Below are positions 1-64,000 of a DNA stretch of 64,000 bases, piece after piece. Position numbers and translations under genes: made by a program. Origin of the DNA: a virus; IMG/VR virus record IMGVR_UViG_3300007351_000277, positions 1 to 64,000 of that record; one strand, 5' to 3'. Under the pieces are notes generated by a model. The model did not search any database. It saw only the letters and a list, made by a program, of their open reading frames with translations, and had not been told where the DNA came from. Within the stretch, counting starts at the first letter, position 1, and every line of letters starts with the position of its first letter.

Positions 1-994
1 AGCCACAACCTGTACAAAGGAACTGAGATTGAGTCTTACGATTAGCTTTATCGATACAACCACAGATAGGACAGAGACGAGAGGTGTTGCGAGGATCGAT
101 AGCAACAACCCTAACGCCAGCCATCTGCGCCTTGTACTGGACAAAGCCGCGCAACTGAGCAAAGGCCCACGAGTGGATTACCTTCCGCTGTGCCTTCTTA
201 ACCGTAACTCGTTCGCGAATACCCTTGAGGTCTTCAAGAGCAATCCCACGTCCGGTGTCTTTGGCACGAGTAATCAGTGCCTTGCTGATGCAGTGGTTGA
301 TGTTCGTTTGGAATCGGCGTTCGCGTCCTCGTCGCTTCTTGAGAAGCCGTTTGGCAGAGCGCGTACCTTTTCGCTGGAGCTTGCTGCGCAGACGAGAGAA
401 GCGGGCGCGCACGTTGTTGATAGCCTTACCACTGAAGGTATCGCCATCCGATGTGACAGCAATGTTCTTGATCCCCAGGTCCACGCCAAGAAAACTGTCA
501 GGGTTGATAATCGGTGGCTCTTCGACATTGCAGATTTGGTGGAGATAGTAAATACCATCACGATGTACAAGGTCAGCCTCGCCCTGCATGGTACGAAGAA
601 GTTCGAGCTGTTGCTCACCACAAACAAACGGGAGGCGTTGGCGACCGTCTATTGTCCACAGGCTGATAGTCCTATCTGTCAGTCGCCAGGAGAGAATGCG
701 CTCATCGTAAGCAATGCTACCGAGCGTAGCAAAGACACGCTGACGCTTCCGATCTATCTTGTAAGCATCAGCCACCTTCGCAATGCAGCGCACAGCCATC
801 TGTGCAGAAAGGCCAAAGCGTTCGCGTATCTCATAGTAGCAAGCCTTGTGCAGATCGTATTGGCGAAAGGTGCGAGTATCCCAAGCATGTTCAGATACAT
901 AATTAGCAGCAGCATTCGACGCTTCCATTGTGCGCTTGAGGCTTTGGGCTTGTTCGCATGTCGTTTCGAGTTTGACCTGGGCGATCAGTTTCAT
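1..994 (-). CDS. tnpB: IS200/IS605-family TnpB (OrfB) RNA-guided endonuclease, 3' end cut by window edge
   Basis: Absent from the ORF track because no stop lies inside the window. Hand reverse translation from ATG (complement of cat 992-994) gives MKLIAQVKLETTCEQAQSLKRTMEASNAAANYV... The codons at the window edge read ...GVRVVAIDPRNTSRLCPICGCIDKANRKTQSQFLCTGCG, the RuvC/zinc-finger end typical of TnpB. Track ORF 29..1006 (+) is its antisense shadow. Confidence 0.85.
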   Translation of the reverse strand, partial: MKLIAQVKLETTCEQAQSLKRTMEASNAAANYVSEHAWDTRTFRQYDLHKACYYEIRERFGLSAQMAVRCIAKVADAYKIDRKRQRVFATLGSIAYDERILSWRLTDRTISLWTIDGRQRLPFVCGEQQLELLRTMQGEADLVHRDGIYYLHQICNVEEPPIINPDSFLGVDLGIKNIAVTSDGDTFSGKAINNVRARFSRLRSKLQRKGTRSAKRLLKKRRGRERRFQTNINHCISKALITRAKDTGRGIALEDLKGIRERVTVKKAQRKVIHSWAFAQLRGFVQYKAQMAGVRVVAIDPRNTSRLCPICGCIDKANRKTQSQFLCTGCG

Positions 995-1007
995 GGCAAC
1001 CTGTAAT

Positions 1008-1022
1008 GTTCAAGTCTTGAAC
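1008..1022. repeat. perfect 7+1+7 palindrome GTTCAAGTCTTGAAC just upstream of the tnpB start
   Basis: Read directly from the sequence. It lies between a possible - strand promoter (TTGACT-N18-CATACT, complement of 1025..1054) and the tnpB ATG. A CCCCG/CGGGG hairpin follows at about 1078..1097. The position fits an IS605-type left-end or leader structure. Confidence 0.4.
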
Positions 1023-1121
1023 AGAGTATGGCACAAACGTTCTGCGGAAGTCAAGTGAAAGGAGATGGTGCATTCATCCCCGCATTAAAAGACGGGGTAT
1101 CCTGCGCTAACGTAAATCCAA

Positions 1122-1490
1122 ATGAAACGCTACAAGAAGATTCGGTATCGATGTCGTGGACGCAACATTCCCTGCAATGACCCAGATGATCCCATGGTGC
1201 AGCAGTGGGCACAGGCAGCGGAACTGGCCCGTAGTCCCAAAACACCACTGATGGTGCTGGAAAAGCTGGCTGACTCACCGGAAGAAATAGTGCTTATCGC
1301 TCTTATGGCTAACTCTCAATTACCTATGTCGCTTTGGCGAAAGCTGGCGTTTCATCGGGGGGTCGATGTGGCAGAGGCCGTGATGGAAGCGGAATTGTGC
1401 CCCATGGCTGTCTTGATAGACGCAGCCAAGCATCATCCCAGCAAACGTATACGTAACGTTGCTGGTAACATTTTAGGATGGCAAGAATGA
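1122..1490 (+). CDS. hypothetical protein; small terminase by position only
   Basis: 122-aa ORF that overlaps the terL start by 13 nt. It has helical-repeat-like segments (SPKTPLMVLEKLADSPEEIVLIALMANSQLP). No diagnostic motif. Confidence 0.4.
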   Translation: MKRYKKIRYRCRGRNIPCNDPDDPMVQQWAQAAELARSPKTPLMVLEKLADSPEEIVLIALMANSQLPMSLWRKLAFHRGVDVAEAVMEAELCPMAVLIDAAKHHPSKRIRNVAGNILGWQE

Positions 1491-3022
1491 CCACCGCGAC
1501 AGATTTCTGGACCAAAATCCAATGCGACCCCGTAGAAATGTCACGGGTCGCTAGCGAGTTGCGCAAGTGCATCGAAAGTTTCGACTACTACATGGAAAAC
1601 TACGTCTACATCCTGGATAGGCAGAAGCAGGCCAAAGTCAAGTGGCATCACTGGCCCTGCCACCGTCAGTTCGTGAAGGCAGTGCAAAGTAACAAGTTCA
1701 CCATTATCCTCAAAGCACGCCAACTAGGTATCTCGTGGATGTCGGTGGCTTATGGCCTCTGGCTTACTACGCTGCATTATGGTAGTACGGTAGCGGTGTT
1801 TTCCCAGCGTGAGGAAGAAGCATCGGACCTGCTTAACCGCGCCGAGTTCATCTACAATAACCTGCCCCCCTTTCTGCAGCCTGGCGTGAAAAAGAGGAAC
1901 GAGACCGAGTTTTCCTTCAACGATGTGGAAAGTGGCTTCAAGGCTTACCCTGCCAAGGGGAACGCTGGACGTTCGCAATCCGCGACCCTTGTGATCTGCG
2001 ACGAGTGGGCACACCATCCCGAGGCTGAGGAACAGTGGTCAGCTATGTTGCCTATCATTAACGAGGGCGATGCCAAGTTCGTTGGGGTTTCCACGGCCAA
2101 CGGCGCCGGTAACTTCTTCCACTCTACCTGGCAGGCTGCATCGGAAGGCGAGAACGACTTTACGCCTTTGTTCTTCAGTTGGCGAGCCCGTCCTGATCGT
2201 GACGAAGAATGGTACGAGCGTACCCGTAAGAATATGAAGCGTGAGTTGTTCTTGCAGGAATATCCGAACACCCCACAAGATGCGTTCCGTCAGACCGGGT
2301 CGCCATTCTTCGATGCTGAGTTTTTGAAGATTACGGCGCTGTACAGCACCCCTATACCATTTAGTCAGTTACCCCCTGATATCCAGTTGGATTCGTCGAT
2401 TCAGGTATTCATGCTGCCTAAAGCGGGGCGAAAGTATTGTATCGGGGTTGACATAGCTGAGGGCGAGCCGGGGGTAACCAAGACCGACGCTACCGATATA
2501 ACGATAGTTGACTGGGAAGCCAACACCGAGGTGCTACACCTCAATGGTCGTTGGCGAGTGGATAGGCAGGGCGAGATGATCAATGCGCTGGCACGGTTCT
2601 ACACACCCAGTGTGGTGGGGATCGAACGGAACGGTATCGGCGTGGCGGTTATCAAGAAGTGTGAGGACCTGAGCACACCAGGACTCTATCGGGATACGCC
2701 ATTACTGCGTAAGCCGGGCGAGCCTGAAAGACCCGGTAAATATGGGTGGGTTACGTCAGGTTTCAACAAGTCGGTTATGCTCGAGGACTTGGAAGAGGCA
2801 TTGCGGATGGGCTACCACCGGGTAGCCTCGCAGAAGTTCATCGACCAGGCAACGGTGTTTCAGTACCTTGGTGGTGACAAATATGGCGCGCCAAGGGGCT
2901 TCTTTGACGATGCGGTGATGAGTCGGGCTATCGCGCTGCAGATGCGCAAGCATATCCGACAGGCACCCGTGGTGGGATCGAGGGTAAGTAAGCGTAGTCC
3001 TGCCTTTGTGCAGGTTGCCTAG
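1478..3022 (+). CDS. terL: terminase large subunit
   Basis: 514 aa. Walker A-like ILKARQLGISW, Walker B-like TLVICDEWAH, and a C-terminal nuclease-like region (CIGVDIAEG, VVGIERNGIG). Confidence 0.9.
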   Translation: MARMTTATDFWTKIQCDPVEMSRVASELRKCIESFDYYMENYVYILDRQKQAKVKWHHWPCHRQFVKAVQSNKFTIILKARQLGISWMSVAYGLWLTTLHYGSTVAVFSQREEEASDLLNRAEFIYNNLPPFLQPGVKKRNETEFSFNDVESGFKAYPAKGNAGRSQSATLVICDEWAHHPEAEEQWSAMLPIINEGDAKFVGVSTANGAGNFFHSTWQAASEGENDFTPLFFSWRARPDRDEEWYERTRKNMKRELFLQEYPNTPQDAFRQTGSPFFDAEFLKITALYSTPIPFSQLPPDIQLDSSIQVFMLPKAGRKYCIGVDIAEGEPGVTKTDATDITIVDWEANTEVLHLNGRWRVDRQGEMINALARFYTPSVVGIERNGIGVAVIKKCEDLSTPGLYRDTPLLRKPGEPERPGKYGWVTSGFNKSVMLEDLEEALRMGYHRVASQKFIDQATVFQYLGGDKYGAPRGFFDDAVMSRAIALQMRKHIRQAPVVGSRVSKRSPAFVQVA

Positions 3023-3030
3023 GGGGGAAA

Positions 3031-4893
3031 ATGCCAAGGTTTGACATAAAGGACCCGTCGAGTATTGTTTCCTATGCGGACCATCTGGAAGAGTTCTACC
3101 AACCACGAAACGATACCATGGTAGACCACCAGAAACTCTATAAGCTGGACCCTACTGTGCAGGCGGGCACGGGGCATACTGCTATTACGGAAAACAATCC
3201 ATGGGTGATTGTTAACTTCGCTACATCTATCATTGCCATGCGCCCTCCGCAGCACAAGGTTCCGCTCGCGTTTGGTGCAGGCGATCACGAACTAAATGAT
3301 TACCGTTCGGCTGAACTGGAACGCTACCTCATCAGTATCTGGAATAACGTGGATAAGCAGCAGCGTTTACAGAAGCATTCCCGGTTCGATTGGGAACTGT
3401 CCTTCTACGCAGTGCTGCGAGGATGGGTCGCGGGGGTGGTAGCGTGGGACGATGAGAACCCACAGTTCCCCTTTCATATCAAACTTTGGGACCCTTACCA
3501 CGTTTATCCCGATCCCGATATCTCGGACCTGATCATCCGTCGTTATCGTCGTTCAGCCGCGTCGGTCATCGATGAGTATCCTGCGCTGGACGGCAAGATA
3601 GACGACGACAAGCATAAGGACCATGATATCATCGAGATATTTCATCGGGACAAACATGGAATACTGGTGGGCAACGAGTGGGCCAAGCCGATGACGGAAC
3701 ACGATCTGGGCAGGCCCCAGGTGATCATGATCCCCGTAGGCCCCATGCCTATTCGGTCCCTGGCGGGAAAGTACAATCGTACCGAGAGCATCAGCAGGTT
3801 GGGTGATAACTCATACACCGGTTACATGGGACAGGGCATCCTGTTTCCCGTGGTGTCAGCGCAGAAGTATCAGAACCTGCTGGCCAGCCAGATAGCGGAC
3901 CTCGTGCAGCAGTTCAGCCAGCCAGCCATCATCGTAAAAACCGATGAGGGGCAACCGGTCGATATCGAGACTACCCCCGGTGTTACCATTGGAATGAAGC
4001 CTCATGAGGGGGTGGACTTTGCGCGACCCAACACCTTCCCCCCGGACCTTATGGCTTGGATGCAGCGACAGGCTTCCATGATCGAGCGAGGGTCGTTCCC
4101 GAACGTCATGTATGGGGCCACGCCACACGAAATGTCCGCTCTGGCGCGAAGCCTGATCCATAATGCCGGCGTTATGCGTATAGAACCAGCCATTGACGCC
4201 TGTACCTTCTTCTATGAAGCTGCCGACGCTTTGATTCTGGAACAGACGGAACTGTACGCCACCGACCGAACCGTCAATATGCGGGGCACCGACTATCTCA
4301 ACAAGCCCTTTCGTGCTGTCAAAAGTCTGTGGGAAATAAAGAACCTTATCCAGAACGATTACGAAGTAGTGGTAGACAAAAAACCCTTCCTGCCCCAGGA
4401 TCGTGCAGGCAATGTTCAGATGGCAGGGATGATCAAGCAATATGGCATATGGGACAACAAGACTATCAACGATGTTCTGTTTTCTGAGGACGTACACGAC
4501 CCACAGGGGGTAGAGCAAAGGCTGATAGATGAGAAGGTACGGAACAACCCCGAGGCCATTGCGCTGTTGGCTGAGACCACTGCACCCATCACGGTATCCC
4601 GTAACCTGAGACTACAGCTCGAGCGCGGCAACATCACCCGTGAAGAGTTCAACATGGCCATGTCGATGCTGAACGTCAAGGTGGGGATCAAAATCGAAAC
4701 CGAGAGCAAGATGCTGGGCGAAGTAGCAGCGCCGGTGCCAGCGCCTAGCCAGATACTTGGACCTAGGGGGCAACCGATAAACCGGGATGAGATGTTGATG
4801 GCGCAAAGAGGGCAACCACAACAGACGCCACCGGAATTTCTATCGCCACAACTACAGGGGGCGGACTTCCCGCCCGGCATCGCAGAGGAGTAG
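3031..4893 (+). CDS. portal protein (by position and size)
   Basis: 620-aa ORF starting 9 nt after terL, with RBS GGGGGGAAAATG. Size and synteny are typical of a portal. No motif-level proof. Confidence 0.7.
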   Translation: MPRFDIKDPSSIVSYADHLEEFYQPRNDTMVDHQKLYKLDPTVQAGTGHTAITENNPWVIVNFATSIIAMRPPQHKVPLAFGAGDHELNDYRSAELERYLISIWNNVDKQQRLQKHSRFDWELSFYAVLRGWVAGVVAWDDENPQFPFHIKLWDPYHVYPDPDISDLIIRRYRRSAASVIDEYPALDGKIDDDKHKDHDIIEIFHRDKHGILVGNEWAKPMTEHDLGRPQVIMIPVGPMPIRSLAGKYNRTESISRLGDNSYTGYMGQGILFPVVSAQKYQNLLASQIADLVQQFSQPAIIVKTDEGQPVDIETTPGVTIGMKPHEGVDFARPNTFPPDLMAWMQRQASMIERGSFPNVMYGATPHEMSALARSLIHNAGVMRIEPAIDACTFFYEAADALILEQTELYATDRTVNMRGTDYLNKPFRAVKSLWEIKNLIQNDYEVVVDKKPFLPQDRAGNVQMAGMIKQYGIWDNKTINDVLFSEDVHDPQGVEQRLIDEKVRNNPEAIALLAETTAPITVSRNLRLQLERGNITREEFNMAMSMLNVKVGIKIETESKMLGEVAAPVPAPSQILGPRGQPINRDEMLMAQRGQPQQTPPEFLSPQLQGADFPPGIAEE

Positions 4894-4945
4894 ATACAGA
4901 CGGACTAAACTATAAACGAAGACCTAAACGAGGGGGTGGCTAACA

Positions 4946-5746
4946 GTGGCTACATATTATGAGGAACCGGTACCTGGTGGGGGAACGCAAACTACGCAGA
5001 CAGGAGCAGCGCCTGGGGGAACAACGATGGGCGCATATCAGCGGTGGTTGCAAGCATTCAATGCTGCACCAATAAACTGGGGGGGCATATACGACGTTTA
5101 TGAAGGACGACCAGGAACTCGACCTGGGGACGAGGGAAAAACTTACTCAGCCAAAGAAATAGCTGATTGGGAACAGAATGTGGCAAATGCTGCTTTTAGG
5201 CAGAAGATGGCAGCATCGGGGGCACAGCGCAAATTGGCACCGTGGGTACGGGCACGTATGCTAGAGGGGGTTGGCGAATCTGCCATTGCGCAGGATGACT
5301 TCTCTCGCTTGGGACAAATGTCCAAGAGGGTTCTCGGTGGTGAGGATCAGGCTGCGTTGGGCGGCACGTTGCTAAACCGGGATATGGAAACGCAGCTGCA
5401 GGGTATTTTGGCTAATTACCTTCAAGCCCAACGTGTACCTGCTGGGCAGAGGTATGCGGATAGTCGTTCTAATTTGGACAGTATACGACAGTACCTGGCA
5501 CGGGTGGACGCGGGGACAATGCCGGAAGGGGACTATGTGCCCCAGGCCATATATCAAGATCCCGCCAAGGCATTGGCCATAGCACAGATGGCGGTACGGT
5601 CCTCGGGCTATGGTAATCTCTGGGGTGATTACCTGGCACGACGTATCGCAGATTCCTATAGTGACTATATGGCTGGTGTTCGTCCTGCAGGACGTGGCGA
5701 CCTGGGCGTTGGGGAATGGCTACTGACTACAGATTGGTTGCGATGA
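4946..5746 (+). CDS. hypothetical head-module protein
   Basis: 266-aa ORF with a GTG start after GAGGGGG. No recognisable domain. Confidence 0.5.
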   Translation: MATYYEEPVPGGGTQTTQTGAAPGGTTMGAYQRWLQAFNAAPINWGGIYDVYEGRPGTRPGDEGKTYSAKEIADWEQNVANAAFRQKMAASGAQRKLAPWVRARMLEGVGESAIAQDDFSRLGQMSKRVLGGEDQAALGGTLLNRDMETQLQGILANYLQAQRVPAGQRYADSRSNLDSIRQYLARVDAGTMPEGDYVPQAIYQDPAKALAIAQMAVRSSGYGNLWGDYLARRIADSYSDYMAGVRPAGRGDLGVGEWLLTTDWLR

Positions 5747-5752
5747 TCTTCT

Positions 5753-5786
5753 ATAGGTCCTCTGGTGTCAATACCAGAGGACCTAT
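5753..5786 (+). promoter_or_regulatory. 13-bp perfect inverted repeat hairpin (ATAGGTCCTCTGG / CCAGAGGACCTAT, 8-nt loop)
   Basis: Read directly. It starts 7 nt after the stop of 4946..5746 and has no T-run after it. It covers the GTG 5765 start proposed by the ORF track. Confidence 0.4.
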
Positions 5787-6181
5787 CCCCTGCCTTTCGA
5801 TACAATGACCCGGGGGTTAGACGTGAGATGGCGAATTACCAGAACTCGATATGGACCAATCTAAAACAACAGTATCCCAGCTACGCTGGGGCATATGCTG
5901 GCTTGGTGGACCCCGATTTTGGTGAGGAAAAGCCAGATGCTGCATATTCCCTGTGGCGACAATATCAGAAGCAGAGTAACCCCTACCAAAACTGGCTGCG
6001 TAATCAACAGAACAAGTACTACTCTGATTACATGGGTGCGACTTATCTTGAGCCTGGACTGATGTGGCAGGACTACTTGCAAGCACTCAAACCTGACCTC
6101 GACTTCCGTACTGCGTCCCCCTACGAACGTGGTGAACGTCCCAGTGCGTTTGCCACCAGAAGTCGGTGGGTAGGATTCTAA
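5765..6181 (+). CDS. hypothetical protein (start uncertain)
   Basis: 138-aa track ORF. GTG 5765 lies inside the hairpin, and in-frame ATG 5828 (MANYQNSIW) is an alternative start. Confidence 0.45.
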   Translation: MSIPEDLSPAFRYNDPGVRREMANYQNSIWTNLKQQYPSYAGAYAGLVDPDFGEEKPDAAYSLWRQYQKQSNPYQNWLRNQQNKYYSDYMGATYLEPGLMWQDYLQALKPDLDFRTASPYERGERPSAFATRSRWVGF

Positions 6182-6199
6182 GGTTAAGAGGGTAGGGAT

Positions 6200-9100
6200 T
6201 TGGATATCTTTGACATTCTTGAGAGTTGGGGTGAGTCCTTTAATAGGGCTCTCGATTGGGGCGAGGATGATCCTCGCCTTCACGATATCCCGACCTATAC
6301 GCCACGGGATATGGGCTATGATGGCACGCCCGAAACCGATCTCAATACTGTAAGTACACAGGACCTGTACCCTCGGGACTTCACCCCCTTCAGTGACTTT
6401 CTGTCCCAGTTAGCACCCGAGCCTGAGCCACTACCTGAACTTGAGCCAGAGTGGGTGCCCCCACAGGAAGCAGCACCCGAGCCTGTGCCTGAAATCAAGA
6501 TACCTGACTACCGGCCGTTTTCTCAGGAACCTACGGACCTTGGCGAGAAATTGTACCGTAGCATCATGAGTGGCTTCGGGGACTTCCTTGCCACATCAGC
6601 CTCAGCATCTGATCTGTTCCGTAAGGTCGTTCCGTTGCCGGAAGCACCACAGAAGCAGTTGGCCAATGCGGTGTTGGAACGCCTGGGGTTTGCACCGTTG
6701 GTCTCACAGGAATCCGTAGATATCGACGTAGCTGAGAAAACACAGGAACTGGGGGAGACCTTACGAGAAGAAAACTACGTTGAGCCTACTGAATGGACGG
6801 GATGGGAGTCACTAGCGGACCCCGAGTTTCTGGCAACCACGGGTGCCCGTAGTCTTGCTTTCGCGGCGCCCCTGATGGCTGCCAGCACCGTCGCGGCGCT
6901 AACAGCCCCGCTGTGGGTGCCAGCTGGACTTCCTGCTGGTGGCGCGGCTGCGGTATCGGTGTTGGGTGCGGTAGTGGCACCACGAGTCTTCGAGTCGCTG
7001 CTGGAAGCTGGTGGTACGTATGAGGAATCCTTGGCGCGCGGTATGAGCGATGATGAGGCTGTAGAAGCAGGAAAGAAGACCTTCATTGCCAACATGCCAT
7101 TGAGCGCACCGGATGCACTGCAGATGCTGTTGACGTTCCCCGGACTATTCAAGGCTGTACCGTTGCAGGCACGCAAGGCTGTGGTGACGAATCTCATGGG
7201 CCAGTTCGGGCAGAAGGGCGTAGGTGCTGCTAAGCTGCTGGGCGTGGCGGGTTCTGAGGCACTTGAGGAAGTAGCACAGGAAGCTATTGGCAAATGGTCG
7301 CTTGGGGACCCGGTGCAGTGGGATAAAGAGATGGAACAGGCAGCGGGCATTGGTGCGTTGCTGGGCGGTGGCATGTATGGTGGGGGCACTGCTGCACAGC
7401 GTCTTGTTAGCCAGGGTGCGCCACCGGTGGGGCTAAGCATCGAGGACGTAACCCGTGTGGACCCTAGCGAAGCGCAAAGGCAATGGAAGTCATGGCGTGC
7501 GATGATGGAGCGTGAAAATAAAGAATTTGATGTGTGGTCTTTTGGTGGGGAAGCGCCAAAACGATATCGTCCCCAAGAAACAGCACAGCTAACTCAGGAA
7601 CAGCACGAACGAGCAAGGGATACTTGGCGTAATGCGCTCATGTCAGATTTGCTGGGCGGGAAGACGGTACCAGAAAGTACAAAAGCAGAGTACATGAAGG
7701 CGCGACAGAAGCTAGAGTTTGAGGGGCGTTCCGGTAAGCCTGACAAGTCTATGAGGGAAGATTGGGGCGACCAGTATGACGAGATGGTAGATCGGGCCAA
7801 GGAATATGGTCTACCTGTGCGTGGCAAGGCTGCTCGTGCAGAGGAAGTGGCATCCCCCGTAACCACAGTTGAGGCGCCAGCGTCCTCACCCGTTCCCGAT
7901 GTTGCTGCTGGCCAGATGCCACGCTCGCCTGACTTGGCAGCGATGGAAGCAGAGACGGTGGCTAAGCAGCCTTGGGAGATGACGAGAGATGAGTGGGGCC
8001 TGAAAACAAACACACGTAAGGTTAGGTTCCAGAAAGCAAGCACAAAGGATGATGTTGTTGAGGTCTCCCCGTGGTTAGCCCTATCTAATCTGCGTGTGGG
8101 CGAGTCGTTCACTATTGGTCGAGACAAGTCTTTTACAGTCAAGTCCATTACCGATAAGACACTGACTCTTGTTGATGATAAAGGGAAGCAGTTGCGATTG
8201 GATGGATTGCCCGGCAGTCCTCGCGTCAACAGCTTCCTTCGTGATGTAGAGGACGAACTATCTATGGCCAGAACGACTCAATCGTACGAGTCAATATTCC
8301 GTCTCAATACAAAGCCCACGCCTAAGCATCCACTTCTGGTTGCACTTGAACGTGATCCGGTAATACAACACAGGGCGTTGGTAGTGCAGGCAATACGTGA
8401 AGGCAAGCCTGTTCCCCCCGAAGTGCTGGCTGACTACCCCGACCTGGCAGCGCAGTATGGCAAGGCAGAGACGGTCACGCCTACCGAGCCAGTTGCGCCC
8501 CAGCCAGAGCCAACCGTGACGCCAGCAGTCGAGACGCAGGCTGCGGAACTTCTGGACGTGACCCCCGAAGTCGCAGCAGGGGAAGAGGTGGAAGCGACAG
8601 GTGCTGCACCATTGGCACACAAGTATTGGCCGGTATGGGAACCAGTTCCTGGGCGCAAACCGTGGCGCATTCGAGACATGGAAACGGGTGAAAATATTAG
8701 GAACAAGAGCGGGAATGTGCTTGCCTTTGAGAGTGACGAGAAGGCATCCGAGCATCGCGACAAGATTGAGGCTACGTGGCGCAAGCAGCAGGGAATTGAT
8801 ATCCCGACAAACGAGCCACTGCCTGAATATGCCGAGTGGCAGAAGATGCAGCAGGCTGCTGGTGAGCCAGTCCCCACCGGAACAGCCCCAGAAGTAACCA
8901 GCGCAATTCCCGAAGGTGGCCAGCCTACTTCAGTCCAATTGGCTGCAGCAAGCGAGGCGCGCCCTGCGCCTGACTTGACACCAGAGCCTATAACGCGGCA
9001 AGAGCCTGTGGGTACGATTGATTCTGGTCAAGCTACGACCCGACCGATGGCAGAAGATGTTTCGTTGCCAGTGGACCTGCAGGGTGCCAAGCCTACATAC

Positions 9101-12100
9101 CGTTATGGCGACACGCAGTTTGACATAACGTTTGAGTCAGATGTCGATAAGGCACTTTACATCGTGCAAGACGCTGGGAAAAGCAAGTCGGATGCTAAGT
9201 ACATGACGTATTTGCGTGAGCGATTTTCCGGCCTTGACGATACTGCGATTCGGGACATGGGACGTACTCTTCGGGATAGCGTGATCAAGCCAATTGCGCA
9301 AGAGGCGCGCAAGACGGATGTGTCCGAACTGACGGTGCCACGCACCTATGCTGCTGAGCCTGTCTCGCCACCTATCATCGAGCCTGCCCCGACCTTGCCC
9401 TCGGTAGAAGAGGCAATGCCAGAGACGGTGACCGAGCCCGTGCCAACAGAAGTGACGCAGCCTGTACCTGAACTACCACAAGAACCAACGCCAGAGGAAC
9501 GCAAGGCGGCAAGGGATGCCCTGTTTGAGGAAGATACTGCTGCAGCTGGTAAGCCAGACGCACCGGCGGATTACTATGCTAAGGCGCTGGATTGGGCCAA
9601 GGCCGATGAGGACGCAACACCATTCCTGCCTAGACTGGTTAGTGCCTATCCCAACCTGAGCGATAAGCAGGTAGCGGATATCGTTAGAGAGAAGCAGGTC
9701 ATTAACAACGTGCCAGCGATGGACGTTACGCAGAAAGCGGGACGTGGGCGAAGGATCACGCAGACGCCAGCAAAGATCAACGACCCCCAGCCAGTGTTGA
9801 CCAAGGTGGACATTGACAATGCGCAGGAGACGGTAGACAATGCAGCCCCCTTTGGTAATCGGACCCATATTACGGCAGGGCTGGACGCTACCCTGATAGC
9901 GCCTAGCAAGCCATTGCTTACCAGGGTACGGGACTTCTTCTGGAACCTGAATGAAAAGTTCTTCTGGCAGGACACGTGGCTGAGCGAGCTTGAGAAAAAG
10001 GGAAAGCGAAGCCAGAAGGACCTTGCCCTTATCAATCTGGACCTTATTCCCCAGTCTGCTCTCGATATGGCTGCGGATATGGCATCGAAAGGCGTGGTGG
10101 ACGCTGGAAAGATCGCCAAGGCGTTTCCTCAACTGATTCCCCAGCAGGTCGATGCGCTGGTACAGCACTTCACAGTGAAATTGCCAGCAGAAGCGGTTGC
10201 CCGACGGACCGTGCAGCGTGGTGCAGCCAACGCTGCTGAGCGCTATCTGTCCAAGGTTGGTGGCTATATCGAACTGCTGAAAAACATACCGACGGATATT
10301 CGGGACGCACTGGATGTGTACCTGATCGCAATGGACCAAGTGGACAAGGCTGCCATCAAAAACAATCCCGACCGAAACTGGTCCTGGGGTACGGACCCCG
10401 CGCTTATCGAAAAGACCATCGACGAGCTCATCATGGGCGTGCCCGAAAGAACCGCGCAGACGATCCTGGCTCAATTGGAACCGATCCTGGGAAGTGATAT
10501 CTTTCGCCAGATGGACCAACGGGCGCTGATTGCCAAAGTAGGAAAGCCTCTTGGTGCTGACGGACTGGCAGAGGTCAAGAGGCTGGCAAACCAGCTATAC
10601 CGAATGAAGAACGAAATGCTGGAACTGAAGTACGAGACTGGTCTTATTACCAAAGAGCAGTACGATTTCTTCCATGACAACTTCCCTCACTATTCACCCA
10701 TACGGATTACCAACTACCTCAAGCAAGCGTCTGAGGGGAATCCCAAGGGGGTTACGGTTAAGAGCAATCTGATCCAGCATCTGACCGACGAGGGTACGCA
10801 GAAATCCCAAATGAGTGCGCTACAGGCATATTCCGAGATGGTACACCAGACCTTTAGTCTGGTGATGAGAAACCGAACGGCACGTGAGATAGCACGGCTG
10901 CGCTTTATGCCTGGTACGGAAGCGATAGTCAAGGAAGTTCCCATCGAGTATCAAGTGCAGGAAGGTACCAAAGAAGCCGAGTTCTACGTATTCGAGAATG
11001 GCATACGCAAGAAGATGCTGGTAATACCCGAGTGGGCCAAGGCTATTCGGATGGACGACTATGTCTTGTCGGGCGGGATGGCTACATTGGCGAAGTGGCT
11101 TGTTAGTCCCCTCAAGTGGGGCGCTACCGGTGCCAACGTGTTGTTTCTGCAGCGCAACATGATTGGCGACATGCTGACCGGATTTGTGCGTGAGGGGGTC
11201 ACGCCACGCCAGTACATGCAGGCAGTTCGGGATGTGTTTGGTAAGCAGGTGTACCTGACACAATTCGAGTTGGGCGGTGGTGGCCTTGGTGGGCATGGCT
11301 ACCACAAGTTTGACAGTATCCCTGACGAAGCCAGGGCGTTCAAGCAGTCAGTTACCAGGCTCAGTACCAAGGAAGCTCTAGCCAAGTTCATACAGGATAT
11401 GGTGACGCTCAAGCCGGTGCAGGATATAGGGCACAAGGTCGAGATGCTAACCAGAGTAGCAACGTTCATGAAGCGCTTGACCCCCGAGCAGCGAGCAGCT
11501 ATCGAGAATGGTACCATGAAAATACTGGACATTCCGGTCGAGGCTGTGGTGGCGGGCAAACGGGTGACGATGGACTTCCAGCGTGGGGGTACGGGAGCTT
11601 TGGTTCTCAACCGTTTCATACCATACTTCAACGTAGCATTTCAGGCACCGGTGCAGATCGTTCGCACCTTTACCGAGCAATCAGGACCAGTAGGCGCAAC
11701 GCTTCGGTTGGCAGCAATCGTCGGATTACCGGTTCTGCTGGCTGAGATATGGAACAGTATGTTCGATGAGTACGAGGACGTGCCTCAGTACGTGAAGAAC
11801 CGGTCTGCCATCATCATGATGCCTTCACCGGGGAAGGACCGTTTTGGTAAGGCTGTACCGGCCTACGTCGAGATACCGTTGCGTGAGTGGGCACCAGTGG
11901 GGATGACGATTCGAGAGTCTCTACGGTCCATACGTAAAGAAAACCCGGAAATGTGGCGTGATATGGTGGCGCAGACTCTGCGTGACCAACTGGGCGACGA
12001 GCGGTTTGCGCCAGTGGATAGGCTGGCCGAGGGCTGGCGCAACATGATTCCACCGGACCGAACCGAAACAGCCCTGAATGCTATCAGCGCCATCAATCCT

Positions 12101-14449
12101 GTTCAAGGTAGCTCGCTGGATAGTGCCATTATTGGTATCCTGCCGCCTATCTTGGGAACGTATTTTGAGATTCTTCTGAATAGGGACCTGTATCGTAACC
12201 GAGAGATCGTGCCGGATGATCGGAAGTATCTGCCACGTCCCGAGCAGTACACGCAGTGGACAGGTGAGTTTGCGATCCTGATGGGCAAGCAACTCAATAT
12301 GTCGCCAGCGCAGATTGAGCATCTTGTGATGGGCAACCTCGCTGGTGTGGGCAAGCAGATACTGGCTGGGGCTAACCTGGCAACACAACAACTTGTGCCT
12401 GTCAACAAGGGAACGGTGCAACCACGTGCTGGGGATTCTATATTTGCCTACTGGGTGCCAAAGGACGGGGACCCTGAATACTACACAAAGGACAAGGTTC
12501 CCGAAATAAGAATTAAGGCTGAGGCTGGTGAGGGTGCCTTGTACGTCGTATCGGCCAAGGACCGAGACGAAGCTGTATCCAAGGTCTACTCTAAGGACTT
12601 CCTGCATACCTACGGGGTAGAGACGCCTATCACGACCTTCCCGATAGTCGGTGGTATGGTAGGGGTGTTGTACCGAACCGGTGGGGGTGAGATTGACCGA
12701 CGTGCAAAAGAGGCAGTAGATCAAGAGATGGGTGAGGGTACGGTTGCGGAAACCCGACGTGGATGGGAATCTGCACGTCCCAAGCTGGATGAACTGAAAG
12801 CTGAGCAGATCAAGCTGGACGATAAGCTGTCAGCAGCGCTTATTAGCGTAGATGAATGGAAGCAGGAACGTCGTTTTCTGCAGACAAAGAGGGCTGCAAC
12901 TCTTGAAGCCATACAAGCAGTGCTGAGAAGGGCTGCGCTAACGGGTGATAAGGCTGCAATGTACAAGGAACTGCACGCCACCGTTGGTCGGGCGATTCCC
13001 GATAGGCGAGATCGAATCGAGGCGATGACGGCACTCTACATGGCGATAGAGCCAGGGGTACGTGATGACAATGAGCCGGACCTGGATGCTTTCTATGTTG
13101 CACGCAACGAGTTTCTGACGTCACTACCTGCTGCTGATCAGGAACTGGTCAAGGCGCAGTTGCGCAAGAATGCGACCCCTACTGAGTTGCGCTACTACGA
13201 GGCGCAGGACCTGTACCGACAGTATCTGCAGATACCACGTTACAAAGGGGTGGCTAGTGCCGAGAAAGCAGACGCTATGTACCAAGCACGTCGTAGGCTT
13301 GAGGAAATCGAGAACACCCTTCCGACCAATACCCCTAATCGTCGCTTGGTGGCACTGGACGCCTTGTCCAAAGTAGACGCCAGTGTTGCGTCGTTGGCCC
13401 GTGACGCATTCTTGCAGCAGGACAACTTGGATCGACGGAAGTTCTGGGATGATCATCCCTTGATGACCGAGTGGTTTGGGAAGGGCGTAACCGATAAGCC
13501 TGGACTCGCTACTGTATCGGTAGCTACCACGCTAGCGGGTCTACCCAAAGATACAGGGATCGTGCAGGCCAACGTCTACAATCAGTACCGGAACGAACTA
13601 GCTCGCCAAGAGAACGAATACTATGGGGGTGGCAGCGAGCAGGTACAGCAGCTAGTAACTGACTATGGTGCCCTGAGTACCGAACAACGAACGGCGTATC
13701 GGAAGGCGAATCCCGAAGAATACAAACTGGTTCAGTCAGAGTACGATAGGCGAGCCAAGTTGCTGGAACGTCCTGAGTTTGCTCTGTATGCTCGCTTTAT
13801 TCAGTTCCGTGACAGCATGGGGGATTACGATACCCGTAAGTTGGTGGAAAAGTTTGGAAGCAAGGATGCCAAAGAGATATTCCTGAGTGCGCTGATATCG
13901 GGTGACATTAAGCCAACGTGGGCTACGGGTACTGTGGCCTCGACGGAAGGTGCAGCAAAGCCTGCTACCACGACGACCACACGTACCACAACGACGACAG
14001 CAAAGGCTACCACTGCGTCGACGACAAAGACGACGACAACAGCGCCCAAGGTAGCCACAGCCAAGGCACCACTTACGCGTGCCGATCTGGTGGGTCAACG
14101 TACAGGGACGACTCGGCGTGACATATTCTTCACGTCGGATGGTAAGTTACGTCGGGACGTGGTGGTACGACCCGGTCTTCTGCCCGTGGCGCCACCAAAA
14201 CCAGGACGGTTTATAGCACCTGTACGAGAAGGCGCACCCTTCGACGAGACGCCGTATACCGGACCGGATAAGGAATGGGCCAAGGATTTTGAAAAGATAC
14301 ATGGTCGTCGTCCGACCTGGCTTGATTACGAGGATAGGCTTTGGTCGCTTGACTTCCTAGCTAAAAACAAAAGGCCACCCACTGACGCAGAATGGCGCGA
14401 GCAATACGGACTAAAATATCAACAGATACCGGTTAGGCTAAATGTCTGA
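6200..14449 (+). CDS. giant 2749-aa virion-associated (internal/ejection or polyvalent-type) protein
   Basis: Uninterrupted 8.25 kb ORF between portal and scaffold. It has an N-terminal acidic/Pro-rich region, a hydrophobic Ala/Gly-rich membrane-like block (SLAFAAPLMAASTVAALTAPLWVPAGLPAGGAAAVSVLGAVVAP) and several PE/PT-rich linkers. Near the C terminus there is a Thr-rich tract and then a ~60-aa module shared with the next gene. No catalytic motif recognised. Confidence 0.75.
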   Translation: MDIFDILESWGESFNRALDWGEDDPRLHDIPTYTPRDMGYDGTPETDLNTVSTQDLYPRDFTPFSDFLSQLAPEPEPLPELEPEWVPPQEAAPEPVPEIKIPDYRPFSQEPTDLGEKLYRSIMSGFGDFLATSASASDLFRKVVPLPEAPQKQLANAVLERLGFAPLVSQESVDIDVAEKTQELGETLREENYVEPTEWTGWESLADPEFLATTGARSLAFAAPLMAASTVAALTAPLWVPAGLPAGGAAAVSVLGAVVAPRVFESLLEAGGTYEESLARGMSDDEAVEAGKKTFIANMPLSAPDALQMLLTFPGLFKAVPLQARKAVVTNLMGQFGQKGVGAAKLLGVAGSEALEEVAQEAIGKWSLGDPVQWDKEMEQAAGIGALLGGGMYGGGTAAQRLVSQGAPPVGLSIEDVTRVDPSEAQRQWKSWRAMMERENKEFDVWSFGGEAPKRYRPQETAQLTQEQHERARDTWRNALMSDLLGGKTVPESTKAEYMKARQKLEFEGRSGKPDKSMREDWGDQYDEMVDRAKEYGLPVRGKAARAEEVASPVTTVEAPASSPVPDVAAGQMPRSPDLAAMEAETVAKQPWEMTRDEWGLKTNTRKVRFQKASTKDDVVEVSPWLALSNLRVGESFTIGRDKSFTVKSITDKTLTLVDDKGKQLRLDGLPGSPRVNSFLRDVEDELSMARTTQSYESIFRLNTKPTPKHPLLVALERDPVIQHRALVVQAIREGKPVPPEVLADYPDLAAQYGKAETVTPTEPVAPQPEPTVTPAVETQAAELLDVTPEVAAGEEVEATGAAPLAHKYWPVWEPVPGRKPWRIRDMETGENIRNKSGNVLAFESDEKASEHRDKIEATWRKQQGIDIPTNEPLPEYAEWQKMQQAAGEPVPTGTAPEVTSAIPEGGQPTSVQLAAASEARPAPDLTPEPITRQEPVGTIDSGQATTRPMAEDVSLPVDLQGAKPTYRYGDTQFDITFESDVDKALYIVQDAGKSKSDAKYMTYLRERFSGLDDTAIRDMGRTLRDSVIKPIAQEARKTDVSELTVPRTYAAEPVSPPIIEPAPTLPSVEEAMPETVTEPVPTEVTQPVPELPQEPTPEERKAARDALFEEDTAAAGKPDAPADYYAKALDWAKADEDATPFLPRLVSAYPNLSDKQVADIVREKQVINNVPAMDVTQKAGRGRRITQTPAKINDPQPVLTKVDIDNAQETVDNAAPFGNRTHITAGLDATLIAPSKPLLTRVRDFFWNLNEKFFWQDTWLSELEKKGKRSQKDLALINLDLIPQSALDMAADMASKGVVDAGKIAKAFPQLIPQQVDALVQHFTVKLPAEAVARRTVQRGAANAAERYLSKVGGYIELLKNIPTDIRDALDVYLIAMDQVDKAAIKNNPDRNWSWGTDPALIEKTIDELIMGVPERTAQTILAQLEPILGSDIFRQMDQRALIAKVGKPLGADGLAEVKRLANQLYRMKNEMLELKYETGLITKEQYDFFHDNFPHYSPIRITNYLKQASEGNPKGVTVKSNLIQHLTDEGTQKSQMSALQAYSEMVHQTFSLVMRNRTAREIARLRFMPGTEAIVKEVPIEYQVQEGTKEAEFYVFENGIRKKMLVIPEWAKAIRMDDYVLSGGMATLAKWLVSPLKWGATGANVLFLQRNMIGDMLTGFVREGVTPRQYMQAVRDVFGKQVYLTQFELGGGGLGGHGYHKFDSIPDEARAFKQSVTRLSTKEALAKFIQDMVTLKPVQDIGHKVEMLTRVATFMKRLTPEQRAAIENGTMKILDIPVEAVVAGKRVTMDFQRGGTGALVLNRFIPYFNVAFQAPVQIVRTFTEQSGPVGATLRLAAIVGLPVLLAEIWNSMFDEYEDVPQYVKNRSAIIMMPSPGKDRFGKAVPAYVEIPLREWAPVGMTIRESLRSIRKENPEMWRDMVAQTLRDQLGDERFAPVDRLAEGWRNMIPPDRTETALNAISAINPVQGSSLDSAIIGILPPILGTYFEILLNRDLYRNREIVPDDRKYLPRPEQYTQWTGEFAILMGKQLNMSPAQIEHLVMGNLAGVGKQILAGANLATQQLVPVNKGTVQPRAGDSIFAYWVPKDGDPEYYTKDKVPEIRIKAEAGEGALYVVSAKDRDEAVSKVYSKDFLHTYGVETPITTFPIVGGMVGVLYRTGGGEIDRRAKEAVDQEMGEGTVAETRRGWESARPKLDELKAEQIKLDDKLSAALISVDEWKQERRFLQTKRAATLEAIQAVLRRAALTGDKAAMYKELHATVGRAIPDRRDRIEAMTALYMAIEPGVRDDNEPDLDAFYVARNEFLTSLPAADQELVKAQLRKNATPTELRYYEAQDLYRQYLQIPRYKGVASAEKADAMYQARRRLEEIENTLPTNTPNRRLVALDALSKVDASVASLARDAFLQQDNLDRRKFWDDHPLMTEWFGKGVTDKPGLATVSVATTLAGLPKDTGIVQANVYNQYRNELARQENEYYGGGSEQVQQLVTDYGALSTEQRTAYRKANPEEYKLVQSEYDRRAKLLERPEFALYARFIQFRDSMGDYDTRKLVEKFGSKDAKEIFLSALISGDIKPTWATGTVASTEGAAKPATTTTTRTTTTTAKATTASTTKTTTTAPKVATAKAPLTRADLVGQRTGTTRRDIFFTSDGKLRRDVVVRPGLLPVAPPKPGRFIAPVREGAPFDETPYTGPDKEWAKDFEKIHGRRPTWLDYEDRLWSLDFLAKNKRPPTDAEWREQYGLKYQQIPVRLNV

Positions 14450-14462
14450 GAGGGGGTAGGGA

Positions 14463-15716
14463 ATGGCAACTTGGGAAGAACTGATTGAGCAGTTGAAAAC
14501 TGCTGTTGGCAATAATCCTGAAACTATACAGCAGCTTATTGCTGGGCTTACGACCAACACAGAACCTGCGGAAGATGCAACGGGCGACATGCCTGAAGAG
14601 CCTGCTGGTGGCAGTCGCATAGCGGGCGGGACGCGGTGGCATGGCTCGACTTACCCCTATGTGCGCTCTCAGGAACGTGAGCAGGACCTGTACGAGTATG
14701 ATGGTCCCGACAAGCGATGGGCTGCTGCCTTTGCCTCGCAGCATGGGGGTGAAGGGCCAACGTGGGAAGACTATTATGACAAGTTATGGTCCGAGCAGTT
14801 TGCCAGGATAAACGGTAGGCCACCAGAGATGAACGACTGGCGAGTTCACTACTACGTCAAATACATGGGTAACGAGCCAGAGCAAGCAGAGGCCAGGGTA
14901 CGGTACGAGACTGGTAACCAGGGATTCAATCGTGCTACTGACTATTCCTACAAAGACACCTTTGGACCGGATAGCATAAAGGTGGGTAGTACAGGTGGCG
15001 CAACTACACCGAAAGCAACTACCCCGACTAAGGCAGCTACTACAGGTACATCTACGGGTGGCGCTGGTGGCGCTGGAACCCCCAGTTCACCAAGTGGGGC
15101 TTCTTATCCCAATCGTAAGCTAGAGGACGCTCTCTACAATATACCTATGTATCCTCCAACATCGCCTGCAGCGAGGCCACAATATTATGTAGACACCTTT
15201 CGTGACCAGTGGAACAAAGCTGCTGATGCGCCCGCGTCTTTGTTGCGGCGCGCGAATGCGCAGGCGGAGCGGGAAGTGGAAGAGTATTTGCGTAATTTGC
15301 CCATGTCCCCTGATGTGCAGAACATGTTGACAGAGATGCGCCAAATGTCTGGGCAAGATTACCTTGATCGTCTTGGACAATTTGTCCCACTAGGTATAGG
15401 ACAACCTGTACCTGAGTTTAATTTCACTGATGCTGGGCCAGGAATAAACCGAGTCCAAATTGGTGGTACAGCACGAACGCCAGAATCATGGGAATTGGTG
15501 GGGGATTTGCTTGGTCAGTATGCAGGGGGAATGCCCGAGTTTGGTTTTGCTGATGCTGGGCCAGGTCCCAATCGATACACTATAGGTGGTACAGCCCAAG
15601 CACCTGAGTCGCTGGATGTATTGGCTGATGCACTGGTACAGGCACCCTTTATGGACTACTTGGCAGATCTGATGCCACAGGTACGGCAAAGGCGATATTA
15701 TGCAGGGGGACGGTAA
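14463..15716 (+). CDS. hypothetical virion-module protein sharing a ~60-aa module with the giant protein
   Basis: 417 aa. The segment YEYDGPDKRWAAAFASQHGGEGPTWEDYYDKLWSEQFARINGRPPEMNDWRVHYYVKY aligns with the giant protein C terminus. It has a Thr/Gly/Ser-rich linker and an internal ~35-aa duplication. Confidence 0.7.
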   Translation: MATWEELIEQLKTAVGNNPETIQQLIAGLTTNTEPAEDATGDMPEEPAGGSRIAGGTRWHGSTYPYVRSQEREQDLYEYDGPDKRWAAAFASQHGGEGPTWEDYYDKLWSEQFARINGRPPEMNDWRVHYYVKYMGNEPEQAEARVRYETGNQGFNRATDYSYKDTFGPDSIKVGSTGGATTPKATTPTKAATTGTSTGGAGGAGTPSSPSGASYPNRKLEDALYNIPMYPPTSPAARPQYYVDTFRDQWNKAADAPASLLRRANAQAEREVEEYLRNLPMSPDVQNMLTEMRQMSGQDYLDRLGQFVPLGIGQPVPEFNFTDAGPGINRVQIGGTARTPESWELVGDLLGQYAGGMPEFGFADAGPGPNRYTIGGTAQAPESLDVLADALVQAPFMDYLADLMPQVRQRRYYAGGR

Positions 15717-15719
15717 ATT

Positions 15720-16088
15720 ATGCAAGATAATCCGATGGCATTCACAGAGTACCTAGCGGAAAGGCAGGGGGCACCAATGGGACCGGACCCCATGATGGCA
15801 GGGGGGATGGGACCACCGATGGGTGGCGCTGGACCCATGGGCGACCCCGCGATGATCGAGGCACTGCGCCCTGGCCTTGAGGTGGTACGAAGAATCATCG
15901 ACATGCTGATTGGACCTGGTGCGGGCGCACCCCCTGGCCCCCCGATGGGCCCCCCAATGGGACCAGTACCAGAAATGCCAGCGCCCCCACCGGATGCAAT
16001 GGGTGGCATGAGCGCAATGGGGATGCCTGCCCCCGTACCCGAGATGCCCCCGGCCAGACTACCCAGGCGATATCTCCCAAAAGTGTGA
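15720..16088 (+). CDS. Met/Gly/Pro-rich low-complexity protein
   Basis: 122 aa, for example MGPDPMMAGGMGPPMGGAGPMGDPAM ... PPGPPMGPPMGPVPEMPAPPPDAMGGMSAMGMPAPVPEMPP. Confidence 0.55.
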   Translation: MQDNPMAFTEYLAERQGAPMGPDPMMAGGMGPPMGGAGPMGDPAMIEALRPGLEVVRRIIDMLIGPGAGAPPGPPMGPPMGPVPEMPAPPPDAMGGMSAMGMPAPVPEMPPARLPRRYLPKV

Positions 16089-16152
16089 AGCCAGTAGGCT
16101 ACTGACAACTACACATCTGTGGGGCTACTGGCTATACTGGAAATGAGGGTGT

Positions 16153-16425
16153 ATGGCGACGATCAAGGGTATACCAGGCGCAGCACAACAAGCACTGAAT
16201 AGTGGGCTGATAGGCGATGAGGCACTGGCAGCAGCCATTCTGATTCAGGCGGTGCGTGACTGGGACTGGAAGTTCTTTGAAACCGATTGGGCAATACAGT
16301 TAATCGAACTTATGGGGGTCAACCCGATACGCTTCGATGAACTGTTAGCGCTATATCGGGCAAGAAAAAGTCGTGGTTACCTGAGTTCCGGTACTGACCC
16401 TCGGTTAGTTGGTAGGGTGTGCTGA
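16153..16425 (+). CDS. hypothetical protein
   Basis: 90-aa ORF with RBS GAGGGTGTATG. Confidence 0.5.
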   Translation: MATIKGIPGAAQQALNSGLIGDEALAAAILIQAVRDWDWKFFETDWAIQLIELMGVNPIRFDELLALYRARKSRGYLSSGTDPRLVGRVC

Positions 16426-16520
16426 TGCAGGACGACGAACTGCGTGAGTTTCTGCTGGTGTTGCGCAGGGCACTACTGATGATCGTGTCCTACATAGAGA
16501 AGCGCTATGGCGTGAACTAA
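16425..16520 (+). CDS. small hypothetical protein (31 aa)
   Basis: Hand-translated MQDDELREFLLVLRRALLMIVSYIEKRYGVN*. Its ATG overlaps the preceding TGA (TGATG coupling). Too short for the ORF track. Confidence 0.3.
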   Translation: MQDDELREFLLVLRRALLMIVSYIEKRYGVN

Positions 16521-16552
16521 CCTAAGAGTTAGCCTGCACTCGAAAGAGTCCC

Positions 16553-16601
16553 GGCCCGCATGTCTGGCCCATTGGCCCAGACGGACGGGCCTTTCTTTTT
16601 G
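16553..16601 (+). terminator. rho-independent terminator-like hairpin plus T-run
   Basis: GGCCCG...GTCTGGCC-CATT-GGCCCAGAC...CGGGCC followed by TTTCTTTTTG. Lies between the 16425..16520 ORF and the scaffold gene. Confidence 0.6.
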
Positions 16602-16661
16602 TGTCACTGGGGCAGAAGCCCCTGGACATACATATACCCGGTGAAAGGGGGAACGGAATAC

Positions 16662-17471
16662 GTGGGTTCCGAGGAACGAATCGCTGCAAACCCTGATGGT
16701 CAGACCGCTGCATCTGCAGGGGTATCTGCGCCAATGACCGGAGCCGCTGTACCAGGGGTGGCCGGGGGTGAGGCAGGGACACCACCACAGGAAGCGCCAC
16801 GCCCGCAGGGTGTTTCCGAAGAGGACTTCAAACGATACCAGCGTAGCATGAACCAACAGGTCGACATGCTGCGCAATCAAGCTCAGTCTGCCGCGCAGTT
16901 GTCCCAACAGCAGGCAGAAATTCTGAATACTTTGCAGCAGGAACTGAATGCAAAGGAACAGGAAATCTTCAAGCTGAAAACACAGGACCTACCAGACGAC
17001 CAGCAGGAACGAGAATCCCTGAAAAGGGATAGGGAAATGTTGGCACGTCGAGTAGCTCAGGCGGAACAGGCACTGAAGCAAAGCCATGCTGCGTTATCTC
17101 AGGCAAACATGGTCGTCCAAGAACGAGAGGCAAGAACGAAGGTGATCGATCTTCTTATGGAGGGTGACTCTAGTGTAGGGCTCGACGGATACCGTCAATA
17201 TGGCCTTACGATGGCAGACCTCGAGCAGTGCAAAACCCCTCAAGAAATGGAAGCTAAAGCGAGGGCTAAGCACAAGGAATGGTATCAGAAGCAAAAGGTA
17301 GACTTGGAGAAGAGTCGGGCAGAGATAGCAGCACAGAAGCGTATCGAAACCGGCTCTACGAAAGTGGACAAGGGCGAGCCAACCGGCGGTGGTTCGGGGA
17401 TTCCCAAAGCAGGGACGCCTGAGTTCAAAGCCTTTTCACAGGAAGTCATGGCGGGACGTCGTCGCCTCTAA
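16662..17471 (+). CDS. scaffolding-like coiled-coil protein
   Basis: Track ORF is 16560..17471. I moved the start to in-frame GTG 16662 after RBS GAAAGGGGGAA, because the upstream part covers the terminator. The protein is Gln/Glu/Lys-rich with heptad character (QQQAEILNTLQQELNAKEQEIFKLK) and sits directly upstream of the capsid gene. Confidence 0.6.
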   Translation: MGSEERIAANPDGQTAASAGVSAPMTGAAVPGVAGGEAGTPPQEAPRPQGVSEEDFKRYQRSMNQQVDMLRNQAQSAAQLSQQQAEILNTLQQELNAKEQEIFKLKTQDLPDDQQERESLKRDREMLARRVAQAEQALKQSHAALSQANMVVQEREARTKVIDLLMEGDSSVGLDGYRQYGLTMADLEQCKTPQEMEAKARAKHKEWYQKQKVDLEKSRAEIAAQKRIETGSTKVDKGEPTGGGSGIPKAGTPEFKAFSQEVMAGRRRL

Positions 17472-17535
17472 CGTCCCTAGCATAGCCTAGGGAGGCTCGC
17501 CGGGTCATTAACTCACAAGTAAGGAGGTGAGAACG

Positions 17536-17883
17536 ATGACTCTGCAGTCCTATGATGCTTTAACATCTGAACAGCGTGTTTACTACGATAGCCTGCTGCT
17601 GGACCGGGCAATCCCCAAACTGGCATTCGCCAACTATGGGGTGAAGCGTCCTATTCCCGCTAACATGGGTGATAGGATCAACTTCCGAAGGGTAGAGCTT
17701 ATCAGCGCTGCCCCCTCGTCCATCACGGCGTTGACCGAGGGCACAGCGGGCGCAAAGGCTACACCGTCTATCAGCAATCTGACCGCCACTGTTTCACAGT
17801 ACGGTCGGTGGATTGAAATAACGGACAAGCTAGAGGATCAGGCTATCGACCAGGTGCTTAGCGAGTACACAGCGATGTTGGGT
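17536..17883 (+). CDS. major capsid protein, exon 1 (116 codons)
   Basis: RBS AAGGAGGTG then ATG 17536. MTLQSYDALTSEQRVYYDSLLLDRAIPKLAFANYG...INFRRVELISAAP...VSQYGRWIEITDKLEDQAIDQVLSEYTAMLG has an HK97-fold capsid N-terminal pattern. The frame hits a stop 8 codons after GGT 17881-17883. Confidence 0.85.
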
Positions 17884-17941
17884 AGTTCCAGAAGTTTGCC
17901 CAACTAAAATCTCTTCTAGATAACGGGAACGGCTGAGATGC

Positions 17942-18406
17942 TTACCCGATGCAAGGTTCTTTGACAAGTGAATAGCGACCGTTGAGACGCCGCATCTCGA
18001 CAAAACATTCATATCGGAAGGCTCTTATTTGGGGGCTTAGTGGCATAATCTGGCCATTGGACTTGTGAGTCAAAGGGCCAAAGGAATCACGAAATCGCAG
18101 GGCCAATTCCAATTGGGCTTTCTTGATGATGATATAAGGCAACACGGCGTTGCATAGTTGATCAAAGAGGCGTCGCTCGACAATCCATTCGTATTTGGTT
18201 TTCCACCCCGAACGAGTTTCTCGTTTGTACTGTAAACCACCAAAAGTGGTTTGAAGCCAGTCAATCAGAATCTTATCGGTAGAGACCACGTAGATACGAA
18301 TACTATAGTCGGTCCTTGGATACTTCCCGCTACGGTAGATATTGATGCACCCTTCGCCATCAATGATACCAGCGAGATAGGCCAACTGGGAAACGGTCCA
18401 GCACAT
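17942..18406 (-). CDS. LAGLIDADG homing endonuclease, single-motif type
   Basis: Track ORF is 17942..18448. The motif LAYLAGIIDGEGCINIY lies near the N terminus. The start is probably ATG 18406 (MCWTVSQ) after AAAGGGG. Antisense to the capsid gene and intron. Confidence 0.85.
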   Translation of the reverse strand: MCWTVSQLAYLAGIIDGEGCINIYRSGKYPRTDYSIRIYVVSTDKILIDWLQTTFGGLQYKRETRSGWKTKYEWIVERRLFDQLCNAVLPYIIIKKAQLELALRFRDSFGPLTHKSNGQIMPLSPQIRAFRYECFVEMRRLNGRYSLVKEPCIG

Positions 18407-18438
18407 AAGATACACCCCTTTCATTGTGTCTGAGACTA

Positions 18439-18467
18439 AGTGTATCACTATAGTGTTAACTTGTCAA
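18439..18467 (-). promoter_or_regulatory. sigma70-like promoter for HEG-1 (TTGACA-N17-TACACT on the - strand)
   Basis: The reverse complement reads TTGACAagttaacactatagtgaTACACT. The -35 is formed by the 3' strand of the stem that closes the HEG-1 loop. Confidence 0.5.
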
Positions 18468-18580
18468 TACCGGCAGCAGAGACTAAACGAAGAGACACCG
18501 AAAGGTGAAGCGATAGTCCGATCTTATGGGAAATGAACCGTAAGAGCCAGGCAGAAATGGCCTGGACGCACCTTAACAAT

Positions 18581-19351
18581 CTACTTGACTTTATATAGCA
18601 TCGATGGTGCCCAATAGGGTGCCATGATGTCCATCAACCTACGTGCATCGGAACCATAGAAGGTAACTCGATAACCCCCCTCACGCAAAAAGCGTAGGTG
18701 GGAATTCAGCCCATATGTTTTCCGAAACCAGTCTTGGATTGAATGCTGGACAGATTCGGGCCAAAGGCCAGTACAAAAGTAAAAGCCTTTGTCAAAGGTC
18801 CCAGACCCATCATCCATAAACCAGACTGCTAAAGAACGTGGGGTCAATTGCTGAAGTGCCTTTAGTGTGGGGACCTTGCCATCATCACACATAAACAACT
18901 TGAATGGCGTAAAGAGGTCAGAATGCACACAGGTGCGAAAACGCACGGAGCCAGCATTGATAATCACCCTGCCCTGACAGACAGTAGTTCGAGGAGCGTA
19001 ATGCTCAAGTTTGCCAGGAAAAGGCTGTAGTTGGCTATGAAGCCACAGAACATACCCTTCCTGATTGGCGCCATGCTCAATTGATAAGGATGGCCAGCGA
19101 CACCGAGTTGGGATGGCCAGGGAGCCATCACCCATCAGTTTTCCATATACGATTTCGAGTTGTTGCTGTGAGAATGGGGTTTGCTGGGCAGTAGTAAGGG
19201 GATAGCCCCTGCAGGGAATGGCATAGCGATGCAAGTAGGTGTAAACATCACCGTACTTGCGAGTGAGTGCCTTAGTTGACAATCCGAGATCAACATACTC
19301 GTGATACAACTCTTCCTTGGTCGGTGTTAATGTGGTTTTTGGTCGGCCCAT
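18581..19351 (-). CDS. LAGLIDADG homing endonuclease, double-motif type
   Basis: Track ORF is 18581..19372. The start is probably ATG 19351 (MGRPKTT) after GAGGAAG. Two motifs are present: YGKLMGDGSLAI and AVWFMDDGSGT. Antisense to the intron. Confidence 0.85.
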   Translation of the reverse strand: MGRPKTTLTPTKEELYHEYVDLGLSTKALTRKYGDVYTYLHRYAIPCRGYPLTTAQQTPFSQQQLEIVYGKLMGDGSLAIPTRCRWPSLSIEHGANQEGYVLWLHSQLQPFPGKLEHYAPRTTVCQGRVIINAGSVRFRTCVHSDLFTPFKLFMCDDGKVPTLKALQQLTPRSLAVWFMDDGSGTFDKGFYFCTGLWPESVQHSIQDWFRKTYGLNSHLRFLREGGYRVTFYGSDARRLMDIMAPYWAPSMLYKVK

Positions 19352-19371
19352 ATCTTCCTCTATTTTCGCCA

Positions 19372-19400
19372 AGCATAGCAGAAAATGAGGAGTAAGTCAA
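19372..19400 (-). promoter_or_regulatory. sigma70-like promoter for HEG-2 (TTGACT-N17-TATGCT on the - strand)
   Basis: The reverse complement reads TTGACTtactcctcattttctgcTATGCT. The -35 again lies in the 3' strand of the loop-closing stem. Confidence 0.5.
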
Positions 19401-19426
19401 GTAGGTTGCGGTGAGGTAACAGATTG

Positions 19427-19948
19427 GATCAGGCTGGGGTAGATGTGGACACAGTGGTACGTGATGTACTAACTGCGGGCACGTCTATCCAGTTTGCCTC
19501 AACCGCTATCTCTCGTGGCCAGGTGGGGTCGGGCATGTTGTTCAACTCGGCAGAGATCAGGGAAGTTCTACGGACTATGCGTCGAAACAACGCAAATCCT
19601 GTGGAGGACGATAAGTATATCGCTTTCGTTCATCCAGACACCTGGTCGGACCTGTTGAGCGATACCGACTTCAAGAGCTTCGGGCAGCACGCACAGCCGC
19701 GTGATACCACGAACGTTCTGTCCCATGCTAACACAGTGGATTACCTTGGTATCCGGTTCGTCATGACGAGTCGGGCCACGATTCATGCGTCGCTGGGTCT
19801 GTCTGGCGCTGATGTTTACTCGACCGTGGTGGTGGGTGACCAGGCTTATGGTGTTTCCGAACTGGAGACTCAGAACCTGCGAATCTACTTCAAGCCACGG
19901 GGATCGGGTGGAACCGGTGACCCAATAGACCAGATCAGCACGCTGGGT
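19427..19948 (+). CDS. major capsid protein, exon 2 (174 codons)
   Basis: DQAGVDVDTVVRDVLTAGTSIQFAS...YIAFVHPDTWSDLLSD...GIRFVMTSRA...VYSTVVVGDQAYGVSEL...KPRGSGGTGDPIDQISTLG. There is no plausible start or RBS of its own. It continues exon 1 in phase 0. Confidence 0.85.
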
Positions 19949-20196
19949 AAAGTGATAGTAGTAATACTTGTAGCCCAGCTAAAACCTGTCAAATTCAGGG
20001 AAAGTCCCTATAGGGGGATAATCCTGAGCCAAGGCCAGCTTTATGGCTGGCAAGGTGCAACGACTAGACGGCAGGGACTCGGTTTACTGAACTGAGTCAA
20101 GGTATAGTCTGAACTCACGAGTAATCGTGAGAGGTGGCAGAAATGGCCACCCGCCTATTCAGGTGGATGCCTGTTAGGTCCATAAGTAACAGAACG
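19949..20196 (+). mobile_element. group I intron 2 (248 nt, no ORF)
   Basis: P1: exon GCTGGGT (19942-19948) pairs with guide GCCCAGC (19973-19979). Core strings are GTCAAATTCAGGGAAAGTCCC (19988-), GAGCCAAGG, GACTAGACGGCA (20062-20073) and AAGGTATAGTC. These closely resemble my recollection of the Azoarcus/Anabaena tRNA group I introns. It ends GTAACAGAACG. Confidence 0.85.
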
Positions 20197-20283
20197 TACA
20201 AGTGTGCATTTGCTGCACGTATCCTCAACGACAACTTCATGTTGCGTGTTGAGCACGTGACCACAGCAAAGCAGGCGGCATAA
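20197..20283 (+). CDS. major capsid protein, exon 3 (28 codons plus stop)
   Basis: Hand translation gives YKCAFAARILNDNFMLRVEHVTTAKQAA*. There is no start codon. It joins exon 2 in phase 0 after the omega-G at 20196. The spliced product is 318 aa. Confidence 0.7.
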   Translation, partial: YKCAFAARILNDNFMLRVEHVTTAKQAA

Positions 20284-20292
20284 GCGATTAGT

Positions 20293-20316
20293 AGGGGTCG
20301 GGGTGACTCGACCCCT
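20293..20316 (+). terminator. 8-bp GC-rich hairpin after the capsid stop (AGGGGTCG / CGACCCCT)
   Basis: Read directly. The T-run is weak or absent, so function is uncertain. Confidence 0.35.
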
Positions 20317-20344
20317 TAACAAAACAGGAAAGGGACATACTCAT

Positions 20345-20887
20345 ATGCCCAGAGTGAGCAAGGATGATAATGTCGTACAGTCTGTGATAGAAATGCAGGC
20401 TGTACCAGTTGCTGCTGATGCAGTACAGTCTGCAGAAGAGACGCAGGCTGCGCCAGTTGATGCTGACAAAGTGACTATGTTGCTAGCTAGACTAGCAGAC
20501 ATGGAAGCAAAGCTGGTAGCGCTTACAGCAGCAATCCCCCCTACCCCTCAGAACATTGGTGAAGCGCCCCCCCAAAGCAAGGGGACCAAGTGGAGTACCA
20601 ACGCCGGGGAAGTGGTGCACGGTAACAAAGTACCATTCACTCACCATGATCTGGTAGAGCGGACCGGTGAGGTCAGTTGGTACAACTGGACGCGGTTCGA
20701 TCACTGTATCGTGATGGGTGTGCCCTATCGGGTTCCTGTCAACACCTTCGTGACTACGCCAGGGATCGTCAAAGCGCATCTTGAGGAGACCGAGCACGCG
20801 CAACGTCGGCCTGATTTTGTAGAACGGACGGGGGGCCATGTAGCGACTGGTGCCTTGGAAGGTCCGCCACCGCAGCGACCAGCCTAA
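20345..20887 (+). CDS. hypothetical structural-module protein
   Basis: Track ORF is 20303..20887. I moved the start to ATG 20345 (MPRVSKDD) after AGGAAAGGGA, because GTG 20303 lies in the hairpin loop. Confidence 0.55.
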   Translation: MPRVSKDDNVVQSVIEMQAVPVAADAVQSAEETQAAPVDADKVTMLLARLADMEAKLVALTAAIPPTPQNIGEAPPQSKGTKWSTNAGEVVHGNKVPFTHHDLVERTGEVSWYNWTRFDHCIVMGVPYRVPVNTFVTTPGIVKAHLEETEHAQRRPDFVERTGGHVATGALEGPPPQRPA

Positions 20888-20908
20888 ATCAATTTGCAGG
20901 GGGATTTC

Positions 20909-23266
20909 ATGCCCAAGTTGGGCTTGACCATGATTGCACGCGGCGCGGAGAAAACGCTAGGCGCGTGTCTGGACTCTATCAAGGACTATGTTGATCCCAT
21001 CGTAATCGTGCTGGCTGGCAAGCCCACTGACAACACCGAGACGATAGCCTACCAGTACACCGACCACGTTTTCTGGTACGATGAAGAACTACTGCCCGAC
21101 GGGGGCATCAGTAACTTCGCTGCTGCCCGTAATGTTTCCCTCAAAAAGTTAGCTGAACTCACTGGCCCGGATTCCTGGTTCATGTGGGTTGATGCTGATG
21201 ATGAGGTGGTAAACGCTGAGAACATCCCCGGCATCATTCAGGAAGCAATCGACAATGGTGCCGAGGGTATCTGGCTACCCTACCACTATGCGTTTACCGA
21301 CCGTGGTCAATGTACCACCTTCTTCACCCGTGAGCGAATCATGTACGACCCGACCCGTTATCGGTGGCTGGGGCGTGTTCATGAAGTTATCGCCCCCAAT
21401 AGGCCCATCTCGTGGGGCGAGGCCAGGGAAGTAGCGATTCGTCACAGTGGTCACCAGTATGTAAGTCGGTCGGATCGTAATCTTGCGCTACTGCACATGA
21501 TGCTGGAAGAAGAACCTGGCAACGAACGAACACTGTTCTATCTTGGGCATCAACACTTTGCCAACGGTGAATGGGCAGAGGCTGTGCAGTGGTACGAAGG
21601 GCATGTGAGGGTGGCCAACAACGAGCTTGAGAAGTGGCAGTCTTATATCTACATGGCTAAGGCGCTACGTAAGCTCGAACGTTATGACGATGCCCTCGCT
21701 GCCAACGCAGCAGCACTGGTATTGGCCCCCAGCTTCAAGGATTCCTACTTCGACTTGGCGGAAACTTATGCGTTCAAAGAGGATTTCGAGGCTTGTTTGC
21801 TAATGGCCGAGCTGGGCAGAAAGCGAGAGTCCCCGCCCCCGATATTGTTCCTCAATCCCCTCGATCAGATGGGCTACAACGCTGGTGTAATGGAAGAGGT
21901 AGCACTTTTTCATACGGGCAAACTGGATGAAGCGTTAGCCAAAGTGCGTGAGCTGCTTCGGATAAACCCTGCCCCGGCCCTCATGCAAAAAGAGGCCACC
22001 TATATGGACTTCGTGGAAACACGGGATAAAGCAGAAGCGTGGCTAACGATATTGGACGGTCAGGACCCCGATAGGGTGGTTGATCTATCCAAAGCAATAC
22101 CGAAAAGGCTATTCAATATCCCGGAGATACGCAACTGTGTGCATGGTGCCAGGGCCCTGTTACGTGAGGACCAGGCATCCGAGAAGCGAGTGGCGTTTTA
22201 CTGTGGCGAGGCGATGGAAGCCTGGTCTCCACCGAGTATCAACGAAGGTGGCATCGGCGGGTCCGAGACTGCCTGTATCGAGATAGCCAGGCGTTTCGCT
22301 GCTGACGGTTGGCAGGTAGACGTGTTCAACAATCCTGGTCGGTACGAAGGTGAGCATGACGGTGTGTGCTACTGGCATCACAGTCGGTTCAAACCCCAAG
22401 TACCGTATGACCTGTTGGTGTCTTGGCGTCAGTTGGCTGCGCTGGCCAACATGAACATAAAGGCCAAGCGGATGTTCTTTTGGGCACACGACCTGAACTA
22501 CGGGCCCCTCATGACGCCCAAGATCGCTGACCGATTCGACCGCGTGCTGGGGGTAAGCGAATACCATGCTGACTACCTTAAGCTGGTGTACGACTTCCTT
22601 CCTGCTGAGAAGGTAAACTTTGTGCCTAACGGGATCGACCTTGAGCGCTTTGCTGATCCGGGTGTAGAGCGCAAGCGTACTAAGGTGGTATGGCTGAGTA
22701 GTCCTGACCGGGGACTTGATGTACTACTTTCCCTGTGGCCCAACGTTATCCAGTATTACCCTGATGCTGAACTGCACATCTTCTACGGGTTCAAAAACAT
22801 CGAAAAGCTAGCGCGCGCCAACCACAAGTACCAGCAGTGGGTCGATACCATGATGCGCCACATGGACAAGCCTGGCGTTACCTATCATGGTCGGGTCGGG
22901 CAGGACGTGCTGGCACGTGAACTTTGGGAATCCAGCATCTGGGCTTACCCGTCCGCGTTCCTCGAAACGTCGTGCATTTCGGCAATGGAAGCGATGGCCG
23001 CGGGCGTAACGGTGTTGGCGTCCAACATTGGGGCGCTGTCCTACACGGTGGGCAGCATATGGAATCCCGATAATCCTGGCGCTGGGTACCTACTGCCTGG
23101 GCACTCACGTTCCGAGTGGTACATGAACAAGTTTCTGGGGGTTCTGCTGGCACTATTGGCTGACGACAACATATGGCGAGCAGGACATGAAGCAAGCCTC
23201 AAAAGGGCACCGATGTTTAGCTGGGACAAGAGTTACGAGAAATGGAAGCAACTACTGTCGGCCTAA
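20909..23266 (+). CDS. tripartite glycosyltransferase: GT2-like N domain, TPR repeats, GT4 (GT-B) C domain
   Basis: Start ATG 20909 after GCAGGGGGA. The N-terminal part (LGLTMIARGAEKTLGACLDSI...VDADDE) has a GT-A pattern. The middle has TPR-like repeats (LFYLGHQHFANGEWAEAVQWYE, YMAKALRKLERYDDALAANAAAL). The C-terminal part (SIWAYPSAFLETSCISAMEAMAAGVTVLAS) is EX7E-like. Confidence 0.85.
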   Translation: MPKLGLTMIARGAEKTLGACLDSIKDYVDPIVIVLAGKPTDNTETIAYQYTDHVFWYDEELLPDGGISNFAAARNVSLKKLAELTGPDSWFMWVDADDEVVNAENIPGIIQEAIDNGAEGIWLPYHYAFTDRGQCTTFFTRERIMYDPTRYRWLGRVHEVIAPNRPISWGEAREVAIRHSGHQYVSRSDRNLALLHMMLEEEPGNERTLFYLGHQHFANGEWAEAVQWYEGHVRVANNELEKWQSYIYMAKALRKLERYDDALAANAAALVLAPSFKDSYFDLAETYAFKEDFEACLLMAELGRKRESPPPILFLNPLDQMGYNAGVMEEVALFHTGKLDEALAKVRELLRINPAPALMQKEATYMDFVETRDKAEAWLTILDGQDPDRVVDLSKAIPKRLFNIPEIRNCVHGARALLREDQASEKRVAFYCGEAMEAWSPPSINEGGIGGSETACIEIARRFAADGWQVDVFNNPGRYEGEHDGVCYWHHSRFKPQVPYDLLVSWRQLAALANMNIKAKRMFFWAHDLNYGPLMTPKIADRFDRVLGVSEYHADYLKLVYDFLPAEKVNFVPNGIDLERFADPGVERKRTKVVWLSSPDRGLDVLLSLWPNVIQYYPDAELHIFYGFKNIEKLARANHKYQQWVDTMMRHMDKPGVTYHGRVGQDVLARELWESSIWAYPSAFLETSCISAMEAMAAGVTVLASNIGALSYTVGSIWNPDNPGAGYLLPGHSRSEWYMNKFLGVLLALLADDNIWRAGHEASLKRAPMFSWDKSYEKWKQLLSA

Positions 23267-23841
23267 GATTATCGCTTGGCTGTGGTGCAGCATTGTTGCC
23301 ACCACCGTGGCGCAACCTGGACTACGCTAAGCAGTCGATACCGAAAGGATACCACTTCCAGCTTTACGACCTGCGTGATGGGTTACCGTACCCGGACAAC
23401 TCGGTGGACCTGATTCACTGTGCCCACGCTCTCGACCACGTTAGCTTTTATGATGCAGTGGCCTTACTAAAAGAGTGCAAGCGTGTCATGTGTCCTATGT
23501 CAGTAGGACGGTTTATCATGATGGACTTCGATGCCATCTGGAACGCCTATCAGGACCGGCAGGTCAACACCTTTGCCAAGTGGCAGCCCCCCGAGTGGGG
23601 GCGTCTGCGCAGCAATGCCTTGAAGCTATCGCTGTTCCTGATGGGTAGCATGTCAGGACAACGAGAGTATACCGGGCACTGGTGGGTAACGGACTTTGGT
23701 GGATTTCGGGAGATGGCGAGTATGGCGGGGTTTTCGGATGTAAAGCGGATGGAGTATGGCAAGAGTCAGAGTCGCGTCATAGAGATAGAGGTGCCCGAAG
23801 CCTACCCGGACCACAGCTTGTATGTTGAGGTAGTAAGGTGA
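23242..23841 (+). CDS. class I SAM-dependent methyltransferase
   Basis: LSLGCGAALLP motif I-like, then DNSVDLIHCAHALDHV and LKECKRVMCP. Confidence 0.7.
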   Translation: MEATTVGLRLSLGCGAALLPPPWRNLDYAKQSIPKGYHFQLYDLRDGLPYPDNSVDLIHCAHALDHVSFYDAVALLKECKRVMCPMSVGRFIMMDFDAIWNAYQDRQVNTFAKWQPPEWGRLRSNALKLSLFLMGSMSGQREYTGHWWVTDFGGFREMASMAGFSDVKRMEYGKSQSRVIEIEVPEAYPDHSLYVEVVR

Positions 23842-24554
23842 GAATCAATGATTATCACAAGGTTGTTGTTATTCCAGCACACAATGAGGCCAACAACATC
23901 GCTAATCTGGTGGCGCAGGCAAAAGAATACGGCAAAGTAATCGTGGTGGACGATGGCTCGACGGACAGGACAGCAGTAGAGGCTGCACTGGCTGGTGCTA
24001 TTGTGCTATCCAACCCACCTGGTTCCCAGTATGGCGACGGTTTCATGCGAGGCGTAAGTGCCGCGCTGTCCTATGGCGCCAAGCAGATTGTGACGATGGA
24101 CGCTGGGGGTAGCCATGACCCCAACGACCTTTCTGTTTTGCTGCGCCACCTTGTACTGCCCTATATGGTTGTCATCGGTACCCGTGGCACAGAAGGGGCC
24201 AAGATCAGTCAGCCACTGCATCGTAGGCTACTGACCAAGGCAGCTACCTATGCGATGTATCGACTGACCGGGCAGACAATATACGACTACAGCAGCTTTC
24301 GTGCTTTCACCTGCAACTCAGCCAGAGTGGTACTATCGGTCGCCAAAGACCTACCGAAACGATGTCATGTGTTCAATCCAGCCTTGGCGATGGCCATGGC
24401 ACAGCAGCCACTACTGCGCTTTATCCACGTCCCCATCAACTTCAGGTCCACCAACTCTAGCCTGAAGCCTATGGACATAATACAGGCAGCATGGCAGTTG
24501 GCTGTGATGCTGAAAGCAGAGAACATCGAAAGGACACTCAGGTGCTTACGGTAA
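23838..24554 (+). CDS. family 2 glycosyltransferase (dolichyl/polyprenyl-phosphate sugar synthase-like)
   Basis: VVIPAHNEANNIANLV...VIVVDDGSTDRT...TMDAGGSHDP. Confidence 0.85.
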   Translation: MRINDYHKVVVIPAHNEANNIANLVAQAKEYGKVIVVDDGSTDRTAVEAALAGAIVLSNPPGSQYGDGFMRGVSAALSYGAKQIVTMDAGGSHDPNDLSVLLRHLVLPYMVVIGTRGTEGAKISQPLHRRLLTKAATYAMYRLTGQTIYDYSSFRAFTCNSARVVLSVAKDLPKRCHVFNPALAMAMAQQPLLRFIHVPINFRSTNSSLKPMDIIQAAWQLAVMLKAENIERTLRCLR

Positions 24555-25273
24555 CAGCCTTCATCCCCTACTGCAACTACATGCACGACACTAGCAACCT
24601 GCAAGCGTGCCTGAAGACCGTGGCTGCGCAAACGCAGCCCTTCCACCAGATCATCCTATCGGACGACTCACACGCGGACGATAGACCAGAAGTACAGGAA
24701 CTATGTAGGCAATATGGGATAGAGTACCTTGAGTTTCCGTTTGTCAACTATGCGCCTGCCTTCGGTCGCAAGTTCAACAGGTCTTTTGCGCAGACCACCG
24801 GGGATGCTATCTGCCTATTGTGCAGCAATTGGGTGTTGGGCAGTAATTGGGTAGAGGAAATGGCACGGTGGCTTGATGAGTTAGGGCCGGGGCACGTCGT
24901 TGCGTCGGACAACGCACGGCACAAGATGCTTAACGCGCAAGGAATACCTTACGACTGGTTTGCTGGAAGCCCGGATCGCTTCAAAGCAAGCAATCACCAC
25001 CTGATAGATGAAGGCTTCCTGACCATACTTCATCGACAGGACTGGATACCCTTTCCTGAAGCTTATGACCCCCCAGAGGATGACCTGAGTGCGACCAAGG
25101 GTGCATGGCACGCAGTAATCGAATGGGGACGTGATCTGATGGGAAAACAGGGGGTACAGTTGTGGATACGGCGAGACCTGGAAGCTGAGCATCTGCCCAA
25201 GCGTGACCCGGTAGAGTGGAAAGAACAGTGCAAATGGTCCGATGGTATCTTGCAACAGAGGGGCGCAATGTAA
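24542..25273 (+). CDS. GT-A-like glycosyltransferase, paralog 1
   Basis: Track ORF is 24491..25273. In-frame GTG 24542 follows AAAGGA. Motifs: TAFIPYCN...QIILSDDSHADD. Clear paralog of the next gene. Confidence 0.55.
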   Translation: MLTVTAFIPYCNYMHDTSNLQACLKTVAAQTQPFHQIILSDDSHADDRPEVQELCRQYGIEYLEFPFVNYAPAFGRKFNRSFAQTTGDAICLLCSNWVLGSNWVEEMARWLDELGPGHVVASDNARHKMLNAQGIPYDWFAGSPDRFKASNHHLIDEGFLTILHRQDWIPFPEAYDPPEDDLSATKGAWHAVIEWGRDLMGKQGVQLWIRRDLEAEHLPKRDPVEWKEQCKWSDGILQQRGAM

Positions 25274-26016
25274 TGGAAGGTCCTACCGTATCCTGCTTTC
25301 TAGAGTTTGCGAACCCTTATCGGGATACCACGTTGTTTCGAGAAACCTTGCAGTCGCTGAGAAACCAAACATATCCCCTGCATGAAATCTTCGTCTGCGA
25401 TGATGCACCACCGGAAGACAGAGGTGAGATAGCAGCGTTGTGTAGCGAGTTCAACGCTATCCACGTGGAATACCCCTTCCGTAACTGGGGGTTAGCCAAC
25501 GGTGGCATGTACAACGACTGCTACCGAGCAAGTACGGGCGAAGTCTTACTGGTACTTTGCAGCGGGTTTATCCTTGGTGCTCGGTGGCTGGAAGAAATGC
25601 TGAAGACACTTATGGCCAAGGGCCCAGGCAATCTGGTGGGTACTGATTTTAACTGGATCAACCGAGAGTTTCCACACCCGTTTGATAGCCAGCCTGATCC
25701 CTACCAGACATTACGTAATGACAACTACGACCATGCCAAAACCATCTTGTTTCGTGAGGATTGGATTGATTACGATATCGAGTTTGATGCGGTTGGGTTT
25801 GATGGCCTGACTGGTAATCAGCACGGACAAGTCTGGTGGGGGAAGCAGCATCAGCATGCTGGACATAGCCTCTGGTTGCGTCGCAACATGGATATGCGAC
25901 ATCCACGCAGGCCACAACTAGAGGAATTTAGTAGACATGTCATGGATCGCTTCTTTTGGTCGCATGAGATTTTGGTCGAGAAGGAAGGCTTACCACCATC
26001 ACTAGACGTAGCGTGA
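25273..26016 (+). CDS. GT-A-like glycosyltransferase, paralog 2
   Basis: Track ORF is 25216..26016. ATG 25273 overlaps the preceding stop (TAATG). Motifs: VSCFLEFANP...EIFVCDDAPPEDR. It aligns along its whole length with 24542..25273. Confidence 0.55.
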   Translation: MEGPTVSCFLEFANPYRDTTLFRETLQSLRNQTYPLHEIFVCDDAPPEDRGEIAALCSEFNAIHVEYPFRNWGLANGGMYNDCYRASTGEVLLVLCSGFILGARWLEEMLKTLMAKGPGNLVGTDFNWINREFPHPFDSQPDPYQTLRNDNYDHAKTILFREDWIDYDIEFDAVGFDGLTGNQHGQVWWGKQHQHAGHSLWLRRNMDMRHPRRPQLEEFSRHVMDRFFWSHEILVEKEGLPPSLDVA

Positions 26017-27104
26017 TCCCACTTTTGAAACCGTCTTGTTCTGAACAGGAAATAGCAAACGTCACGGACGTGTTGCGTTCCGGTTGGTGGGGTATGGGAC
26101 CGAAGTGCGAGGAATTCGAGCAGAAACTGGCTGAACGGTACGAACGTAAGCATTGCGTGACGGTCAACAGCGCCACAGCAGCGTTGCACCTGGCACTGAA
26201 GGCTCACGGTATAGGACCAGGCGATGAGGTTATCCTGCCTGCCCTCACCTTTGTGAGCACGGCATTGGCGGTGGAATACTGTGGGGCCAAGCCGGTGTTT
26301 GCAGACGTGAGTCCCAAGACCCTTTGTATTGACTGGGATAGTGTTGGCGAGTGTTGCAGTGTTCGCACAGCAGCGGTGATCCCGGTTGATTATGCTGGGT
26401 ATCCAGCGATGGAAGGTGAGCCAGATAGCGTGCTGATTGTTCAGGACGCTGCACATTCCTGTGGTGGCATTGGGTATGGCGACTTGATCTGCCTTTCGTT
26501 TCATCCCGTGAAGCCATTGGCCACTGGCGATGGTGGTGCCATTCTAACTGATAACGACGAAGAAGCAGAGCGACTGCGATCCCTACGGTGGTGTGGAATT
26601 GATAAGAGCACGTGGGAAAGAGCCAGGCAGAAATATGGGTGGGATTATTCCATCCAAGCGATTGGCTACAAGTATCACTGGAATGACCTTCAGGCTGCGA
26701 TTGGCCTTGCACAGTTGGAACGCCTTGATGAGATGACCGAAAGGCGACGCCAGATCGCTACGTGCTACACAGCAGCGTTCAAGCCACTGGAAGGCCGAGG
26801 ATTGATTCAGTGTCCTGCGGTGCATGATCGCCATACCTGGCACCTGTACGTAATCAGGGTAGATGCTGATGCTCGTAATCAGCTTATCGACCACTTGACG
26901 AATCAGGGGATATCGGCAGGCGTGCACTACAAGCCACTGACGCATTATCGTATGTGGCAGGGGCAGCGAGGCAACTTACCGGTGACCGAACGGGAATGGC
27001 AGAGGATGGTGTCGTTGCCCATATACCCGGACATGACAGAGGAAGAGCAACTAAGGGTAATCAATGCAGTTAGAGAGTTCTTTGAGCAACGTCAATACGC
27101 CTGA
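26013..27104 (+). CDS. DegT/DnrJ/EryC1-family PLP-dependent sugar aminotransferase
   Basis: IPLLKPSCSEQEIANVTDVLRSGWWGMGPKCEEFE...; PLP-lysine context SFHPVKPLATGDGG. Confidence 0.9.
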   Translation: MIPLLKPSCSEQEIANVTDVLRSGWWGMGPKCEEFEQKLAERYERKHCVTVNSATAALHLALKAHGIGPGDEVILPALTFVSTALAVEYCGAKPVFADVSPKTLCIDWDSVGECCSVRTAAVIPVDYAGYPAMEGEPDSVLIVQDAAHSCGGIGYGDLICLSFHPVKPLATGDGGAILTDNDEEAERLRSLRWCGIDKSTWERARQKYGWDYSIQAIGYKYHWNDLQAAIGLAQLERLDEMTERRRQIATCYTAAFKPLEGRGLIQCPAVHDRHTWHLYVIRVDADARNQLIDHLTNQGISAGVHYKPLTHYRMWQGQRGNLPVTEREWQRMVSLPIYPDMTEEEQLRVINAVREFFEQRQYA

Positions 27105-27633
27105 ATTTTGGGATACGCAGTACAGCACAACCGAGCCATCTAGCTACATTGGCTGGACGTCACTGGTGTTACGTGTAGCCAAGAGATGCACGCAGGGTCC
27201 TCTCGTGGTGGATTTTGGCTGTGGCCACAGTGCATTCCATTACTCACTACACGAAGCCATGCCATGCACCTTAATCGGGATCGACTTCTCGGAAACAGTG
27301 CAACAGTATAACCGGGGTATCTTCCCTGATGATTTGTGGCTGGTGCGTGATGTTTGCGATACCAGGCTGGCCAGCGCTATAGCGGACATGGTGGTGAGCC
27401 ATGCGGTTGCAGAGCACCTTAACGATCCAGAGCATCTGGTTGCTGAGATGTGGCGAGTGCTGAGACCTGGGGGGATGTTCTTGTTGGGGATACCCCTTCA
27501 GTCCGTTCGTCCTGACCACGTTAAGCTATACGAGTGGAAGGATGTGCTGGCATTGGTTCAATCATATGGTGGTCTGCTAGAAACAGTACAGATATCCCGC
27601 AGGGCCTATGTCATGCTGAGGAAGGGGGATTAG
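27064..27633 (+). CDS. class I SAM-dependent methyltransferase
   Basis: VVDFGCGHS motif I, then DMVVSHAVAEHL and LRPGGMFLLG. Confidence 0.75.
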   Translation: MQLESSLSNVNTPEFWDTQYSTTEPSSYIGWTSLVLRVAKRCTQGPLVVDFGCGHSAFHYSLHEAMPCTLIGIDFSETVQQYNRGIFPDDLWLVRDVCDTRLASAIADMVVSHAVAEHLNDPEHLVAEMWRVLRPGGMFLLGIPLQSVRPDHVKLYEWKDVLALVQSYGGLLETVQISRRAYVMLRKGD

Positions 27634-27634
27634 G

Positions 27635-28657
27635 TTGGCAACGCCACTGTACGACTCACTGCATGGTCTGTTTGCCGCCTCAGACCAAAAGTGTCACGAG
27701 ATGGTGCAGGGGCTTACCCCTCGGATTCTACGGATAGGGTCACACTATAACCATCCGTATCGTGTCTTGCCCCTACCATTCCCTGGCGAAGTGCATACGC
27801 TAGACATTGTGCCTGAGACATTTGTAGAGCACCACCAGCTTTACCCAAGCGATATTCTGGTAGAGGGCGACATTCGTGATATCCCGTATCCTGCTCACCA
27901 CTTCGACTTTGTATTCGAGCTATCCACCATCGACCATATTCATCAGAAGTGGGTACCGTTGGCGCTGGACAACATATGTCGGGTTTTGAAGCCAGCAGGG
28001 AAGTCGGTCATCGCCACATGGATTGGGCAGCAAGGATTCCATGGACCTGAATCACCGGCTGCAATTGGCGGGCAATACCACTTTGACTACTCGGTGTTCA
28101 CCGGGGAACTGAAGCAACGATTCAGCGTGGACTCGGAAGAGTTGCTGTACACGGTGGATGGTAACGACTTCTACCTGTTTACTGCCCATAAAGAGAAGCG
28201 TGACGGGGTGGTGATCTATCCTGTAGCAGCTATTGATATGGACTGGATGCGTGAGCTACGCAACCGATTCCGTCATTCTTTCAAGTACAACCAGGAGATA
28301 GGTGAACAGCAGCAGAAAGAGTGGTACCAGAATTACTGGCAACAACCACGTGACGATTATACGGTGTTTGCTGTATGGGCCGGGGATGATCGTATTGGCC
28401 TCACTTCCTACCGACGGTGGGACAGTGAGAGATACGAGCTAGGCAACAACATCATCGATACCCCGTTTCAAGGGCAGGGGTACTTTTCGCAAATCTATCG
28501 AGCAGTGAAGGGCCGGGTGGGGAATGCACCTATGGTAGCAACGGTGCTGAAGGACAACACACACATGATAGACGTGTATCGGCACCTGGGGTTTCGTATG
28601 GCCCCTTATGACGTACCCAATATGGTGTTGATGGTTGAGAGAAAATATGTCAGTTGA
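27635..28657 (+). CDS. methyltransferase-like N domain fused to a GNAT-like acetyltransferase C domain
   Basis: N-terminal part: DIRDIPYPAHHFDFVFELSTIDHI...VLKPAGKSVIA. C-terminal part: FAVWAGDDRIGLTSY...FQGQGYFSQIY...VLKDNTHMIDVYRHLGF. Confidence 0.6.
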   Translation: MATPLYDSLHGLFAASDQKCHEMVQGLTPRILRIGSHYNHPYRVLPLPFPGEVHTLDIVPETFVEHHQLYPSDILVEGDIRDIPYPAHHFDFVFELSTIDHIHQKWVPLALDNICRVLKPAGKSVIATWIGQQGFHGPESPAAIGGQYHFDYSVFTGELKQRFSVDSEELLYTVDGNDFYLFTAHKEKRDGVVIYPVAAIDMDWMRELRNRFRHSFKYNQEIGEQQQKEWYQNYWQQPRDDYTVFAVWAGDDRIGLTSYRRWDSERYELGNNIIDTPFQGQGYFSQIYRAVKGRVGNAPMVATVLKDNTHMIDVYRHLGFRMAPYDVPNMVLMVERKYVS

Positions 28658-29969
28658 CTTGGCGTTAGTGTTCCCGCGCATGAAATATCCCAGTGGTGAC
28701 CCACCGCTGGGGGTGGCGTCTATTGCTGCTTTCGTACGTGAGCAGGGGTACAGAGTGGCGATTGTCGATGCTACATGGCACCCTTCAGAGCAATGGGTGC
28801 TGGATGAAATCGAACGACTGGACCCTGACTTCGTGGGTATCTATACCTCGACGCTGATGCTGAACGATGCTAAGTCAATTGGCAGCAAGATTAAGCTGCG
28901 TAGTGCCATCAGTGGTAGGAAACGCAAGGTAATGATCGGGGGGCCACACTTCTCGGCCATGCCAGATCATGGGGGCGACTTTTCCTACTGCGACGTGGTC
29001 ACGCGTGGTGAGGGCGAGTACACCGTTGTCAACATCATGCGTAGTTACTATGACTTTAACAATCCAGTGGACCTAGCCACATTGCCAGCACCTGCACTGG
29101 ACCTATTGGATATGGATCGCTACATGGATCGGTGGCACTACCTGGACAGCATACAGATGGGTATGCGTGGTACCAACCTGATGGCACACCGCGGTTGTCC
29201 GTTTTGCTGTACCTACTGCCAGCCAACCGTTAACAGGTTGTTTGGGAGCACAATACGTAGTCGAACACCACAACAGGTAGTGGATGAGATGGAAGAGCTA
29301 CACGACCGATATGGGATCGACGGCTTCTTCTTCCATGACGACACTCTGACGATTAAGCATGACTGGCTGGGTGAGTTTCTGAGGCTGCTGGGCCAGATGA
29401 GTTTCTATCCCCTGTGGGGCTGCAATTCGAGAGTCAACACCGTAGATGAGGATTTGTTGTGGGCGATGGTCGTGGGGGGCTGTAGGGCAATCCACTGGGG
29501 CATAGAGGCAGGCAGTCAACGTGTACTGGACGAAATCTATAACAAGGGGATCAAGATTGAGCAAGTACGCCAAACACTCGCGATGTCGCGCCGTTTCCGT
29601 ATCCACAATGGTGGCTTCTTCATCCTGGGGGCACCGGGGGAAACGAGGCAAGAAATGCAAATCACCGTGGACCTTGCGTGCAAACTGCCTTTGGACGAGG
29701 CGTCGTTTAGCATATGTGTCCCGTTGCCCGGTACGACGTTGTACGAGAGGATGGCGTCAGAGGGACGGGTTTTTTCCGGGGACCCTCTGGACTATGACTA
29801 TTACCAACGGCAACCATTCGAGCACGACGTACCGTTGGTGGAGATAAAGGCGCTACAGCGTAAGGCGCTCATACGTTTCTACGGGCAGCGCAAGGGCTAC
29901 CTGTTGCGCCACCTGACCAGTTGGCGTGGCGTTAAGCGACTAGCACAGAAAGTAGGAAGATTCCTATGA
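28647..29969 (+). CDS. B12-binding-domain radical SAM enzyme 1
   Basis: Track ORF is 28635..29969. N-terminal Rossmann/B12-like pattern LALVFP...PPLGVASIAAFVREQGYRVAIVDA. Cluster motif RGCPFCCTYC. GGFFILGAPGET. Confidence 0.9.
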   Translation: MSVDLALVFPRMKYPSGDPPLGVASIAAFVREQGYRVAIVDATWHPSEQWVLDEIERLDPDFVGIYTSTLMLNDAKSIGSKIKLRSAISGRKRKVMIGGPHFSAMPDHGGDFSYCDVVTRGEGEYTVVNIMRSYYDFNNPVDLATLPAPALDLLDMDRYMDRWHYLDSIQMGMRGTNLMAHRGCPFCCTYCQPTVNRLFGSTIRSRTPQQVVDEMEELHDRYGIDGFFFHDDTLTIKHDWLGEFLRLLGQMSFYPLWGCNSRVNTVDEDLLWAMVVGGCRAIHWGIEAGSQRVLDEIYNKGIKIEQVRQTLAMSRRFRIHNGGFFILGAPGETRQEMQITVDLACKLPLDEASFSICVPLPGTTLYERMASEGRVFSGDPLDYDYYQRQPFEHDVPLVEIKALQRKALIRFYGQRKGYLLRHLTSWRGVKRLAQKVGRFL

Positions 29970-30181
29970 CAGATGATACCAAGCGACCAAACACATGGGA
30001 TCGTTGCAAGTTACAGCCAGGGACACCGTTCAAGGTATATTCGCCACCGCCAGTAACGATTTATGGTGAAGATGGACTTGCTATCCTTTGCGACTTGGTA
30101 CGAGGGGCATGGGCGAGGGGTTGTGACTTCCAGATCGATGCAAACATTATTGTGTTCACGAGGAATAAGGTTGAACGGTAG
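29966..30181 (+). CDS. small hypothetical protein (71 aa) between rSAM genes
   Basis: ATG overlaps the preceding stop. No motif. It overlaps the maximal ORF of the next gene. Confidence 0.35.
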   Translation: MTDDTKRPNTWDRCKLQPGTPFKVYSPPPVTIYGEDGLAILCDLVRGAWARGCDFQIDANIIVFTRNKVER

Positions 30182-31553
30182 GCAGCAAATCCTGTTTGTC
30201 AACCCACCATCACCCGATCCGTCTGCTCTCGACCTGGGCCTAACGTATCTGGCGACCTATATCAATGAAACGACGGGCCACAGAGCACGTATTCTGGACC
30301 TGGTGTGGCACCGACGGGACTGGCGCCAGGCACTGGCCAATGAACTAAGTACGGTGCGACCGGATTGGGTGGGCATCAGTACCAACAAGCTGTACCTACC
30401 TTATGTCCGTGATATCACGAAGGAATGTCACCAGCAGGGATACGATGTGGTGATTGGTGGGCACCAGGCATCGGTGGACCCCACGGGTTCTCTGGCCTTT
30501 ACGGGTGCGGATGCCTGCTGTACGGGCGATGGCGAGACTTCCTTTGTCCCCATGTTGAATGGAAGCCAGGAACGCCAGGAACAGCGGGTATGGCGAGGTT
30601 CGTTCATACGCGATCTGGACTCACTACCGGTACCGGACTTCTCGCTGTGGAAGCATCTTGATCGGTACTACTACCTGCTGGGTAGCCAGTATATGATCGG
30701 TAGTCGGGGATGTCCTTATCGGTGTTCCTTCTGTGACGCCCACGAGATCGCGGGGAAGGTAGGTGGACGCTACTTTCGTATCATGGGACCCGATCGATAC
30801 GCTCATGTGCTAGCTGAACTAAAGGTCCAGCACAACGTACCGATGTTCCAGTTGTTTGACCCGGTGTTCACCATCGACCCACAGTGGGTACGGGACTTCG
30901 CCGCGTCCTACTCTGTATTGGCCAAGCGCACACCCTACTCGGTGTTTGCTCGCATAGACCAACTGGACGAGAAGCGTGTTATTGCGCTGGCGTCGTCAGG
31001 ATGCAAAGTAGTGCGTGTCGGTATCGAGGCGGGCAACGACTATATCCGTAACAGCGTTTACGGTAAACACCTGGGGAAAGACAAGATACGTAAGGTCGTC
31101 AGCCTTTGCAAGCGTTACCGATTGGCCATGACGGGCTACTTTATTTTGGGTGGACCCAGCGAGACATCATCGACGGTGGAAGAAACGATTGCGTTTGCCC
31201 GCGAGCTGAACATAGCCCGAACGGTATTTTTCGTCTACAAGGTACTGACTAACGAGGGGCGCTGCCAGATGCGTAACGCGGGGGCTAAACTCTATGAGGA
31301 ACGATCGGATAACATCACCTTCGGGGCAGTGGCAGACCTGCCCGGACTTCCTGCCTGGCGCACCGAGCTTTACCAGAAGCAGGCATATGCGCTGACGTTC
31401 AGTAATCGATTGGCAAGGCTTCTTCGTGCACAGGGGCCAGGGTACGCTTTTCGTTTTGTCCAGTATATGGCAAAGGGCATAATGTGGGGCATTTCGCCCA
31501 AATATCTAATCCCGTACTTCAACGTGTACGGTGGACCCAACTCTCGGATGTGA
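30171..31553 (+). CDS. B12-binding-domain radical SAM enzyme 2
   Basis: Track ORF is 30063..31553. In-frame TTG 30171 follows AGGAATAAGG, and ATG 30138 is an alternative. Motifs: ILFVNPPSP...LGLTYLATYI...ARILDL; cluster motif RGCPYRCSFC; GYFILGGPSET. Confidence 0.9.
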   Translation: MNGRQQILFVNPPSPDPSALDLGLTYLATYINETTGHRARILDLVWHRRDWRQALANELSTVRPDWVGISTNKLYLPYVRDITKECHQQGYDVVIGGHQASVDPTGSLAFTGADACCTGDGETSFVPMLNGSQERQEQRVWRGSFIRDLDSLPVPDFSLWKHLDRYYYLLGSQYMIGSRGCPYRCSFCDAHEIAGKVGGRYFRIMGPDRYAHVLAELKVQHNVPMFQLFDPVFTIDPQWVRDFAASYSVLAKRTPYSVFARIDQLDEKRVIALASSGCKVVRVGIEAGNDYIRNSVYGKHLGKDKIRKVVSLCKRYRLAMTGYFILGGPSETSSTVEETIAFARELNIARTVFFVYKVLTNEGRCQMRNAGAKLYEERSDNITFGAVADLPGLPAWRTELYQKQAYALTFSNRLARLLRAQGPGYAFRFVQYMAKGIMWGISPKYLIPYFNVYGGPNSRM

Positions 31554-31563
31554 GGATTAGTAG

Positions 31564-32769
31564 TTGAAGGTAGCGTTGATTCACCCCGGTAGCCCGTTCT
31601 TGATAGACTCGGCAGTTCATCCCCCCCTTGGCCTGTGGTACCTGGGGGCAGTGCTCAAGCAGCACTGCCATGAGGTAGTCTACGTGGACCTGGGGATGAA
31701 CGATACCTGGCCCAACGATGCTGACCTGTATGGCATAACGGGCACCACGCCACAATTGGACTCGATGGAACGGACTATCAACTTCCTGACCATGCAGGGC
31801 AAGGTAGTGATGGGGGGGGGGCCTCACGCTACCGTTTGCCCCAACGAGCTACTGAACATGGGGGCGTCGTTCGTGGTACAGGGGGAAGGCGAATATATCC
31901 TACGTGACATGGCTCACAACCCTTTTGCCAACTATCCGAACCAAGTTTTCAGGGCGCCTCGTATCGAGGATTTGGACAGTCTACCCTTCCCTGATCGAGA
32001 ACAGGTGTCCCGATACACCTATTACATACCCGACCGGCATGGGAACAAACATGGGGCCACGACCATGATTACGAGTCGTGGGTGCAGCCACCACTGCTCG
32101 TTTTGTTCCCATGCTGTGTGGGGGAAGTTCTATCGGGAACGCTCAGCAGAGAACGTCCTGGGGGAAGTGCGTCACATAAAGGACTTGGGCTACGATGCCG
32201 TGCATTTCTTTGACGATTCCATGTGCATTAACACCAAGCGATTGCTGGCCATCTGCGATGGTATCAAGCAGTTGGGCATGATATGGCGCTGTTTCGTTCG
32301 GGCTGACCAGGTAACACCGAGGATACTCAAGGCGATGGCCAACGCAGGCTGTGTGGAAATTGGTATCGGGATAGAGTCGGGTAGCCAGAAGGTGCTAGAT
32401 GCTATTCATAAGGGCGAGACGGTAGAGATGCAGGCCATCGCTATCGAGTGGGCACGATATGCGGGAATACGCAGCAAGGCATTTGTGATAATCGGCCTTC
32501 CGGGTGAGGACTGGCAGTCGGTGGACGACACCATAGCGTTTCTGAAGCAAACACGACCGGACGAACTGGACGTAACGACCCTTCAGATCATGCCAGGAAG
32601 TCCTATCTATGGCGACCCTACCACGTTTGGCATCACCCGTAACCAGATGGCTACCTGGTACAAGGGCAGACGTGGCGAGTACGTGGTCAACCACCGCACC
32701 GAGGCATTGGACGCCGATGACCTACTGGTCGCCAGGGACTATATTGACGCACGCTTCCGTAAAAGGTGA
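31564..32769 (+). CDS. B12-binding-domain radical SAM enzyme 3
   Basis: VALIHPGSP...PPLGLWYLGAVLKQHCHEVVYVDL; cluster motif RGCSHHCSFC; AFVIIGLPGED. Confidence 0.9.
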   Translation: MKVALIHPGSPFLIDSAVHPPLGLWYLGAVLKQHCHEVVYVDLGMNDTWPNDADLYGITGTTPQLDSMERTINFLTMQGKVVMGGGPHATVCPNELLNMGASFVVQGEGEYILRDMAHNPFANYPNQVFRAPRIEDLDSLPFPDREQVSRYTYYIPDRHGNKHGATTMITSRGCSHHCSFCSHAVWGKFYRERSAENVLGEVRHIKDLGYDAVHFFDDSMCINTKRLLAICDGIKQLGMIWRCFVRADQVTPRILKAMANAGCVEIGIGIESGSQKVLDAIHKGETVEMQAIAIEWARYAGIRSKAFVIIGLPGEDWQSVDDTIAFLKQTRPDELDVTTLQIMPGSPIYGDPTTFGITRNQMATWYKGRRGEYVVNHRTEALDADDLLVARDYIDARFRKR

Positions 32770-32807
32770 CTATCCTATAAACAGCAAGCGAAACAGGGGG
32801 TGCGAAA

Positions 32808-33179
32808 GTGCCTAAAGTTCATGGGTATGAGTCGATTCGCCGGGACCATCTAGGCAAAATAGACATCGAGATGGTCCTGGCAGCGAAACTCAACAAGGAC
32901 AACACCGTAAGTGAGTTGGTGACCTGTACACCTGCAGATACGGACGTGGCCGCTGCTGCGCCTATGCCAGAGGGGACCAAGTATGTTTCGGTCTATTGTG
33001 CGTCCGCTTATGTGGTGGCGATGGGGGAACCAACATCCACGACGATAGGGATCGGTCTGGGTGCAGGTCAGGCTACTACATTTCCAGTAGATCGTACTGG
33101 TGTAGCTGCACACGATACCCCCCATGTTCAGAGTCCCACCGATGGTGCGGTGGTACGGATTACCTATCATAAGGGATGA
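32808..33179 (+). CDS. hypothetical protein
   Basis: 123-aa ORF with a GTG start after CAGGGGG. Confidence 0.5.
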   Translation: MPKVHGYESIRRDHLGKIDIEMVLAAKLNKDNTVSELVTCTPADTDVAAAAPMPEGTKYVSVYCASAYVVAMGEPTSTTIGIGLGAGQATTFPVDRTGVAAHDTPHVQSPTDGAVVRITYHKG

Positions 33180-33195
33180 GAAGGGGGTGAACTAA

Positions 33196-33636
33196 ATGGC
33201 AGTTACAGGAAAACTCTACGGACAGTTCTTAAAGCTGGCACTTAACAAAGAGATTGATTGGGATAGTGACCTGATCAAGGTGCAACTACACACCAGCAGT
33301 TATACCCCGGACCAGGACGCTCACGACTATGCCGACGATGCTACCAACGAGGTAGCATCGGGTAACGGCTATGTGCCCGGTGGTGCCACACTTGGCAATA
33401 AGTCTATCACCTATACAGCAGACGGTAACATCATCAAACTGGACGCTGACGATGTAGAATGGCCATCAAGTACCATCACAGCGCGTACGGCTGTAGTGGT
33501 GGACGCTGCAACGGGCGGAGCAACGACCAACCCACTCATTTGCTATCAGCAAAGCGATAGCGATATCGCATCTTCCAACGGAACCTTCACCGTGGAATGG
33601 AACGCATCCGGTATCGTTTCCATAACGGTATCGTAA
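33196..33636 (+). CDS. hypothetical structural protein
   Basis: 146 aa, RBS AAGGGGGTG. The beta-rich composition (GNGYVPGGATLGNKSITYTADGNIIKLDADDVEW) is reminiscent of virion surface proteins. Confidence 0.55.
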   Translation: MAVTGKLYGQFLKLALNKEIDWDSDLIKVQLHTSSYTPDQDAHDYADDATNEVASGNGYVPGGATLGNKSITYTADGNIIKLDADDVEWPSSTITARTAVVVDAATGGATTNPLICYQQSDSDIASSNGTFTVEWNASGIVSITVS

Positions 33637-33650
33637 GGACGGGAAGAAAA

Positions 33651-34016
33651 ATGAGTATCCTGACAAATATCAAAAACTGGTTCATTGAGGCCCCTGTGCC
33701 TACCCCCATCGTGGCACCATCGATTGCCCCGGACATAGCAACAGCCACGGGAAAGTTAAGCGACGCCACGATAGCTACCATTAAGCTGTTTAAGCTACTC
33801 GAAGTCGAGGGCGCTCTTCGCATCATCACTGCCAAGCCTGATCCCAAGGGTGCCATGTATCCCGATACTGATAGTCGGCATTTCGTCATCCATAAGGTGG
33901 TAGCTATCGATGGACCAGACCAATTCGGTAACCTACATGCGGTTTCTGCAGAGGGGGATTGGTGCGATGGTAAGCCTACCGCGTTGCTGCGTAGGTTACA
34001 GGAATGGGCACGATAA
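33651..34016 (+). CDS. hypothetical protein
   Basis: Track ORF is 33597..34016. I moved the start to ATG 33651 after GGACGGGAAG. Confidence 0.5.
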   Translation: MSILTNIKNWFIEAPVPTPIVAPSIAPDIATATGKLSDATIATIKLFKLLEVEGALRIITAKPDPKGAMYPDTDSRHFVIHKVVAIDGPDQFGNLHAVSAEGDWCDGKPTALLRRLQEWAR

Positions 34017-34018
34017 CA

Positions 34019-34042
34019 CCATTGTGCTGGCCAGCACAATGG
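34019..34042. repeat. perfect 24-nt palindrome CCATTGTGCTGG/CCAGCACAATGG
   Basis: Read directly. It begins 3 nt after the stop at 34016 and has no T-run. It could be a hairpin or a protein-binding site. Confidence 0.4.
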
Positions 34043-34061
34043 GAATAAAGGACATAATACG

Positions 34062-34271
34062 GTGGCACACCCTATATGCAAACGCATCACGATGTTGATG
34101 CAACACCATGATGGTAGCCCTATAGAGTACCGGAATGGTTGGTACATTCGCAACTGGACGGTATTTGGACGATGGCTGGCAACGCAACGTCGTCCAAATT
34201 GCAACGACGGATATATCATGTGTGACGTTCTGCGAGCGTTAGTGAAAAGAGGTAAGGTTGACTGCCATTGA
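34062..34271 (+). CDS. hypothetical protein
   Basis: 69-aa ORF with no motif. Weak call. Confidence 0.3.
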   Translation: MAHPICKRITMLMQHHDGSPIEYRNGWYIRNWTVFGRWLATQRRPNCNDGYIMCDVLRALVKRGKVDCH

Positions 34272-34566
34272 GGTTTTCGTACTGAGTATATGGCTCATTA
34301 TCAACCTAGGTACAGCGGACATAGATGTTACGCAGGTCATTGCCAATGATTCGGGATTCACCTATACGTTCACGACCACAATATCGGCAGGGGGATCGGT
34401 AGAAATACGGGTACGAGACATTGAAGCTATCCCCAGTAATTTTCAGGGGCATTTGACACTATCAGCTCGCAAGCCATTCACCGCGTATTTGCTGGACCCT
34501 GAGTATATCAGCAGCCCCGCACCCGTCTGGCGCTGCAAATGGCATCTGTGTGGGGGGGGCTGGTGA
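34258..34566 (+). CDS. hypothetical protein
   Basis: 102-aa ORF with a TTG start and a hydrophobic N terminus. Confidence 0.4.
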   Translation: MTAIEVFVLSIWLIINLGTADIDVTQVIANDSGFTYTFTTTISAGGSVEIRVRDIEAIPSNFQGHLTLSARKPFTAYLLDPEYISSPAPVWRCKWHLCGGGW

Positions 34567-36230
34567 CCTACTTTCTCAACAACTGCACGGTCGTCGAGGA
34601 CCTGGGCAAAGGCAGGCAACGAGCCAGCATCAGCATAAAGCCGGTGGCGTTCTGGAAGGCCGCGGTCGGCGGGGGGCTGGTGCAGACTGCCATTGACCAG
34701 ACGGTGCGGGCCAGCAAAACGGGCGACCTACCCTTTGAGGTGGTGGACGGTCCGTTCCGGTTGCGACTGCCCGACAGGTTGGCCAAGGATAAGCCATGCA
34801 TGGCCACCGAGGTTGATGGCTTCGGTACTACCTGGCGACCGGTGGACGTGTCGGACGTGCCAGGCAAGTCGGTCCTTGACGGGGTAGGCAACGTCATCGG
34901 GCGGGAGTGGGCGGGTGCCTGGGCTGGCTGCACGCTCAGGTATGTCAACTACGGGTTCAAGGTCAAAGCGGACGTGGACCTGGGCAAGGGGCATCCGGCG
35001 TCAATCTCGTTTGCTCAGGCAGCGCCCGAGGCGAGCGTGGCGACGAAGGTGGCGACGCTGACAGCCCGCACCGCAGGCGGGTTCGCCCTCTCTGACGACA
35101 AGGGCAAAAGCCTGCTGACCAGTCGTGCGGGCTATCTCTATAAGACGGGCGACATCGACTCGCCATCGGTGCCGGTCGAGACGGTGCTGGTAGTCGAGAA
35201 GGGCATCACCTACCTACGCTACATCCTGCCCAAGCCGCCGGACGGACAGGTGGACTGGTCGGGCTGGACGCTGGACCCCACGTGGGAGTCGCAGCCGGAC
35301 GCGGCAGCGGGTATAGACAATTTCATGCGTAGCGATAACGGCAGCACAAACTATGGCACCGACACCACGCTACGCATGGGTAAAGTGTCGACGATAACGG
35401 CGCGCACGCTGTTGCAGTTCGCCGATCCAGCGATAACAGGGGTCACATCATCGACCTTGACGCTCACCGTCAGCTCTGAAGCGGCAGACGTGACGAGCTA
35501 CTTCCAAGTTCATCGGTTGAAAGTGGCCTGGGTGGAAGCGCAGTCCACGTGGAATATCCGCAGCACGGGTAATAACTGGACCACCGCCGGGGCGTTTGAT
35601 GCTGCTGATTGCGAACAGGCCTACATATCAATTTCTGCCGGGGTTTCTGCTACCGCACCTGCTGGCACACAGGTGCCATTTACGTTGCCGGTGCTGTGGG
35701 CTGATACCGATCTCGGATACGGGTGGCTGATCCGAGGGCAGGCCGAAAACAGCGACTATTTCCTGATGGCCTCTTCCGACCACGCCACCGCTTCCTACCG
35801 GCCCAAGCTGACGGTGGTGTACGAGTCTGGCACCAACGTGACGTTGTATGCGGTAGCAGCAGTAGCAACTGCAAATGTGGGGGGCAATGCTGAGTTGCTA
35901 CCCGGTTATCTCTTGAAGGCAAAGGTGGCAGGGGGGACAGCCAGCGTGTCGAGTTCTACCTTTGGCGCTGGCGCGACCCTGAGTGCAGCAGCAGCCGCAG
36001 CAACTGCTACTGCACCCGAAGCGCCCCTGCGTGCTCACGCGGTTCTGCTGGCTGCTGTGGGGCAAGCGATAGCATCTTCAGCCAACGCTGCGTTCAAGGC
36101 ATCGTCCAAACTGGTGGCGGTAACGTGCGAGGCCACAGCGTTGGCACGAAACGCCATACTGCGAACAGGCTCACGGGCCATACAGAACAGTCGATTTCTC
36201 GCCTTACGCCTTTTTCGATCACTACGATGA
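34563..36230 (+). CDS. DNRLRE-domain-like protein (possible surface or fibre protein)
   Basis: Track ORF is 34539..36230. GTG 34563 overlaps the preceding stop (GTGA). The central segment GIDNFMRSDNGSTNYGTDTTLRMGK...RTLLQFADPAITG...STLTLTV...VHRLKVAWVEAQSTWN matches the DNRLRE pattern as I remember it. The tail is Ala-rich. The gene is visibly GC-richer than its neighbours. Confidence 0.65.
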   Translation: MTYFLNNCTVVEDLGKGRQRASISIKPVAFWKAAVGGGLVQTAIDQTVRASKTGDLPFEVVDGPFRLRLPDRLAKDKPCMATEVDGFGTTWRPVDVSDVPGKSVLDGVGNVIGREWAGAWAGCTLRYVNYGFKVKADVDLGKGHPASISFAQAAPEASVATKVATLTARTAGGFALSDDKGKSLLTSRAGYLYKTGDIDSPSVPVETVLVVEKGITYLRYILPKPPDGQVDWSGWTLDPTWESQPDAAAGIDNFMRSDNGSTNYGTDTTLRMGKVSTITARTLLQFADPAITGVTSSTLTLTVSSEAADVTSYFQVHRLKVAWVEAQSTWNIRSTGNNWTTAGAFDAADCEQAYISISAGVSATAPAGTQVPFTLPVLWADTDLGYGWLIRGQAENSDYFLMASSDHATASYRPKLTVVYESGTNVTLYAVAAVATANVGGNAELLPGYLLKAKVAGGTASVSSSTFGAGATLSAAAAAATATAPEAPLRAHAVLLAAVGQAIASSANAAFKASSKLVAVTCEATALARNAILRTGSRAIQNSRFLALRLFRSLR

Positions 36231-36243
36231 GAAGGATTGGACA

Positions 36244-37389
36244 TTGAAAATTGCACTCATTACCCCACTGTACAAGATGTGGGCACCCCTGACCCCCCAT
36301 AAGCTCTACGAACCCGGTGGAATGGTGGGGGGTGGCGAAACCTCTATGATTCACGTCTCTCAGGAACTGGCCAAGCACGGACACGAAATGACGGTCTACA
36401 CTCACACCAAGAAGGAAGAAGTCTATGATGGCGTGCGATGGGTCCCCCTGCGACCGGACGGGAAGTTCAAGGACAGGCCCGCGTCCGTTGACGTTGCCAT
36501 TGCCTACGATAGCCCCCAGATACTGATGTCCATCAATGCTCACGTGCGCATACTGGAAAACCAGACCAACAACCCCACGTTGATCGGCTTACCTGACGGG
36601 CTGATCGATATGTTTGTCTTCAAAAGCGAGTGGCACAAAACCGCGGTGTCGCACGTGACGCCCACGTTACCACTGGAACGGTGCGTGGTGATCAGCAACG
36701 GGATCAACATCAGCCTTTATGCGGACCGGGCCAACATCAAAAAGGTGCCCAACCGTCTCATCTGGACTTCCTCACCGGACCGGGGGCTTCACCATGCGCT
36801 GCGCATCTTCGAGAGGGTACAGAGAGAAATACCGGACGCTACCTTCCACGTCTACTACAACTTTGATAACGCCTTTGAGTCAAGTAAGTACGGTATGGAC
36901 TACCGTACCGAGTGCTTGTGGCGGGCCAAGCGGTTATTGCAGACAGTGCCCAACGTGACCTACTTCGGGGCGGTGGACAAGAAAACGTTGGCCCAAGCGC
37001 AGATGGAAGCGCAGATGTTGCTGTTCCCCGAGGATACCATCACGCCCACCGAGGGCTTTGGCATTTCGGTCGGGGAGGCGATGGCCGCGGGCGCAATGGC
37101 CTTGCTTTCGACCTGCGACTGCTTGCCTGAAGTGTGGGGACCTGCCTCTGCAATGTTGTCTCTGCCGATAAACGATATCGTGTGGGCAGACGCTGTTTGT
37201 GAACTGCTGGGCGACCACGAAAAGAGGTCCATGTGTGTCGTCAAGGGCTATGAGCACGTCGAGAACTTCTCGTGGGATCGGGTTGGTGGCTATTGGAACA
37301 CACTTGTGACAGAACTGTATAACACCACCCCATGCCCGTACTGTAGTTCGCTAATAGGTTCGGATACAGCATGTCCCGTTGCTGCCTAA
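36244..37389 (+). CDS. family 4 (GT-B) glycosyltransferase
   Basis: KIALITP...GGGETSMIHVSQELAKHGHEMTVYTH; EX7E-like PTEGFGISVGEAMAAGAMAL. Confidence 0.85.
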   Translation: MKIALITPLYKMWAPLTPHKLYEPGGMVGGGETSMIHVSQELAKHGHEMTVYTHTKKEEVYDGVRWVPLRPDGKFKDRPASVDVAIAYDSPQILMSINAHVRILENQTNNPTLIGLPDGLIDMFVFKSEWHKTAVSHVTPTLPLERCVVISNGINISLYADRANIKKVPNRLIWTSSPDRGLHHALRIFERVQREIPDATFHVYYNFDNAFESSKYGMDYRTECLWRAKRLLQTVPNVTYFGAVDKKTLAQAQMEAQMLLFPEDTITPTEGFGISVGEAMAAGAMALLSTCDCLPEVWGPASAMLSLPINDIVWADAVCELLGDHEKRSMCVVKGYEHVENFSWDRVGGYWNTLVTELYNTTPCPYCSSLIGSDTACPVAA

Positions 37390-37462
37390 ACACAGGCGCT
37401 TCATGTGACTAAACTATCTCTGGCGAGGGCATTTAGGTGCTAATCTTGGGCAGGGAGCGGGC

Positions 37463-38311
37463 ATGGCCACACGTAGAATAGATATACGCAACTGGTTGGC
37501 TGATAAGATGGGCGACTACTTCTCGGGTTCCGTAGATTTCCCGGCCATCGGTACCATGTCGTCCACCACCATAAGCGACTCGAAGCTGACCCAACTGGAC
37601 ACCGACTACTGGAAGGGTGCCGATATTACGTTCGAGCATGCCACCGGGAGCATCGAAAATCGAACCGTGACTGACTACGTACCCTCGATAACCGGTCTTA
37701 CGGGTGGGATCATCCGACTGGACACTGCCCTCAGCACCGTTCCTTCGACCAATACTTACTACTATCTCTACCGACGTTTTCCCGTCGATTCCTACAATCG
37801 GGCCATCAATGGGGCGATACGTGACCTTCAGGGTAGGGTCGAAGTACGAAAGCGTGACACATCGCTGGTCGCTACCACCACGGTATTCGAGTACGTAGTG
37901 CCCACCATATCGCTCATCGACCGAGTGCTCGACATAGGCTATCTGGATGCTAACTACCATGACGAACCCAAGCGACTCGATAATCGGGTCTGGCTCGAGG
38001 AATGGAAAGATGGACTGCTTTCTATTCGCTTCAAGTCCGATGGCAACATAGCACCCAGCATGTCGATCTGTATCTGGGGGGCGGGCAAGCCACAGGAGCT
38101 GAGCAGTGATGCGTCGGTGTTGGAAACCGAGATACCCCCGGAGTACGTGCAGTCCTATGCAGCCGGTGAGCTAATGCAGAGTAAGTGGAGTGGGGTGGAC
38201 CCCCAGGACTCAGCAAGGCTGGCTACCTTCTACAAGCAGGAAGCGGAGTCGAAGATTCGACGGGTAAGGCGCTACGTCCCACGAGGGCGACTTATCAGGC
38301 AATGGGAGTAG
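37463..38311 (+). CDS. hypothetical tail/adaptor-region protein
   Basis: 282-aa ORF with RBS GGGAGCGGG. Called by position only. Confidence 0.55.
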   Translation: MATRRIDIRNWLADKMGDYFSGSVDFPAIGTMSSTTISDSKLTQLDTDYWKGADITFEHATGSIENRTVTDYVPSITGLTGGIIRLDTALSTVPSTNTYYYLYRRFPVDSYNRAINGAIRDLQGRVEVRKRDTSLVATTTVFEYVVPTISLIDRVLDIGYLDANYHDEPKRLDNRVWLEEWKDGLLSIRFKSDGNIAPSMSICIWGAGKPQELSSDASVLETEIPPEYVQSYAAGELMQSKWSGVDPQDSARLATFYKQEAESKIRRVRRYVPRGRLIRQWE

Positions 38312-38314
38312 CGC

Positions 38315-40156
38315 ATGGGTGCAGTCAACAGCGAAAATGAGGTCTTTCTGTATGGCGTACACTTCCCCATCACTGCCCCAGTTACACGCCAGCAGATAGC
38401 GCCATTCCCCCCCAAGCAGGTTATTGGTGATGCGACCCGTTCCGACCAGACCATCGTATCCGAGTGGATTATGACGGACTGGCGTGGTGGTCTTGGCGTT
38501 TTCGAGATGGACGAGAAGACGCAGCAAGACCGGTACTGGGATGGTAATGCGCTGGGGATATTTCGCAAGCAGTTGACGTTACCCTTGAAACCCTACCCGA
38601 CCGGTGGCAGTGCATCAGTGACTGACCCGGTCGTCTATGGCTTTCTCGACTACGGAACCGACCTTTATGCAGCCTTCAACACCTATCTATGCAAATGGAA
38701 CAACACTACTGCCACGTGGGATGCTGAGCGAACCCTGGCCGACCGACCCTACAGCGCGGTCGTGTTCGATGACAAGATGTTTTGGTTTACCGACGATGAG
38801 TATGACTACTATGACGGGTCCGCCTGGCATCGGGTCAACATACCAGGCAGGTATGGCTGTGTATTCGATGAGCAGCTAGTGCTGCTGGACACCAACGGGA
38901 ACATCCGGTGGAGCGTTGACGGCGCCATCTGGTACGACAAACTCAGGATGCCCCTGGAGAGTGGCAAGTACACCGACATTGGCGTGTTCTGGAACGCAGC
39001 GGGTGAACCAGCGGTGTACGTGGGTACCACTACAGGCATTTGGGTGCTGGACTATTGGGCTGAAAAAGCCTATCCCACCATTCTCGAATATGCACCGGGT
39101 GACTACTCGGGCATCTTTGAGGTCTACAAAGATGGCCACATGTATGTAGCAGATGGTCTACCCGTTTATCGGTTCTCGGGTAACACCGTATCGTCGGTTG
39201 GTCTGGACAAGGATGATGGCCTACCTGTCTATTTACGGGGCAACATAGTAGCGTTTGCCAAGACGCCCAACTGGATAACGGCGGTGCTGGACGCTACCGC
39301 TGTTGAGGTCAATACCGATGACTGGGTATATCTGGGCAGTTACAGCGGAAGCGATGTGATAAATCGGGCGGTAGGCTACAGTGCTATCCTGGCTTTTACC
39401 GGTGGGGGTTGGCACATACTGTTTCGTAGTGGCAGCCTGAACACGGGCAGTCGGGCAGCGCATTTCTCTACCGTGCATGGTGAAAACCGTTTCTGGTTTG
39501 GTGCTGATGGCCAGGCATATTATCTAAAGCTACCCGAAGGTGTCTACAATCCTTTGGATGACACCGAGGCTGAGTACGCCAGCACAGGCGACAGAATTAC
39601 CCCGTGGTTTGATGGTGGTTTTTCCGAGTCCCCCAAGATCGCCAAGTCACTACGGGTGCGTGGGAAGAACCTTTCGACTGCCAAGTATATCAACGTCTAC
39701 TACGCCATTGACGATGCCACAAGCTGGACGTTTCTCACGAGCGTGACGACCGATAAACCGGACCCAATTGTGTTTGGTAGCGGGAAAGGCGTCGAGTTCG
39801 AGAAGATACGGTTTCGATTTGATCTGGCTACCGATGACGAAGATGTGACGCCGGTCCTGTCCTTCGCATCGCTGCGATACGTCAAGATTCCCCAGACCGT
39901 ATGGGGCTGGACCTTCCAGATTGACTGCACCAAGTCCTACCGTGGTCGTTCGCCCGAGGAACTCATCGCTATCATTCAGGACGCAGCCAACAAACGATAT
40001 AGGGGCGAGACGGACTACCAGTTTGGCGAGTTTACCTACCGGGATGGCACGGGGACCGATCAGACATATTGGGTGATGATCAGCAGCATGGCGGGACGGG
40101 AATGGACCGGTGCAAAAGAAGAGGCCACGTTCAACGTTACGGTGGTGGCACCATGA
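38315..40156 (+). CDS. hypothetical large tail structural protein
   Basis: 613 aa, aromatic/Gly-rich with a beta-propeller-like composition. It lies upstream of the fibre gene. No motif proof. Confidence 0.6.
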   Translation: MGAVNSENEVFLYGVHFPITAPVTRQQIAPFPPKQVIGDATRSDQTIVSEWIMTDWRGGLGVFEMDEKTQQDRYWDGNALGIFRKQLTLPLKPYPTGGSASVTDPVVYGFLDYGTDLYAAFNTYLCKWNNTTATWDAERTLADRPYSAVVFDDKMFWFTDDEYDYYDGSAWHRVNIPGRYGCVFDEQLVLLDTNGNIRWSVDGAIWYDKLRMPLESGKYTDIGVFWNAAGEPAVYVGTTTGIWVLDYWAEKAYPTILEYAPGDYSGIFEVYKDGHMYVADGLPVYRFSGNTVSSVGLDKDDGLPVYLRGNIVAFAKTPNWITAVLDATAVEVNTDDWVYLGSYSGSDVINRAVGYSAILAFTGGGWHILFRSGSLNTGSRAAHFSTVHGENRFWFGADGQAYYLKLPEGVYNPLDDTEAEYASTGDRITPWFDGGFSESPKIAKSLRVRGKNLSTAKYINVYYAIDDATSWTFLTSVTTDKPDPIVFGSGKGVEFEKIRFRFDLATDDEDVTPVLSFASLRYVKIPQTVWGWTFQIDCTKSYRGRSPEELIAIIQDAANKRYRGETDYQFGEFTYRDGTGTDQTYWVMISSMAGREWTGAKEEATFNVTVVAP

Positions 40157-40713
40157 TAAAGGTCATTGCGCTACCCAAAATTCCCAAGGTGCCCAAGCCA
40201 CCGAGCGGACAGCAAAAGATGCTAACTCGGAAGCCTAGCCTACCCAAGGTGGACCGGCCACCAGTGTTTGCTCGTGGGCCACAGTCTATCTTGACCGCAC
40301 TGGTGAAGACCGAATCTCAATATCCACCGATACCGGACAACTTCGTGGGGACGTTGCCTGAGTGGTTGGTGTACTGGGTGTTGCTTCAGTTGGGCTATCG
40401 GGACGGCGAGGATTTCACCTTTCAGTCATCCATGATGGGGGTACGCTATGAAGCTGGGGCAGCGGTAGTGGACTTTCTGATCATTAGTCGCGTGCCACAG
40501 CTTTGCATCCGCATACAGGGAATTTACTGGCATTACCTGATGGGGGCAGAGAAGATTCGCAAGGACATTACGCAGAGGCAGGAACTGGAAACACGTGGAT
40601 TTGAGGTAGTCGATCTGGATGAGGACGATATCCTGAGAGACCCATTCTACTACACAAAGCGAGCGCTTGAGGGTATAGACCTGAGTCGCAGCATGACAGG
40701 GGGTGTGCGATGA
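40153..40713 (+). CDS. Vsr/DUF559-like (PD-(D/E)XK fold) domain protein
   Basis: Track ORF is 40069..40713. ATG 40153 overlaps the preceding stop (ATGA). AAVVDFLIISRVPQLCIRIQGIYWHY...RKDITQRQELETRGFEVVDLDEDDI resembles the Vsr/DUF559 core, but Gln replaces the usual acidic residue before Gly. Confidence 0.4.
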   Translation: MIKVIALPKIPKVPKPPSGQQKMLTRKPSLPKVDRPPVFARGPQSILTALVKTESQYPPIPDNFVGTLPEWLVYWVLLQLGYRDGEDFTFQSSMMGVRYEAGAAVVDFLIISRVPQLCIRIQGIYWHYLMGAEKIRKDITQRQELETRGFEVVDLDEDDILRDPFYYTKRALEGIDLSRSMTGGVR

Positions 40714-42563
40714 CCATAGCACTAAAAGGATGGCTTTTTGATGATGCAGGGGCTGTGCAGGCTAGCAAAACCGTAGAGGCATTTGTAAGCGGAACCACCA
40801 CTGCTGCTACGACCAGTACCACGGACGCTGGGGGGGCCTGGGAGTTTGGCAGCATGGATTCCGATAGGGTCTGGGACATACGGCTCACCAGTGGCAACCA
40901 GAAACGATGGCAGCGCGGGGGTGCCAAGCCTCAGTTTGCTGAGGTAAGCGTCACGGGCAAGATACAGGTGGGCGACGGGGCTGTGGGTGCACCGAGTGTC
41001 ACGTTCTGGAACGACCCCGATAGTGGACTATACCGGATAGGCGCCAACAACCTGGGGATAGCAGTTAACGGTGCCAAGGTGCTAGACGTGGCGACCACGG
41101 GACTAGGCGTCACCGGTATCCTGAGTGCCACGGGTGTCATAAAGGCACCAGATGGTGCGGTGGATGCCCCTGCCATAACGTTTACGGACGACACTGACTG
41201 TGGCCTGTATCGCATCGGTGCCAACAACATTGGTGTTGCTGTGAACGGGGCCAAGGTACTGGATGTTGGGACCGCAGGACTAGGCATAACAGGCGTGGCA
41301 AAGCTAGGCAATGGCACCGTAAGCCTACCGGCTTATTCGTTTACCGATGATCCTGACAGTGGCATCTACCGGATAGGTGCCAACAACCTGGGGATAGCAG
41401 TGGGCGGTGCCAAGGTAGTAGATGTAGCGACTACAGGTGTGACCGTTACGGGCATTATTCAGGCTACCGGTAAGGCTTACGTGGGCGGCACCTACGCCGA
41501 CCCTGGGGCCAACAATCTGACGGTGCAAAACCAAATTGGTGTGGCGGGAGCACCCAGTTATGCTCTACATATCACTGGGGGTGGACAGACCAGTACGCAT
41601 GGGACTAGCTACGCGGGTATCTATGTGAATCCCAACGCCACCCAGGCCCAAATCTCCGTTGAGAGTAACCGCGGCTGCGAGGCCGGGATAATGATTCATT
41701 CGTCAGATATTGCCTATATTGGCTCATGGTCCAACCATGACCTGGTGCTGCGAACCAACAACACCGATAGAGGGCGATTCTACACCTCCGGTGGCCTCTA
41801 CGTCGGCTCCTCGCCCAGTGATCCGGGTGCCAATAACCTGACGGTGCAAAGCAAACTCTTCGTCAACGAAACCGCCAACGCCAACATGACGACCGGCCTC
41901 ACCATCAACCAGGGAGCGGCTGACAATGAGATTTTGGCGCTAAAGTCCAGCGACGTGGCGCACGGCATGACCGACTACACAGAGACTGATACCTATTGCT
42001 GGATACGAAAATACTCTGCCACAGAAGGCGGCTGTAGTATTACCGGAATGCGTGCTACTGGCAGTCGGTCCTTGTCTTTCAACGGGTTCGGCACAGCAGA
42101 TAATACCGCCAAAACGACAGCGGCGGATGCGTATGTTTACATCAACACGGGCAAGAAATCCGGGACCGCCGTGGCGGCGTGTGGAGCCGATGCTAACCTA
42201 CTGGTCATTGGCAATGCCTCGACGGCTCGCTTCATTTTCGACGCCGAGGGCAGCGCCCACGCGGATGTTGAATGGACAGCCTACGACTCCTACGACGACC
42301 TGGCGCTGCTGGACTCGCTCGAAAGCCACTTGGTCAAACGGGAGTTCGGGGAGTTCCTGCGGTACAACCGGGACGCTTTGCAACGGGCAGGTATCGTCAA
42401 TTTCTACGACACCGGGCCAAGAGCAATGGTCAATTTCACTCGTCTAAGCATGTTGCATACAGGAGCAATACGCCAGTTGGGACGCAAGCTGGACGACATG
42501 GCAGGACGACTGGCCATTACCGAACAACGAATGGCTCTTATAGGAGGACACAGTGGCATTTGA
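40710..42563 (+). CDS. tail fibre protein
   Basis: 617 aa. It has three tandem ~57-aa repeats (G.V.AP..TF..D.D.G.YRIGANN.G.AV.GAKV.DV...G..VTG, about 40975-41470) and a C-terminal coiled-coil-like tail. Confidence 0.8.
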   Translation: MTIALKGWLFDDAGAVQASKTVEAFVSGTTTAATTSTTDAGGAWEFGSMDSDRVWDIRLTSGNQKRWQRGGAKPQFAEVSVTGKIQVGDGAVGAPSVTFWNDPDSGLYRIGANNLGIAVNGAKVLDVATTGLGVTGILSATGVIKAPDGAVDAPAITFTDDTDCGLYRIGANNIGVAVNGAKVLDVGTAGLGITGVAKLGNGTVSLPAYSFTDDPDSGIYRIGANNLGIAVGGAKVVDVATTGVTVTGIIQATGKAYVGGTYADPGANNLTVQNQIGVAGAPSYALHITGGGQTSTHGTSYAGIYVNPNATQAQISVESNRGCEAGIMIHSSDIAYIGSWSNHDLVLRTNNTDRGRFYTSGGLYVGSSPSDPGANNLTVQSKLFVNETANANMTTGLTINQGAADNEILALKSSDVAHGMTDYTETDTYCWIRKYSATEGGCSITGMRATGSRSLSFNGFGTADNTAKTTAADAYVYINTGKKSGTAVAACGADANLLVIGNASTARFIFDAEGSAHADVEWTAYDSYDDLALLDSLESHLVKREFGEFLRYNRDALQRAGIVNFYDTGPRAMVNFTRLSMLHTGAIRQLGRKLDDMAGRLAITEQRMALIGGHSGI

Positions 42564-42804
42564 CAGATTATCCGCACGCACACCAACGAGCATCCCTATC
42601 GTCAGCATTATCCTTACCGATACTGCTGACGGTGAAAATGTATCACAGGGGGGAAAGTATGACCTGCTGGTACAGTTCAGCGATGGCACGAGGGAACGTC
42701 GTTCAGGCAACCTCGTTCCTCACCTGACATCCCAGCAGGTCAGCACCATCCAGTCGTTTTTAGCAGCCATACGTACTAAGGCAAAACAAGAGATGTTGCC
42801 CTGA
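42553..42804 (+). CDS. hypothetical protein
   Basis: 83-aa ORF. Confidence 0.45.
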   Translation: MAFDRLSARTPTSIPIVSIILTDTADGENVSQGGKYDLLVQFSDGTRERRSGNLVPHLTSQQVSTIQSFLAAIRTKAKQEMLP

Positions 42805-42816
42805 TAAGGAAGTGAA

Positions 42817-43065
42817 ATGTCGGATTACAAGGAACTAAGGACCGAACAGCAGGTAGCAATGGTGCAAAACGCCTTGCTGCAACTAGAGCAGAAGATGTTC
42901 GAGGCTCAGATGAACATCACCATTTGTAAAGCGTTAGGACCCAAGCATATTCAGAGTCTAACTGTTCACCACAACCACCTGGAAGAGGCAACTATCGGGT
43001 TAGCGGCACTACGCCAGCAATATGCTGACCTTTTGGCCAAAGATGTAACAAGGGAATCACCGTGA
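42817..43065 (+). CDS. hypothetical coiled-coil protein
   Basis: 82-aa ORF with RBS AAGGAAGTG. Confidence 0.5.
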   Translation: MSDYKELRTEQQVAMVQNALLQLEQKMFEAQMNITICKALGPKHIQSLTVHHNHLEEATIGLAALRQQYADLLAKDVTRESP

Positions 43066-43547
43066 ACTGGGATCGTCTGCGTTCGCACATCGCCACCGGT
43101 AGGGTGTATCGGGGAGCTACGCCACAGGTAACGTTGGCCACGGGGCAGTGCCTGAACATGCTACTACAGGCACCGTCTACGTCGGGGCTTACCATTGACC
43201 TAGCGGGCTTTCTGGTATCTGCCGATGCAGACATATGGACGCAGGCGAGAACTAACGGAACAATGGGGGGCACCCCTACCACAATGACACCAGCCAATTT
43301 GCTGGTAGGGGCTGTCTCGGAACCTACCGGAACCATCTATTACGCCATCTGTGGGTCGCTATCGAGCTTGGGCAAGCTCTATGACTCGATTCGTCGGTTT
43401 GCTGACCGCACAGCAGACAACAGCGATGACACAACGACGCCGCTCATCATCGCGGCAGGCAATCACGTGATCCTGGGAATTGGACCAGCAGCAGCAACCG
43501 TCAACGTGTCCGCAGTGGTTACGTGGCGCGAGCAGGGGAATAGCTAG
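43062..43547 (+). CDS. hypothetical protein
   Basis: 161-aa ORF whose GTG overlaps the preceding stop. Confidence 0.5.
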   Translation: MNWDRLRSHIATGRVYRGATPQVTLATGQCLNMLLQAPSTSGLTIDLAGFLVSADADIWTQARTNGTMGGTPTTMTPANLLVGAVSEPTGTIYYAICGSLSSLGKLYDSIRRFADRTADNSDDTTTPLIIAAGNHVILGIGPAAATVNVSAVVTWREQGNS

Positions 43548-43566
43548 AAACAAGGGGTAGTATGCG

Positions 43567-43677
43567 ATGGAGCCATCAATTACATGGGGGGAAATAATCA
43601 ACTATATCATTGCGTTCTGCTCGGGCTACGTAGTGCGATTCTTACAGGAGCGACTGTCCTGTTGGAGGCCACGGTGA
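43567..43677 (+). CDS. small membrane protein (36 aa), holin/antiholin-like candidate
   Basis: Hand translation gives MEPSITWGEIINYIIAFCSGYVVRFLQERLSCWRPR*. The next ATG follows the stop immediately. Confidence 0.3.
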   Translation: MEPSITWGEIINYIIAFCSGYVVRFLQERLSCWRPR

Positions 43678-43887
43678 ATGGCTGATACAAGTGGTAACGG
43701 TAAGCTCGGGTGGAACTACCGGACCATTGTACTCATTGCCGTGGTATCGATGTGGGTGATATGCGTGGTTGCTGATGTCGTACTGGAACCATATGAAGTA
43801 CCAGCGCAAGTACACATGGCACTTCTTGGCCTGATCGGATACCTGTTCAAGGACGTACTACCGAGCAGGAAAGGCGATGGCAACTGA
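43678..43887 (+). CDS. holin-like membrane protein
   Basis: 69 aa with two hydrophobic segments (TIVLIAVVSMWVICVVADVVL, VHMALLGLIGYLF) and a charged C terminus. Lies upstream of the muralytic genes. Confidence 0.5.
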   Translation: MADTSGNGKLGWNYRTIVLIAVVSMWVICVVADVVLEPYEVPAQVHMALLGLIGYLFKDVLPSRKGDGN

Positions 43888-44011
43888 TGCCAGGCGCGTG
43901 TGTCCTGAGTGCAAGAAGCTGGTTGACGTGGGCATAGCGAGGGTGCCAGGCAAGATAGGCTATATCTGCTGCGAGTGCTATCATGAATGGGAGGAGAAGA
44001 ATGCGCGTTAG
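43877..44011 (+). CDS. small zinc-ribbon protein (44 aa)
   Basis: Hand translation gives MATDARRVCPECKKLVDVGIARVPGKIGYICCECYHEWEEKNAR*. It has CxxC...CxxC and overlaps both neighbours. Confidence 0.4.
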   Translation: MATDARRVCPECKKLVDVGIARVPGKIGYICCECYHEWEEKNAR

Positions 44012-45161
44012 ACCGGAATGGGCTTGGTGGCGACAGGGAAGGGATAAGTTTGGGATAGGGGTCCAAGGAAACGATTATGGTTCACTCGACCGCCTTAACG
44101 CCAGTAAGCTACTTTATATGGAAGCCGAGCTGCCTTTGTATGCTGAGAAGTATGGCAACCGAGGCATGCTGCGCACCTATCATGGCACCGAAAAGGACTG
44201 GAAGAATCCCAACAACTGGGCCTGGCATTGTGCACAGAACGTTGAGCGGTGCTATGGGTTCGGTTGTCGCGACCTTCAACCCGTGAACGAAATATGGGGA
44301 CTTGAGGGCCTTGGCGATGGCCCAGATGACTACCGGTGGGTTGGCTATGAGTGGGCGCCACGATTCCTGGATGCACTCGAACTAGAGCTTGGCGTGCGCG
44401 GCATACCGATTTGGCCTGATCCTAATGGTATAAGGATCTGGTTGTTTGCGCCAAGTCCGGGGCATAACTATGAGGATAACCACATTGGCCTGCGTCACCT
44501 GGTCAATGTGTTCAAGGACCCACGGGTCTTTGGAAGCTGCGAGCACTACTACTGGGAACGTGCCTTCGGATTCTTCGGTACCCCGGAATGGTATTACCTG
44601 GGACCTGGACGCATGCTAAAGGTGCGCGAGCGTATGCTGGGGTACGGGATCGATAAGCCAGTGTGGATTGGCGAGTACAACCGACCAGTGGACAGGCTTT
44701 CGGATAACGATATCCGTGCCTATGCTGAGGAAATAAAGCGCTTTACTCGGTGGATCAACAGTCTGGATTGGGTGGTTGGTGCCACCTACTTCCTGGGGTG
44801 CTGCTTTGACAGCAGCAATGACTTTTTTGACCTGACGTGGAATCGGACGCCAGGCATAATCGAGATGTTGTCCGACGGTTGGGACCGTCGAGATGAAGGG
44901 GAATGGGGGACAGGCGTGGTAGAGCCAATTGTAGGCGAAGGATTTAGGAAGGCTGAGGCGCTGGTGGGACCGTGGAAAGAGAACGAAATCTGGCACTTTC
45001 CCGGCGAAGAGCACGAAACGTCGATGGCCGTGGGTGCCAGGGGATTTGCTACCTGGCGACGCAGAACCAATGAGACCATCGTGTACTGTGATAACGGGGA
45101 CGTGTGGACGGACCTGGGCAACCGAGGCAACGGGCAACTGGTAAAGGTGCACCCGAGATAG
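44001..45161 (+). CDS. clan GH-A-like TIM-barrel glycoside hydrolase (endolysin or depolymerase candidate)
   Basis: Track ORF is 43983..45161. ATG 44001 follows GGGAGGAGAAGA. QPVNEIWG fits the Asn-Glu acid/base motif and VWIGEYN fits a nucleophile Glu. Confidence 0.5.
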   Translation: MRVRPEWAWWRQGRDKFGIGVQGNDYGSLDRLNASKLLYMEAELPLYAEKYGNRGMLRTYHGTEKDWKNPNNWAWHCAQNVERCYGFGCRDLQPVNEIWGLEGLGDGPDDYRWVGYEWAPRFLDALELELGVRGIPIWPDPNGIRIWLFAPSPGHNYEDNHIGLRHLVNVFKDPRVFGSCEHYYWERAFGFFGTPEWYYLGPGRMLKVRERMLGYGIDKPVWIGEYNRPVDRLSDNDIRAYAEEIKRFTRWINSLDWVVGATYFLGCCFDSSNDFFDLTWNRTPGIIEMLSDGWDRRDEGEWGTGVVEPIVGEGFRKAEALVGPWKENEIWHFPGEEHETSMAVGARGFATWRRRTNETIVYCDNGDVWTDLGNRGNGQLVKVHPR

Positions 45162-45175
45162 AAGGAGCAACAGGC

Positions 45176-45334
45176 GTGACACAGAGCATACTACCCTATT
45201 TGGACGACATCTGGGGCAGGCTGAACGAGATGGAAGCAATGGCCAACGAGATACTGGCCAAGTGTGCGCGTATCCGGGCACAGATCATCACGATCAAGCA
45301 GGGGGCAGGGCTTGACAGCCCAAAAGTGCCATAA
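45176..45334 (+). CDS. small hypothetical protein (52 aa)
   Basis: In-frame GTG 45176 after AAGGAG within track ORF 45104..45334. Confidence 0.4.
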   Translation: MTQSILPYLDDIWGRLNEMEAMANEILAKCARIRAQIITIKQGAGLDSPKVP

Positions 45335-45372
45335 GCGTTACCGATACCGAGGGTATAGAGATCGGTTTCCTG

Positions 45373-45888
45373 GTGACGCAGATGTGTGGACAATATAACG
45401 TTGATGTTTTGCTGTTTCTGGCCACCCTCATGGCAGAGTCAGGGCTGAATCCCAAGGCTGAAAGGTTTGGGTTCGAGACCCTGAACGCACAGCAGGCAAT
45501 CAACGCGGGAGACTGGGTAGCGTTACAGGCCATCATAGACCGTACCAAGCCAGATATCAGCTTTGGGTACACTCAGCTGATTGTGGGGACAGCAGCAGGC
45601 TATGGGATCGGGAATGGGCAGCACACGGTCGAGAACGTCCTTGATGTACGCGATAGGCTGTTCAATCGTCACGCATCCCTTGACTTGGGTGCTCAGCATT
45701 TACTGCGCAACATGGCTTCACCTAGTGATTGGGGCGATGATTGGCGACTACAGACCCTCATTGCCTACAACTCAGGCAGCCATCAGCCAAGGGGCAACTG
45801 GTACTGGCAAAGGTATCAGCAGAACATTCAGAACTACCTAGGGTGCCTGATCTGGGCTGAGAATCTACTGAAAACACAAGGGGGATAA
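45373..45888 (+). CDS. lytic transglycosylase (SLT-domain) endolysin
   Basis: LLFLATLMAESGLNPKAERF carries the catalytic Glu-Ser context. Further motifs: ISFGYTQL and LIAYNSG. Confidence 0.75.
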   Translation: MTQMCGQYNVDVLLFLATLMAESGLNPKAERFGFETLNAQQAINAGDWVALQAIIDRTKPDISFGYTQLIVGTAAGYGIGNGQHTVENVLDVRDRLFNRHASLDLGAQHLLRNMASPSDWGDDWRLQTLIAYNSGSHQPRGNWYWQRYQQNIQNYLGCLIWAENLLKTQGG

Positions 45889-45889
45889 C

Positions 45890-46156
45890 ATGGAAGGGGA
45901 CTTTCTGGTAGCCGGGGTATCGGCGCTGGCCATCACGATTGCGTTTGTGTTTGCGTTGCGCAGGATGTTGCATCTGACACGACAGGGTACGGTGGTGGCT
46001 GCATTCGTGATAGGCCAACTGCTTAGCGTTGGCAGTTACATGGCAGTACGTTACCCCGAGTTCACCGAGCTTTGGCAGGCCATCGTCGGTGGGCTTGTGG
46101 TGGCGCTGATGGCGATGGGCACATGGTCGGGTGGTAAGGCGCTGCAAGAGAAGTGA
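45890..46156 (+). CDS. membrane protein (three hydrophobic helices), holin/spanin-like candidate
   Basis: 88 aa: FLVAGVSALAITIAFVFAL, VVAAFVIGQLLSVGSYMAV, IVGGLVVALMAMG. Confidence 0.5.
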   Translation: MEGDFLVAGVSALAITIAFVFALRRMLHLTRQGTVVAAFVIGQLLSVGSYMAVRYPEFTELWQAIVGGLVVALMAMGTWSGGKALQEK

Positions 46157-46177
46157 TAGTGTGCCTGCAACATCCTA

Positions 46178-46206
46178 TTGACTCGTGGCGCCAGGCATGA
46201 TATATT
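46178..46206 (+). promoter_or_regulatory. sigma70-type promoter P-Y1 (TTGACT-N17-TATATT)
   Basis: Read directly. The upstream box CTGCAACATCCTA is duplicated at the second promoter. Confidence 0.65.
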
Positions 46207-46210
46207 GATG

Positions 46211-46350
46211 TTGGCAACCCCCGAGGGAAACTAATAAATAATCCGGGTCAGACCCTCTTGGTTGCTAACCCCCCTACCCGCTTCGATGAGTAGGGGCTTG
46301 GTCAAAACAAAGCAGGCACATGTGATGCATAATGTGCCTGCTTTGTTTTT
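46211..46350 (+). ncRNA. structured small RNA 1 (Y-RNA-like candidate)
   Basis: 5' TTGGCAACC (46211-46219) pairs with GGTTGCTAA (46260-46268). A second hairpin is CCCCTAC...GTAGGGG (46271-46296), followed by an intrinsic terminator. No ORF. Paralogous to RNA 2. Confidence 0.6.
46310..46350 (+). terminator. rho-independent terminator
   Basis: AAGCAGGCACAT...ATGTGCCTGCTT forms a 12-bp stem followed by TGTTTTT. Confidence 0.75.
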
Positions 46351-46366
46351 GCTCTGCAACATACTG

Positions 46367-46395
46367 TTGACTTATGGCATTAGGCATGATATATT
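46367..46395 (+). promoter_or_regulatory. sigma70-type promoter P-Y2 (TTGACT-N17-TATATT)
   Basis: Near-identical copy of P-Y1, including GGCATGATATATTGAT. Confidence 0.65.
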
Positions 46396-46399
46396 GATA

Positions 46400-46600
46400 T
46401 TGGCAACTGAGGCTGGAGGACGGGTCGAGTGTCGAGCAGCGCTTGTTATGCAATCGTCACGTCCCAAGTGCTGCTCAATGGACGTAGTGACGGACACGCA
46501 GAAGCTTGGTCCCACCATCTTGGTTGCTAATCCCCCTACTCACCTCGGTGGGTAGGCGCTTGGCGACTGTCGTAGCTTCAAAGGGGCTACGCCTAGTAAG
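46400..46600 (+). ncRNA. structured small RNA 2 (Y-RNA-like candidate; 3' end uncertain, may be the rsr leader)
   Basis: TTGGCAAC (46400-46407) pairs with GGTTGCTAA (46522-46530). Internal long-range stems are GAGCAGCGCTTG/CAAGTGCTGCTC and CGTCACGTCC/GGACGTAGTGACG. A hairpin CCTACTCACC/GGTGGGTAGG follows, then a T-loop-like hairpin CGTAGC-TTCAAAGGG-GCTACG. Confidence 0.5.
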
Positions 46601-46640
46601 GAACTACTGTATCCTGACTGGCCAGTCGCCCGAAGCACCC

Positions 46641-46668
46641 GAGGCCAGTCTTGCGCAGGACTGGCCTC
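46641..46668 (+). promoter_or_regulatory. 10-bp perfect hairpin GAGGCCAGTC/GACTGGCCTC upstream of the rsr RBS
   Basis: Read directly. It lies 22 nt upstream of ATG 46690 and may be a processing or attenuation structure. Confidence 0.4.
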
Positions 46669-46689
46669 AACTTTAGAAAGGAAACGCAG

Positions 46690-48276
46690 ATGCCCAGCAA
46701 AATCACAACCGTCTTTGGTAGTGGATCGGCACTTGAGAAGGCACCCCTGATCAACTATGAGGGTGCGCCTGCTTTCGACCGTGGCGACGAAGAGGGTCTG
46801 ATACGCACACTGATGACGGGCACGTTCGAGCCGACCTTTTACGCGGATGCCAAGACCCTGGCCAAAGATGCACAGGCCATCTTTCAGCAGTGGGCAGAGC
46901 GTGACCCCAAGTTTCTGGCCCAAGCCATTGTGTATGCTCGTAACCAGGGCTTCATGCGACTGGCCCCCATAACAGCGTTGGTGTACCTGTCGCAGGCAAA
47001 GGACAAGGTGCCCTTTTATTCAGCGTTCCGGCAAGCCATTAGGACGCCAGGGGACCTTCAGGACTTTCTGGTACTGGTTCGCGTCAGCAAGTTACGTGGC
47101 ACTGGACGGGCTGTGAAGCGTGCCTGCAACGAGTTTCTGGCTGGCCTTAGCGAGTACCATGTAATCAAATATGGCGCTGAGTCCCAGGCGTTGAGCCTGC
47201 GGGATATGTATCGCATTACCCGGCCCAAACTGGAAGGTAAGGCAAATGATCTGGCCAGGTATGTTATTGCCGGGGTCTGGACACCAGCGATGGAACAGGT
47301 TGAGTTATACGAGAGATTCAAGAGGGAGACCCACCCGGAAGAGAAGGCATGGCTGATCAATGAGGGCAGGTTGCCTCACGAAATCGTGACTGCCCACATC
47401 GGTAAGGACAAGGCGATGTGGACAAGCGTGGCTCGCCAGATGCCTATGTTTGCTTTGCTGCGCAATCTGGTCACCCTGTATCGACATGACTGCTTCGAGG
47501 ACAAGGCATTACTAGATCATGTGCTGGGGATGCTGACCAATAAGGAACGAGTGGCCAAATCCAAGCTGTTCCCATTCCGGTTTCTGGCAGCAAAGCGCAA
47601 GTGTGAGGAAGTAGGGCTTCCGCGCCTTATCCTAAGTGCACTTGAAGAAGCAGTAGAGCATTCACTGGTCAACGTCCCTGCTTTGCCTGGGCGAGTTCTG
47701 ATTGCCAACGACATATCGGGCAGCATGCAGAGTCCGATTAGTGCAACGTCGGACCTGCGTTGCTGTGATGTGGCGGGGGTACTGGCTGCTGCAATCTACC
47801 GTAAGTGTGAGGATGCAACGATCGTGTCCTTCAATCACGAGGCGCATCCCAGGGAACACCTTGGGGGACGTGGCATCCTTGAGATTGCAAATCGGATTAG
47901 CCAAGGGGATGGCGGGACTGATCTTTCGGCACCTCTCAGTTGGGCACACCGAATGAATAGGCAATTTGATACGGGCATTTTCATCACTGACTCCGAAGAT
48001 TGGGTGGCGTGGATGAAAGGCACAGAACTTACGTGGTATGGCATTCCTAGGACACTGGGGCGTGGTGCCATTGACATACTACGTTCTTATAAGAAACGGA
48101 ATCCTAATTTCAAGGCTTTTTTTCTGCAGGTACTGCCTTATGAACATGCCGTAGTACTACCATCTGAGCCTAACACGTGGTACTGCTACGGATGGAACGA
48201 TGAGGTGCTACGCTACATAGCGACTGAGGCATCTGGTGCAACGCAACTTGACACCGTGCGTAGCACGGTGTTATGA
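46690..48276 (+). CDS. rsr: Ro60-related protein Rsr (TROVE plus vWA domains)
   Basis: Track ORF is 46651..48276. ATG 46690 follows AAAGGAAA. Motifs match my recollection of Deinococcus Rsr: HVIKYGAESQALSLRDMYRITRPK, MPMFALLRNLVTLYRH, the MIDAS motif LIANDISGSM, GGTDLSAPL and IFITDSEDW. Confidence 0.92.
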   Translation: MPSKITTVFGSGSALEKAPLINYEGAPAFDRGDEEGLIRTLMTGTFEPTFYADAKTLAKDAQAIFQQWAERDPKFLAQAIVYARNQGFMRLAPITALVYLSQAKDKVPFYSAFRQAIRTPGDLQDFLVLVRVSKLRGTGRAVKRACNEFLAGLSEYHVIKYGAESQALSLRDMYRITRPKLEGKANDLARYVIAGVWTPAMEQVELYERFKRETHPEEKAWLINEGRLPHEIVTAHIGKDKAMWTSVARQMPMFALLRNLVTLYRHDCFEDKALLDHVLGMLTNKERVAKSKLFPFRFLAAKRKCEEVGLPRLILSALEEAVEHSLVNVPALPGRVLIANDISGSMQSPISATSDLRCCDVAGVLAAAIYRKCEDATIVSFNHEAHPREHLGGRGILEIANRISQGDGGTDLSAPLSWAHRMNRQFDTGIFITDSEDWVAWMKGTELTWYGIPRTLGRGAIDILRSYKKRNPNFKAFFLQVLPYEHAVVLPSEPNTWYCYGWNDEVLRYIATEASGATQLDTVRSTVL

Positions 48277-48283
48277 TGGGCAT

Positions 48284-48388
48284 GGCGAGGTGTAGATAAG
48301 CGTTACTTCAAGTTGTAACGCTAGTCCCTAACACGGACTAGCCAGTGGGTGCAAATCCCACAAAGTCGTTTATCGCTGCTTCCTTGCC
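48284..48388 (+). ncRNA. Y-RNA-like module A
   Basis: Terminal stem GGCGAGG/CCTTGCC. It carries the 5' box TGTAGATAAGCGTTACTTCAAG shared with modules B and C. Three internal hairpins are GCGTTAC-TTCAAGTT-GTAACGC, TAGTCC-CTAACAC-GGACTA and GTGGG-TGCAAAT-CCCAC. It starts 8 nt after the rsr stop. Confidence 0.5.
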
Positions 48389-48402
48389 ACTCTTAACAGC
48401 AT

Positions 48403-48471
48403 AGTGAGGTGTAGATCAGGGTTACTTCAATTTGCAGATTTGACCCGTACCTTGGTCGTCTCTTCCTCACT
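48403..48471 (+). ncRNA. Y-RNA-like module B (short, possibly degenerate)
   Basis: Terminal stem AGTGAGG/CCTCACT with the same 5' box (TGTAGATCAGGGTTACTTCAAT) and 3' box (CGTCTCTTCCTCAC). Confidence 0.35.
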
Positions 48472-48882
48472 TACCTTTTCAGCAGCCTCTGGTGAGGTGT
48501 AGTTCAGGGTTACTTCGATGGTTAATCGGGTGGTTGTGGGTTCAAGTCCCGCCACATACGTAACCCGTATGTGTAGCTCAATTGGTAGAGCACCTACGTG
48601 CCTTGAGCGCTTCTTCCTCACCTGATGACCTGCATACTCTGGTTTGTAAAGCAGTGATGCCAGGTCAGATTTTAATGCCTCAGCCAGATTGCAAACGGTG
48701 CTGATACGTGCATTGCCCCCACGCCTGCCCCGCTCTAGACGTGAGATTACCGATTGATCCACTTTGGCTTTTGCCGCTAACTGCCCCTGCGACCAGCCCC
48801 GTGCTAATCTCAATTCCCTTAAGACTGATCCGTCAAGCCTTACGTCTGTTTTGTGGGCGTTGATGCTTCCCCCTTGAAACAT
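48427..48882 (-). CDS. XRE-family HTH repressor-like protein (C-terminal extent doubtful)
   Basis: The N-terminal part LRELRLARGWSQGQLAAKAKVDQSVISRLERG is a classic cI/XRE HTH. The last ~70 codons run antisense through RNA module C and part of module B, and may be fortuitous. Confidence 0.65.
   Translation of the reverse strand: MFQGGSINAHKTDVRLDGSVLRELRLARGWSQGQLAAKAKVDQSVISRLERGRRGGNARISTVCNLAEALKSDLASLLYKPEYAGHQVRKKRSRHVGALPIELHIRVTYVAGLEPTTTRLTIEVTLNYTSPEAAEKVSEEETTKVRVKSAN
48491..48622 (+). ncRNA. YrlA-like RNA (module C) with a circularly permuted tRNA mimic
   Basis: Terminal stem GGTGAGG/CCTCACC. T-arm GTGGG-TTCAAGT-CCCGC (48536-48552). Loop-closed acceptor-like hairpin CACATACG-TAACC-CGTATGTG (48553-48573). 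D-arm TA-GCTC-AATTGGTA-GAGC-A (48574-48592). The order T-arm, closed acceptor, D-arm is the architecture described for bacterial YrlA. Confidence 0.65.
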
Positions 48883-48950
48883 GTCGATCCCCTTATTGTC
48901 ATTTTATCATAACATGAGGCATAATGCGACCAAACTGACTCCGAAATGCC

Positions 48951-48980
48951 TTGACAAGCTATGACAAAAGGCATTATAAT
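48951..48980 (+). promoter_or_regulatory. sigma70 consensus promoter (TTGACA-N18-TATAAT) for the rightward early operon
   Basis: Read directly. It is flanked and overlapped by AAGGCATT/AATGCCTT half-sites at 48945-48952, 48968-48975 and 49005-49012. Confidence 0.6.
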
Positions 48981-49010
48981 AGGGTCAGCCAAAAAGCAGG
49001 GATTAAGGCA

Positions 49011-49250
49011 TTGACAGATATTGTGACCAGACTCAAAGAACTACAACGACAACGCACCCAGGCAGAGTTTGCTGCCGAGCTGGAAATCAGCCAGGGTATG
49101 CTCAGCAAGATTTATGCCAGGAAGCGACGCATCGGCATAACGACCGCCAGAGCAATCGTCAGGCACTACCCTGACCTGACGTTACCCCTGGCTCTTTTCT
49201 TGCTATCCGATCTGGCAAGCGACAATGTGTCAGGCGCACACGGGGCCTAG
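49011..49250 (+). CDS. Cro/XRE-like HTH protein
   Basis: Track ORF is 48951..49250, but its first 20 codons are the promoter. In-frame TTG 49011 follows GGATTAAGG. HTH: QAEFAAELEISQGMLSKIYARKR. Confidence 0.6.
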   Translation: MTDIVTRLKELQRQRTQAEFAAELEISQGMLSKIYARKRRIGITTARAIVRHYPDLTLPLALFLLSDLASDNVSGAHGA

Positions 49251-49278
49251 TCCCCTGTGGATAACGAGGAGGTGACCT

Positions 49279-49491
49279 ATGGTAGCGACCTATCATCCGA
49301 CCTTGGCTGACATGGAACACCGATTCAGGCTTGCCATCCCGTTCACACCCGACGAGGATTACCAGGAGGTGGCGAGGGATGCGAAATGCGAGAACTGCGG
49401 GAAAAGGGGGATGCAAGCCTACGGGTGGAAGGGCCAGAGCACCCATTGGGTGTTCTACTGCCGACGCTGCGGGGCAGCGTCGGAAATCTAG
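49279..49491 (+). CDS. small zinc-finger protein
   Basis: 70 aa with RBS GAGGAGGTG. Cys pairs: CENCGKRG...YCRRCG. Confidence 0.5.
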   Translation: MVATYHPTLADMEHRFRLAIPFTPDEDYQEVARDAKCENCGKRGMQAYGWKGQSTHWVFYCRRCGAASEI

Positions 49492-49502
49492 GGCCATCAA
49501 AG

Positions 49503-49811
49503 ATGCGCGTCGCATCTGGCTTAAGTGCAGACAGAACAGGGAGCAAGCAAGTGGATTGCAATTGCAAAGCGTGCCAGGGCCTGAATAGGAGATACAAGAA
49601 CGACCCGGTTTTGTTGGCGCACTATCGCAAAAAGTTACTCGTTCGAGGGTGGGCAGGCAAGAGTAACGACCCAGTTGAAAAGGCTTACGTTTTGGCACAT
49701 GCAGAGTGGGCGCGAAAAGCCAGTGAACGCTGTAAAACCAACGCTGGCATGCAAAACACCCGTATCAGGCGTGCCATTTCGACCGAGACAGTATCCAGGG
49801 TATCCGACTGA
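49503..49811 (+). CDS. hypothetical Cys-motif protein
   Basis: In-frame ATG 49503 within track ORF 49386..49811. GTG 49551 after GGGAG is an alternative start. Motif DCNCKACQGLNRRYKND. Confidence 0.45.
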   Translation: MRVASGLSADRTGSKQVDCNCKACQGLNRRYKNDPVLLAHYRKKLLVRGWAGKSNDPVEKAYVLAHAEWARKASERCKTNAGMQNTRIRRAISTETVSRVSD

Positions 49812-49844
49812 TTTTCTACCGACATTTATAGCGAGGAGACGACG

Positions 49845-50468
49845 ATGACCGACAAGTTCGATGCAAGCAAATACCTGATGAAGCTGAAGGGCAAGGACTA
49901 TCTTGAGGTTAAGTGGCGACTACTGTGGCTCAGGACCGAGCACCCTGACGCCATCGTCAGCACCGAGCTTATGGCACGGGAAGATGGGTACGCACTCTTC
50001 AAGGCCACGGTTAAGATTCCGGGGGGTGGCGAGGCTACCGGGTGGGGAAGCGAGACCAAGCAGGACTTTGGGGATTTCGTCGAGAAAGCCGAGACCAAAG
50101 GATTAGGCAGGGCCTTGGCTGCACTTGGCTATGGCACCCAGTTCTGTGACGACTTCGACTTCAACAAGGGTGAGCAGGCAGAGAAAATGAAGGTGGTGGA
50201 TGCACCGGCAGAGAAGCCTAAAGCGCCAACCAAGGCTACTGTGTCCATAGACGACGCGAAGAAGGCACTGCTGACCAAGATTAGGAACAAGGTTGACGAC
50301 TATCCCGAGCTGTTTGAATCTTACGACAAGGTGTTGGCACGTATTGCTACGTCCTGCAATCGTGAGATTGCTGACCTGACCACGGGCCAGCTCGAAGCTG
50401 CACTGAAGGGCATGCAGACCAAGATCGATGCTGCTGCCAAGGCGCAAGAGGGGGGGAAATCCAAATGA
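49845..50468 (+). CDS. Rad52/Sak-like single-strand annealing protein
   Basis: YLEVKWRLLWLRTEHPD... and EKAETKGLGRALAALGYG resemble the Rad52-family (K)AxTDAxKRAxxxFGIG signature. The C terminus is a charged tail. Confidence 0.55.
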   Translation: MTDKFDASKYLMKLKGKDYLEVKWRLLWLRTEHPDAIVSTELMAREDGYALFKATVKIPGGGEATGWGSETKQDFGDFVEKAETKGLGRALAALGYGTQFCDDFDFNKGEQAEKMKVVDAPAEKPKAPTKATVSIDDAKKALLTKIRNKVDDYPELFESYDKVLARIATSCNREIADLTTGQLEAALKGMQTKIDAAAKAQEGGKSK

Positions 50469-50965
50469 TAACCAGGCATGATGTGGACGGAACGTACCAC
50501 ATACTGGAAATCGATGCGCAGTGTACCGACTGCCAAGGCACGGGGGTGTATAGGGGCTCGCGTGAACGAGATGGTAGTGGGGTTGTGTGTGATTATTGCA
50601 AAGGCACTGGCAGGCAAACAATGGTCATTAGGTGGGACGACTTCTCTGGACGTAAGCCACGAACCGACATTGTACGTATCTACGAAACCAACCCCTTTGC
50701 GGTAATCCGTGTGAGCCAAGAAACATCCCTGGAAGACTTTGGGGGGATGCCTTACGAGGACTGGTTGCAAGGAAAGCCCTTTCCCCCAAAATCGGAAATG
50801 CGCAAGTTCACTTGTCCTGCTCAGTGGTTCAATGGCAAAATCCACTTTTCGTGGGATACCTGCACACGTGGATCATTTTCTTTATGTGCGCACTACGCAG
50901 AGAAAGACAAGTGCTGGGAACGGTGGGACACAGAGCAGGAAGGGAAGGTGTTTTATGGCATGTGA
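50465..50965 (+). CDS. DnaJ-type zinc-finger (CxxCxGxG x2) protein
   Basis: CTDCQGTG and CDYCKGTG. Confidence 0.55.
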   Translation: MITRHDVDGTYHILEIDAQCTDCQGTGVYRGSRERDGSGVVCDYCKGTGRQTMVIRWDDFSGRKPRTDIVRIYETNPFAVIRVSQETSLEDFGGMPYEDWLQGKPFPPKSEMRKFTCPAQWFNGKIHFSWDTCTRGSFSLCAHYAEKDKCWERWDTEQEGKVFYGM

Positions 50966-51311
50966 TGAGAATTTCCGTTTTACAGACATGAGCATGAAAA
51001 CTTGCATGGGGAAAGGTCCCAATCAAGAGATAGAGAAAACCTTAACCGACATACGCATTGAGTCTCGTCGTATCGCTGATCGACTGCGCATTGCTGCAGG
51101 TGCCATCGAACGGTTTGGTGTTAACTACACCCACAATCCATCCGAAGGATCAATGCACTGGCTGTGGTTGTTCATGCATGACATGCCCAGAAGTGTGCAC
51201 ATTAAGTATGTTGGTGTGCCACTGATCCTTTCGGTTGATGTAGACCAGCTGGGGAGGTTGTTCGAGAAACTTCATGGCCTGTGTCAAGAAGCAGGGCAGA
51301 AATGCGACTAG
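50955..51311 (+). CDS. hypothetical protein
   Basis: In-frame ATG 50955 within track ORF 50739..51311. It overlaps the preceding gene end by 11 nt. Confidence 0.45.
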   Translation: MACDENFRFTDMSMKTCMGKGPNQEIEKTLTDIRIESRRIADRLRIAAGAIERFGVNYTHNPSEGSMHWLWLFMHDMPRSVHIKYVGVPLILSVDVDQLGRLFEKLHGLCQEAGQKCD

Positions 51312-51547
51312 AACCACCAGCCACACCGGAAATGCTAAGCCAGTATCTTCCTGTTACGCTAACAGAAGAAGAGAATCGCATTGACGCACTGATTCTCTTG
51401 CAACTGACAGCCAGGGAACAAGGCAGAGACTGGGACTACTACAAGGCGCTGATCGAGGAACGAGAGTGCCAGAAACTTGAAGAGCTCAGTCTAACGCGGT
51501 TGCGTCACTATGTGCAGATTCTACTGGCAAGCAATCCGTTGCGATGA
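51302..51547 (+). CDS. hypothetical protein
   Basis: In-frame ATG 51302 within track ORF 51281..51547. Confidence 0.4.
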   Translation: MRLEPPATPEMLSQYLPVTLTEEENRIDALILLQLTAREQGRDWDYYKALIEERECQKLEELSLTRLRHYVQILLASNPLR

Positions 51548-51605
51548 CCGTGGACGATTGACAATCGGTGGGCCTGGGAACGATAGGAAAAGGGGAAAGA
51601 TACTC

Positions 51606-52085
51606 ATGAGCGAGGAACCGGGAGTTTACGAGGTTGATGCGCAGTGCTTCGACCCGAAGCAGCTTGTTGAGCGAGTGTACAAGTTGCGCCAGGTAGTCGC
51701 GGATGCGTCGTCGGTGCTGGCAGAGCGTCGGCGCCAGTGGGAAGAGCAGAACCAGACGCTTCTCAACGCAAGCAAAGCGTTGCAGAGTGACCTGGTACAG
51801 GCTGAAACCGACCTGCGATCCTGGGCGGTAAGCCAATACTACCGCACGGGCAACAAGGCACCCGGACCGGGCGTCAATATCCGCATGAGGACGACTGTGG
51901 AGTACAACGATGCCGAGGCGCTTGAGTGGGCCAAGGCGCATAGCACCTGCCTAGTACTGGACGCCAAGACGTTCGAGAAAGCAGCCAAGGCGGGGCTTGT
52001 GGACGCCGGGGTCGCCACGATTGTCGAGGAGCCGACCGCCACTATCGCCACCGACCTAGGTAAGGCACTGGAGGTGGGGGTGTGA
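51606..52085 (+). CDS. hypothetical protein (siphovirus Gp157-like by pattern)
   Basis: ATG 51606 follows AAAAGGGGAAAG. It has an N-terminal coiled coil and C-terminal LVLDAKTFEKAAKAGLVDAGVATIVEE. The resemblance is from memory only. Confidence 0.4.
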   Translation: MSEEPGVYEVDAQCFDPKQLVERVYKLRQVVADASSVLAERRRQWEEQNQTLLNASKALQSDLVQAETDLRSWAVSQYYRTGNKAPGPGVNIRMRTTVEYNDAEALEWAKAHSTCLVLDAKTFEKAAKAGLVDAGVATIVEEPTATIATDLGKALEVGV

Positions 52086-52384
52086 TTACGGACAAAGCGA
52101 CGCCAGCACAGTACATCGAATGGGTGGGTGAGCCGCCGGAACTCACGGCCGCCATAGGGGATGCCAAGAGCGAGCTACGGGTGCTGGCGCAGACGTGCAG
52201 GGACGTGGGGGCGAAGCTGGACAAGGCGGCCGAGGACTTTGACGGCGAGTTGCGGGCTTATGACCTGGGGCTGCAGTTGGGCGAGAATGCCGACTGGCCC
52301 TTCACCGATATCTACATCCGGGCAACAATGGCGATGTTGGCCGTCAACAAGGCAGCCGACATCTACGAGGGCCTGGCCGAGTAG
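52082..52384 (+). CDS. hypothetical protein
   Basis: 100-aa ORF whose GTG overlaps the preceding stop. Confidence 0.45.
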   Translation: MITDKATPAQYIEWVGEPPELTAAIGDAKSELRVLAQTCRDVGAKLDKAAEDFDGELRAYDLGLQLGENADWPFTDIYIRATMAMLAVNKAADIYEGLAE

Positions 52385-52494
52385 GGACGAACGAAATGGG
52401 GCACTGTTGGCGCAGTGCCCCTCATGGCAGAGCGTCGGGTGTCAGCCCAGGCTCTCGCTGTGTGTATCGCAAGAAGCATGCCAAGGAGGTGGAA

Positions 52495-52716
52495 GTGCCG
52501 ATATATCCTCGAACGAAGGCAGACATACAAGAGTCGCTCATCAGCGAAAGCAAGGCGAGACTAGATGCAATCGACCTGCTAGAGAAATCCGGCGCGATTA
52601 CCGAGGACCAGGCCATCGATGCATACGAGGGGGTGGCACTGTCGCTGGGGCGGAAGTTAATAAGACACGAGGGATATCGACGAAAGTTAATAAGACACGA
52701 GGGATATCGGTGGTGA
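52495..52716 (+). CDS. hypothetical protein ending in a duplicated decapeptide
   Basis: In-frame GTG 52495 follows the strong RBS AAGGAGGTGGAA. The C terminus RKLIRHEGYR-RKLIRHEGYRW is encoded by the 30-bp tandem repeat. Confidence 0.45.
   Translation: MPIYPRTKADIQESLISESKARLDAIDLLEKSGAITEDQAIDAYEGVALSLGRKLIRHEGYRRKLIRHEGYRW
52654..52709 (+). repeat. tandem direct repeat, 2 copies, 30-bp period (AAGTTAATAAGACACGAGGGATATCG)
   Basis: Read directly. Identical 26-nt cores lie at 52654-52679 and 52684-52709, ending 20 nt upstream of the C5-MTase ATG. Confidence 0.9.
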
Positions 52717-52728
52717 AAGGAGCCAAGC

Positions 52729-53484
52729 ATGAGATGGGGCGAGAGTCTGACTATGGATCAACTGGTTTTGTCGCTGTTCCCCGGTATCGGGCTGCTCGAC
52801 ATGGCATTCGAGCAGGTGGGATTTAGCGTTGTGCGTGGGCCCGATACGCTGTGGGGCGGCGATATCAAACGTTTCCATGTGCCTGCCCGAAGATTCGAGG
52901 GCGTGATAGGCGGCCCGCCATGTCAAGCATTTAGCCGTCTACGCCACCTGGTGGAGCACAATGGCTACACAGTGGCGGAGAATCTGATCCCGGAGTTCGA
53001 GCGAATATGCGGGGAGGCTCAGCCTATATGGTTCCTGATGGAGAATGTACCAGCAGCACCAGAGCCGACCGTGCCAGGATATATCGTGAACTCGCTACTG
53101 CTCAACAATCGATGGCTAGGAGGGGTGCAGAATCGAGTACGACGATTCTCATTTGGCACGCGCACTGGGATAGCGTTGGATGTCTGCGTGTGCGCGCTAG
53201 AGGCGTTGGATTGGCAGCCTGCTGTTATGGCGTCGGGCACCCGCCCGACGCCTGTACGTTTGGGGCCAAAAGGCAAGCCGAAACGAACGGCGGCGCGCAA
53301 TATCGGCTACAAGACGCGGGACTACCTCCAACGAGGCTGTGTTCTACAGGGGCTACCTGCTGATTTTCTGGACGATGCCCCGTTCACCGTAGCAGGCAAA
53401 ATTAAAGTGGTTGGCAATGGCGTGCCTCTAGAGATGGGGCTGGCCATTGCCGGAGCAATTAAGGCGGCTACAGGAGGAGGCTAA
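52729..53484 (+). CDS. DNA (cytosine-5) methyltransferase
   Basis: Motif I LSLFPGIGLLD, motif IV GGPPCQAFS, motif VI FLMENVP, and C-terminal GNGVP. Confidence 0.9.
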   Translation: MRWGESLTMDQLVLSLFPGIGLLDMAFEQVGFSVVRGPDTLWGGDIKRFHVPARRFEGVIGGPPCQAFSRLRHLVEHNGYTVAENLIPEFERICGEAQPIWFLMENVPAAPEPTVPGYIVNSLLLNNRWLGGVQNRVRRFSFGTRTGIALDVCVCALEALDWQPAVMASGTRPTPVRLGPKGKPKRTAARNIGYKTRDYLQRGCVLQGLPADFLDDAPFTVAGKIKVVGNGVPLEMGLAIAGAIKAATGGG

Positions 53485-53485
53485 C

Positions 53486-53674
53486 ATGGAATGGCTGACG
53501 GTTGTGGTTGGCGTGGTGGCGTTTATTGTGGGGGCGAACGTCGGCCTGGTTATGGCAGGGCTGTGCCAGGTGGCGAAGGAAAACGAGATCAAGCAGCACG
53601 CGCCAGCGCCAGAGCAGGACGGACAGGACACGGCAGAAGCCGTAGTCCGGTATCTGAACGGGGGGAAGTCGTGA
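53486..53674 (+). CDS. small membrane protein
   Basis: In-frame ATG 53486 within track ORF 53447..53674. Hydrophobic segment WLTVVVGVVAFIVGANVGLVMAGL. Confidence 0.45.
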   Translation: MEWLTVVVGVVAFIVGANVGLVMAGLCQVAKENEIKQHAPAPEQDGQDTAEAVVRYLNGGKS

Positions 53675-54177
53675 TCATACTTTGCGATATTGACGGGGTG
53701 TTGGCTGATTGCAGCCACCGCAAGCACCACATCGAGCAGAACCCAAAGGACTGGGAAGCATTCTTCGATCCCGATGAAGTAATCAATGATGAGGTCATTC
53801 CAACGGGGAGAGATGTGTTGCACTGCCTGACAGAACAGGGACGCAGCTGGGTAACATTCGTTTCGGGGCGCAGCGAGACAACGAGGAAAGTAACCGCAAA
53901 ATGGATTGATAAGAATGTGCTGCTTGGATACATGGACGATGATTTCCTCTTTCGGACTATAGATGACCATCGTCCTGATTATCAATTCAAGGGCGAGATT
54001 TACCGCCGATTTAGAATGCTGTATCCCAAGTGTCGTATCTTCGTCATTGACGACAACATACGCAACGTAGAGGCTGCGATAGCGTGTGGCTGCACTGCCC
54101 TGCATTTCCGTTGGCCTGGGGAAGATAAAATGTGGGTGATGTCGGGTGCCAACAACGCGTTCGAGGTGACCGCATGA
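53671..54177 (+). CDS. HAD-superfamily phosphatase (nucleotidase / polynucleotide 3'-phosphatase-like)
   Basis: In-frame GTG 53671 within track ORF 53491..54177. DxDxT-type motif ILCDIDGVL, then VSGRSE and FVIDDN. Confidence 0.65.
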   Translation: MIILCDIDGVLADCSHRKHHIEQNPKDWEAFFDPDEVINDEVIPTGRDVLHCLTEQGRSWVTFVSGRSETTRKVTAKWIDKNVLLGYMDDDFLFRTIDDHRPDYQFKGEIYRRFRMLYPKCRIFVIDDNIRNVEAAIACGCTALHFRWPGEDKMWVMSGANNAFEVTA

Positions 54178-54491
54178 CTGATCGTTGGTCTGGCTTTCAT
54201 GGACACCCGGAATTCTATCAATTATTGGACATGATGGCTGACCTGCACAGCAGGAAGAACTCGGACTATGCAGGGAGCCAGGACCCCCTGTCCAACTTTC
54301 GTCGGGCTGAGCAGTTTGGGATACCAGCGTGGAAAGGCGCACTGGTGCGCATGAGCGACAAATGGAGCAGGATCGTAACGCTGGCCACCAAGGAACAGGC
54401 AGAGGTTAGGGATGAGTCTTTTGAGGACACACTGATAGACCTGGCTGTCTACAGCCTGCTGACCATCATACTGAGAAAGAGAAGCAAATGA
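54174..54491 (+). CDS. DUF1599 / MazG-like all-alpha NTP-pyrophosphohydrolase-fold protein
   Basis: In-frame ATG 54174. LHSRKNSDYAG...LVRMSDKWSRI...DESFEDTLIDLAVYSLL fits the pattern of this family as I recall it. Confidence 0.55.
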   Translation: MTDRWSGFHGHPEFYQLLDMMADLHSRKNSDYAGSQDPLSNFRRAEQFGIPAWKGALVRMSDKWSRIVTLATKEQAEVRDESFEDTLIDLAVYSLLTIILRKRSK

Positions 54492-55078
54492 CAGAGACTG
54501 ACATGGCGGAATTCCCATCAGCGCGTTTTGTAGAAATTACCCCAAATGCTGAGGGACTGATTTGTGCTGCCTATGGTATCTGTACCGGGCGACCGGCTAT
54601 CGAGCCAGAGCGCATTCAACGCTGGATTACCAAGGGACACGAGTCGCCATTGGAGCATGCGTCAGCTACCTTCTACATAGTATGCAGTAGGGTGGTGAGC
54701 CATCAGTTAGTACGCCACCGACTGTGCAGCTTTTCACAACGGAGCGACCGGTATGCACAGCAAGAGTGTGAAATCTATTGGCCTTCCGAATTACCGACAA
54801 ATGTGGGGATGGTAATACGCACAGCCATTGATGCATACAATCATCTGATCAGCAAGGGATATCCCAAGGAACTAGCCCGCTATATACTTCCGTGTGGTGT
54901 TACGACTGAACTCTACATAACTGCTAACCTGCGAGAGTGGCGACACATCATCAAGTTACGTGCCAGCAAGCATGCTCAGCCGGAAATGCAAGTGCTGGCC
55001 AGGAAGATTCTGAGGATTCTGCTAGTGCCATGTCCCCACGTCTTCGAGGATTTGGCACCATTACTGGACCACGATTAG
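54488..55078 (+). CDS. thyX: flavin-dependent thymidylate synthase
   Basis: ThyX signature SHQLVRHRLCSFSQRSDRY (RHRxxSxxxxS), then EWRHIIKLR. Confidence 0.9.
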   Translation: MTETDMAEFPSARFVEITPNAEGLICAAYGICTGRPAIEPERIQRWITKGHESPLEHASATFYIVCSRVVSHQLVRHRLCSFSQRSDRYAQQECEIYWPSELPTNVGMVIRTAIDAYNHLISKGYPKELARYILPCGVTTELYITANLREWRHIIKLRASKHAQPEMQVLARKILRILLVPCPHVFEDLAPLLDHD

Positions 55079-55098
55079 CCTATTAAGGAGAGAAGTAA

Positions 55099-55473
55099 TT
55101 GTTCGCACAGACAACCATCCTGGGTAGGGTAGGACAAACCCCCGAGCTTCGCTTCACCGAAAATGGCACAGCTGCCTGTAAGTTCTCGGTAGCGGTCAGT
55201 CGAAAGTACAAGACCAAGACCGGTGAGCAGAAGGAAGAGACGGTCTGGTACAAGGTACAGACCTGGCAGGCAACAGCGGAGAACGTGAGCAAGTACGTCA
55301 GCAAGGGCGACATGATTTTTGTCACGGGCGCGCTACAAACACCACGGGTGTACGACAGCAAGGGCGAGTCAAGATGTGACCTTGAGCTGCGTGCTGATGT
55401 GGTGCGATTTCTGGGAAGCAAGAAGAAGGAAGCAGCAGACCCAGAGATTGACATAGACGAGATACCATTTTAG
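55099..55473 (+). CDS. ssb: single-stranded DNA-binding protein
   Basis: OB-fold N terminus TILGRVGQTPELRFTENGTAACKFSVAV...WYKVQTW and the acidic C-terminal tip DIDEIPF. Confidence 0.9.
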   Translation: MFAQTTILGRVGQTPELRFTENGTAACKFSVAVSRKYKTKTGEQKEETVWYKVQTWQATAENVSKYVSKGDMIFVTGALQTPRVYDSKGESRCDLELRADVVRFLGSKKKEAADPEIDIDEIPF

Positions 55474-55482
55474 GAGAAGCTT

Positions 55483-56586
55483 TTGCAACTAACGATTGAA
55501 CGTAAGCGATTATGCGAGGCGCTACTACTGGCCAAGGCTGTCACCCACCGAAAAGCAAGCATGTATTCCGTGACGACCAACGTGCATCTCATGACAGCCA
55601 ACGACAAGCTGACGGCAACCGCTACCAACTTTGAGACGACCTCGCGCGAGGATGCGGCTTGCGAAGTCAAAGAAGAAGGCGCTGCACTAGTAACGGTTGA
55701 CCTGCTGGTTGATATCGTCAACGCACTGCAGGACGAAACCGTATCACTCAGGACCACCAAGACGCAGTTGGTAGTAGAGGGGAAGAATGGCAACGCTAGG
55801 CTAAACCTCTTCCGAATTGATGACTACCCTTTCTTGCCACCCCTACCTGACAGTATAGGCCAGATAGAAGCAAGCAAACTACGACATGCCATCAGGCAGG
55901 TCGCGCCTGCCATCGCACAAGACAACACCCGACCAGCGTTGACAGGGATGTGCTGGACCCTGGCTGACCATCAGATCGCTATGGCGGCAGCGGATGGATT
56001 CCGACTGCATGTCAAAACCCTGCCTGTCAACACGGACACCGCGCTACAGGTCATAGTACCCAAAACTAGCGTACAGGCTATTTCCAAGGCGTTTTCGAGT
56101 TCGGACATGGTAGATATCCATCTTGTCCCTGATGGGCCTCTCTGTGGCGTATCTGATGCGTCTCAGACCGTTATGGCACAACGCATAGCATCGTCATATC
56201 CTGATTTCAGGCGGTTAGTTCCAACAACCTGGGAACAGGAAATATCGATCAACGTAGCTGCTATGCAGGAAGCACTCAAAGCAGTGGCACCGTTTGCTAA
56301 CGAGAACGATGGCATTGTCCGCTTTGTGTGGGATTCGCCTGGTGGCCTTGCCATGTCCGCTAGAGGTGAGCTAGTAGGCGACGGGGTAGTGACGATAGAG
56401 TGCCAGGCCAACATGGAAGGCAAGGTAGCACTGCACCTGAAATACATATCGGACATGCTGGCAGCGATTAGTGGCGAGCAGTTGGTCATGAGGGCGAAGG
56501 ACCCCACGTCGCCAGTGCTGTTTGTTCCTGCTGACGATGACCCGTTCTTGTGTGTGATCATGCCCATGCAGGTGCTGTGGGACTAG
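55483..56586 (+). CDS. dnaN: DNA polymerase III beta sliding clamp
   Basis: 367 aa. LTIERKRLCEALLLAKAV...LTATATNFETT...DLLVDIVNAL...DDYPFLPPL is the typical beta-clamp pattern. Confidence 0.85.
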   Translation: MQLTIERKRLCEALLLAKAVTHRKASMYSVTTNVHLMTANDKLTATATNFETTSREDAACEVKEEGAALVTVDLLVDIVNALQDETVSLRTTKTQLVVEGKNGNARLNLFRIDDYPFLPPLPDSIGQIEASKLRHAIRQVAPAIAQDNTRPALTGMCWTLADHQIAMAAADGFRLHVKTLPVNTDTALQVIVPKTSVQAISKAFSSSDMVDIHLVPDGPLCGVSDASQTVMAQRIASSYPDFRRLVPTTWEQEISINVAAMQEALKAVAPFANENDGIVRFVWDSPGGLAMSARGELVGDGVVTIECQANMEGKVALHLKYISDMLAAISGEQLVMRAKDPTSPVLFVPADDDPFLCVIMPMQVLWD

Positions 56587-56599
56587 AAGGGATGTAAGC

Positions 56600-57133
56600 G
56601 TGACAAATCTAGATGTGCATTTCTCAAGTGCATCACAGCAACATCTTACACCCCAACACATTCTTGATGCTGTAGTTGGGTGCATGGGCATGATCGATCT
56701 GGACCCATGTGCAGAGACGATGGCGAACCCCAACGTTCCTGCAAGCGCTCATTTCACGGAAGACGATGATGGGCTGAAGCAGGAATGGTGGGGCAAAGTA
56801 TTCATGAATCCCCCTTACGGTAGGCAAATTGGGGACTGGTGCAACAAACTGGTTGCTGACTATCGCTTCGGTATCGTCACCGAAGCTATTGCACTGTTGC
56901 CTGCTCGTACCGATACACTATGGTTCCGAAAAATGCGTAACTTTCCTGCCTGCTTTGTGACTGGTAGGCTCAAGTTTGGGGAAGCAAGTAATACTGCGCC
57001 ATTCCCGTCTGTTCTGTTCTATCTAGGCCAGAACCTGTCAGCGTTTTTCCGAGAGTTCGCATATATCGGTGATATCTGGACCCGGATTGAGCTACACGAT
57101 ACCGAGTTAATTATACCGTGGGGGTGGCGGTGA
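56600..57133 (+). CDS. phage Dam-type DNA N6-adenine methyltransferase
   Basis: HLTPQHILD...IDLDPCA...VFMNPPYGRQIGDW...LLPARTDTLWF...GRLKF. Confidence 0.8.
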   Translation: MTNLDVHFSSASQQHLTPQHILDAVVGCMGMIDLDPCAETMANPNVPASAHFTEDDDGLKQEWWGKVFMNPPYGRQIGDWCNKLVADYRFGIVTEAIALLPARTDTLWFRKMRNFPACFVTGRLKFGEASNTAPFPSVLFYLGQNLSAFFREFAYIGDIWTRIELHDTELIIPWGWR

Positions 57134-57135
57134 CG

Positions 57136-57324
57136 CTACCGCTCGGCCAGCAGCGCCTCGACCTCGGCGCGGGGGATGCCCACGGGACCGTGCTTGGCAT
57201 AGAAAGGCTTTTGGGGACGCGGGTGCAGGCGACCGTCCCGAATAAGACGGTATACCGTCTTGATGGTACAGTTCAGCATGGCTGCTGTGCCTTTGATGGT
57301 AAGGTCGTCCGTGTTGTCCTGCAT
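57136..57324 (-). CDS. excisionase/MerR-type HTH DNA-binding protein (62 aa)
   Basis: This is the C-terminal third of track ORF 57136..57705. MQDNTDDLTIKGTAAMLNCTIKTVYRLIRDGRLHP... starts at ATG 57324 downstream of its own promoter. The upstream part of the track ORF is antisense to the ParB-MTase gene. Confidence 0.6.
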   Translation of the reverse strand: MQDNTDDLTIKGTAAMLNCTIKTVYRLIRDGRLHPRPQKPFYAKHGPVGIPRAEVEALLAER

Positions 57325-57330
57325 AATTCT

Positions 57331-57359
57331 AGTATACCACAGTATTGCCAGTATATCAA
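57331..57359 (-). promoter_or_regulatory. sigma70-like promoter (TTGATA-N17-TATACT on the - strand) for the HTH gene
   Basis: The reverse complement reads TTGATAtactggcaatactgtggTATACT. Confidence 0.5.
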
Positions 57360-57372
57360 TGTTATTCCCTGC

Positions 57373-57401
57373 TTGCATACAGGGTAATACTATGATATAC
57401 T
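57373..57401 (+). promoter_or_regulatory. sigma70-like promoter (TTGCAT-N17-TATACT) for the ParB-MTase operon
   Basis: Read directly. Its -10 is overlapped by one arm of the 10-bp inverted repeat CCAGTATATC (57348-57357) / GATATACTGG (57394-57403). Confidence 0.55.
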
Positions 57402-57429
57402 GGAATGCACTAGGGAATAGGGGGAAGAC

Positions 57430-58695
57430 TTGACAGAAACGATAGTTCGTAATGTAGACGCCATCATTTGGCGTAAGGATTTGTACCCGAGGTTCGATCC
57501 GAACCCAAGTATCATTGACCAGTACGTGGAAAGCCTGGACGAATTGCCGCCAATCGAAATTAACCAGCGTGATGAGTTGATTGACGGTTACCATAGATGG
57601 ACAGCGCACAAGGTAGCCAAGGCTGATAGCATCACTGTATTTGTGACTGAGACAGAGAGTGACAAGCATTTCATGCGGCTGGCTGTAGCACGCAATGCCA
57701 GTCACGGATTGCAGCTTACCTCTGCGGAGAAGAAAGCCTTAGTGTTAAGCATGTACGAGGGGAAGCCGGAAGAAAAGTCCGAACTGTCTAAGCTATTCTC
57801 AGTTTCAGAGCGTACCATAGCAACATGGACAGCACGCAGAGACAAGGACATGAAGGCACGTCGCAACCAGCGCATAGTCGAGATGTGGCTAGCCTGCTAC
57901 ACCGACGAGGAAATAGCGGAGGCGGTGGGGGTAGACCAGTCTACTGTCACTCGCGAGATGGAAGAACCATGCAAAAATGAAACCTTGCAGAAATGCATGA
58001 TTCTTGCCAACTACCAGGAGCCTGACTGGAAGCCACCGCTGTACAACGTGTGGAAGTTGCAGGAGAAAACCAATACCACTAATCACTTCGGCAATTCTGA
58101 GGCGTCATTCCTTGACAGCCTTGTCTATCTCTATACCCAACCTTTCGATATCGTAGTTGATCCATTTGCAGGCGGAGGCGCTGTTATAGACGTGTGCAAG
58201 AGACGGTTGCGCCGATACTGGGCAAGTGACCGGGTACCAACTGTAAAACGAAATGATATTAGAGAATGGGACATTACAAAGGGCCCGCCTTCGTTGCATA
58301 AGCGGTGGGGGGATGTGCATCTTCTCTTTCTCGACCCGCCTTATTGGAAGCAGGCAGAAGGCCAATACAGCAAGGATGCTAACGATCTTGCCAACATGCC
58401 ACTCGATAAGTTTTATAGCACACTGGCGGGGTTTGTCAAGGCATGTGCAGATAAGATGCAGGCAGGAAGCCACATCGCCTTGATGATGCAGCCAACACAA
58501 TGGAAGAACGAGGACAGGTCGGTTACGGATCATGTTGTTGACCTTTGCCAATTGCTGAGTGGAAAGCTGACTCTTCATAAGCGGATATCGTGTCCATATG
58601 AGTCTCAGCAATGCAATGCGCAACAAGTGACATGGGCAAAGGACAATAGGGAACTACTTGTCATCTCGCGTGAGATTATCGTCTGGACGGTATAA
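57430..58695 (+). CDS. ParB-like nuclease domain fused to an N6/N4 DNA methyltransferase
   Basis: ParB-N motif ELIDGYHRW, central HTH-like EIAEAVGVDQSTVTRE, and MTase motifs VVDPFAGGG and LFLDPPY. Confidence 0.85.
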   Translation: MTETIVRNVDAIIWRKDLYPRFDPNPSIIDQYVESLDELPPIEINQRDELIDGYHRWTAHKVAKADSITVFVTETESDKHFMRLAVARNASHGLQLTSAEKKALVLSMYEGKPEEKSELSKLFSVSERTIATWTARRDKDMKARRNQRIVEMWLACYTDEEIAEAVGVDQSTVTREMEEPCKNETLQKCMILANYQEPDWKPPLYNVWKLQEKTNTTNHFGNSEASFLDSLVYLYTQPFDIVVDPFAGGGAVIDVCKRRLRRYWASDRVPTVKRNDIREWDITKGPPSLHKRWGDVHLLFLDPPYWKQAEGQYSKDANDLANMPLDKFYSTLAGFVKACADKMQAGSHIALMMQPTQWKNEDRSVTDHVVDLCQLLSGKLTLHKRISCPYESQQCNAQQVTWAKDNRELLVISREIIVWTV

Positions 58696-58697
58696 GA

Positions 58698-59180
58698 ATG
58701 GCGCAGGAAGAACGTTATGGTACTCGAGGCAGGCACTACTCAGCATGGCACCGGCGAATGTCTACACAGAGATTCATTGGGATTGAGAACGCTCAACTTC
58801 TCGCCATGATTGATTTGGATGCAAGCCTATATGTCGAGTACGACGACCAAACGAAAGAGCCACTAGCACTTATCGAAACAGCTAGGGACGTGGACCAACA
58901 ATACAAGTCAGCTACAGTCACGTGTAATTTAGCCAAACGTACAGTCCCACCTGTCCCATGCTACATCGTCCTGTACAAGTTGGCTAATACGTATAATCCC
59001 GCAGACAGACAATGGCAGGACATATCAGGCTTTCGAGTAAGAAGGTTATGGCCAGAGCCACCTACCGGATGGGTATGCTATTCACCAGAAGAATGGGCCA
59101 AACAGCTATTGCTACTGCGACGATATTGTGCTCATAAGGTTGATGAAATGTTGATGCAGCCAGACGAAATCCCGTTTTAG
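58698..59180 (+). CDS. hypothetical protein with an SSB-like C-terminal tip (PDEIPF)
   Basis: 160 aa. It ends ...DEMLMQPDEIPF*, while the SSB ends ...IDIDEIPF*. Confidence 0.55.
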   Translation: MAQEERYGTRGRHYSAWHRRMSTQRFIGIENAQLLAMIDLDASLYVEYDDQTKEPLALIETARDVDQQYKSATVTCNLAKRTVPPVPCYIVLYKLANTYNPADRQWQDISGFRVRRLWPEPPTGWVCYSPEEWAKQLLLLRRYCAHKVDEMLMQPDEIPF

Positions 59181-59198
59181 CGCATTGAGGAGGCAGAC

Positions 59199-59507
59199 AT
59201 GCAACACGACGACCTCATCGACTTCCCTTGCTCGCCAACATACGCTAGCTACTTTGCGCACATCGGGATAACGCAGGACTACCCAAGGGAATACTACGAG
59301 CAGGAACGCAAGCCTAGCCAGAGCGAGTTCGAGCGCACGGTAGAACTGCACGCTGGTCTGGAACGACAGGAACGACAGATTGCCGAGTTACAGGTGCAAG
59401 TTCAACGGTTGCAGTCTTCACAGACAACTCGGCCTAAAATCGCACGGATCGATGAATACCGTGCACCAAAGCCAGCCAGCAAGCCCGTACAGGGGATTGA
59501 GATTTGA
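59199..59507 (+). CDS. hypothetical coiled-coil protein
   Basis: 102-aa ORF with RBS GAGGAGGCAGAC. Confidence 0.5.
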   Translation: MQHDDLIDFPCSPTYASYFAHIGITQDYPREYYEQERKPSQSEFERTVELHAGLERQERQIAELQVQVQRLQSSQTTRPKIARIDEYRAPKPASKPVQGIEI

Positions 59508-60751
59508 GCAAGCCCACCATTCACGAGGGTCCGGGCAGTTACCAATTCACATGGCCGTCAGACGAGGTTGAAATTGTTGTGTCTCGAATACGAGACCACC
59601 GAGATGGCAGCACGACCGGTGAGGTACGCATACGGTCCTTGAGTGAGGGCGTTTCAGGCCATATCCATCAGGCCAAACTGAACCTGACATCGACTCAAAG
59701 CAAGCAGGGACTGGCCAAGCTACTGACCACTCAGAACGGTCACGTAAACTGGTCGGTGATAATCGAGCAGCTATGTGTCAACACCCTTGACCTGCTTCGC
59801 CAGGGTGAACCGGCTGTGGATGTTGGTGACGACGAAACCATAGAGCCACCATCATATCTGCTCTACCCAATTATCCCTGCGAATCGTCCAGTCATTATCT
59901 TTGGTCTAGGGGGTACGTTCAAAAGCACTTTTGCTTTACTTTGTGGACTGATCGTGCAACGGGGATGGACAGACAATTCCCTGGGGCTGAAGCCTGATGA
60001 GAACCCGGTGAACGTTTTGTATCTGGATTGGGAAACTGATCGGTCCGACATATCCTGGCAGATACAACGACTACGACGAGGCATGAAGTTGGCACCGACT
60101 AAGATCAAATACCGTCGCTGTGCAGCTTCTCTGGCTGACGATCTGGATGCTACACGAGACATAGTGGCGAAGTTCAATATTGGCCTCGTCATATTGGATT
60201 CGGCTGCAGCAGCGTGTGGTGGTGACATTACGACGGTCGAGCCGGTCAGCAGGTTCTTTGCTGCCATACGCCAGATAGGTGCTACCACGTTGATCCTGGC
60301 ACATACAGCCAAACACTCAGGGGAAAATGGCAAAGGACGACGGACCCCCTACGGTAGTGTGTTTTTTGAGAACTATGTTCGCTCACAGTGGGAGATAAGA
60401 CGAGAGCAGGAGGTGGGGGAAGATGAGATTGAGTTAGGCTTAATACACACGAAGGTCAACGGTATGAAATTGCAGAAGCCCTTGGGGTTTGTAGTCACGT
60501 TCGGGGACGATACGATCACGGTTCGCAAGCGAGACCCATCCCAGATAGCATTTATTGCCGAGAAAATGCCGACCACCATTAGGATTCTGGGATTGCTGCG
60601 ATCTTTTGGTCGTATGTCGGTAACGGATTTGGCGACTGAGTTGGACGCAAAAGAGGGTGCGGTTCGTAAGGCATTGCAACGTATGGAAGCCAAACAGGAA
60701 GTCGTGAAGGTCGCGGGTGGGTACGGATTGAAGGCTGATGAGCCATTTTAG
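59504..60751 (+). CDS. RepA/DnaB-like RecA-fold ATPase (replicative helicase or initiator) with a C-terminal winged-helix domain
   Basis: Walker A-like VIIFGLGGTFKST, Walker B-like GLVILDSAAA, ILAHTAKH, and wHTH IRILGLLRSFGRMSVTDLATELDAKEGAVRKALQRM. It ends ADEPF. Confidence 0.7.
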   Translation: MSKPTIHEGPGSYQFTWPSDEVEIVVSRIRDHRDGSTTGEVRIRSLSEGVSGHIHQAKLNLTSTQSKQGLAKLLTTQNGHVNWSVIIEQLCVNTLDLLRQGEPAVDVGDDETIEPPSYLLYPIIPANRPVIIFGLGGTFKSTFALLCGLIVQRGWTDNSLGLKPDENPVNVLYLDWETDRSDISWQIQRLRRGMKLAPTKIKYRRCAASLADDLDATRDIVAKFNIGLVILDSAAAACGGDITTVEPVSRFFAAIRQIGATTLILAHTAKHSGENGKGRRTPYGSVFFENYVRSQWEIRREQEVGEDEIELGLIHTKVNGMKLQKPLGFVVTFGDDTITVRKRDPSQIAFIAEKMPTTIRILGLLRSFGRMSVTDLATELDAKEGAVRKALQRMEAKQEVVKVAGGYGLKADEPF

Positions 60752-60754
60752 AAA

Positions 60755-60843
60755 TTGGACATTTTGTCCAAGACAGTTGGACATTGTGTATTGGACAATT
60801 GGACAGGACATTCCCCCTTTTAAGGGGAATGTCCAATGTCCAA
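60755..60843. repeat. iteron cluster / putative origin: 7 copies of TTGGACA (4 direct, 3 inverted) around an 11-bp-arm palindrome
   Basis: TTGGACA at 60755, 60777, 60791 and 60799. TGTCCAA at 60765, 60830 and 60837. Palindrome GGACATTCCCC (60806-60816) / GGGGAATGTCC (60824-60834). The cluster starts 4 nt after the helicase stop. Confidence 0.7.
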
Positions 60844-60907
60844 TTCTTTCCAGAAGATGTCCAGGTGTACAAAGATAAGCACGAGAACTGGTGGGGGTAC
60901 AGGTAGT

Positions 60908-61180
60908 ATGTCGAGCATACAGCAGGCAATCGAGGAACTACAGTGCAAGATTCAATCGCTAACTGCAAGGTTGGAAAAAGGCAGCGCCATGATCGAGGCA
61001 GCACGCGAATTGGGTATGCAGGAACAGTTGCTCGAGTACGAGACGTTCTGGATTGGCCTGCTACGAGAGTACGAGCTCGCTTGCGACAAGCTGCAGGTGT
61101 TGGTCGGGGTAGATAGCCACGCAGAGAACGGGGTGGGCAATGAGCGAGCAACGAGTAGCCCCAATGTGGACAGCAATTAA
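60908..61180 (+). CDS. hypothetical coiled-coil protein
   Basis: In-frame ATG 60908 within track ORF 60836..61180, whose first codons are iteron DNA. Confidence 0.45.
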   Translation: MSSIQQAIEELQCKIQSLTARLEKGSAMIEAARELGMQEQLLEYETFWIGLLREYELACDKLQVLVGVDSHAENGVGNERATSSPNVDSN

Positions 61181-61478
61181 GGACTGCCTTGATTGCGAGG
61201 CTGCTAGATGGACAGGAATGCAGTGGGTATGTACAGAGACCAACGAGGTTATTTCTGGACCAGAGGGGAAATTCCCCGAGTTTTGTCCGTTGACGACCAA
61301 GGCCATTGACGTGTTCGATCTGCTGGCAAAGGCCAGAGCACTGGTGGACGAAGAATGTCCTACAGTCAGCAGCTCGTATGGTCCGTGGTGTTTCTACTGC
61401 AATTGGTACGAGGGCCACAGCGAAACCTGCAAGTGGGCAGCACTAGAGCGGGTCGTGAAGGAAGCGGCAAGTGTCTGA
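61140..61478 (+). CDS. hypothetical Cys-rich protein
   Basis: 112-aa ORF. Confidence 0.45.
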   Translation: MSEQRVAPMWTAIKDCLDCEAARWTGMQWVCTETNEVISGPEGKFPEFCPLTTKAIDVFDLLAKARALVDEECPTVSSSYGPWCFYCNWYEGHSETCKWAALERVVKEAASV

Positions 61479-61863
61479 TTACTTGAGCAACGAGAAGAGG
61501 TCCAAGTATCTGAACATCAAGGCAACGCGTAATGGCCAGGTGTATGACTCGAAGGCTGAGGCTGCACGCTACACGGAACTAAGACTGTTGGAAATGGCTG
61601 GCGAGATATCGGACCTAGAGCGTCAGCCAAAGTACACCGTGCTGGACGGGTTCCGAGATGGGTTTGGAAAGTGGCACCGAGTGGTAACGTGGACGCCTGA
61701 CTACCGATACTTTGACAAGCAAGCAGGTCATTGGGTGGTCGAGGACGTTAAGGGTGGTGATGGTCGGTGGTCTACGAAAACGACCGACTGGTCGCTCAGG
61801 ACGAAGTTGTTTCGGTTAAGGTATCCCGATATCGAGGTGAGGGTAGTAGAGAAGGGGGGTTAA
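61471..61863 (+). CDS. DUF1064-family protein (PD-(D/E)XK nuclease, putative Holliday-junction resolvase)
   Basis: KYLNIKATRNGQVYDSKAEAARYTELRLLEMAGEISDLERQPKY...TPDYRY...VEDVKG fits the family pattern. Confidence 0.65.
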   Translation: MSDYLSNEKRSKYLNIKATRNGQVYDSKAEAARYTELRLLEMAGEISDLERQPKYTVLDGFRDGFGKWHRVVTWTPDYRYFDKQAGHWVVEDVKGGDGRWSTKTTDWSLRTKLFRLRYPDIEVRVVEKGG

Positions 61864-61867
61864 GGCA

Positions 61868-62068
61868 GTGGATAAACGAATGGCTGACTTAGGTTTTTGG
61901 GTGATGGGCCTAGGAATACTTCTGTTCCTGTGGTCCATAGTGGCACTGATTATCCTGGTATTTATAAAGTGGGAGGTTCCCTGGCCAGTCCTGGCTATAG
62001 TAGCTAGTGCAGGCGTGATGGTTACTGGGGGCGTAATTGGTGGTTGGTTTGGGGGATATGGCAAATGA
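61868..62068 (+). CDS. small membrane protein
   Basis: 66 aa with two hydrophobic helices. Confidence 0.45.
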   Translation: MDKRMADLGFWVMGLGILLFLWSIVALIILVFIKWEVPWPVLAIVASAGVMVTGGVIGGWFGGYGK

Positions 62069-62865
62069 ACGACATTAGCAAAACCATTGGGTATGCACAG
62101 TATAGCTGGAATCCCATCACTGGCTGCTTGAGGGGCTGTCCTTACTGCTATGCTCGGCGCATAGCGGAACGGTTCCATACTTGGAAATCGCGTGCTGCTG
62201 ATGCGTCGGGGGTGCTTTGCGCTTTGCCTGGCGATGTGTTCCCGTGTGGGTTTGCGCCAACGTCCTATGAACATCGGCTGCACGAGCCTAGGCTGAAGAA
62301 GACGCCAAGCATTATCTTCGTTGGTGACATGGGGGACCTGTGGGGGTCGTTCCCCAAGTGGGTGCATATCAAGGTCCTTGAGGCCATAGATCTGGCACCA
62401 CAGCACCAGTACCTTATGTTGACCAAGAGTCCTGGGTTTTATCCGTACCTACTGCCTGACAACGTGTGGACAGGATTGACGGTAGAGAGCTATGACAAAG
62501 AGGAACGCATGGGCGATCTGTGGAAGACAGTGCACCCCCTAGCAAACATTTGGCTGTCTTGCGAGCCTATGTTGGGGCCTATCGATCAGTGGATAGTGGA
62601 CGAAGGTGACTGGATCGAGTGGGTAGTGGTGGGGGCGCAGACAGGGGCAGGGGCTCAGTTTCCTGAGAAGAAGTGGCTGGATGCCTTGGTTAAGGCATGC
62701 AAGGAAGAATCTGTGCCTATCTACATGAAGAAGAGTTTGAGCCAGGTGTGGGGCGACAACTTGATCCAGCAGTGGCCAGTGGGGTTGCAGCAGCATCGAC
62801 CTGCAATCGAGAAGGGACGAGGCTTATGGGTGCCCATGAAGGCAGAGAAGGAGGTAAGGGGATGA
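62065..62865 (+). CDS. phage Gp37/Gp68 family (DUF5131) protein
   Basis: In-frame ATG 62065 overlaps the preceding stop (ATGA). N-terminal signature YSWNPITGCLRGCPYCYA. Confidence 0.75.
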   Translation: MNDISKTIGYAQYSWNPITGCLRGCPYCYARRIAERFHTWKSRAADASGVLCALPGDVFPCGFAPTSYEHRLHEPRLKKTPSIIFVGDMGDLWGSFPKWVHIKVLEAIDLAPQHQYLMLTKSPGFYPYLLPDNVWTGLTVESYDKEERMGDLWKTVHPLANIWLSCEPMLGPIDQWIVDEGDWIEWVVVGAQTGAGAQFPEKKWLDALVKACKEESVPIYMKKSLSQVWGDNLIQQWPVGLQQHRPAIEKGRGLWVPMKAEKEVRG

Positions 62866-63146
62866 GTATCAGGCCCCGATTGGGACAGAAGGTGCGAGTC
62901 AAGGGCAAAATCAAATATGAGTACAGCCGAAGGGTGAGAAACATAGGGCGAGAGGACTACGAGGCAGAGGGCATCTACTGCGGGGCTCGTAGCATCCCCG
63001 TCCTGCGTGAGGATGATCAGTTATTAGACTACGGCTATACAACGGTGTTTATTCCTGTTAGTGGCAAGCAGGTGTATCTTGTCGCAGTATCCGAGCGTAG
63101 CATCGTCAAGTGCTTGCCAGAGGATGTAGAGGTGCAGGGATGTTGA
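62862..63146 (+). CDS. hypothetical protein
   Basis: In-frame ATG 62862 overlaps the preceding stop. Confidence 0.45.
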   Translation: MSIRPRLGQKVRVKGKIKYEYSRRVRNIGREDYEAEGIYCGARSIPVLREDDQLLDYGYTTVFIPVSGKQVYLVAVSERSIVKCLPEDVEVQGC

Positions 63147-63475
63147 AAGGTGCATGTTGGGTATGCAATTGGTGGATTGCGCCTACAAGCACAACAGATC
63201 AAACAGGTGGGCTATGTCAAATTACCCGTAAAGTGGTGGCCCAGCGCGATGTTTTCCCTGGGCCACCGCCAGATAGCTGTCTGTTTGTACAGGTTGAGCG
63301 ATTGCAGGCAGAGAACGAGTCCCTCCGCTCGCAGTTGGCGGAAGCGCAGGAGGCATTGCGTCGCCTGGTAGAGGATATGCGGGCCGAACTGGCACTGACA
63401 GCAATCGGGACCAATCCGGGGAGAGTCCTGGGGGAAGGGGGCGACGATGGGGACGACTGTCCAGGCTATCGTTGA
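63140..63475 (+). CDS. hypothetical protein
   Basis: In-frame ATG 63140. CWVC motif and a coiled-coil segment. Confidence 0.45.
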   Translation: MLKGACWVCNWWIAPTSTTDQTGGLCQITRKVVAQRDVFPGPPPDSCLFVQVERLQAENESLRSQLAEAQEALRRLVEDMRAELALTAIGTNPGRVLGEGGDDGDDCPGYR

Positions 63476-63671
63476 GGACTACCTGAAGACGAATGGCTAC
63501 GATGGCCTCTACAATGCCGCTGCCGACTGTGCGTGCGATCTGTCGGACTTGATGCCGTGCGGGTTTGACTGTTCGGCGTGCAAGCCTGGCTACCGGGTGC
63601 CATGCAGGTGCGGTGAGAACTGCCTGTTCGACATCGTGTCTGAGAAGCCAGTGAAAGGAGGTGATGCCTGA
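63447..63671 (+). CDS. hypothetical Cys-rich protein
   Basis: 74 aa with 9 Cys (CACDLSDLMPCGFDCSACKPGYRVPCRCGENC). Confidence 0.4.
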   Translation: MGTTVQAIVEDYLKTNGYDGLYNAAADCACDLSDLMPCGFDCSACKPGYRVPCRCGENCLFDIVSEKPVKGGDA

Positions 63672-64000
63672 TGGCCGGTAACGATGCCACGTCGAGAATA
63701 CCTGAGGGCGACCCGGCGACGGGTGAGGGCGGGGGCCGGGAGGTCCAACAGCTGTTGCAGGTTTGTCATGAACTGTATCCCGTGATTGCGGGACAGTGCA
63801 TCGCTCATGGGATGGCGGGCGAGGTGGAGGCAGAAAAGCGATGGGATGGTCATGCAAGGCAACTCCTGGCGGCAGTGGAGGCCGTTGCTGGTACTGGTTG
63901 GGCTCGTCCATATGCGGTGCGATGTGGAGTATGTGGTACCCTGGATGATGTTAGGCTGATGCAGCGTATCGAATTGGCGCCGGAAGGGGCTTGGATGGGT
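63671..64000 (+). CDS. hypothetical protein, 3' end beyond the window
   Basis: Hand translation from ATG 63671 (which overlaps the preceding TGA) gives MAGNDATSRIPEGDPATGEGGGREVQQLLQVCHELYPVIAGQCIAHG... The frame stays open to the window edge. Not in the ORF track. Confidence 0.45.
   Translation, partial: MAGNDATSRIPEGDPATGEGGGREVQQLLQVCHELYPVIAGQCIAHGMAGEVEAEKRWDGHARQLLAAVEAVAGTGWARPYAVRCGVCGTLDDVRLMQRIELAPEGAWMG

Follow-up and report, generated by a model that had tools for sequence, protein, structure and literature searches.

Three consecutive genes of a tailed phage encode B12-type radical SAM enzymes which, on balance, appear to form a conserved tailoring set of a phage glycan island, where they would use radical chemistry, probably C-methylation, to tailor a sugar or glycan that is probably attached to the virion. 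The window, by which we mean the whole stretch of 64,000 nucleotides that was analysed, was confirmed to derive from a tailed phage, as Pfam and PHROG searches recognised the large terminase and portal, the major head protein and also an SU10-type adaptor, in line with the phage origin given in the original prediction.

Three enzymes and a small ORF

The three genes, here called rSAM1, rSAM2 and rSAM3, and the 71-codon ORF between the first two lie at 28647-32769, all four on the + strand:

28647..29969, + strand: rSAM1, 440 aa; PF02310 63.5 bits, PF04055 63.6 bits; motif CPFCCTYC
29966..30181, + strand: ORF71, a 71-aa orphan ORF overlapping both neighbours
30171..31553, + strand: rSAM2, 460 aa; PF02310 44.2 bits, PF04055 53.6 bits; motif CPYRCSFC
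31564..32769, + strand: rSAM3, 401 aa, TTG start; PF04055 84.3 bits, PF02310 52.6 bits; motif CSHHCSFC

The assignment of all three products as B12-binding radical SAM proteins held, with 44-64 bits for PF02310 and 54-84 bits for PF04055 against Pfam gathering thresholds of 32.1 bits (B12-binding) and 29.5 bits (Radical_SAM). The cluster motifs were present as originally quoted. Degeneracy of the cluster cysteines was looked for, and the three residues of CxxxCxxC were found to be invariant in each of the three family alignments (32-37 homologues), namely C184/C188/C191 of rSAM1 (alignment A4), C181/C185/C188 of rSAM2 (alignment A3) and C174/C178/C181 of rSAM3 (alignment A1). AlphaFold2 models of rSAM1 and rSAM3 had pLDDT values of 95.2 and 92.6, respectively. 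The start of rSAM1 is an ATG with a GAGAG ribosome-binding site, identical to the source gene call P0121. For rSAM2, the start is most likely the TTG at 30171 with an AGGA site upstream; this is the start of source gene call P0243, and the orthologues are 457-465 aa long. A longer rSAM2 ORF can be read from 30063, and its codon-usage score was that of non-coding sequence in that frame.

Pairwise identity among the three enzymes was only 26-28%. They had been described as paralogues, which stands in the sense of ancient paralogues from three different clades and not in the sense of a recent tandem triplication. Iterative action by similar paralogues, also proposed, lost its footing with this placement in different clades. 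The families differ in size, with about 50 close homologues of rSAM2 and more than 5,000 homologues of rSAM3. None of the three reached an NCBIfam equivalog cutoff (the best score was 141 bits where 600 are required) and no member of their clades has been characterised, so the chemistry proposed below is drawn from superfamily and context only.

Coupling of ORF71 between rSAM1 and rSAM2 was borne out, since it overlaps both: its ATG and the stop codon of rSAM1 share the sequence ATGA, and there is an 11-nt overlap with the start of rSAM2. Its codon-usage score (0.033) was the best of the six frames at that position, where the off-frame maximum was -0.063, but fell short of the average in-frame score (0.179 +/- 0.086), and GC3 was 0.49 versus 0.62-0.67 in the three enzymes. 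ORF71 is thus probably a real gene with atypical composition. Apart from ORF71 itself and a translated repeat matched by chance, the 1.84 billion representative proteins searched gave no hit. The related loci bearing the same enzymes had no homologue either, and no Pfam, NCBIfam or PHROG family matched. Each related contig had different ORFs between the enzymes. The role of substrate, carrier or recognition partner suggested for the 71-aa product accordingly found no support; judged from its sequence, ORF71 is a lineage-specific orphan gene and not a conserved substrate or partner.

The glycan island and its relatives

The enzymes belong to a glycan island of about 16.5 kb (20894-37389) that has the head genes on one side and the adaptor/tail genes on the other. 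Two further phage contigs from metagenomes, L009 and L010, carry the same three enzymes in the same order, with 47-55% identity. A third contig, L011, carries rSAM1 and rSAM2 in order, again with 47-55% identity for both, together with a third B12 radical SAM gene that is partial and on the opposite strand. In all three contigs there are GT2, DegT, GT4, CBM96-like or adaptor genes related to those of the window. With the radical SAM enzymes, the island comprises at least five glycosyltransferase genes, three methyltransferase domains, an aminotransferase and a GNAT domain; its other genes and the adaptor that bounds it are as follows:

20894..23266, + strand: GT2-TPR-GT4 fusion, 790 aa, island start (Pfam Glycos_transf_2, TPR, Glyco_transf_4/Glyco_trans_1_4; PHROG glycosyltransferase families)
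23242..23841, + strand: class I SAM methyltransferase (Pfam Methyltransf_11)
23838..24554, + strand: GT2 glycosyltransferase (PF00535 58.4 bits; 34% identity to L011 478-1131)
24491..25273, + strand: GT2 glycosyltransferase (PF00535; 49% identity to L011 1128-1883)
25216..26016, + strand: GT2 glycosyltransferase (PF00535; 42% identity to L010 649-1392)
26013..27104, + strand: DegT/PseC/ArnB-type sugar aminotransferase, PLP-dependent (PF01041 344.8 bits)
27064..27633, + strand: class I SAM methyltransferase (Pfam Methyltransf_11 63.2 bits)
27635..28657, + strand: methyltransferase-GNAT acetyltransferase fusion (Methyltransf_11, residues 43-125; Acetyltransf_3/Acetyltransf_1, residues 216-321)
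32808..33179, + strand: 123-aa protein with no Pfam or PHROG family, weakly conserved (31% identity over ~75 aa to 110-aa ORFs of L009 and L010)
33196..33636, + strand: 146-aa phage protein (phrog_644, 126.9 bits)
34539..36230, + strand: 563-aa relative of CBM96/disaggregatase-repeat proteins (Pfam Disaggr_repeat weak, below the gathering score)
36244..37389, + strand: GT4 glycosyltransferase, island end (Pfam Glycos_transf_1, Glyco_transf_4)
37463..38311, + strand: SU10-type head-tail adaptor bounding the island (PF24175 25.2 bits, slightly short of the gathering threshold)

The aminotransferase scored 293 bits with the NCBIfam PseC model and 283 bits with ArnB, both under the equivalog cutoffs, and had 30-31% identity to its DegT counterparts in L009 and L010. 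The 563-aa protein, a candidate surface or decoration protein, had counterparts with 31-32% identity in L009 (annotated CBM96) and L010 (no family). Identity of the GT4 enzyme at the island end was 50% to the GT4 of L009/L010 and 34% to that of L011, and identity of the adaptor was 44% to L010 14854-15668. The window's island contains neither a sugar 4,6-dehydratase nor a nucleotidyltransferase, and the sugar pathway is therefore incomplete unless the host contributes.

Homologues of the enzymes, cellular and viral, have similar surroundings, in which most genes are for glycosyltransferases, methyltransferases and sugar-nucleotide enzymes. The families prevailing among 101 neighbours of rSAM3 homologues at 18 cellular loci were Glyco_trans_1_2 (11), Glycos_transf_1 (9), Glycos_transf_2 (7), methyltransferases (7-9), GFO_IDH_MocA (8), Hexapep (4) and Epimerase/GDP_Man_Dehyd (3). 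At 37 IMG/VR loci with rSAM3-like genes, GT2 (14) and class I methyltransferases (10-12) led the 137 immediate neighbours. In one Omnitrophota genome, a pair of genes like rSAM1 and rSAM2 has PMT_2 (GT-C), GT2 and methyltransferase genes on its flanks; such genes occur also in a glycan-type cluster with five B12 radical SAM genes. The proposal that the enzymes act on the island sugar fits these neighbourhoods, both cellular and viral. One cellular cluster (L060) includes an amine-oxidase/desaturase-type flavoprotein, by which a lipid or polyprenol substrate is still conceivable.

Known enzymes and the possible use of cobalamin

The nearest solved structures were AprD4 and the cobalamin methylases QCMT, TsrM, OxsB, TokK and CysS. 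For all three enzymes, AprD4 (PDB 6FD2), the radical SAM 1,2-diol dehydratase of apramycin biosynthesis, came first by sequence, with E values of 1e-17 to 1e-21, and also by fold, with TM scores of 0.75 (rSAM1) and 0.83 (rSAM3). Its layout is likewise that of a Rossmann-like domain at the N-terminus and a radical SAM barrel, and its substrate is an amino sugar of the aminoglycoside type; aminoglycoside clusters also resemble the island in combining sugar tailoring with an aminotransferase and methyltransferases. AprD4 binds no cobalamin (PMC12931638) and is a dehydratase rather than a methylase, which speaks against the C-methylation reading, and its top rank favours the possibility, doubtful as we hold it, that at least one of the three enzymes, especially rSAM3, works free of cobalamin with its N-terminal domain as a structural remnant. 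Such an enzyme could catalyse another radical sugar reaction, for instance an AprD4-like 1,2-diol dehydration leading to deoxygenation, an HpnJ-like ring contraction or an epimerisation. The rSAM3 family profile points the same way, as it aligned with AprD4 over nearly the full length at 118 bits versus 92 bits for QCMT, and HpnJ was among the best NCBIfam partial matches. However, identity to AprD4 is only about 20%, the AprD4 family model NF033070 scored 73-92 bits against a cutoff of 500, and no AprD3-like reductase partner was found in the island by Pfam. The GGP(H) and GEGE motifs are kept in rSAM1-3, are invariant or nearly so in the three families and are common to QCMT and TokK, whereas AprD4 lacks them, judged from the one alignment covering its N-domain. 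In addition, OxsB, TokK, TsrM and CysS have cobalamin domains to which the N-domains of rSAM1 and rSAM2 aligned; with the N-domain of AprD4 these two showed no alignment. From these sequence comparisons, cobalamin use by rSAM1 and rSAM2 is likely, and cobalamin use by rSAM3 is uncertain.

Class B cobalamin-dependent radical SAM methyltransferases acting on sugars and small molecules include GenK, GenD1, Fom3, TokK and CysS (PMC12931638). The phage enzymes share with this class the B12-binding and radical SAM architecture, the comparison having been made with TokK and CysS. At 401-460 aa they are shorter than TokK and CysS (~620-680 aa) and are without the C-terminal domains of these two. Among isolated phages, Streptomyces phage SF3 (NC_028952) alone had a protein annotated as B12-binding radical SAM that matched rSAM1 and rSAM3 by tblastn; its gene differs in being single, and the identity of 25-30% extends over roughly half of the length.

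Second both by sequence and by fold was QCMT/MgmA (PDB 9CCB), the methyl-coenzyme M reductase glutamine C-methyltransferase, which is of similar size (450 aa) and shares the GGP and QGEGE motifs in its N-domain. This match to a protein methylase could mean that the three enzymes modify a peptide or virion protein by C-methylation or crosslinking, as do QCMT, Mmp10, PoyB/C and ApyD, with ORF71 or a structural protein as the substrate. The tight coupling of ORF71 between two of the enzymes, the setting of the genes among structural genes and partial matches to the NCBIfam RiPP family ApyD (77-118 bits) would agree with this role. We consider it quite improbable, since the orphan ORF71 and the changing ORFs at related loci leave no conserved precursor, domain searches found no PqqD/RRE, SPASM, protease or transporter genes, and the scores for ApyD, for the further RiPP family TIGR03975 and for QCMT were far under the cutoffs of 750, 282 and 360, respectively (50-115 bits for the QCMT model TIGR04014). 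Moreover, QCMT acts on a protein side chain in methanogens, whereas the context here, as in the neighbourhoods of the cellular and viral homologues, is of the glycan type and not of the RiPP type.

The virion as probable target and a proposed pathway

The virion is suggested as target by the position of the island inside the structural gene block, on the same strand within the late structural operon, and relatives show synteny of the island with structural genes. Phages of a separate, sipho-type lineage likewise have rSAM3-clade genes between the head-completion and tail-tube genes. Moron genes acting on the host typically occupy such places in a structural module as well. The island could instead remodel a host surface glycoconjugate (LPS, capsule, S-layer glycan or a polyprenol-linked intermediate), for example in superinfection exclusion or receptor masking, given that the cellular homologues occur in surface-glycan clusters, including ones with GT-C enzymes using polyprenol-phosphate sugars, and that serotype-altering phage glycosyltransferases are well known (PMC12619734). 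This appears unlikely to us: apart from the placement and synteny of the island, Pfam searches found no GT-C, flippase or polymerase genes in it, and the TPR-fused glycosyltransferase may point to a protein acceptor.

Glycans on the virion have a precedent, as those of mycobacteriophage capsids and tail tubes are documented (Freeman et al. 2023, as cited in PMC12619734), and the glycosylation cassettes of these phages, in what PMC12619734 relates of them, similarly place phage glycosyltransferases in or beside structural genes. The island described here is far larger than the mycobacteriophage cassettes. The mycobacteriophage cassettes reportedly contain glycosyltransferases with methyltransferases and are without radical SAM enzymes.

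If the three enzymes are indeed the tailoring set of a virion glycan, an NDP-4-keto-6-deoxyhexose supplied by the host would be aminated by the DegT-type aminotransferase, and the amino sugar could then acquire an N-acyl group through the GNAT domain and N- or O-methyl groups through the class I methyltransferases. SAM cleavage at the 4Fe-4S cluster of each radical SAM enzyme would generate a 5'-deoxyadenosyl radical that abstracts hydrogen from an unactivated sugar carbon. With rSAM1 and rSAM2, the substrate radical would likely be quenched by a methyl group from methylcobalamin, while rSAM3 might either transfer the methyl group of methylcobalamin or, as AprD4 does, work free of cobalamin and rearrange or dehydrate its substrate. 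Assembly of the glycan and its attachment, probably to virion proteins, would fall to the GT2 and GT4 enzymes, which include the TPR-fused protein.

Gene calls, domains and the small ORF between the enzymes

The original prediction placed three consecutive B12-binding radical SAM enzymes (rSAM1, rSAM2 and rSAM3) in this phage, and the domain searches bore it out. Gene starts and overlaps were read from the ORF list and the junction sequence:

28647-29969, plus strand: rSAM1, 440 aa; ATG start with GAGAG upstream; identical to the source gene call P0121
29966-30181, plus strand: ORF71, the 71-aa ORF; its start ATG overlaps the rSAM1 stop as ATGA
30171-31553, plus strand: rSAM2, 460 aa; TTG start with AGGA upstream; 11-nt overlap with the end of ORF71; identical to gene call P0243
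31564-32769, plus strand: rSAM3, 401 aa; TTG start

All three proteins scored above the Pfam gathering thresholds for both domains, with 54-84 bits for PF04055 (Radical_SAM; gathering score 29.5), which places them in the superfamily, and 44-64 bits for the N-terminal Rossmann-type PF02310 (B12-binding; gathering score 32.1). An N-terminal B12-binding domain joined to a radical SAM core is the class B architecture, and each of the three has it. The cysteines of the 4Fe-4S cluster motif CxxxCxxC are invariant in the family alignments of rSAM3, rSAM2 and rSAM1 (A1, A3 and A4, with 32-37 homologues of each enzyme). Radical SAM folds were the top matches of the AlphaFold2 models of rSAM3 (pLDDT 92.6) and rSAM1 (pLDDT 95.2). 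A longer rSAM2 ORF starting at 30063 was rejected on codon usage (score -0.256 for the extended frame against +0.144 for the ORF71 frame over the same bases) and on the lengths of the rSAM2 orthologues, which are 457-465 aa.

ORF71 is probably a genuine gene that is confined to its lineage and may have been acquired recently. Codon usage favoured the ORF71 frame with a low score, and the GC3 of ORF71 (0.49) lies below that of the enzymes (0.62-0.67). A phmmer search of 1.84 billion representative proteins returned ORF71 itself and one weak match, P0242 (E 9e-5), which, being the translation of a tandem repeat, was discarded as a chance match. ORF71 matched no family in Pfam, NCBIfam or PHROG, and no ORF in loci L001-L012 is similar to it. 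Each related locus has different ORFs between the enzymes, and one related phage contig (L010) has none between rSAM1 and rSAM2. The proposal that ORF71 is a conserved substrate, carrier or recognition partner was thus left without support. The related possibility that the enzymes modify a peptide or protein, with ORF71 as the substrate, is disfavoured by the same lack of conservation, by sub-threshold scores for RiPP families and by the glycan-type contexts of the genes. A RiPP-maturing system, recognised by a family score together with a conserved adjacent precursor, was not found here, ORF71 being unconserved in related loci and in databases. A small ORF between such enzymes should not be taken for a precursor peptide unless its conservation is shown.

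Nearest characterised families and the question of cobalamin

None of the three enzymes reached an NCBIfam equivalog cutoff. The best partial matches were to HpnJ, the ladderane-associated family, ApyD, QCMT and PhpK, at 62-141 bits against cutoffs of 360-750. The sugar and small-molecule C-methyltransferases GenK, GenD1 and Fom3, for which the searched sets offered neither sequences nor models, were not among the PDB and NCBIfam matches.

Table. NCBIfam scores of the three enzymes (family; bits for the three enzymes; cutoff). All scores lie below the cutoff.
AprD4 family diol dehydratase NF033070; 91.5, 73.1, 86; 500
HpnJ TIGR03471; 128.7, 76, 126.2 (partial alignments only); 577.6
PhpK-type P-methyltransferase TIGR04479; 76.2, 62.4, 140.5; 600
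QCMT / MJ_0865 TIGR04014; 115.1, 50.2, 90.6; 360
Ladderane-associated lipid B12 radical SAM TIGR04072; 119.7, 107.1, 96.7; 360
PoyC-like TIGR03975; rSAM1 49.5, rSAM3 69.1 (rSAM2 not listed); 282
ApyD NF050148; 77-118; 750

In the PDB, the best sequence matches of rSAM1 and rSAM3 were AprD4 (6FD2) and 9CCB, the latter being QCMT, the methyl-coenzyme M reductase glutamine C-methyltransferase (2026 review, PMC12931638); those of rSAM2 were AprD4 and TsrM. Foldseek gave AprD4 as the top fold (TM 0.83 for rSAM3 and 0.75 for rSAM1), followed by QCMT/MgmA, TsrM, CysS, OxsB, MiaB and TokK. The N-terminal 159 aa of rSAM1 alone found no match in the PDB, and alignments were obtained with profiles. The N-domain profile of the rSAM1 family aligned with OxsB, TokK, CysS, TsrM and QCMT and not with the N-domain of AprD4, while the best alignment of the rSAM2 N-domain was with the cobalamin domain of TsrM; the cobalamin domains of OxsB, TokK, CysS and TsrM aligned with the N-domains of both enzymes. 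The rSAM3 profile aligned with AprD4 over almost its full length (118 bits), and with QCMT at 92 bits. Where the rSAM3 family has GGPH and GEGE, AprD4 has GGCEG and ALAGDH, whereas QCMT has GGP and QGEGE; TokK shows the same GGPH...GEGE pattern against the rSAM1 profile.

As indirect evidence, these comparisons pull in two directions. Cobalamin use is favoured because the N-domains of rSAM1 and rSAM2 align with cobalamin domains and because GGP(H) and GEGE are conserved. It is disfavoured because AprD4, the best overall match, works without it: AprD4 binds no cobalamin (2026 review, PMC12931638). Judged from the sequences, rSAM1 and rSAM2 are likely to use cobalamin, and rSAM3 may do so. For rSAM3, or for more of the set, radical chemistry on a sugar without cobalamin, of the AprD4 or HpnJ kind, has to be taken seriously as an alternative; it concerns the chemistry, not the class of substrate.

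The enzyme set and its relatives in phages and cells

The three enzymes had been regarded as paralogues. They share only 26-28% identity with one another, and each has orthologues of its own at 47-55% identity in the related metagenomic phage contigs L009, L010 and L011, so that they form a conserved set and not a triplication. The gene orders in these contigs are:

L009: rSAM1, 284-aa ORF, rSAM2, ORFs of 144, 154 and 71 aa, rSAM3, DUF5662, GT4
L010: GT2, Hexapep, DegT, (gap) rSAM1, rSAM2, ORFs of 171 and 111 aa, rSAM3, reverse-strand HNH, GT4
L011: two GT2, (gap) rSAM1, four small ORFs, rSAM2; also an SU10 adaptor and, on the opposite strand, a partial third B12 radical SAM gene

The contigs are relatives carrying the same island, since they have in common with the window the genes for GT4 (50% identity), the adaptor (44%), the CBM96-like protein (31-32%), GT2 (42-49%) and DegT (30%). 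HNH homing-endonuclease genes lie on the opposite strand within or adjoining these islands (L009 13246-13350; L010 9114-9926 and 12564-13367); together with the LAGLIDADG genes of the window, they suggest that selfish elements move in and out of this lineage of phages a great deal.

Within the fetched flanks, two B12-type radical SAM genes were present in 3 of the 134 IMG/VR loci with any such match, and three in none. A profile scan of IMG/VR found no rSAM2 orthologue (best match 27% identical), and the rSAM2 profile found nothing above 36% identity among the matches listed in the metagenome scan. Single-sequence scans of IMG/VR with rSAM1 or rSAM3 returned no relatives; the matches came from profile scans. 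Exact look-ups of the window's rSAM3 and of P0001 gave no record, and rSAM1 matched no PHROG family. Against 50,697 deposited phage records, blastn of window positions 28000-33000 found no match and tblastn weak matches only: rSAM1 and rSAM3 both matched Streptomyces phage SF3, and rSAM3 also matched a Pseudomonas phage and a contig from a faecal phage. The SF3 protein was the only annotated B12-binding radical SAM protein found among these records.

In cells, homologues of rSAM3 turned up at 46 loci when 185,579 species genomes were searched by profile, and these loci belong to anaerobes (Geobacteraceae, Desulfuromonadaceae, Omnitrophota, Scalindua/Brocadiaceae, Bathyarchaeia and others). For 18 of the 46, three genes on each side were scanned against Pfam. 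Among these 101 proteins the top families were Glyco_trans_1_2 (11), Glycos_transf_1 (9), Methyltransf_24 (9) and GFO_IDH_MocA (8), followed by Glycos_transf_2 (7), Methyltransf_11 (7), Hexapep (4) and Epimerase/GDP_Man_Dehyd (3). Relatives of rSAM1 were repeatedly found on the same contigs as relatives of rSAM2. Candidatus Kaelpia imicola (Omnitrophota; L059 8617-14480) has, in this order, PMT_2, rSAM1-like, rSAM2-like, PMT/PMT_2, GT2 and methyltransferase genes, so that the two radical SAM genes are adjacent. A second genome (L060 166-21446) has five B12 radical SAM genes and one SPASM radical SAM gene in a glycan-type cluster, with PMT_2 (GT-C), GT2, polysaccharide deacetylase, methyltransferase and an amine-oxidase-type flavoprotein.

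Viral rSAM3-like genes are present on at least 266 contigs of IMG/VR. Among the 137 genes immediately adjoining them in 37 of these loci, GT2 (14) and class I methyltransferases (10-12) were the commonest, ahead of other glycosyltransferases, carbamoyltransferase, epimerase and DegT. A separate sipho-type lineage (L001-L008) carries a single rSAM3-clade gene at 52-57% identity (for example L001 10001-11203, L003 10001-11197, L007 10001-11215). In four of the five contigs examined this gene lies in the structural block, between the head-completion/neck genes and the tail tube gene, and in the fifth (L005) upstream of the capsid gene; usually the genes for a conserved 145-aa protein and for the tail tube follow it directly. 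Upstream of the capsid gene, several contigs of this lineage have genes for DUF268-type methyltransferases and for glycosyltransferases. The varying position resembles that of a mobile tailoring gene, not of a fixed structural partner. Taken together, the neighbourhoods point to tailoring of a glycan or glycoconjugate and not to RiPP, cofactor or lipid housekeeping roles.

The glycan island and a proposed pathway

In the window, the enzymes lie in an island of glycan-biosynthesis genes, set among tailed-phage markers:

1478-3022: large terminase
3031-4893: portal
17527-20095: major head protein (phrog_1357)
20894-37389: island, about 16.5 kb
 5' part, in order: GT2-TPR-GT4 fusion; methyltransferase; three GT2; DegT/PseC/ArnB-type aminotransferase
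 middle, in order: second methyltransferase; methyltransferase-GNAT fusion; the three radical SAM enzymes with ORF71
 3' part, in order: small proteins (the 146-aa one is phrog_644); CBM96/disaggregatase-like protein; GT4; then directly the adaptor
37463-38311: SU10-type adaptor

The GT2, GT4 and TPR-fusion genes thus stand between the major head protein and the adaptor, that is, within the structural block. The fusion (20894-23266) unites GT2 and GT4 domains with TPR repeats in one protein of 790 aa; such repeats recur beside cellular rSAM3 homologues too, and they may serve to recognise a protein acceptor.

Several other features of the window were recorded. The major head protein gene is split, 17527-17907 covering positions 28-140 of the phrog_1357 profile and 19424-20095 positions 141-324. 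Between the halves are two minus-strand LAGLIDADG homing-endonuclease ORFs (17942-18448 and 18581-19372), where GC dips to 0.49. A group I intron was detected at 19881-20131 (Rfam RF00028, 86.3 bits, E 1.4e-20), and the 17400-19600 insertion itself matched no Rfam family. Between the portal region and the head genes, a giant ORF of 2,749 aa (6200-14449) has LPD38, a large polyvalent protein-associated domain, as its only recognised domain. A Ro60/TROVE-like protein (46651-48276; phrog_850) has the Pfam TROVE and Ro60 vWA domains; at Rfam gathering thresholds, the window gave no match to a family of the Y-RNA kind.

The most economical reading of the island is an aminated, acylated and methylated sugar with radical tailoring, for which we infer the substrate, the individual reactions and the target alike. 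A host-provided NDP-4-keto-6-deoxyhexose would be aminated, then N-acylated and N- or O-methylated; the radical enzymes would modify it at unactivated carbons, and the glycosyltransferases would transfer the finished sugar, probably onto virion proteins. In mycobacteriophages, capsid and tail tube subunits carry glycans (Freeman et al. 2023, as cited in PMC12619734).

The island could instead remodel glycans of the host surface. Its place inside the structural operon, seen in both position and synteny, makes this less likely, as does the fact that it contains no genes for a GT-C enzyme, a flippase or a polymerase. DNA hypermodification was set aside as a target, the island lying in the structural block and the genes for replication and DNA methylases following only at 51-61 kb, over 15 kb further downstream; no hydroxymethylase or DNA-glycosyltransferase domain was found in the ten downstream ORFs scanned. 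That region encodes:

52729-53484: C5 cytosine DNA methylase
55483-56586: DNA polymerase III beta sliding clamp
57430-58695: N6/N4 DNA methylase with HTH domains

In its full form the proposal goes further, and we put it forward tentatively, as something that may well prove wrong: that a podovirus-like lineage has a radical pathway of three dedicated enzymes, dependent on cobalamin at least in part, which produces a multiply C-alkylated and/or deoxygenated amino sugar that no known route yields and that is displayed on the virion, and that, more broadly, the cassette of B12-type radical SAM enzyme, glycosyltransferase and methyltransferase is a widespread and unrecognised viral module for glycan tailoring.

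The radical SAM superfamily and the idea of phage glycosylation are already known; the conserved three-enzyme set and the recurrent viral radical SAM/glycosyltransferase/methyltransferase cassette are new. Full-text literature searches found no account that places B12-type radical SAM enzymes in structural or glycosylation modules of phages, and none that places them in cell-surface polysaccharide clusters. Virion glycosylation in phages is a recent discovery, and the cases known to us involve ordinary glycosyltransferases. Three oxygen-sensitive radical enzymes, probably B12-requiring and conserved in a phage structural operon, would have several consequences. Three uncharacterised B12 radical SAM clades, abundant in Omnitrophota, Desulfuromonadales, anammox bacteria and DPANN archaea, would gain a compact genetic context in which to look for their substrates. 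Some phages would put resources into a demanding kind of sugar chemistry, probably in order to shield or target the virion, and such phages would depend on their host for the supply of Fe-S clusters and possibly of cobalamin.

What the first reader, a model, noticed from the sequence alone, without database searches (positions are those of the whole stretch)
46157..48640. Phage-borne Ro60 (Rsr) module flanked on both sides by about five structured RNA genes
Seen in sequence. A 528-aa TROVE plus vWA protein carries the Rsr hallmarks MPMFALLRNL, the MIDAS motif DISGSM, GGTD and TDSEDW. It lies between the lysis cassette and the immunity switch. It is preceded by two promoter-driven structured RNAs and followed within 8 nt by three tandem structured modules. 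Established knowledge: bacterial Rsr binds Y RNAs (YrlA/YrlB) encoded next to it and tethers PNPase or other nucleases for structured-RNA decay and stress responses. Ro orthologues occur in a minority of bacteria and in a few mycobacteriophages. Inference: this would be a complete, self-contained viral Ro RNP with an expanded and diversified Y-RNA set. It may retarget host RNA decay or tRNA/rRNA quality control during infection, or counter RNA-targeting defences.
Basis: partly seen in the sequence, partly recalled or inferred. Interest (0 to 1): 0.8.

Follow-up and report, generated by a model that had tools for sequence, protein, structure and literature searches.

The report
Phage Ro60 gene with Y RNAs
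This tailed phage carries a Ro60 (Rsr) RNA-binding protein gene followed by three tandem Y RNA genes, a kind of viral module already described, plus two unexplained promoter-driven structured RNAs upstream that have no relatives in the data searched.

Summary
The sequence observation holds. ORF 46690-48276 (+) is a full-length Ro60/Rsr (TROVE plus Ro60-vWA, MIDAS motif intact). It lies between an SLT lysin/holin-like pair and a divergent HTH switch in a tailed phage.

Seven bases after its stop codon begin three tandem modules: Y1 48284-48388, Y2 48403-48471 and Y3 48491-48622. A covariance model built only from other loci finds exactly these three in 64 kb (E 1e-6 to 5e-9; next best hit 11 bits). 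Y3 also has the permuted tRNA-like domain of YrlA. The same two-helix handle covaries across about 45 modules next to rsr in Chloroflexi-type genomes and phage contigs. Those loci carry 1-6 modules each, so three is ordinary and not an expanded set.

The two upstream elements (U1, U2) are real paralogues behind strong sigma-70-type promoters. They are not Y RNAs by that model, match no Rfam family and have no relatives in the collections searched. U2 runs on as the rsr leader.

Phage Ro60 with adjacent Y RNAs is already published (22 phages in 2014; Thermus phage phiLo in 2025). TROVE homologues occur in 448 GenBank phage records.

Verdict: a new member of a known kind, with one small orphan puzzle (U1/U2).

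The parts
46178..46206 (+). P_U1: sigma-70-type promoter TTGACT-N17-TATATT with TG extended -10
   Evidence: One of 4 such sites in 64 kb. 85% identical to P_U2 over 54 nt (repeat family D3).
46210..46296 (+). U1 core. The closing stem is 46210-46219 paired with 46260-46269, around a 40-nt insert. One unpaired base follows, then hairpin 46271-46296.
   Evidence: Fold; U1/U2 consensus fold. The predicted start near 46213 is an inference from the -10 position.
46304..46355 (+). Intrinsic terminator after U1: perfect 18-bp stem, 10-nt loop, then a T5 run
   Evidence: inverted repeat I2; fold. Rfam shows only spurious miRNA-hairpin matches here.
46367..46395 (+). P_U2: second copy of the same promoter
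46399..46557 (+). U2 core. It has the same closing stem (46399-46408 paired with 46522-46531) around a 113-nt unrelated insert, followed by a second hairpin at about 46533-46556.
   Evidence: (D2, I1)
46558..46689 (+). Structured rsr leader. It includes a perfect hairpin (46641-46668) and a purine-rich ribosome-binding site just before the ATG. No terminator separates U2 from rsr.
   Evidence: (I6)
46690..48276 (+). rsr: Ro60 orthologue, 528 aa, TROVE ring domain plus vWA domain with MIDAS DxSxS
48248..48277 (+). P_Y: promoter TTGACA-N18-TATGAT (with TG) inside the last rsr codons. The stop codon lies within the -10 hexamer. The predicted start, G48284, is the first base of Y1.
   Evidence: The same arrangement occurs in L002.
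48284..48388 (+). Y1: Y RNA with the family handle (helix 1, internal loop, helix 2, UUACUUC). Its variable domain holds three hairpins, one of them T-arm-like.
   Evidence: R1 model 37.1 bits, E 1.4e-6; fold z = -5.7; helix tests
48403..48471 (+). Y2: short Y RNA (handle plus a small loop), comparable to YrlB-type short Y RNAs
   Evidence: R1 model 47.7 bits, E 4.6e-9
48491..48622 (+). Y3: YrlA-type Y RNA. It has the handle plus a permuted tRNA-like domain: T arm, acceptor-like stem and D arm.
   Evidence: R1 model 46.8 bits, E 7.3e-9. Rfam YrlA 41.1 bits, E 6e-7, full model length but below the gathering score of 69.
48427..48882 (-). cI-like HTH repressor ORF. It is a neighbour, not part of the RNP. 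Its residues 76-151 are encoded antisense to Y3 and part of Y2.

Best explanation
The locus is a phage-encoded Ro60 ribonucleoprotein module. It consists of the rsr gene and three Y RNA genes (Y1-Y3), transcribed as a tandem array from their own strong promoter, which is embedded in the end of rsr.

Each Y RNA has the same handle. The 5' and 3' ends pair to form helix 1. An asymmetric internal loop and helix 2 follow, then a conserved UUACUUC. Each carries a different distal module: Y3 a permuted tRNA-like domain, Y1 three hairpins including a T-arm-like one, and Y2 almost nothing.

By analogy with D. radiodurans, Salmonella and Thermus phage phiLo, the handle would bind the phage Rsr ring. 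The distal modules would tether partners such as host PNPase. The infected or lysogenic cell would then gain a machine for degrading or handling structured RNA. This step is inferred and was not tested.

The two upstream elements are a separate matter. They are two copies of one promoter plus a structured 5' element. U1 most likely makes a discrete RNA of about 140 nt, ended by a strong terminator. U2 is most likely the 5' leader of the rsr mRNA. Their function is unknown. My working guess is a shared 5' structural or regulatory element, not extra Y RNAs.
For: Protein:
- Pfam TROVE and vWA_Ro60 match.
- The best solved-structure matches are phage phiLo Ro60, D. radiodurans Rsr and Xenopus and human Ro60.
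- The MIDAS residues D341, S343, S345, T410 and D434 are invariant across 24 relatives.

Y RNAs:
- Model R1, built from 12 modules of other loci, finds exactly Y1-Y3 in 64 kb on both strands. Scores are 37-48 bits, and the next best hit is 11 bits.
- On the seed alignment, 91.5% of cells are paired, against 71% after shuffling and 55-62% after sliding. Nine of 14 pairs change on both sides.
- Helix 1 anchor test: 7/7 pairs in 30 of 45 modules, against 5% for swapped partners, with 21 distinct arm sequences.
- Helix 2 anchor test: 6/6 pairs in 23 of 25 modules, against 14% for swapped partners.
- All 47 R1 hits in related loci lie on the rsr strand next to rsr.
- Y3 matches Rfam YrlA over the full model length at E 6e-7.

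Promoters:
- The four best sigma-70-type sites in the window are P_U1, P_U2, P_Y and the cro-side promoter.
- The predicted P_Y start coincides with the first base of Y1.

Precedent: PMC4201824 reports Y RNAs within 4 kb of rsr on the same strand and at least two per species, and lists 22 phages. PMC12135203 shows phage Ro60 binding two phage Y-like RNAs and host PNPase.
Against: - No expression or binding data exist for this phage.
- Y3 is below Rfam's gathering score (41 against 69 bits), as are all YrlA-type modules of this clade.
- The published 5' motif GNCGAA is replaced here by GNG(A/U)UACUUC, so Rsr binding to this handle is inferred from position and conservation only.
- No terminator follows Y3, so the 3' ends must come from processing, which is unverified.
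- For U1/U2 there is no comparative evidence at all. The single compensatory pair in their closing stem lies upstream of the predicted transcription start.
Confidence: 0.85

Rival explanations
1. All five RNAs are Rsr ligands. U1 and U2 would be a second, unrelated class of Y-like RNA. The conserved closing stem would be a handle and the variable insert an effector module, giving the phage an enlarged Ro RNP repertoire.
For: U1 and U2 have the general Y-RNA design. The ends pair, the stem is conserved between paralogues, and the inserts are unrelated (39 and 112 nt). They lie within 500 nt of rsr on the same strand behind strong promoters. In other species Y RNAs can lie upstream of rsr (L001; PMC4201824; PMC12135203). 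PMC4201824 notes that some Rsr-bound RNAs escaped bioinformatic detection.
Against: They lack the handle motifs shared by every Y module of this clade, and model R1 does not hit them. Rfam gives no Y-family match. Nothing similar occurs in 75 related rsr loci, in the phage contigs with the same Rsr clade, or in IMG/VR pattern scans. U2 has no 3' end of its own.
Confidence: 0.12
2. U1 and U2 are cis-acting, promoter-proximal RNA elements that modify the transcribing polymerase, as the put RNAs of phage HK022 do. Transcription from P_U1 would then read through the strong terminator at 46304-46355 and continue through rsr and the Y array.
For: The architecture matches the published put description: two paralogous copies with sequence similarity, each made of two stem-loops, placed just downstream of strong phage promoters (PMC9378689). 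U1 has stem I, one unpaired base, then stem II. It is followed 8 nt later by a strong intrinsic terminator.
Against: The resemblance is architectural only, and no sequence or model comparison with put was possible. Stem I carries inserts of very different size (39 and 112 nt), unlike the roughly 70-nt put RNAs. put acts on E. coli RNA polymerase, and nothing is known for the likely Chloroflexi host. A terminator directly after a short RNA is just as well explained by a stand-alone sRNA gene.
Confidence: 0.12
3. The module is a lysogenic-conversion cassette (a moron) and not a lytic-cycle function. It would be expressed from its own promoters in the prophage and give the lysogen Ro-dependent tolerance to stress such as UV, starvation or oxidative damage.
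For: Its position between the lysis genes and the immunity region is typical of morons. It has three autonomous near-consensus promoters and its own terminator. Cellular Rsr promotes survival after UV and in stationary phase (PMC4201824 and the introduction of PMC12135203). Related copies sit in contigs with an integrase and HTH genes (L012).
Against: No integrase was found within the window. The P_U1 and P_U2 promoters share the AGGCATKATA element with the cro-side promoter, which could mean repression in the lysogen. The Y-array transcripts run convergently into the repressor gene, which suits lytic expression better.
Confidence: 0.3
4. The downstream repeats are not Y RNAs. They would be degenerate tRNA-derived sequence, terminators, or the real coding sequence of the repressor's C-terminal half on the other strand.
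For: ORF 48882..48427 stays open through Y3 and part of Y2. Y3 contains tRNA-like arms.
Against: ARAGORN finds no tRNA. The handle is specific and covaries across dozens of rsr-linked modules. The repressor's extension has no protein homologues, apart from one ORF that matches only the stretch antisense to the tRNA-like domain. Other HTH relatives are 93-124 aa long.
Confidence: 0.03

Closest known systems
Thermus phage phiLo Ro60 with Yrl1 and Yrl2 (PMC12135203; PDB 9KOP, 9L5Y)
   Same: A phage-encoded Ro60 with TROVE and vWA domains. It is the best solved-structure match to this protein (E 4.6e-22). Several phage-encoded Y-like RNAs lie next to the gene on the same strand. The published work shows Ro60 binding those RNAs and forming a complex with host PNPase.
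   Different: In phiLo there are two RNAs, located upstream and identified through a CGAA motif. Here three lie downstream in a tandem array with their own promoter, and the motif is GNG(A/U)UACUUC. Protein identity is low (an HMM-level match only). The likely host phylum differs.
Bacterial rsr-Y RNA loci: Salmonella rsr-yrlBA-rtcBA, M. smegmatis YrlA/YrlB, D. radiodurans Yrn1/Yrn2 with PNPase (RYPER) (PMC4201824)
   Same: Y RNAs lie within 4 kb of rsr on the same strand, with at least two per locus. One has a tRNA-like module and another is a short hairpin type. They are processed from a common precursor. As in Salmonella, the RNAs follow rsr.
   Different: No rtcB or rtcA and no sigma-54/RtcR control here. 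Instead there are sigma-70-type promoters, one of them inside the gene end. The handle sequence differs from GNCGAA. The YrlA model scores below Rfam's threshold.
Rsr-Y arrays in Chloroflexi-type genomes and phage contigs retrieved here (L002, L005, L006, L020, L061, L082, L095 and others)
   Same: The closest Rsr relatives (32-52% identity over the full length). They share the same two-helix handle, the same tandem arrangement and, in L002, the same promoter within the end of rsr.
   Different: Module number varies from 1 to 6, and the array lies upstream of rsr in Herpetosiphon-type loci and in L001. None of them has anything resembling U1 or U2.
HK022 putL/putR antiterminator RNAs (PMC9378689), compared with U1/U2 only
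   Same: Two paralogous two-stem RNA elements placed just downstream of strong phage promoters and upstream of terminators.
   Different: No sequence relationship was shown. The U inserts differ greatly in length. The activity was not tested, and the host polymerase is different.

Membership tests
Ro60 / Rsr (TROVE family RNA-binding ring protein) | TROVE (HEAT-repeat ring) domain | tested here: met
   Pfam PF05731, E 1.5e-16, 61 bits against a cut-off of 23. 172 homologues at E <= 1e-10, nearly all carrying TROVE plus vWA_Ro60.
Ro60 / Rsr (TROVE family RNA-binding ring protein) | C-terminal vWA domain with a MIDAS motif (DxSxS ... T ... D) | tested here: met
   PF25045, E 1.2e-14. DISGSM, GGTD and TDSEDW are present. 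D341, S343, S345, T410 and D434 are invariant in 24 relatives.
Ro60 / Rsr (TROVE family RNA-binding ring protein) | Sequence similarity to experimentally solved Ro60 proteins over most of the length | tested here: met
   9KOP/9L5Y (phage phiLo) 4.6e-22, 2NVO (D. radiodurans Rsr) 3e-20, 1YVP (Xenopus Ro) 1.4e-19. The matches cover residues 13-445.
Ro60 / Rsr (TROVE family RNA-binding ring protein) | Closed ring fold and binding of Y RNA or misfolded RNA | not tested
   No structure prediction was run. Binding needs experiment.
YrlA (Rfam RF02553) | Score at or above Rfam's gathering threshold (69 bits) | tested here: not met
   Y3 scores 41.1 bits, E 6e-7, over the full model 1-114. Every YrlA-type module of this Rsr clade is also below threshold, at 31-53 bits.
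YrlA (Rfam RF02553) | Permuted tRNA-like domain (T arm, acceptor-like stem, D arm) enclosed by a 5'/3' stem | tested here: met
   The Rfam alignment of Y3 shows GUGGGUUCAAGUCCCGC, an 8-bp stem-loop and GUAGCUCAAUUGGUAGAGC. The fold agrees.
YrlA (Rfam RF02553) | Encoded within about 4 kb of rsr on the same strand | tested here: met
   Y3 starts 215 nt after the rsr stop codon, on the same strand.
YrlA (Rfam RF02553) | 5' motif GNCGAAN0-1G, proposed as the Rsr contact (PMC4201824) | tested here: not met
   The aligned position reads AGGGUUAC or AGCGUUAC. The clade-wide consensus is GNG(A/U)UACUUC.
Chloroflexi-type Y RNA handle family (defined here, model R1) | Helix 1 (7 bp or more), an internal loop of 5' UGNN and 3' about 7-8 nt ending in CUU, helix 2 (7 bp), then (A/U)UACUUC. 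Must be detected by a model built without the window. | tested here: met
   Y2 47.7 bits, Y3 46.8 bits, Y1 37.1 bits. No other hit in the window exceeds 11 bits. Covariation is shown.
Chloroflexi-type Y RNA handle family (defined here, model R1) | The same test applied to U1 and U2 | tested here: not met
   No R1 hit in 46157-46690 at E <= 10 with filters off. The motif is absent even with 3 mismatches allowed.
Y RNA (functional definition) | Stable small RNA bound by Ro60 and dependent on it for accumulation | not testable with these tools
   Needs northern blots or RNA-seq and RIP in the infected host.
rsr-rtcBA RNA repair operon | RtcB ligase, RtcA cyclase and an RtcR/sigma-54 promoter linked to rsr | tested here: not met
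   Neighbouring ORFs are a lysin, HTH proteins, methylases, ThyX, SSB and a clamp. Only a HAD_PNKP phosphatase domain lies about 5 kb away. The promoters are sigma-70-type.
put-type antiterminator RNA (considered for U1/U2) | Two paralogous two-stem RNAs downstream of early promoters | tested here: inconclusive
   The architecture is compatible, but the inserts differ (39 and 112 nt). No put model or sequence was available for comparison.
put-type antiterminator RNA (considered for U1/U2) | Suppression of downstream terminators in cis | not testable with these tools
   Needs reporter or in vitro transcription assays.

The most novel reading that the evidence does not exclude
U1 and U2 are a previously unseen class of RNA attached to a viral Ro module. 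One possibility is a second type of Rsr ligand whose conserved closing stem is an alternative handle. The other is a cis-acting element that lets transcription from P_U1 pass the strong terminator and so couples expression of rsr and the Y array to a phage decision. In both cases the convergent, terminator-less Y array would also act as an antisense brake on the adjacent repressor gene.
Probability: 0.15. Interest if true: 0.6.

Novelty: new member of a known kind. Interest (0 to 1): 0.35.

Why it matters
The finding adds a well-delineated example to a known class. It comes from a poorly studied phage-host group, probably Chloroflexota. It also yields a usable covariance model and a consensus handle (helix 1, loop, helix 2, UUACUUC) for a Y RNA subfamily that Rfam's YrlA model does not capture at its threshold.

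The comparative data show that tandem Y RNA arrays of up to six modules follow rsr in several phage contigs. This suggests that phages diversify the effector ends of Y RNAs while keeping a single handle.

What viral Ro RNPs do during infection is still an open question. This locus offers clean predicted RNA boundaries and promoters for testing it. It does not change the concept.

Tried and rejected
- DNA similarity to GenBank phages for 45300-49300: no match.
- Exact-pattern scans for the U 3' segment in IMG/VR and in JGI metagenomes: 0 hits each. The source contig itself is not in either collection.
- Gapped closing-stem pattern in IMG/VR: 21 hits, all lacking the promoter and hairpin and lying in apparent coding sequence, so I treated them as chance.
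- BLAST of U1/U2 against 75 rsr loci and against the rest of the window: nothing beyond 12-nt matches. This also gives no support for an antisense target within the phage.
- An RNAduplex target scan timed out and was dropped.
- Y-motif scan of IMG/VR: 108 hits, mostly chance. Only 6 had a TROVE gene nearby.
- MAFFT on joined 5'+3' pseudo-sequences could not register the two handle subtypes. A first alignment of short modules was too ragged. Both were replaced by alignment A5.
- The repressor's C-terminal extension as a real domain: rejected.
- Looking up the source contig through the repressor protein failed.
- The supplement of Chen et al. 2014 and the 2020 Annual Review article were not available. 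I therefore could not check whether this clade's Y RNAs had already been listed.
- A search for an RNA-repair partner near rsr found only a PNKP-type phosphatase domain.

Full report
WHAT IS THERE

The window is a tailed-phage genome segment. It carries a large terminase at 1478-3022, a portal, glycosyltransferases and a sliding clamp. It also carries ThyX, SSB and Dam and C5 methylases.

It matches Pfam TROVE (E 1.5e-16) and the Ro60-specific vWA domain (E 1.2e-14). Its best matches among solved structures are the Ro60 of Thermus phage phiLo, D. radiodurans Rsr, and Xenopus and human Ro60. The MIDAS residues are invariant in an alignment with 23 relatives.

Upstream lie an SLT-domain lysin and an 88-aa hydrophobic ORF. 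Downstream lies a divergent pair of HTH genes. The stated context, lysis genes on one side and an immunity-type switch on the other, is therefore correct. The holin assignment is only an inference from hydrophobicity.

THE DOWNSTREAM MODULES ARE Y RNAs

Seven bases after the stop codon, three tandem units begin. They share GAGGUGUAG(A/U)U(A/C)AG(C/G)GUUACUUC at the 5' end and CUUCCU(C/U) at the 3' end. Rfam detects only the third. It matches YrlA over the full model length at 41 bits (E 6e-7), which is below the gathering score of 69. The match shows a clear T arm, an acceptor-like stem and a D arm.

I collected loci encoding relatives of this Rsr from metagenomes, genomes and IMG/VR. The closest are 45-52% identical over the full length, and two short fragments reach 60-61%. 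Several of the closest are labelled Ktedonobacterales, and Herpetosiphon is at 37-39%. In these loci the same motif recurs 1-6 times next to rsr, always on the rsr strand, either downstream or upstream.

Two non-circular tests support the structure. In each, the arms were fixed by conserved anchors and true partners were compared with swapped partners under the same search.
- Helix 1 is perfect (7/7) in 30 of 45 modules, against 5% of controls, with 21 different arm sequences.
- Helix 2 is perfect (6/6) in 23 of 25 modules, against 14% of controls.

On an alignment of 12 complete short modules from other loci, 91.5% of cells pair. The figure is 71% after shuffling and 55-62% after sliding the partners. 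Nine of 14 pairs show changes on both sides.

A covariance model (R1) built from that alignment contains no window sequence. Run with filters off, it finds exactly three hits in the 64-kb window: 48403-48471 (47.7 bits), 48491-48622 (46.8 bits) and 48284-48388 (37.1 bits). The next best hit scores 11 bits.

The modules are therefore members of a Y RNA subfamily typical of this Rsr clade. Its handle differs from the published GNCGAA motif (PMC4201824), which probably explains the sub-threshold Rfam scores throughout the clade. The 3' strand of the sister subtype (CACUUGUC) resembles the animal Y RNA 3' strand. That comparison rests on my own recollection and was not tested.

EXPRESSION SIGNALS

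A search for TTGACW-N16-18-TATRWT finds only four sites in the whole window, where 0.11 are expected. All four are on the + strand and all lie in this region: 46178, 46367, 48248 and 48951.

The site at 48248-48277 lies inside the last codons of rsr. The TGA stop codon is part of its -10 hexamer, and the usual 7-nt spacing puts the start at G48284, which is the first base of Y1. L002, one of the closest full-length relatives (52% identity), has the same promoter-in-gene-end arrangement.

No terminator follows Y3. The array is therefore probably one transcript that is processed, as reported for M. smegmatis (PMC4201824). That step is inferred.

THE UPSTREAM ELEMENTS

U1 and U2 are real paralogues. 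A 54-nt block (promoter plus the 5' strand of a stem) is 85% identical between them. A 56-nt block (the 3' strand plus a second hairpin) is 82% identical. The inserts between these blocks are unrelated, 39 and 112 nt long.

Both fold as a 10-bp closing stem, the insert, about one unpaired base and then a second hairpin. U1 is followed by a perfect 18-bp hairpin with a T run, which is a strong intrinsic terminator. U2 has no terminator and continues for 130 nt of structured leader to the rsr start codon.

They are not Y RNAs by any test available. They lack the handle motif, model R1 does not hit them and Rfam gives no family match.

They also have no relatives anywhere I could look:
- 75 rsr loci;
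- the phage contigs carrying the same Rsr clade;
- IMG/VR;
- the JGI metagenome collection.

The only covariation is one G:C to A:U swap at the outermost pair. The predicted transcription start would exclude that pair from the RNA. Their function is therefore open.

I rank the readings as follows:
1. A shared 5' structural or regulatory element, with U1 a stand-alone small RNA and U2 the rsr leader.
2. A put-like antiterminator, which rests on an architectural analogy only (PMC9378689).
3. A second kind of Rsr ligand.

HOW IT MOST LIKELY WORKS

Shown here:
- a complete Ro60 gene;
- three adjacent same-strand RNAs with a conserved, covarying handle and divergent distal modules, one of them tRNA-like;
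- strong promoter-like sites placed to drive them.

Established for relatives: Rsr binds Y RNAs, and the Y RNA tethers Rsr to PNPase to degrade structured RNA (D. radiodurans and Salmonella; PMC4201824). A phage Ro60 binds two phage Y-like RNAs and forms a complex with host PNPase (PMC12135203).

Inferred for this phage: Rsr binds the Y1-Y3 handle, and the distinct distal modules recruit different partners or gate the ring. The cell thereby gains or redirects structured-RNA turnover. Whether this serves the lytic cycle or the lysogen cannot be decided from sequence alone.

COMPARISON AND NOVELTY

Phage Ro60 is common. 448 GenBank phage records hold a homologue, from Mycobacterium, Streptomyces, Bacteroides, Gordonia, Xanthomonas and other hosts.

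Adjacent phage Y RNAs were reported in 2014 (22 phages) and characterised biochemically in 2025. Within the same Rsr clade, IMG/VR contigs carry four (L082) and six (L095) tandem modules after rsr.

The window's three modules are thus neither expanded nor unusual. This is a new member of a known kind.

The new details are modest:
- a Y handle subfamily that Rfam misses at its threshold;
- a Y promoter embedded in the end of the gene;
- the orphan U1/U2 pair;
- the antisense overlap of the Y array with the repressor ORF.

VERDICT

Observation: confirmed. Interpretation: partly supported. Interest is moderate to low (0.35). The most novel surviving reading concerns U1/U2 (probability about 0.15).

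Noticed in passing
window 48427-48882 (-) against Y2/Y3 at 48403-48622 (+): The cI-like HTH ORF stays open for 75 codons beyond its HTH domain, and those codons are encoded antisense to Y3 and part of Y2. The only 'homologue' of that part matches just the stretch antisense to the tRNA-like domain (GLEPTTTRLTIEVT). Other HTH relatives are 93-124 aa long. The Y array has no terminator, so its transcripts should run convergently into the repressor gene. Antisense or transcriptional interference is possible.
   Followed up: partly
window 48248-48284: The rsr stop codon (TGA, 48274-48276) lies inside the -10 hexamer TATGAT of the Y-array promoter. The predicted start is the first base of Y1. A similar promoter within the end of rsr is present in L002 (3740-3769).
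   Followed up: partly
window 46193, 46382, 48969; also 48945-48974: AGGCAT(G/T)ATA occurs three times in 64 kb (0.19 expected), each time abutting the -10 of P_U1, P_U2 or the cro-side promoter. The cro-side promoter is also bracketed by the inverted repeat AATGCCTT / AAGGCATT. These may be shared operator half-sites linking U1/U2 and rsr expression to the immunity switch.
   Followed up: partly
window 19881-20131 (+), with 17942-18448 (-) and 18581-19372 (-): A group I intron (Rfam, 86 bits, above threshold) interrupts a capsid-like ORF pair (19424-20095 and 20303-20887). Two LAGLIDADG endonuclease ORFs lie just upstream on the opposite strand.
   Followed up: partly
window 53491-54177 (+): An ORF with a polynucleotide kinase-phosphatase type HAD phosphatase domain (E 1e-10) lies about 5 kb from rsr. 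No RNA ligase or RtcB was seen among the neighbouring ORFs, which are a DNA replication and modification block.
   Followed up: partly
window 46616-46668: In the rsr leader the complementary octamers GACUGGCC and GGCCAGUC occur three times (46617, 46643, 46660), which allows alternative pairings. The perfect hairpin at 46641-46668 ends 22 nt before the ATG. This could be an attenuator-like switch. Two 17-18-nt complementarities to the rsr coding region were also reported: 46248-46265 with 46784-46801, and 46620-46636 with 46949-46965.
   Followed up: no
window 6200-14449 (+): A single 2749-aa ORF lies in the structural region. It was not examined.
   Followed up: no
Related loci: L095 3890-4635, L061 1272-2383, L082 2275-2632, L020 4209-4620: These loci hold tandem arrays of 4-6 Y modules next to rsr, two of them in IMG/VR phage contigs of about 68 kb. 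The handle comes in two subtypes, GGUG...CUUCC and GGCUG...CUUGUC, which differ by one base pair moved between helix 1 and helix 2.
   Followed up: partly
L005 2149-2389 (-): A T-box leader (96 bits, above threshold) lies immediately upstream of rsr on the opposite strand in a cellular relative. It is unrelated to the finding.
   Followed up: no

What the first reader, a model, noticed from the sequence alone, without database searches (positions are those of the whole stretch)
48284..48622. Three tandem Y-like modules downstream of rsr; the third contains a circularly permuted tRNA mimic
Seen in sequence. The three units (48284-48388, 48403-48471, 48491-48622) share a terminal stem (GGYGAGG/CCTYRCC), a 5' box TGTAGWTMAGSGTTACTTCRA and a 3' box CKYYTCTTCCT. 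Unit C reads in order: T-arm GTGGG-TTCAAGT-CCCGC, an 8-bp acceptor-like stem closed by a 5-nt loop (CACATACG-TAACC-CGTATGTG), then a D-arm GCTC-AATTGGTA-GAGC. That is a tRNA whose acceptor end is capped and whose anticodon stem is opened. Established knowledge: this permuted layout was reported for the tRNA-like domain of bacterial YrlA. Unit A instead has three hairpins, two with T-loop-like heptaloops (TTCAAGT, TGCAAAT) and one with an anticodon-like loop CTAACAC. The array looks like a co-transcribed, processed set of diversified decoys.
Basis: partly seen in the sequence, partly recalled or inferred. Interest (0 to 1): 0.7.

Follow-up and report, generated by a model that had tools for sequence, protein, structure and literature searches.

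The report
Phage Ro60 gene with three Y RNAs
Just downstream of a phage-encoded Ro60 (Rsr) gene lie three small non-coding Y RNA genes, the third with the known circularly permuted tRNA-like domain of bacterial YrlA; this is a real but expected new member of a family described in 2014.

Summary
Three units (48284-48388, 48403-48471, 48491-48622, + strand) start 8 nt after the stop codon of a phage rsr/Ro60 gene. All three share one scaffold: terminal stem, GGUGUAG loop, 7-bp second stem, then the octamer GUUACUUC.

A covariance model built only from 32 related RNAs at other rsr loci finds exactly these three places in the 64-kb window. Unit C scores 108 bits (E 1e-23); B and A match on the scaffold alone (33 and 28 bits).

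Unit C has the full YrlA layout: T arm, capped 8-bp acceptor-like stem, D arm, and an A15:U48 Levitt pair. ARAGORN calls it a tRNA only after in-silico circular permutation. It falls below Rfam's YrlA cut-off (41 vs 69 bits), but so does the published mycobacteriophage ET08 YrlA (37 bits).

Units A and B are shorter Y RNAs of the YrlB kind. The closest Rsr relative has the same promoter position followed by a three-unit array. Arrays of this kind are common at phage rsr loci.

The minus-strand XRE ORF overlaps units B and C only with a non-conserved tail.

Not supported: the "T-loop" reading of unit A's first hairpin and its "anticodon-like" loop.

Verdict: new member of a known kind, modest interest.

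The parts
46690..48276 (+). rsr (Ro60 orthologue), 528 aa
   Evidence: Pfam TROVE E 1.5e-16 and vWA_Ro60 E 1.2e-14. MIDAS residues D341, S343, S345, T410 and D434 are invariant among 33 relatives. Nearest relatives are 45-54% identical, from Ktedonobacterales/Chloroflexia MAGs.
48248..48277 (+). Sigma-70-like promoter for the Y RNA array: TTGACA, 18 nt, TGnTATGAT. The -10 element overlaps the rsr stop codon (48274-76).
   Evidence: 11 of 12 consensus matches plus an extended -10 TG. It ends 7 nt before G48284, the first base of unit A. The same arrangement is present at the closest Rsr relative, L138. Function is inferred, not shown.
48284..48388 (+). Unit A: Y RNA with the family scaffold and a 58-nt module. 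The module is an 8-bp hairpin (48320-42), CA, a T-arm-like hairpin GUGGG-UGCAAAU-CCCAC (48345-61), then AAAGUC.
   Evidence: Model R1 hit 48281-48390, 28.4 bits, E 6.7e-5, scaffold only. Fold z = -5.3. L138 unit 2 has the same order (hairpin, CA, T arm, AAAG) with compensatory changes in the T stem.
48403..48471 (+). Unit B: minimal Y RNA, scaffold plus a 22-nt module
   Evidence: Model R1 hit 48400-48473, 32.8 bits, E 6e-6. Fold z = -3.3. It belongs to the 20-30-nt module class, which holds 29 of 101 unique units.
48491..48622 (+). Unit C: YrlA-type Y RNA. Scaffold, UUAC (the YUAY element), V hairpin 48516-28, junction helix GGU 48530-32 with ACC 48592-94, T arm 48536-52, capped acceptor-like stem 48553-73, D arm 48576-91.
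   Evidence: R1 hit 108.1 bits, E 1.3e-23, full length. Rfam RF02553 hit 41.1 bits, E 5e-7. RNAalifold gives 21 of 23 pairs with compensatory changes. A15:U48 fits the family covariation. ARAGORN calls a tRNA only after permutation.
48627..48674 (+). Hairpin followed by AGAUUUUAAU: a weak terminator candidate for the array
   Evidence: The hairpin appears in the minimum-free-energy fold of 48284-48700. The consensus terminator scan did not call it. Inferred only.
48427..48882 (-). XRE/cI-like repressor ORF (151 aa). Residues about 88-151 are read antisense through unit C and part of unit B.
   Evidence: HTH_3 covers residues 21-75 only. True XRE homologues stop aligning near residue 100. The tail matches only an ORF that lies antisense to another Y RNA. 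14 of 33 YrlA-like units have a stop-free antisense frame.

Best explanation
The region encodes three Y RNAs belonging to the phage's own Ro60 orthologue (Rsr).

**Transcription (inferred).** The array starts at about G48284, from a promoter whose -10 element overlaps the rsr stop codon. It runs through all three units, and the transcript is cut in the 14- and 19-nt spacers. The products would be RNAs of about 105, 69 and 132 nt.

**Rsr binding (inferred).** Each RNA pairs its own 5' and 3' ends into the same scaffold: a 7-bp terminal stem, an internal loop carrying GGUGUAG, a 7-bp second stem, then GUUACUUC. By homology with YrlA and with the Xenopus Ro-Y RNA complex, this scaffold is the Rsr-binding module. 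It would dock on the outer surface of the Rsr ring.

**The variable module.** The distal part of each RNA is the effector-binding module.
- In unit C it is an L-shaped tRNA mimic wired as a circularly permuted tRNA: the acceptor end is capped and the anticodon stem opens into the scaffold. It presents a tRNA elbow to tRNA-binding proteins.
- Units A (hairpin plus T-arm-like hairpin) and B (minimal) give the same Rsr different or no partners. They correspond to YrlB/Yrn2-type Y RNAs.

**Likely cellular role (by analogy).** The RNAs would tether or gate Rsr for decay or repair of structured RNA, such as tRNA or rRNA, during infection or stress.

**What is shown and what is not.** Shown here: sequence, conserved structure, family membership and genomic linkage. 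Inferred: the transcription start, processing, Rsr binding and the role.
For: - rsr identity.
- The same model hits the published ET08 YrlA at 55 bits. Its hits lie on the rsr strand in 27 of 27 cases and 187 of 189 cases.
- GTTACTTC occurs 219 times on the rsr strand against 9 on the other strand across 131 Rsr loci.
- A strict two-stem scaffold is found at 51% of octamer sites against 7% of random positions.
- RNAalifold on a 33-sequence MAFFT alignment predicts stem 2, the T arm, the capped acceptor-like stem and the D arm; 21 of 23 pairs carry compensatory changes.
- The Levitt pair is A:U in 16 sequences and G:C in 15 of 33; U8, G10 and A14 are invariant.
- Rfam YrlA gives E 5e-7.
- The permutation test with ARAGORN succeeds.
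- The promoter is present, and it is conserved with a three-unit array at the closest Rsr relative.
- Literature: YrlA definition, phage occurrence, and YrlA/YrlB processed from one precursor in M. smegmatis (PMC4201824). Crystal structure and the 'circularly permuted tRNA' description (10.1101/312249).
Against: - There are no expression, processing or binding data for this phage.
- Unit C is below Rfam's gathering score (41.1 vs 69 bits).
- The published 5' motif GNCGAAN0-1G is matched only loosely (GGUGUAG).
- No intrinsic terminator was called after unit C.
- Units A and B match the model through the scaffold only, at modest scores.
- No relative is close enough to test covariation within each individual unit.
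- The cellular role of any YrlA is still unknown in the literature.
Confidence: 0.85

Rival explanations
1. The conservation reflects the minus-strand XRE protein: the region is simply the C-terminal coding part of the repressor gene, and the RNA folds are incidental.
For: A 151-aa ORF with an N-terminal HTH_3 domain runs without a stop through unit C and into unit B.
Against: - The HTH ends at residue 75, and XRE homologues lose similarity by about residue 100.
- The only match to the tail (P0119) is itself an ORF antisense to another Y RNA: its GLEPTTTRLTIEVT is the reverse translation of the T arm and GUUACUUC.
- The same RNA is conserved at more than 100 rsr loci that have no XRE gene.
- 14 of 33 such units have an open antisense frame by chance.
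- Unit A lies wholly outside the ORF.
Confidence: 0.02
2. The units are decayed tRNA gene fragments or a tRNA-derived phage attachment site, not functional RNAs.
For: Unit C carries near-canonical T and D arms. Many phage rsr loci sit in tRNA gene clusters.
Against: - The order T arm, capped acceptor stem, D arm is fixed across 33 diverse sequences, with compensatory changes and a covarying 15:48 pair. Pseudogenes would not maintain this.
- The element is always on the rsr strand and adjacent to rsr.
- The window has no tRNA gene at all.
Confidence: 0.03
3. Only unit C is a working Y RNA. Units A and B are degenerate duplicates, or merely 3'-UTR/processing structures that stabilise the rsr transcript.
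For: A and B score only 28-33 bits and match the model through the scaffold alone. Unit A can fold the conserved octamer into a private hairpin.
Against: - Both stems of A and B are intact and differ from C by compensatory double changes.
- The short (20-30 nt) and intermediate module classes recur widely: 29 and 19 of 101 unique units.
- The nearest Rsr relative also carries a minimal unit and a hairpin-plus-T-arm unit.
- Known species have such second Y RNAs (YrlB, Yrn2), which Rsr binds (PMC4201824).
Confidence: 0.1

Closest known systems
YrlA (Rfam RF02553; Chen et al. 2014, PMC4201824; crystal structure in Wang et al. 2018, 10.1101/312249)
   Same: - Lies next to rsr on the same strand.
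- The 5' and 3' ends pair into a two-stem Rsr-binding module.
- YUAY (here UUAC) follows stem 2, then a V hairpin.
- T arm, loop-capped acceptor-like stem and D arm come in that order.
- U8, A14, G18G19, A21 and a covarying 15:48 pair are present.
- The family is also reported in phages.
   Different: - The 5' motif is GGUGUAG rather than GNCGAAN0-1G.
- The score is below Rfam's cut-off, as it is for the published phage ET08 YrlA.
- The acceptor-like stem is 8 bp here (7 conserved in the clade), longer than in Salmonella and like M. smegmatis.
- The host lineage is probably Chloroflexota, and rsr is not in an rtcBA operon.
YrlB / Yrn2 (second, shorter bacterial Y RNAs)
   Same: - They are additional Rsr-linked RNAs encoded beside YrlA, with a small or partial module.
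- M. smegmatis YrlB has a T arm and is processed from one precursor with YrlA. Units A and B fit this description.
   Different: - No sequence homology to those RNAs could be tested.
- Here there are two such units, and they share the complete scaffold sequence of unit C.
Metazoan Y RNAs bound by Ro60
   Same: They are modular: a terminal stem with a conserved Ro60-binding site plus a variable effector module. They occur as several paralogues per genome.
   Different: They have no tRNA-like domain, a different binding motif (GGUCCGA helix), and are made by Pol III.
Other tRNA mimics (tmRNA tRNA-like domain, TYMV TLS) and permuted tRNA genes
   Same: They share the L-shaped fold with T-loop/D-loop elbow interactions. 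The permuted gene order is also shared with permuted tRNA genes.
   Different: Here the acceptor end is closed by a loop, there is no CCA end and no anticodon loop, so aminoacylation and decoding are not expected.

Membership tests
YrlA | Encoded within about 4 kb of a Ro60/Rsr gene on the same strand | tested here: met
   Unit C starts 215 nt after the rsr stop, on the + strand.
YrlA | 5' motif GNCGAAN0-1G (the presumed Rsr contact) | tested here: inconclusive
   The window has GGUGUAG at the equivalent place (end of stem 1, the loop, first G of stem 2). G1, G4, A6 and G7 match; C3 is U and A5 is U. ET08 YrlA has GCCGAGAG at the same position. Clade relatives show YGNAG variants.
YrlA | Conserved YUAY after the second stem, beginning the V region | tested here: met
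   UUAC lies within GUUACUUC at 48509-16. The octamer is invariant in 33 aligned relatives. ET08 has GUUACCUC.
YrlA | T arm with a tRNA-type T loop | tested here: met
   GUGGG-UUCAAGU-CCCGC at 48536-52. Four of five T-stem pairs covary in the clade.
YrlA | Loop-capped acceptor-like stem between the T and D arms (permuted order) | tested here: met
   An 8-bp stem at 48553-73 abuts the T stem. Seven pairs are conserved, each with 9-20 compensatory cases. ARAGORN calls a tRNA only after permutation.
YrlA | D arm with U8, A14, G18G19, A21 and a Levitt 15:48 pair | tested here: met
   UA-GCUC-AAUUGGUA-GAGC at 48574-91, with A15:U48. In the clade the pair is A:U 16 times, G:C 15 times and other twice; U8 and A14 are invariant.
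YrlA | Score at or above the Rfam RF02553 gathering threshold (69 bits) | tested here: not met
   41.1 bits, E 5e-7. Calibration: the published ET08 YrlA scores 37.4 bits, so this threshold excludes accepted phage members. The alignment also appears to place Rfam's stem 1 on this RNA's stem 2.
YrlA | Bound by Rsr; modified by TruB and DusA | not testable with these tools
   Needs immunoprecipitation and modification mapping.
Short Y RNAs (YrlB/Yrn2-like), units A and B | Same Rsr-binding scaffold as the neighbouring YrlA, a small module, and location beside rsr | tested here: met
   R1 scaffold hits at E 6e-6 and 6.7e-5. Paralogue compensatory changes are visible in the sequence. The same classes occur in relatives.
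tRNA | Detected as a cloverleaf in the native order | tested here: not met
   ARAGORN finds no gene in the window. There is no Rfam tRNA hit, even at E up to 10, in 46100-48900.

The most novel reading that the evidence does not exclude
The shared scaffold may be a general display platform. Phage rsr loci would then carry arrays of interchangeable Y RNA cassettes that give one Rsr ring a set of different partners or decoy targets.

- Three cassettes are present here. Other IMG/VR contigs carry up to about eight or nine model hits.
- The modules range from minimal, through T arm only, to the permuted tRNA mimic. One scaffold (L077) even encloses a complete non-permuted tRNA.

In this phage the array also runs convergently into, and antisense to, the 3' end of the cI-like repressor gene. 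That could couple Y RNA expression to the lysis-lysogeny switch. The scale and modularity of such phage arrays did not turn up in the papers found here.
Probability: 0.25. Interest if true: 0.55.

Novelty: new member of a known kind. Interest (0 to 1): 0.3.

Why it matters
- **New lineage.** It adds a divergent example of the Ro60/Y RNA system in a phage. Its Rsr is at most 54% identical to any relative found, and the host is probably a member of the Chloroflexota.
- **Database gap.** Rfam's YrlA threshold misses phage members, including a published one.
- **A practical marker.** The survey yielded the octamer GUUACUUC plus the two-stem scaffold. This marker finds both YrlA-type and short Y RNAs at most phage rsr loci (71 of 80 IMG/VR loci).
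- **Biology.** What a phage gains from Rsr and tRNA-like Y RNAs is unknown. Candidates are RNA decay, RNA repair, or protection from tRNA-targeting nucleases. A compact cassette of three RNAs plus one protein, with its own promoter, is a convenient test object.

Tried and rejected
**Searches that found no close relatives.**
- blastn of the locus against cultured phages found nothing.
- An exact 5'-box pattern scan of IMG/VR found nothing.
- The metagenome scan with Rsr returned only relatives of 41% identity or less.
- The source contig could not be retrieved through the XRE protein.
- As a result, covariation could be tested only at family level, not per unit.

**Methods that were too noisy.**
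- RNAduplex-based unit finding was noisy.
- A loose two-stem criterion was unspecific: 86 of 220 random positions passed. It was replaced by a strict geometry and then by a covariance model.
- MAFFT could not register stem 1 because the loop lengths vary. Stem 1 therefore rests on the strict-geometry enrichment and the paralogue comparison.

**Resources not available.** The supplementary alignments of Chen et al. 2014 are not held.

**Readings considered and rejected.**
- Unit A as a non-permuted cloverleaf, with stem 2 as acceptor and GUUAC/GUAAC as D arm. There is no ARAGORN or Rfam tRNA signal, the GUAAC complement is private to this unit, and the middle stem is 8 bp.
- My first guess that the terminal-stem strand GGYGAGG equals GNCGAA. 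The ET08 comparison places that motif in the loop instead.
- The two upstream RNAs as further Y RNAs. They have no octamer, no R1 hit and no relatives.

Full report
**Setting.** The window is a tailed-phage genome. It encodes a large terminase, portal, holin, SLT lysozyme and sliding clamp, and nearly all genes are on the + strand. Between the lysis genes and a divergent cI/cro-like pair lies a 528-aa gene at 46690-48276 with TROVE and Ro60-vWA domains, which identifies it as rsr. Its MIDAS residues are invariant among 33 relatives. The nearest Rsr proteins are only 45-54% identical and come from Ktedonobacterales/Chloroflexia MAGs and a few IMG/VR contigs. Cultured phages give less than 30% identity. 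The host assignment to Chloroflexota is an inference from these relatives.

All three units share one scaffold:
- stem 1 (7 bp);
- the loop UGUA;
- stem 2 (7 bp);
- the octamer GUUACUUC;
- a variable module of 58, 22 or 85 nt;
- the 3' strand of stem 2;
- a 7-nt loop;
- the 3' strand of stem 1.

Between the paralogues, pairing survives double changes. In stem 1, position 1 is G-C or A-U and position 3 is C-G or U-A. In stem 2, position 2 is A-U or U·G, position 4 is A-U or C-G and position 7 is C-G or G-C. The G·U pairs argue for the + strand.

**Comparative evidence.** I collected 131 further rsr loci, 894 kb in total.
- The octamer GTTACTTC occurs 219 times on the rsr strand and 9 times on the other strand. 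In the window it occurs on the + strand only at the three units.
- A strict two-stem geometry abutting the octamer is present at 112 of 220 octamer sites. At random positions it is present at 144 of 2000.
- Module lengths are bimodal. One class is about 20-30 nt and has no T loop. The other is about 80-90 nt, and 42 of 45 of its members have a T loop. An intermediate class lies between them. Units B, C and A fall in these three classes.

A MAFFT alignment of 33 long units, followed by RNAalifold, predicts stem 2, a 5-bp T arm, an abutting 7-bp capped stem and a 4-bp D arm. Of the 23 predicted pairs, 21 carry compensatory changes. The tertiary Levitt pair covaries: A15:U48 16 times, G15:C48 15 times, and 2 exceptions. 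U8, G10 and A14 are invariant. Unit C has A15:U48, U8, A14, G18G19, A21 and a canonical T loop.

**Independent model.** I built covariance model R1 from 32 of these RNAs, leaving the window out. In the 64-kb window, both strands, it finds three hits and nothing else:

| Unit | Coordinates | Bits | E-value | Match |
|---|---|---|---|---|
| C | 48488-48625 | 108.1 | 1.3e-23 | full length |
| B | 48400-48473 | 32.8 | 6e-6 | scaffold, module skipped |
| A | 48281-48390 | 28.4 | 6.7e-5 | scaffold, module skipped |

Across the other loci, 27 of 27 hits and 187 of 189 hits lie on the rsr strand. Of 80 IMG/VR loci, 71 have at least one hit. Several have six to nine.

**Link to the known family.** Chen et al. 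2014 (PMC4201824) defined YrlA by these features:
- location near rsr, on the same strand;
- a 5' GNCGAAN0-1G motif;
- a YUAY element starting the V region;
- T, acceptor-like (AS) and D stem-loops, with tRNA tertiary pairs including a covarying 15:48.

They reported YrlA in 254 bacteria and 22 phages. They also showed that M. smegmatis YrlA and YrlB are cut from one precursor, and that YrlB has a T arm. Wang et al. 2018 (10.1101/312249) solved the tRNA-like domain. [quoted passage not shown]

Rfam's YrlA model hits unit C at 41.1 bits (E 5e-7 in a 2.8-kb search). This is below the gathering score of 69. As a calibration, the YrlA of mycobacteriophage ET08, a sequence named in the 2014 paper, scores only 37.4 bits on the same model, while R1 gives it 55 bits. 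ET08 carries GUUACCUC after its second stem and GCCGAGAG in the 5' loop. This places the window's UUAC as the YUAY element and GGUGUAG as a loose variant of GNCGAA. The Rfam alignment appears shifted by one helix at the 5' end, which would explain part of the low score. The shift is my reading of the alignment.

ARAGORN finds no tRNA in the native sequence. When the cap loop is opened and the natural ends are joined, it calls a tRNA with an intron.

**Units A and B.**
- Unit B is a minimal Y RNA.
- Unit A carries an 8-bp hairpin with a 7-nt loop, then CA, then a T-arm-like hairpin. That hairpin has a G53-C61 closing pair and a loop, UGCAAAU, that keeps U54 and A58.

The closest Rsr relative (L138/L140, 52-54% identity) has the same layout. 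A TTGACA/TGnTATGAT promoter overlaps the rsr stop codon, and three units follow: one minimal, one hairpin-CA-T-arm-AAAG unit with two compensatory T-stem changes relative to unit A, and one degenerate tRNA-like unit.

- The first hairpin of unit A is the family octamer pairing with a downstream GUAAC. Only 1 of 197 other units has such a complement. It may be an alternative fold, but it is not a T loop.
- The 'anticodon-like' loop is a tetraloop in L138.

**Transcription.** One promoter-like site (11 of 12 matches plus an extended -10) ends 7 nt before G48284. None precedes B or C. The whole array folds as three independent domains, followed by a hairpin and the tract AGAUUUUAAU. The terminator scan did not call that hairpin. 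Co-transcription and processing are therefore inferred, by analogy with M. smegmatis.

**The minus-strand ORF.** The XRE gene (48882 to 48427) has its HTH at residues 21-75. Residues from about 88 onwards are read antisense through unit C and part of unit B.
- Real XRE homologues align only up to about residue 100.
- The only match to the tail is an ORF antisense to another Y RNA.
- 14 of 33 YrlA-like units have a stop-free antisense frame.

Convergent transcription of the array and the repressor gene remains possible and is untested.

**Mechanism.** By homology, the scaffold binds the outer face of the Rsr ring and the module recruits or blocks partners.
- In D. radiodurans the Y RNA tethers Rsr to PNPase.
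- For YrlA the partner is unknown and is thought to bind the tRNA elbow.
- A role as a competitive inhibitor of an anticodon nuclease has been proposed (PMC7790460).
- The 7-8-bp acceptor-like stem makes RNase P cleavage conceivable, as in M. smegmatis. This is an inference.

**Verdict.** This is a new member of a known kind. Interest is modest: a specialist would expect Y RNAs beside a phage rsr gene. The broader pattern seen in passing, large modular arrays at phage rsr loci, is the more interesting lead.

Noticed in passing
window 46165-46352 and 46354-46689 (+): Two paralogous promoter-plus-RNA units lie upstream of rsr, with promoters at 46178-46206 and 46367-46395. They share the 5' end UUGGCAAC, the 3' box CUUGGUUGCUAA and a following hairpin, but have different inserts (about 40 vs about 110 nt). 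The first ends in a strong terminator hairpin (46304-46349). The second continues as the roughly 290-nt leader of rsr. There is no Rfam match, no R1 hit, and no copy in the other Rsr loci or in IMG/VR. Function is unknown; it could be a small RNA derived from a duplicated leader.
   Followed up: partly
window 19881-20131 (+): A group I intron (RF00028, 86.3 bits, E 1.4e-20) lies between or within the ORFs 19424-20095 and 20303-20887. It probably splits a phage gene.
   Followed up: no
L077:853-992: A Y RNA scaffold (stem 1, stem 2, GUUACUUC) encloses a complete, non-permuted tRNA. ARAGORN calls it tRNA-Leu(CAG) at 883-958.
   Followed up: partly
L073, L114, L062, L066, L128 (IMG/VR rsr loci): Up to about eight or nine Y-RNA-like model hits lie next to one rsr gene, mixing the minimal, T-arm-only and tRNA-like classes. 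Many of these loci are embedded in phage tRNA gene clusters.
   Followed up: partly
L009, L012, L016, L134 (Herpetosiphon-type loci), upstream of rsr: The Rfam tRNA model gives full-length 'tRNA' hits of 108-149 nt that span GUUACUUC-containing Y units. They probably join the D arm of one permuted unit to the T arm of the next, which could cause mis-annotation.
   Followed up: no
L007:30-2941: A MAG contig labelled Elusimicrobia carries a bacterial RNase P RNA gene (122 bits) and seven tRNA genes within 3 kb upstream of its rsr gene. R1 found no Y RNA there at E <= 0.001.
   Followed up: no
window 48427-49250: A divergent cI/cro-like pair: the XRE repressor on the minus strand, and an HTH_3 ORF on the + strand behind a perfect TTGACA-18-TATAAT promoter at 48951-48980. 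This suggests a temperate phage, with the rsr/Y cassette placed like a moron next to the immunity region.
   Followed up: no
window 6200-14449 (+): A single ORF of 2749 aa lies in the structural-gene region. It was not examined.
   Followed up: no
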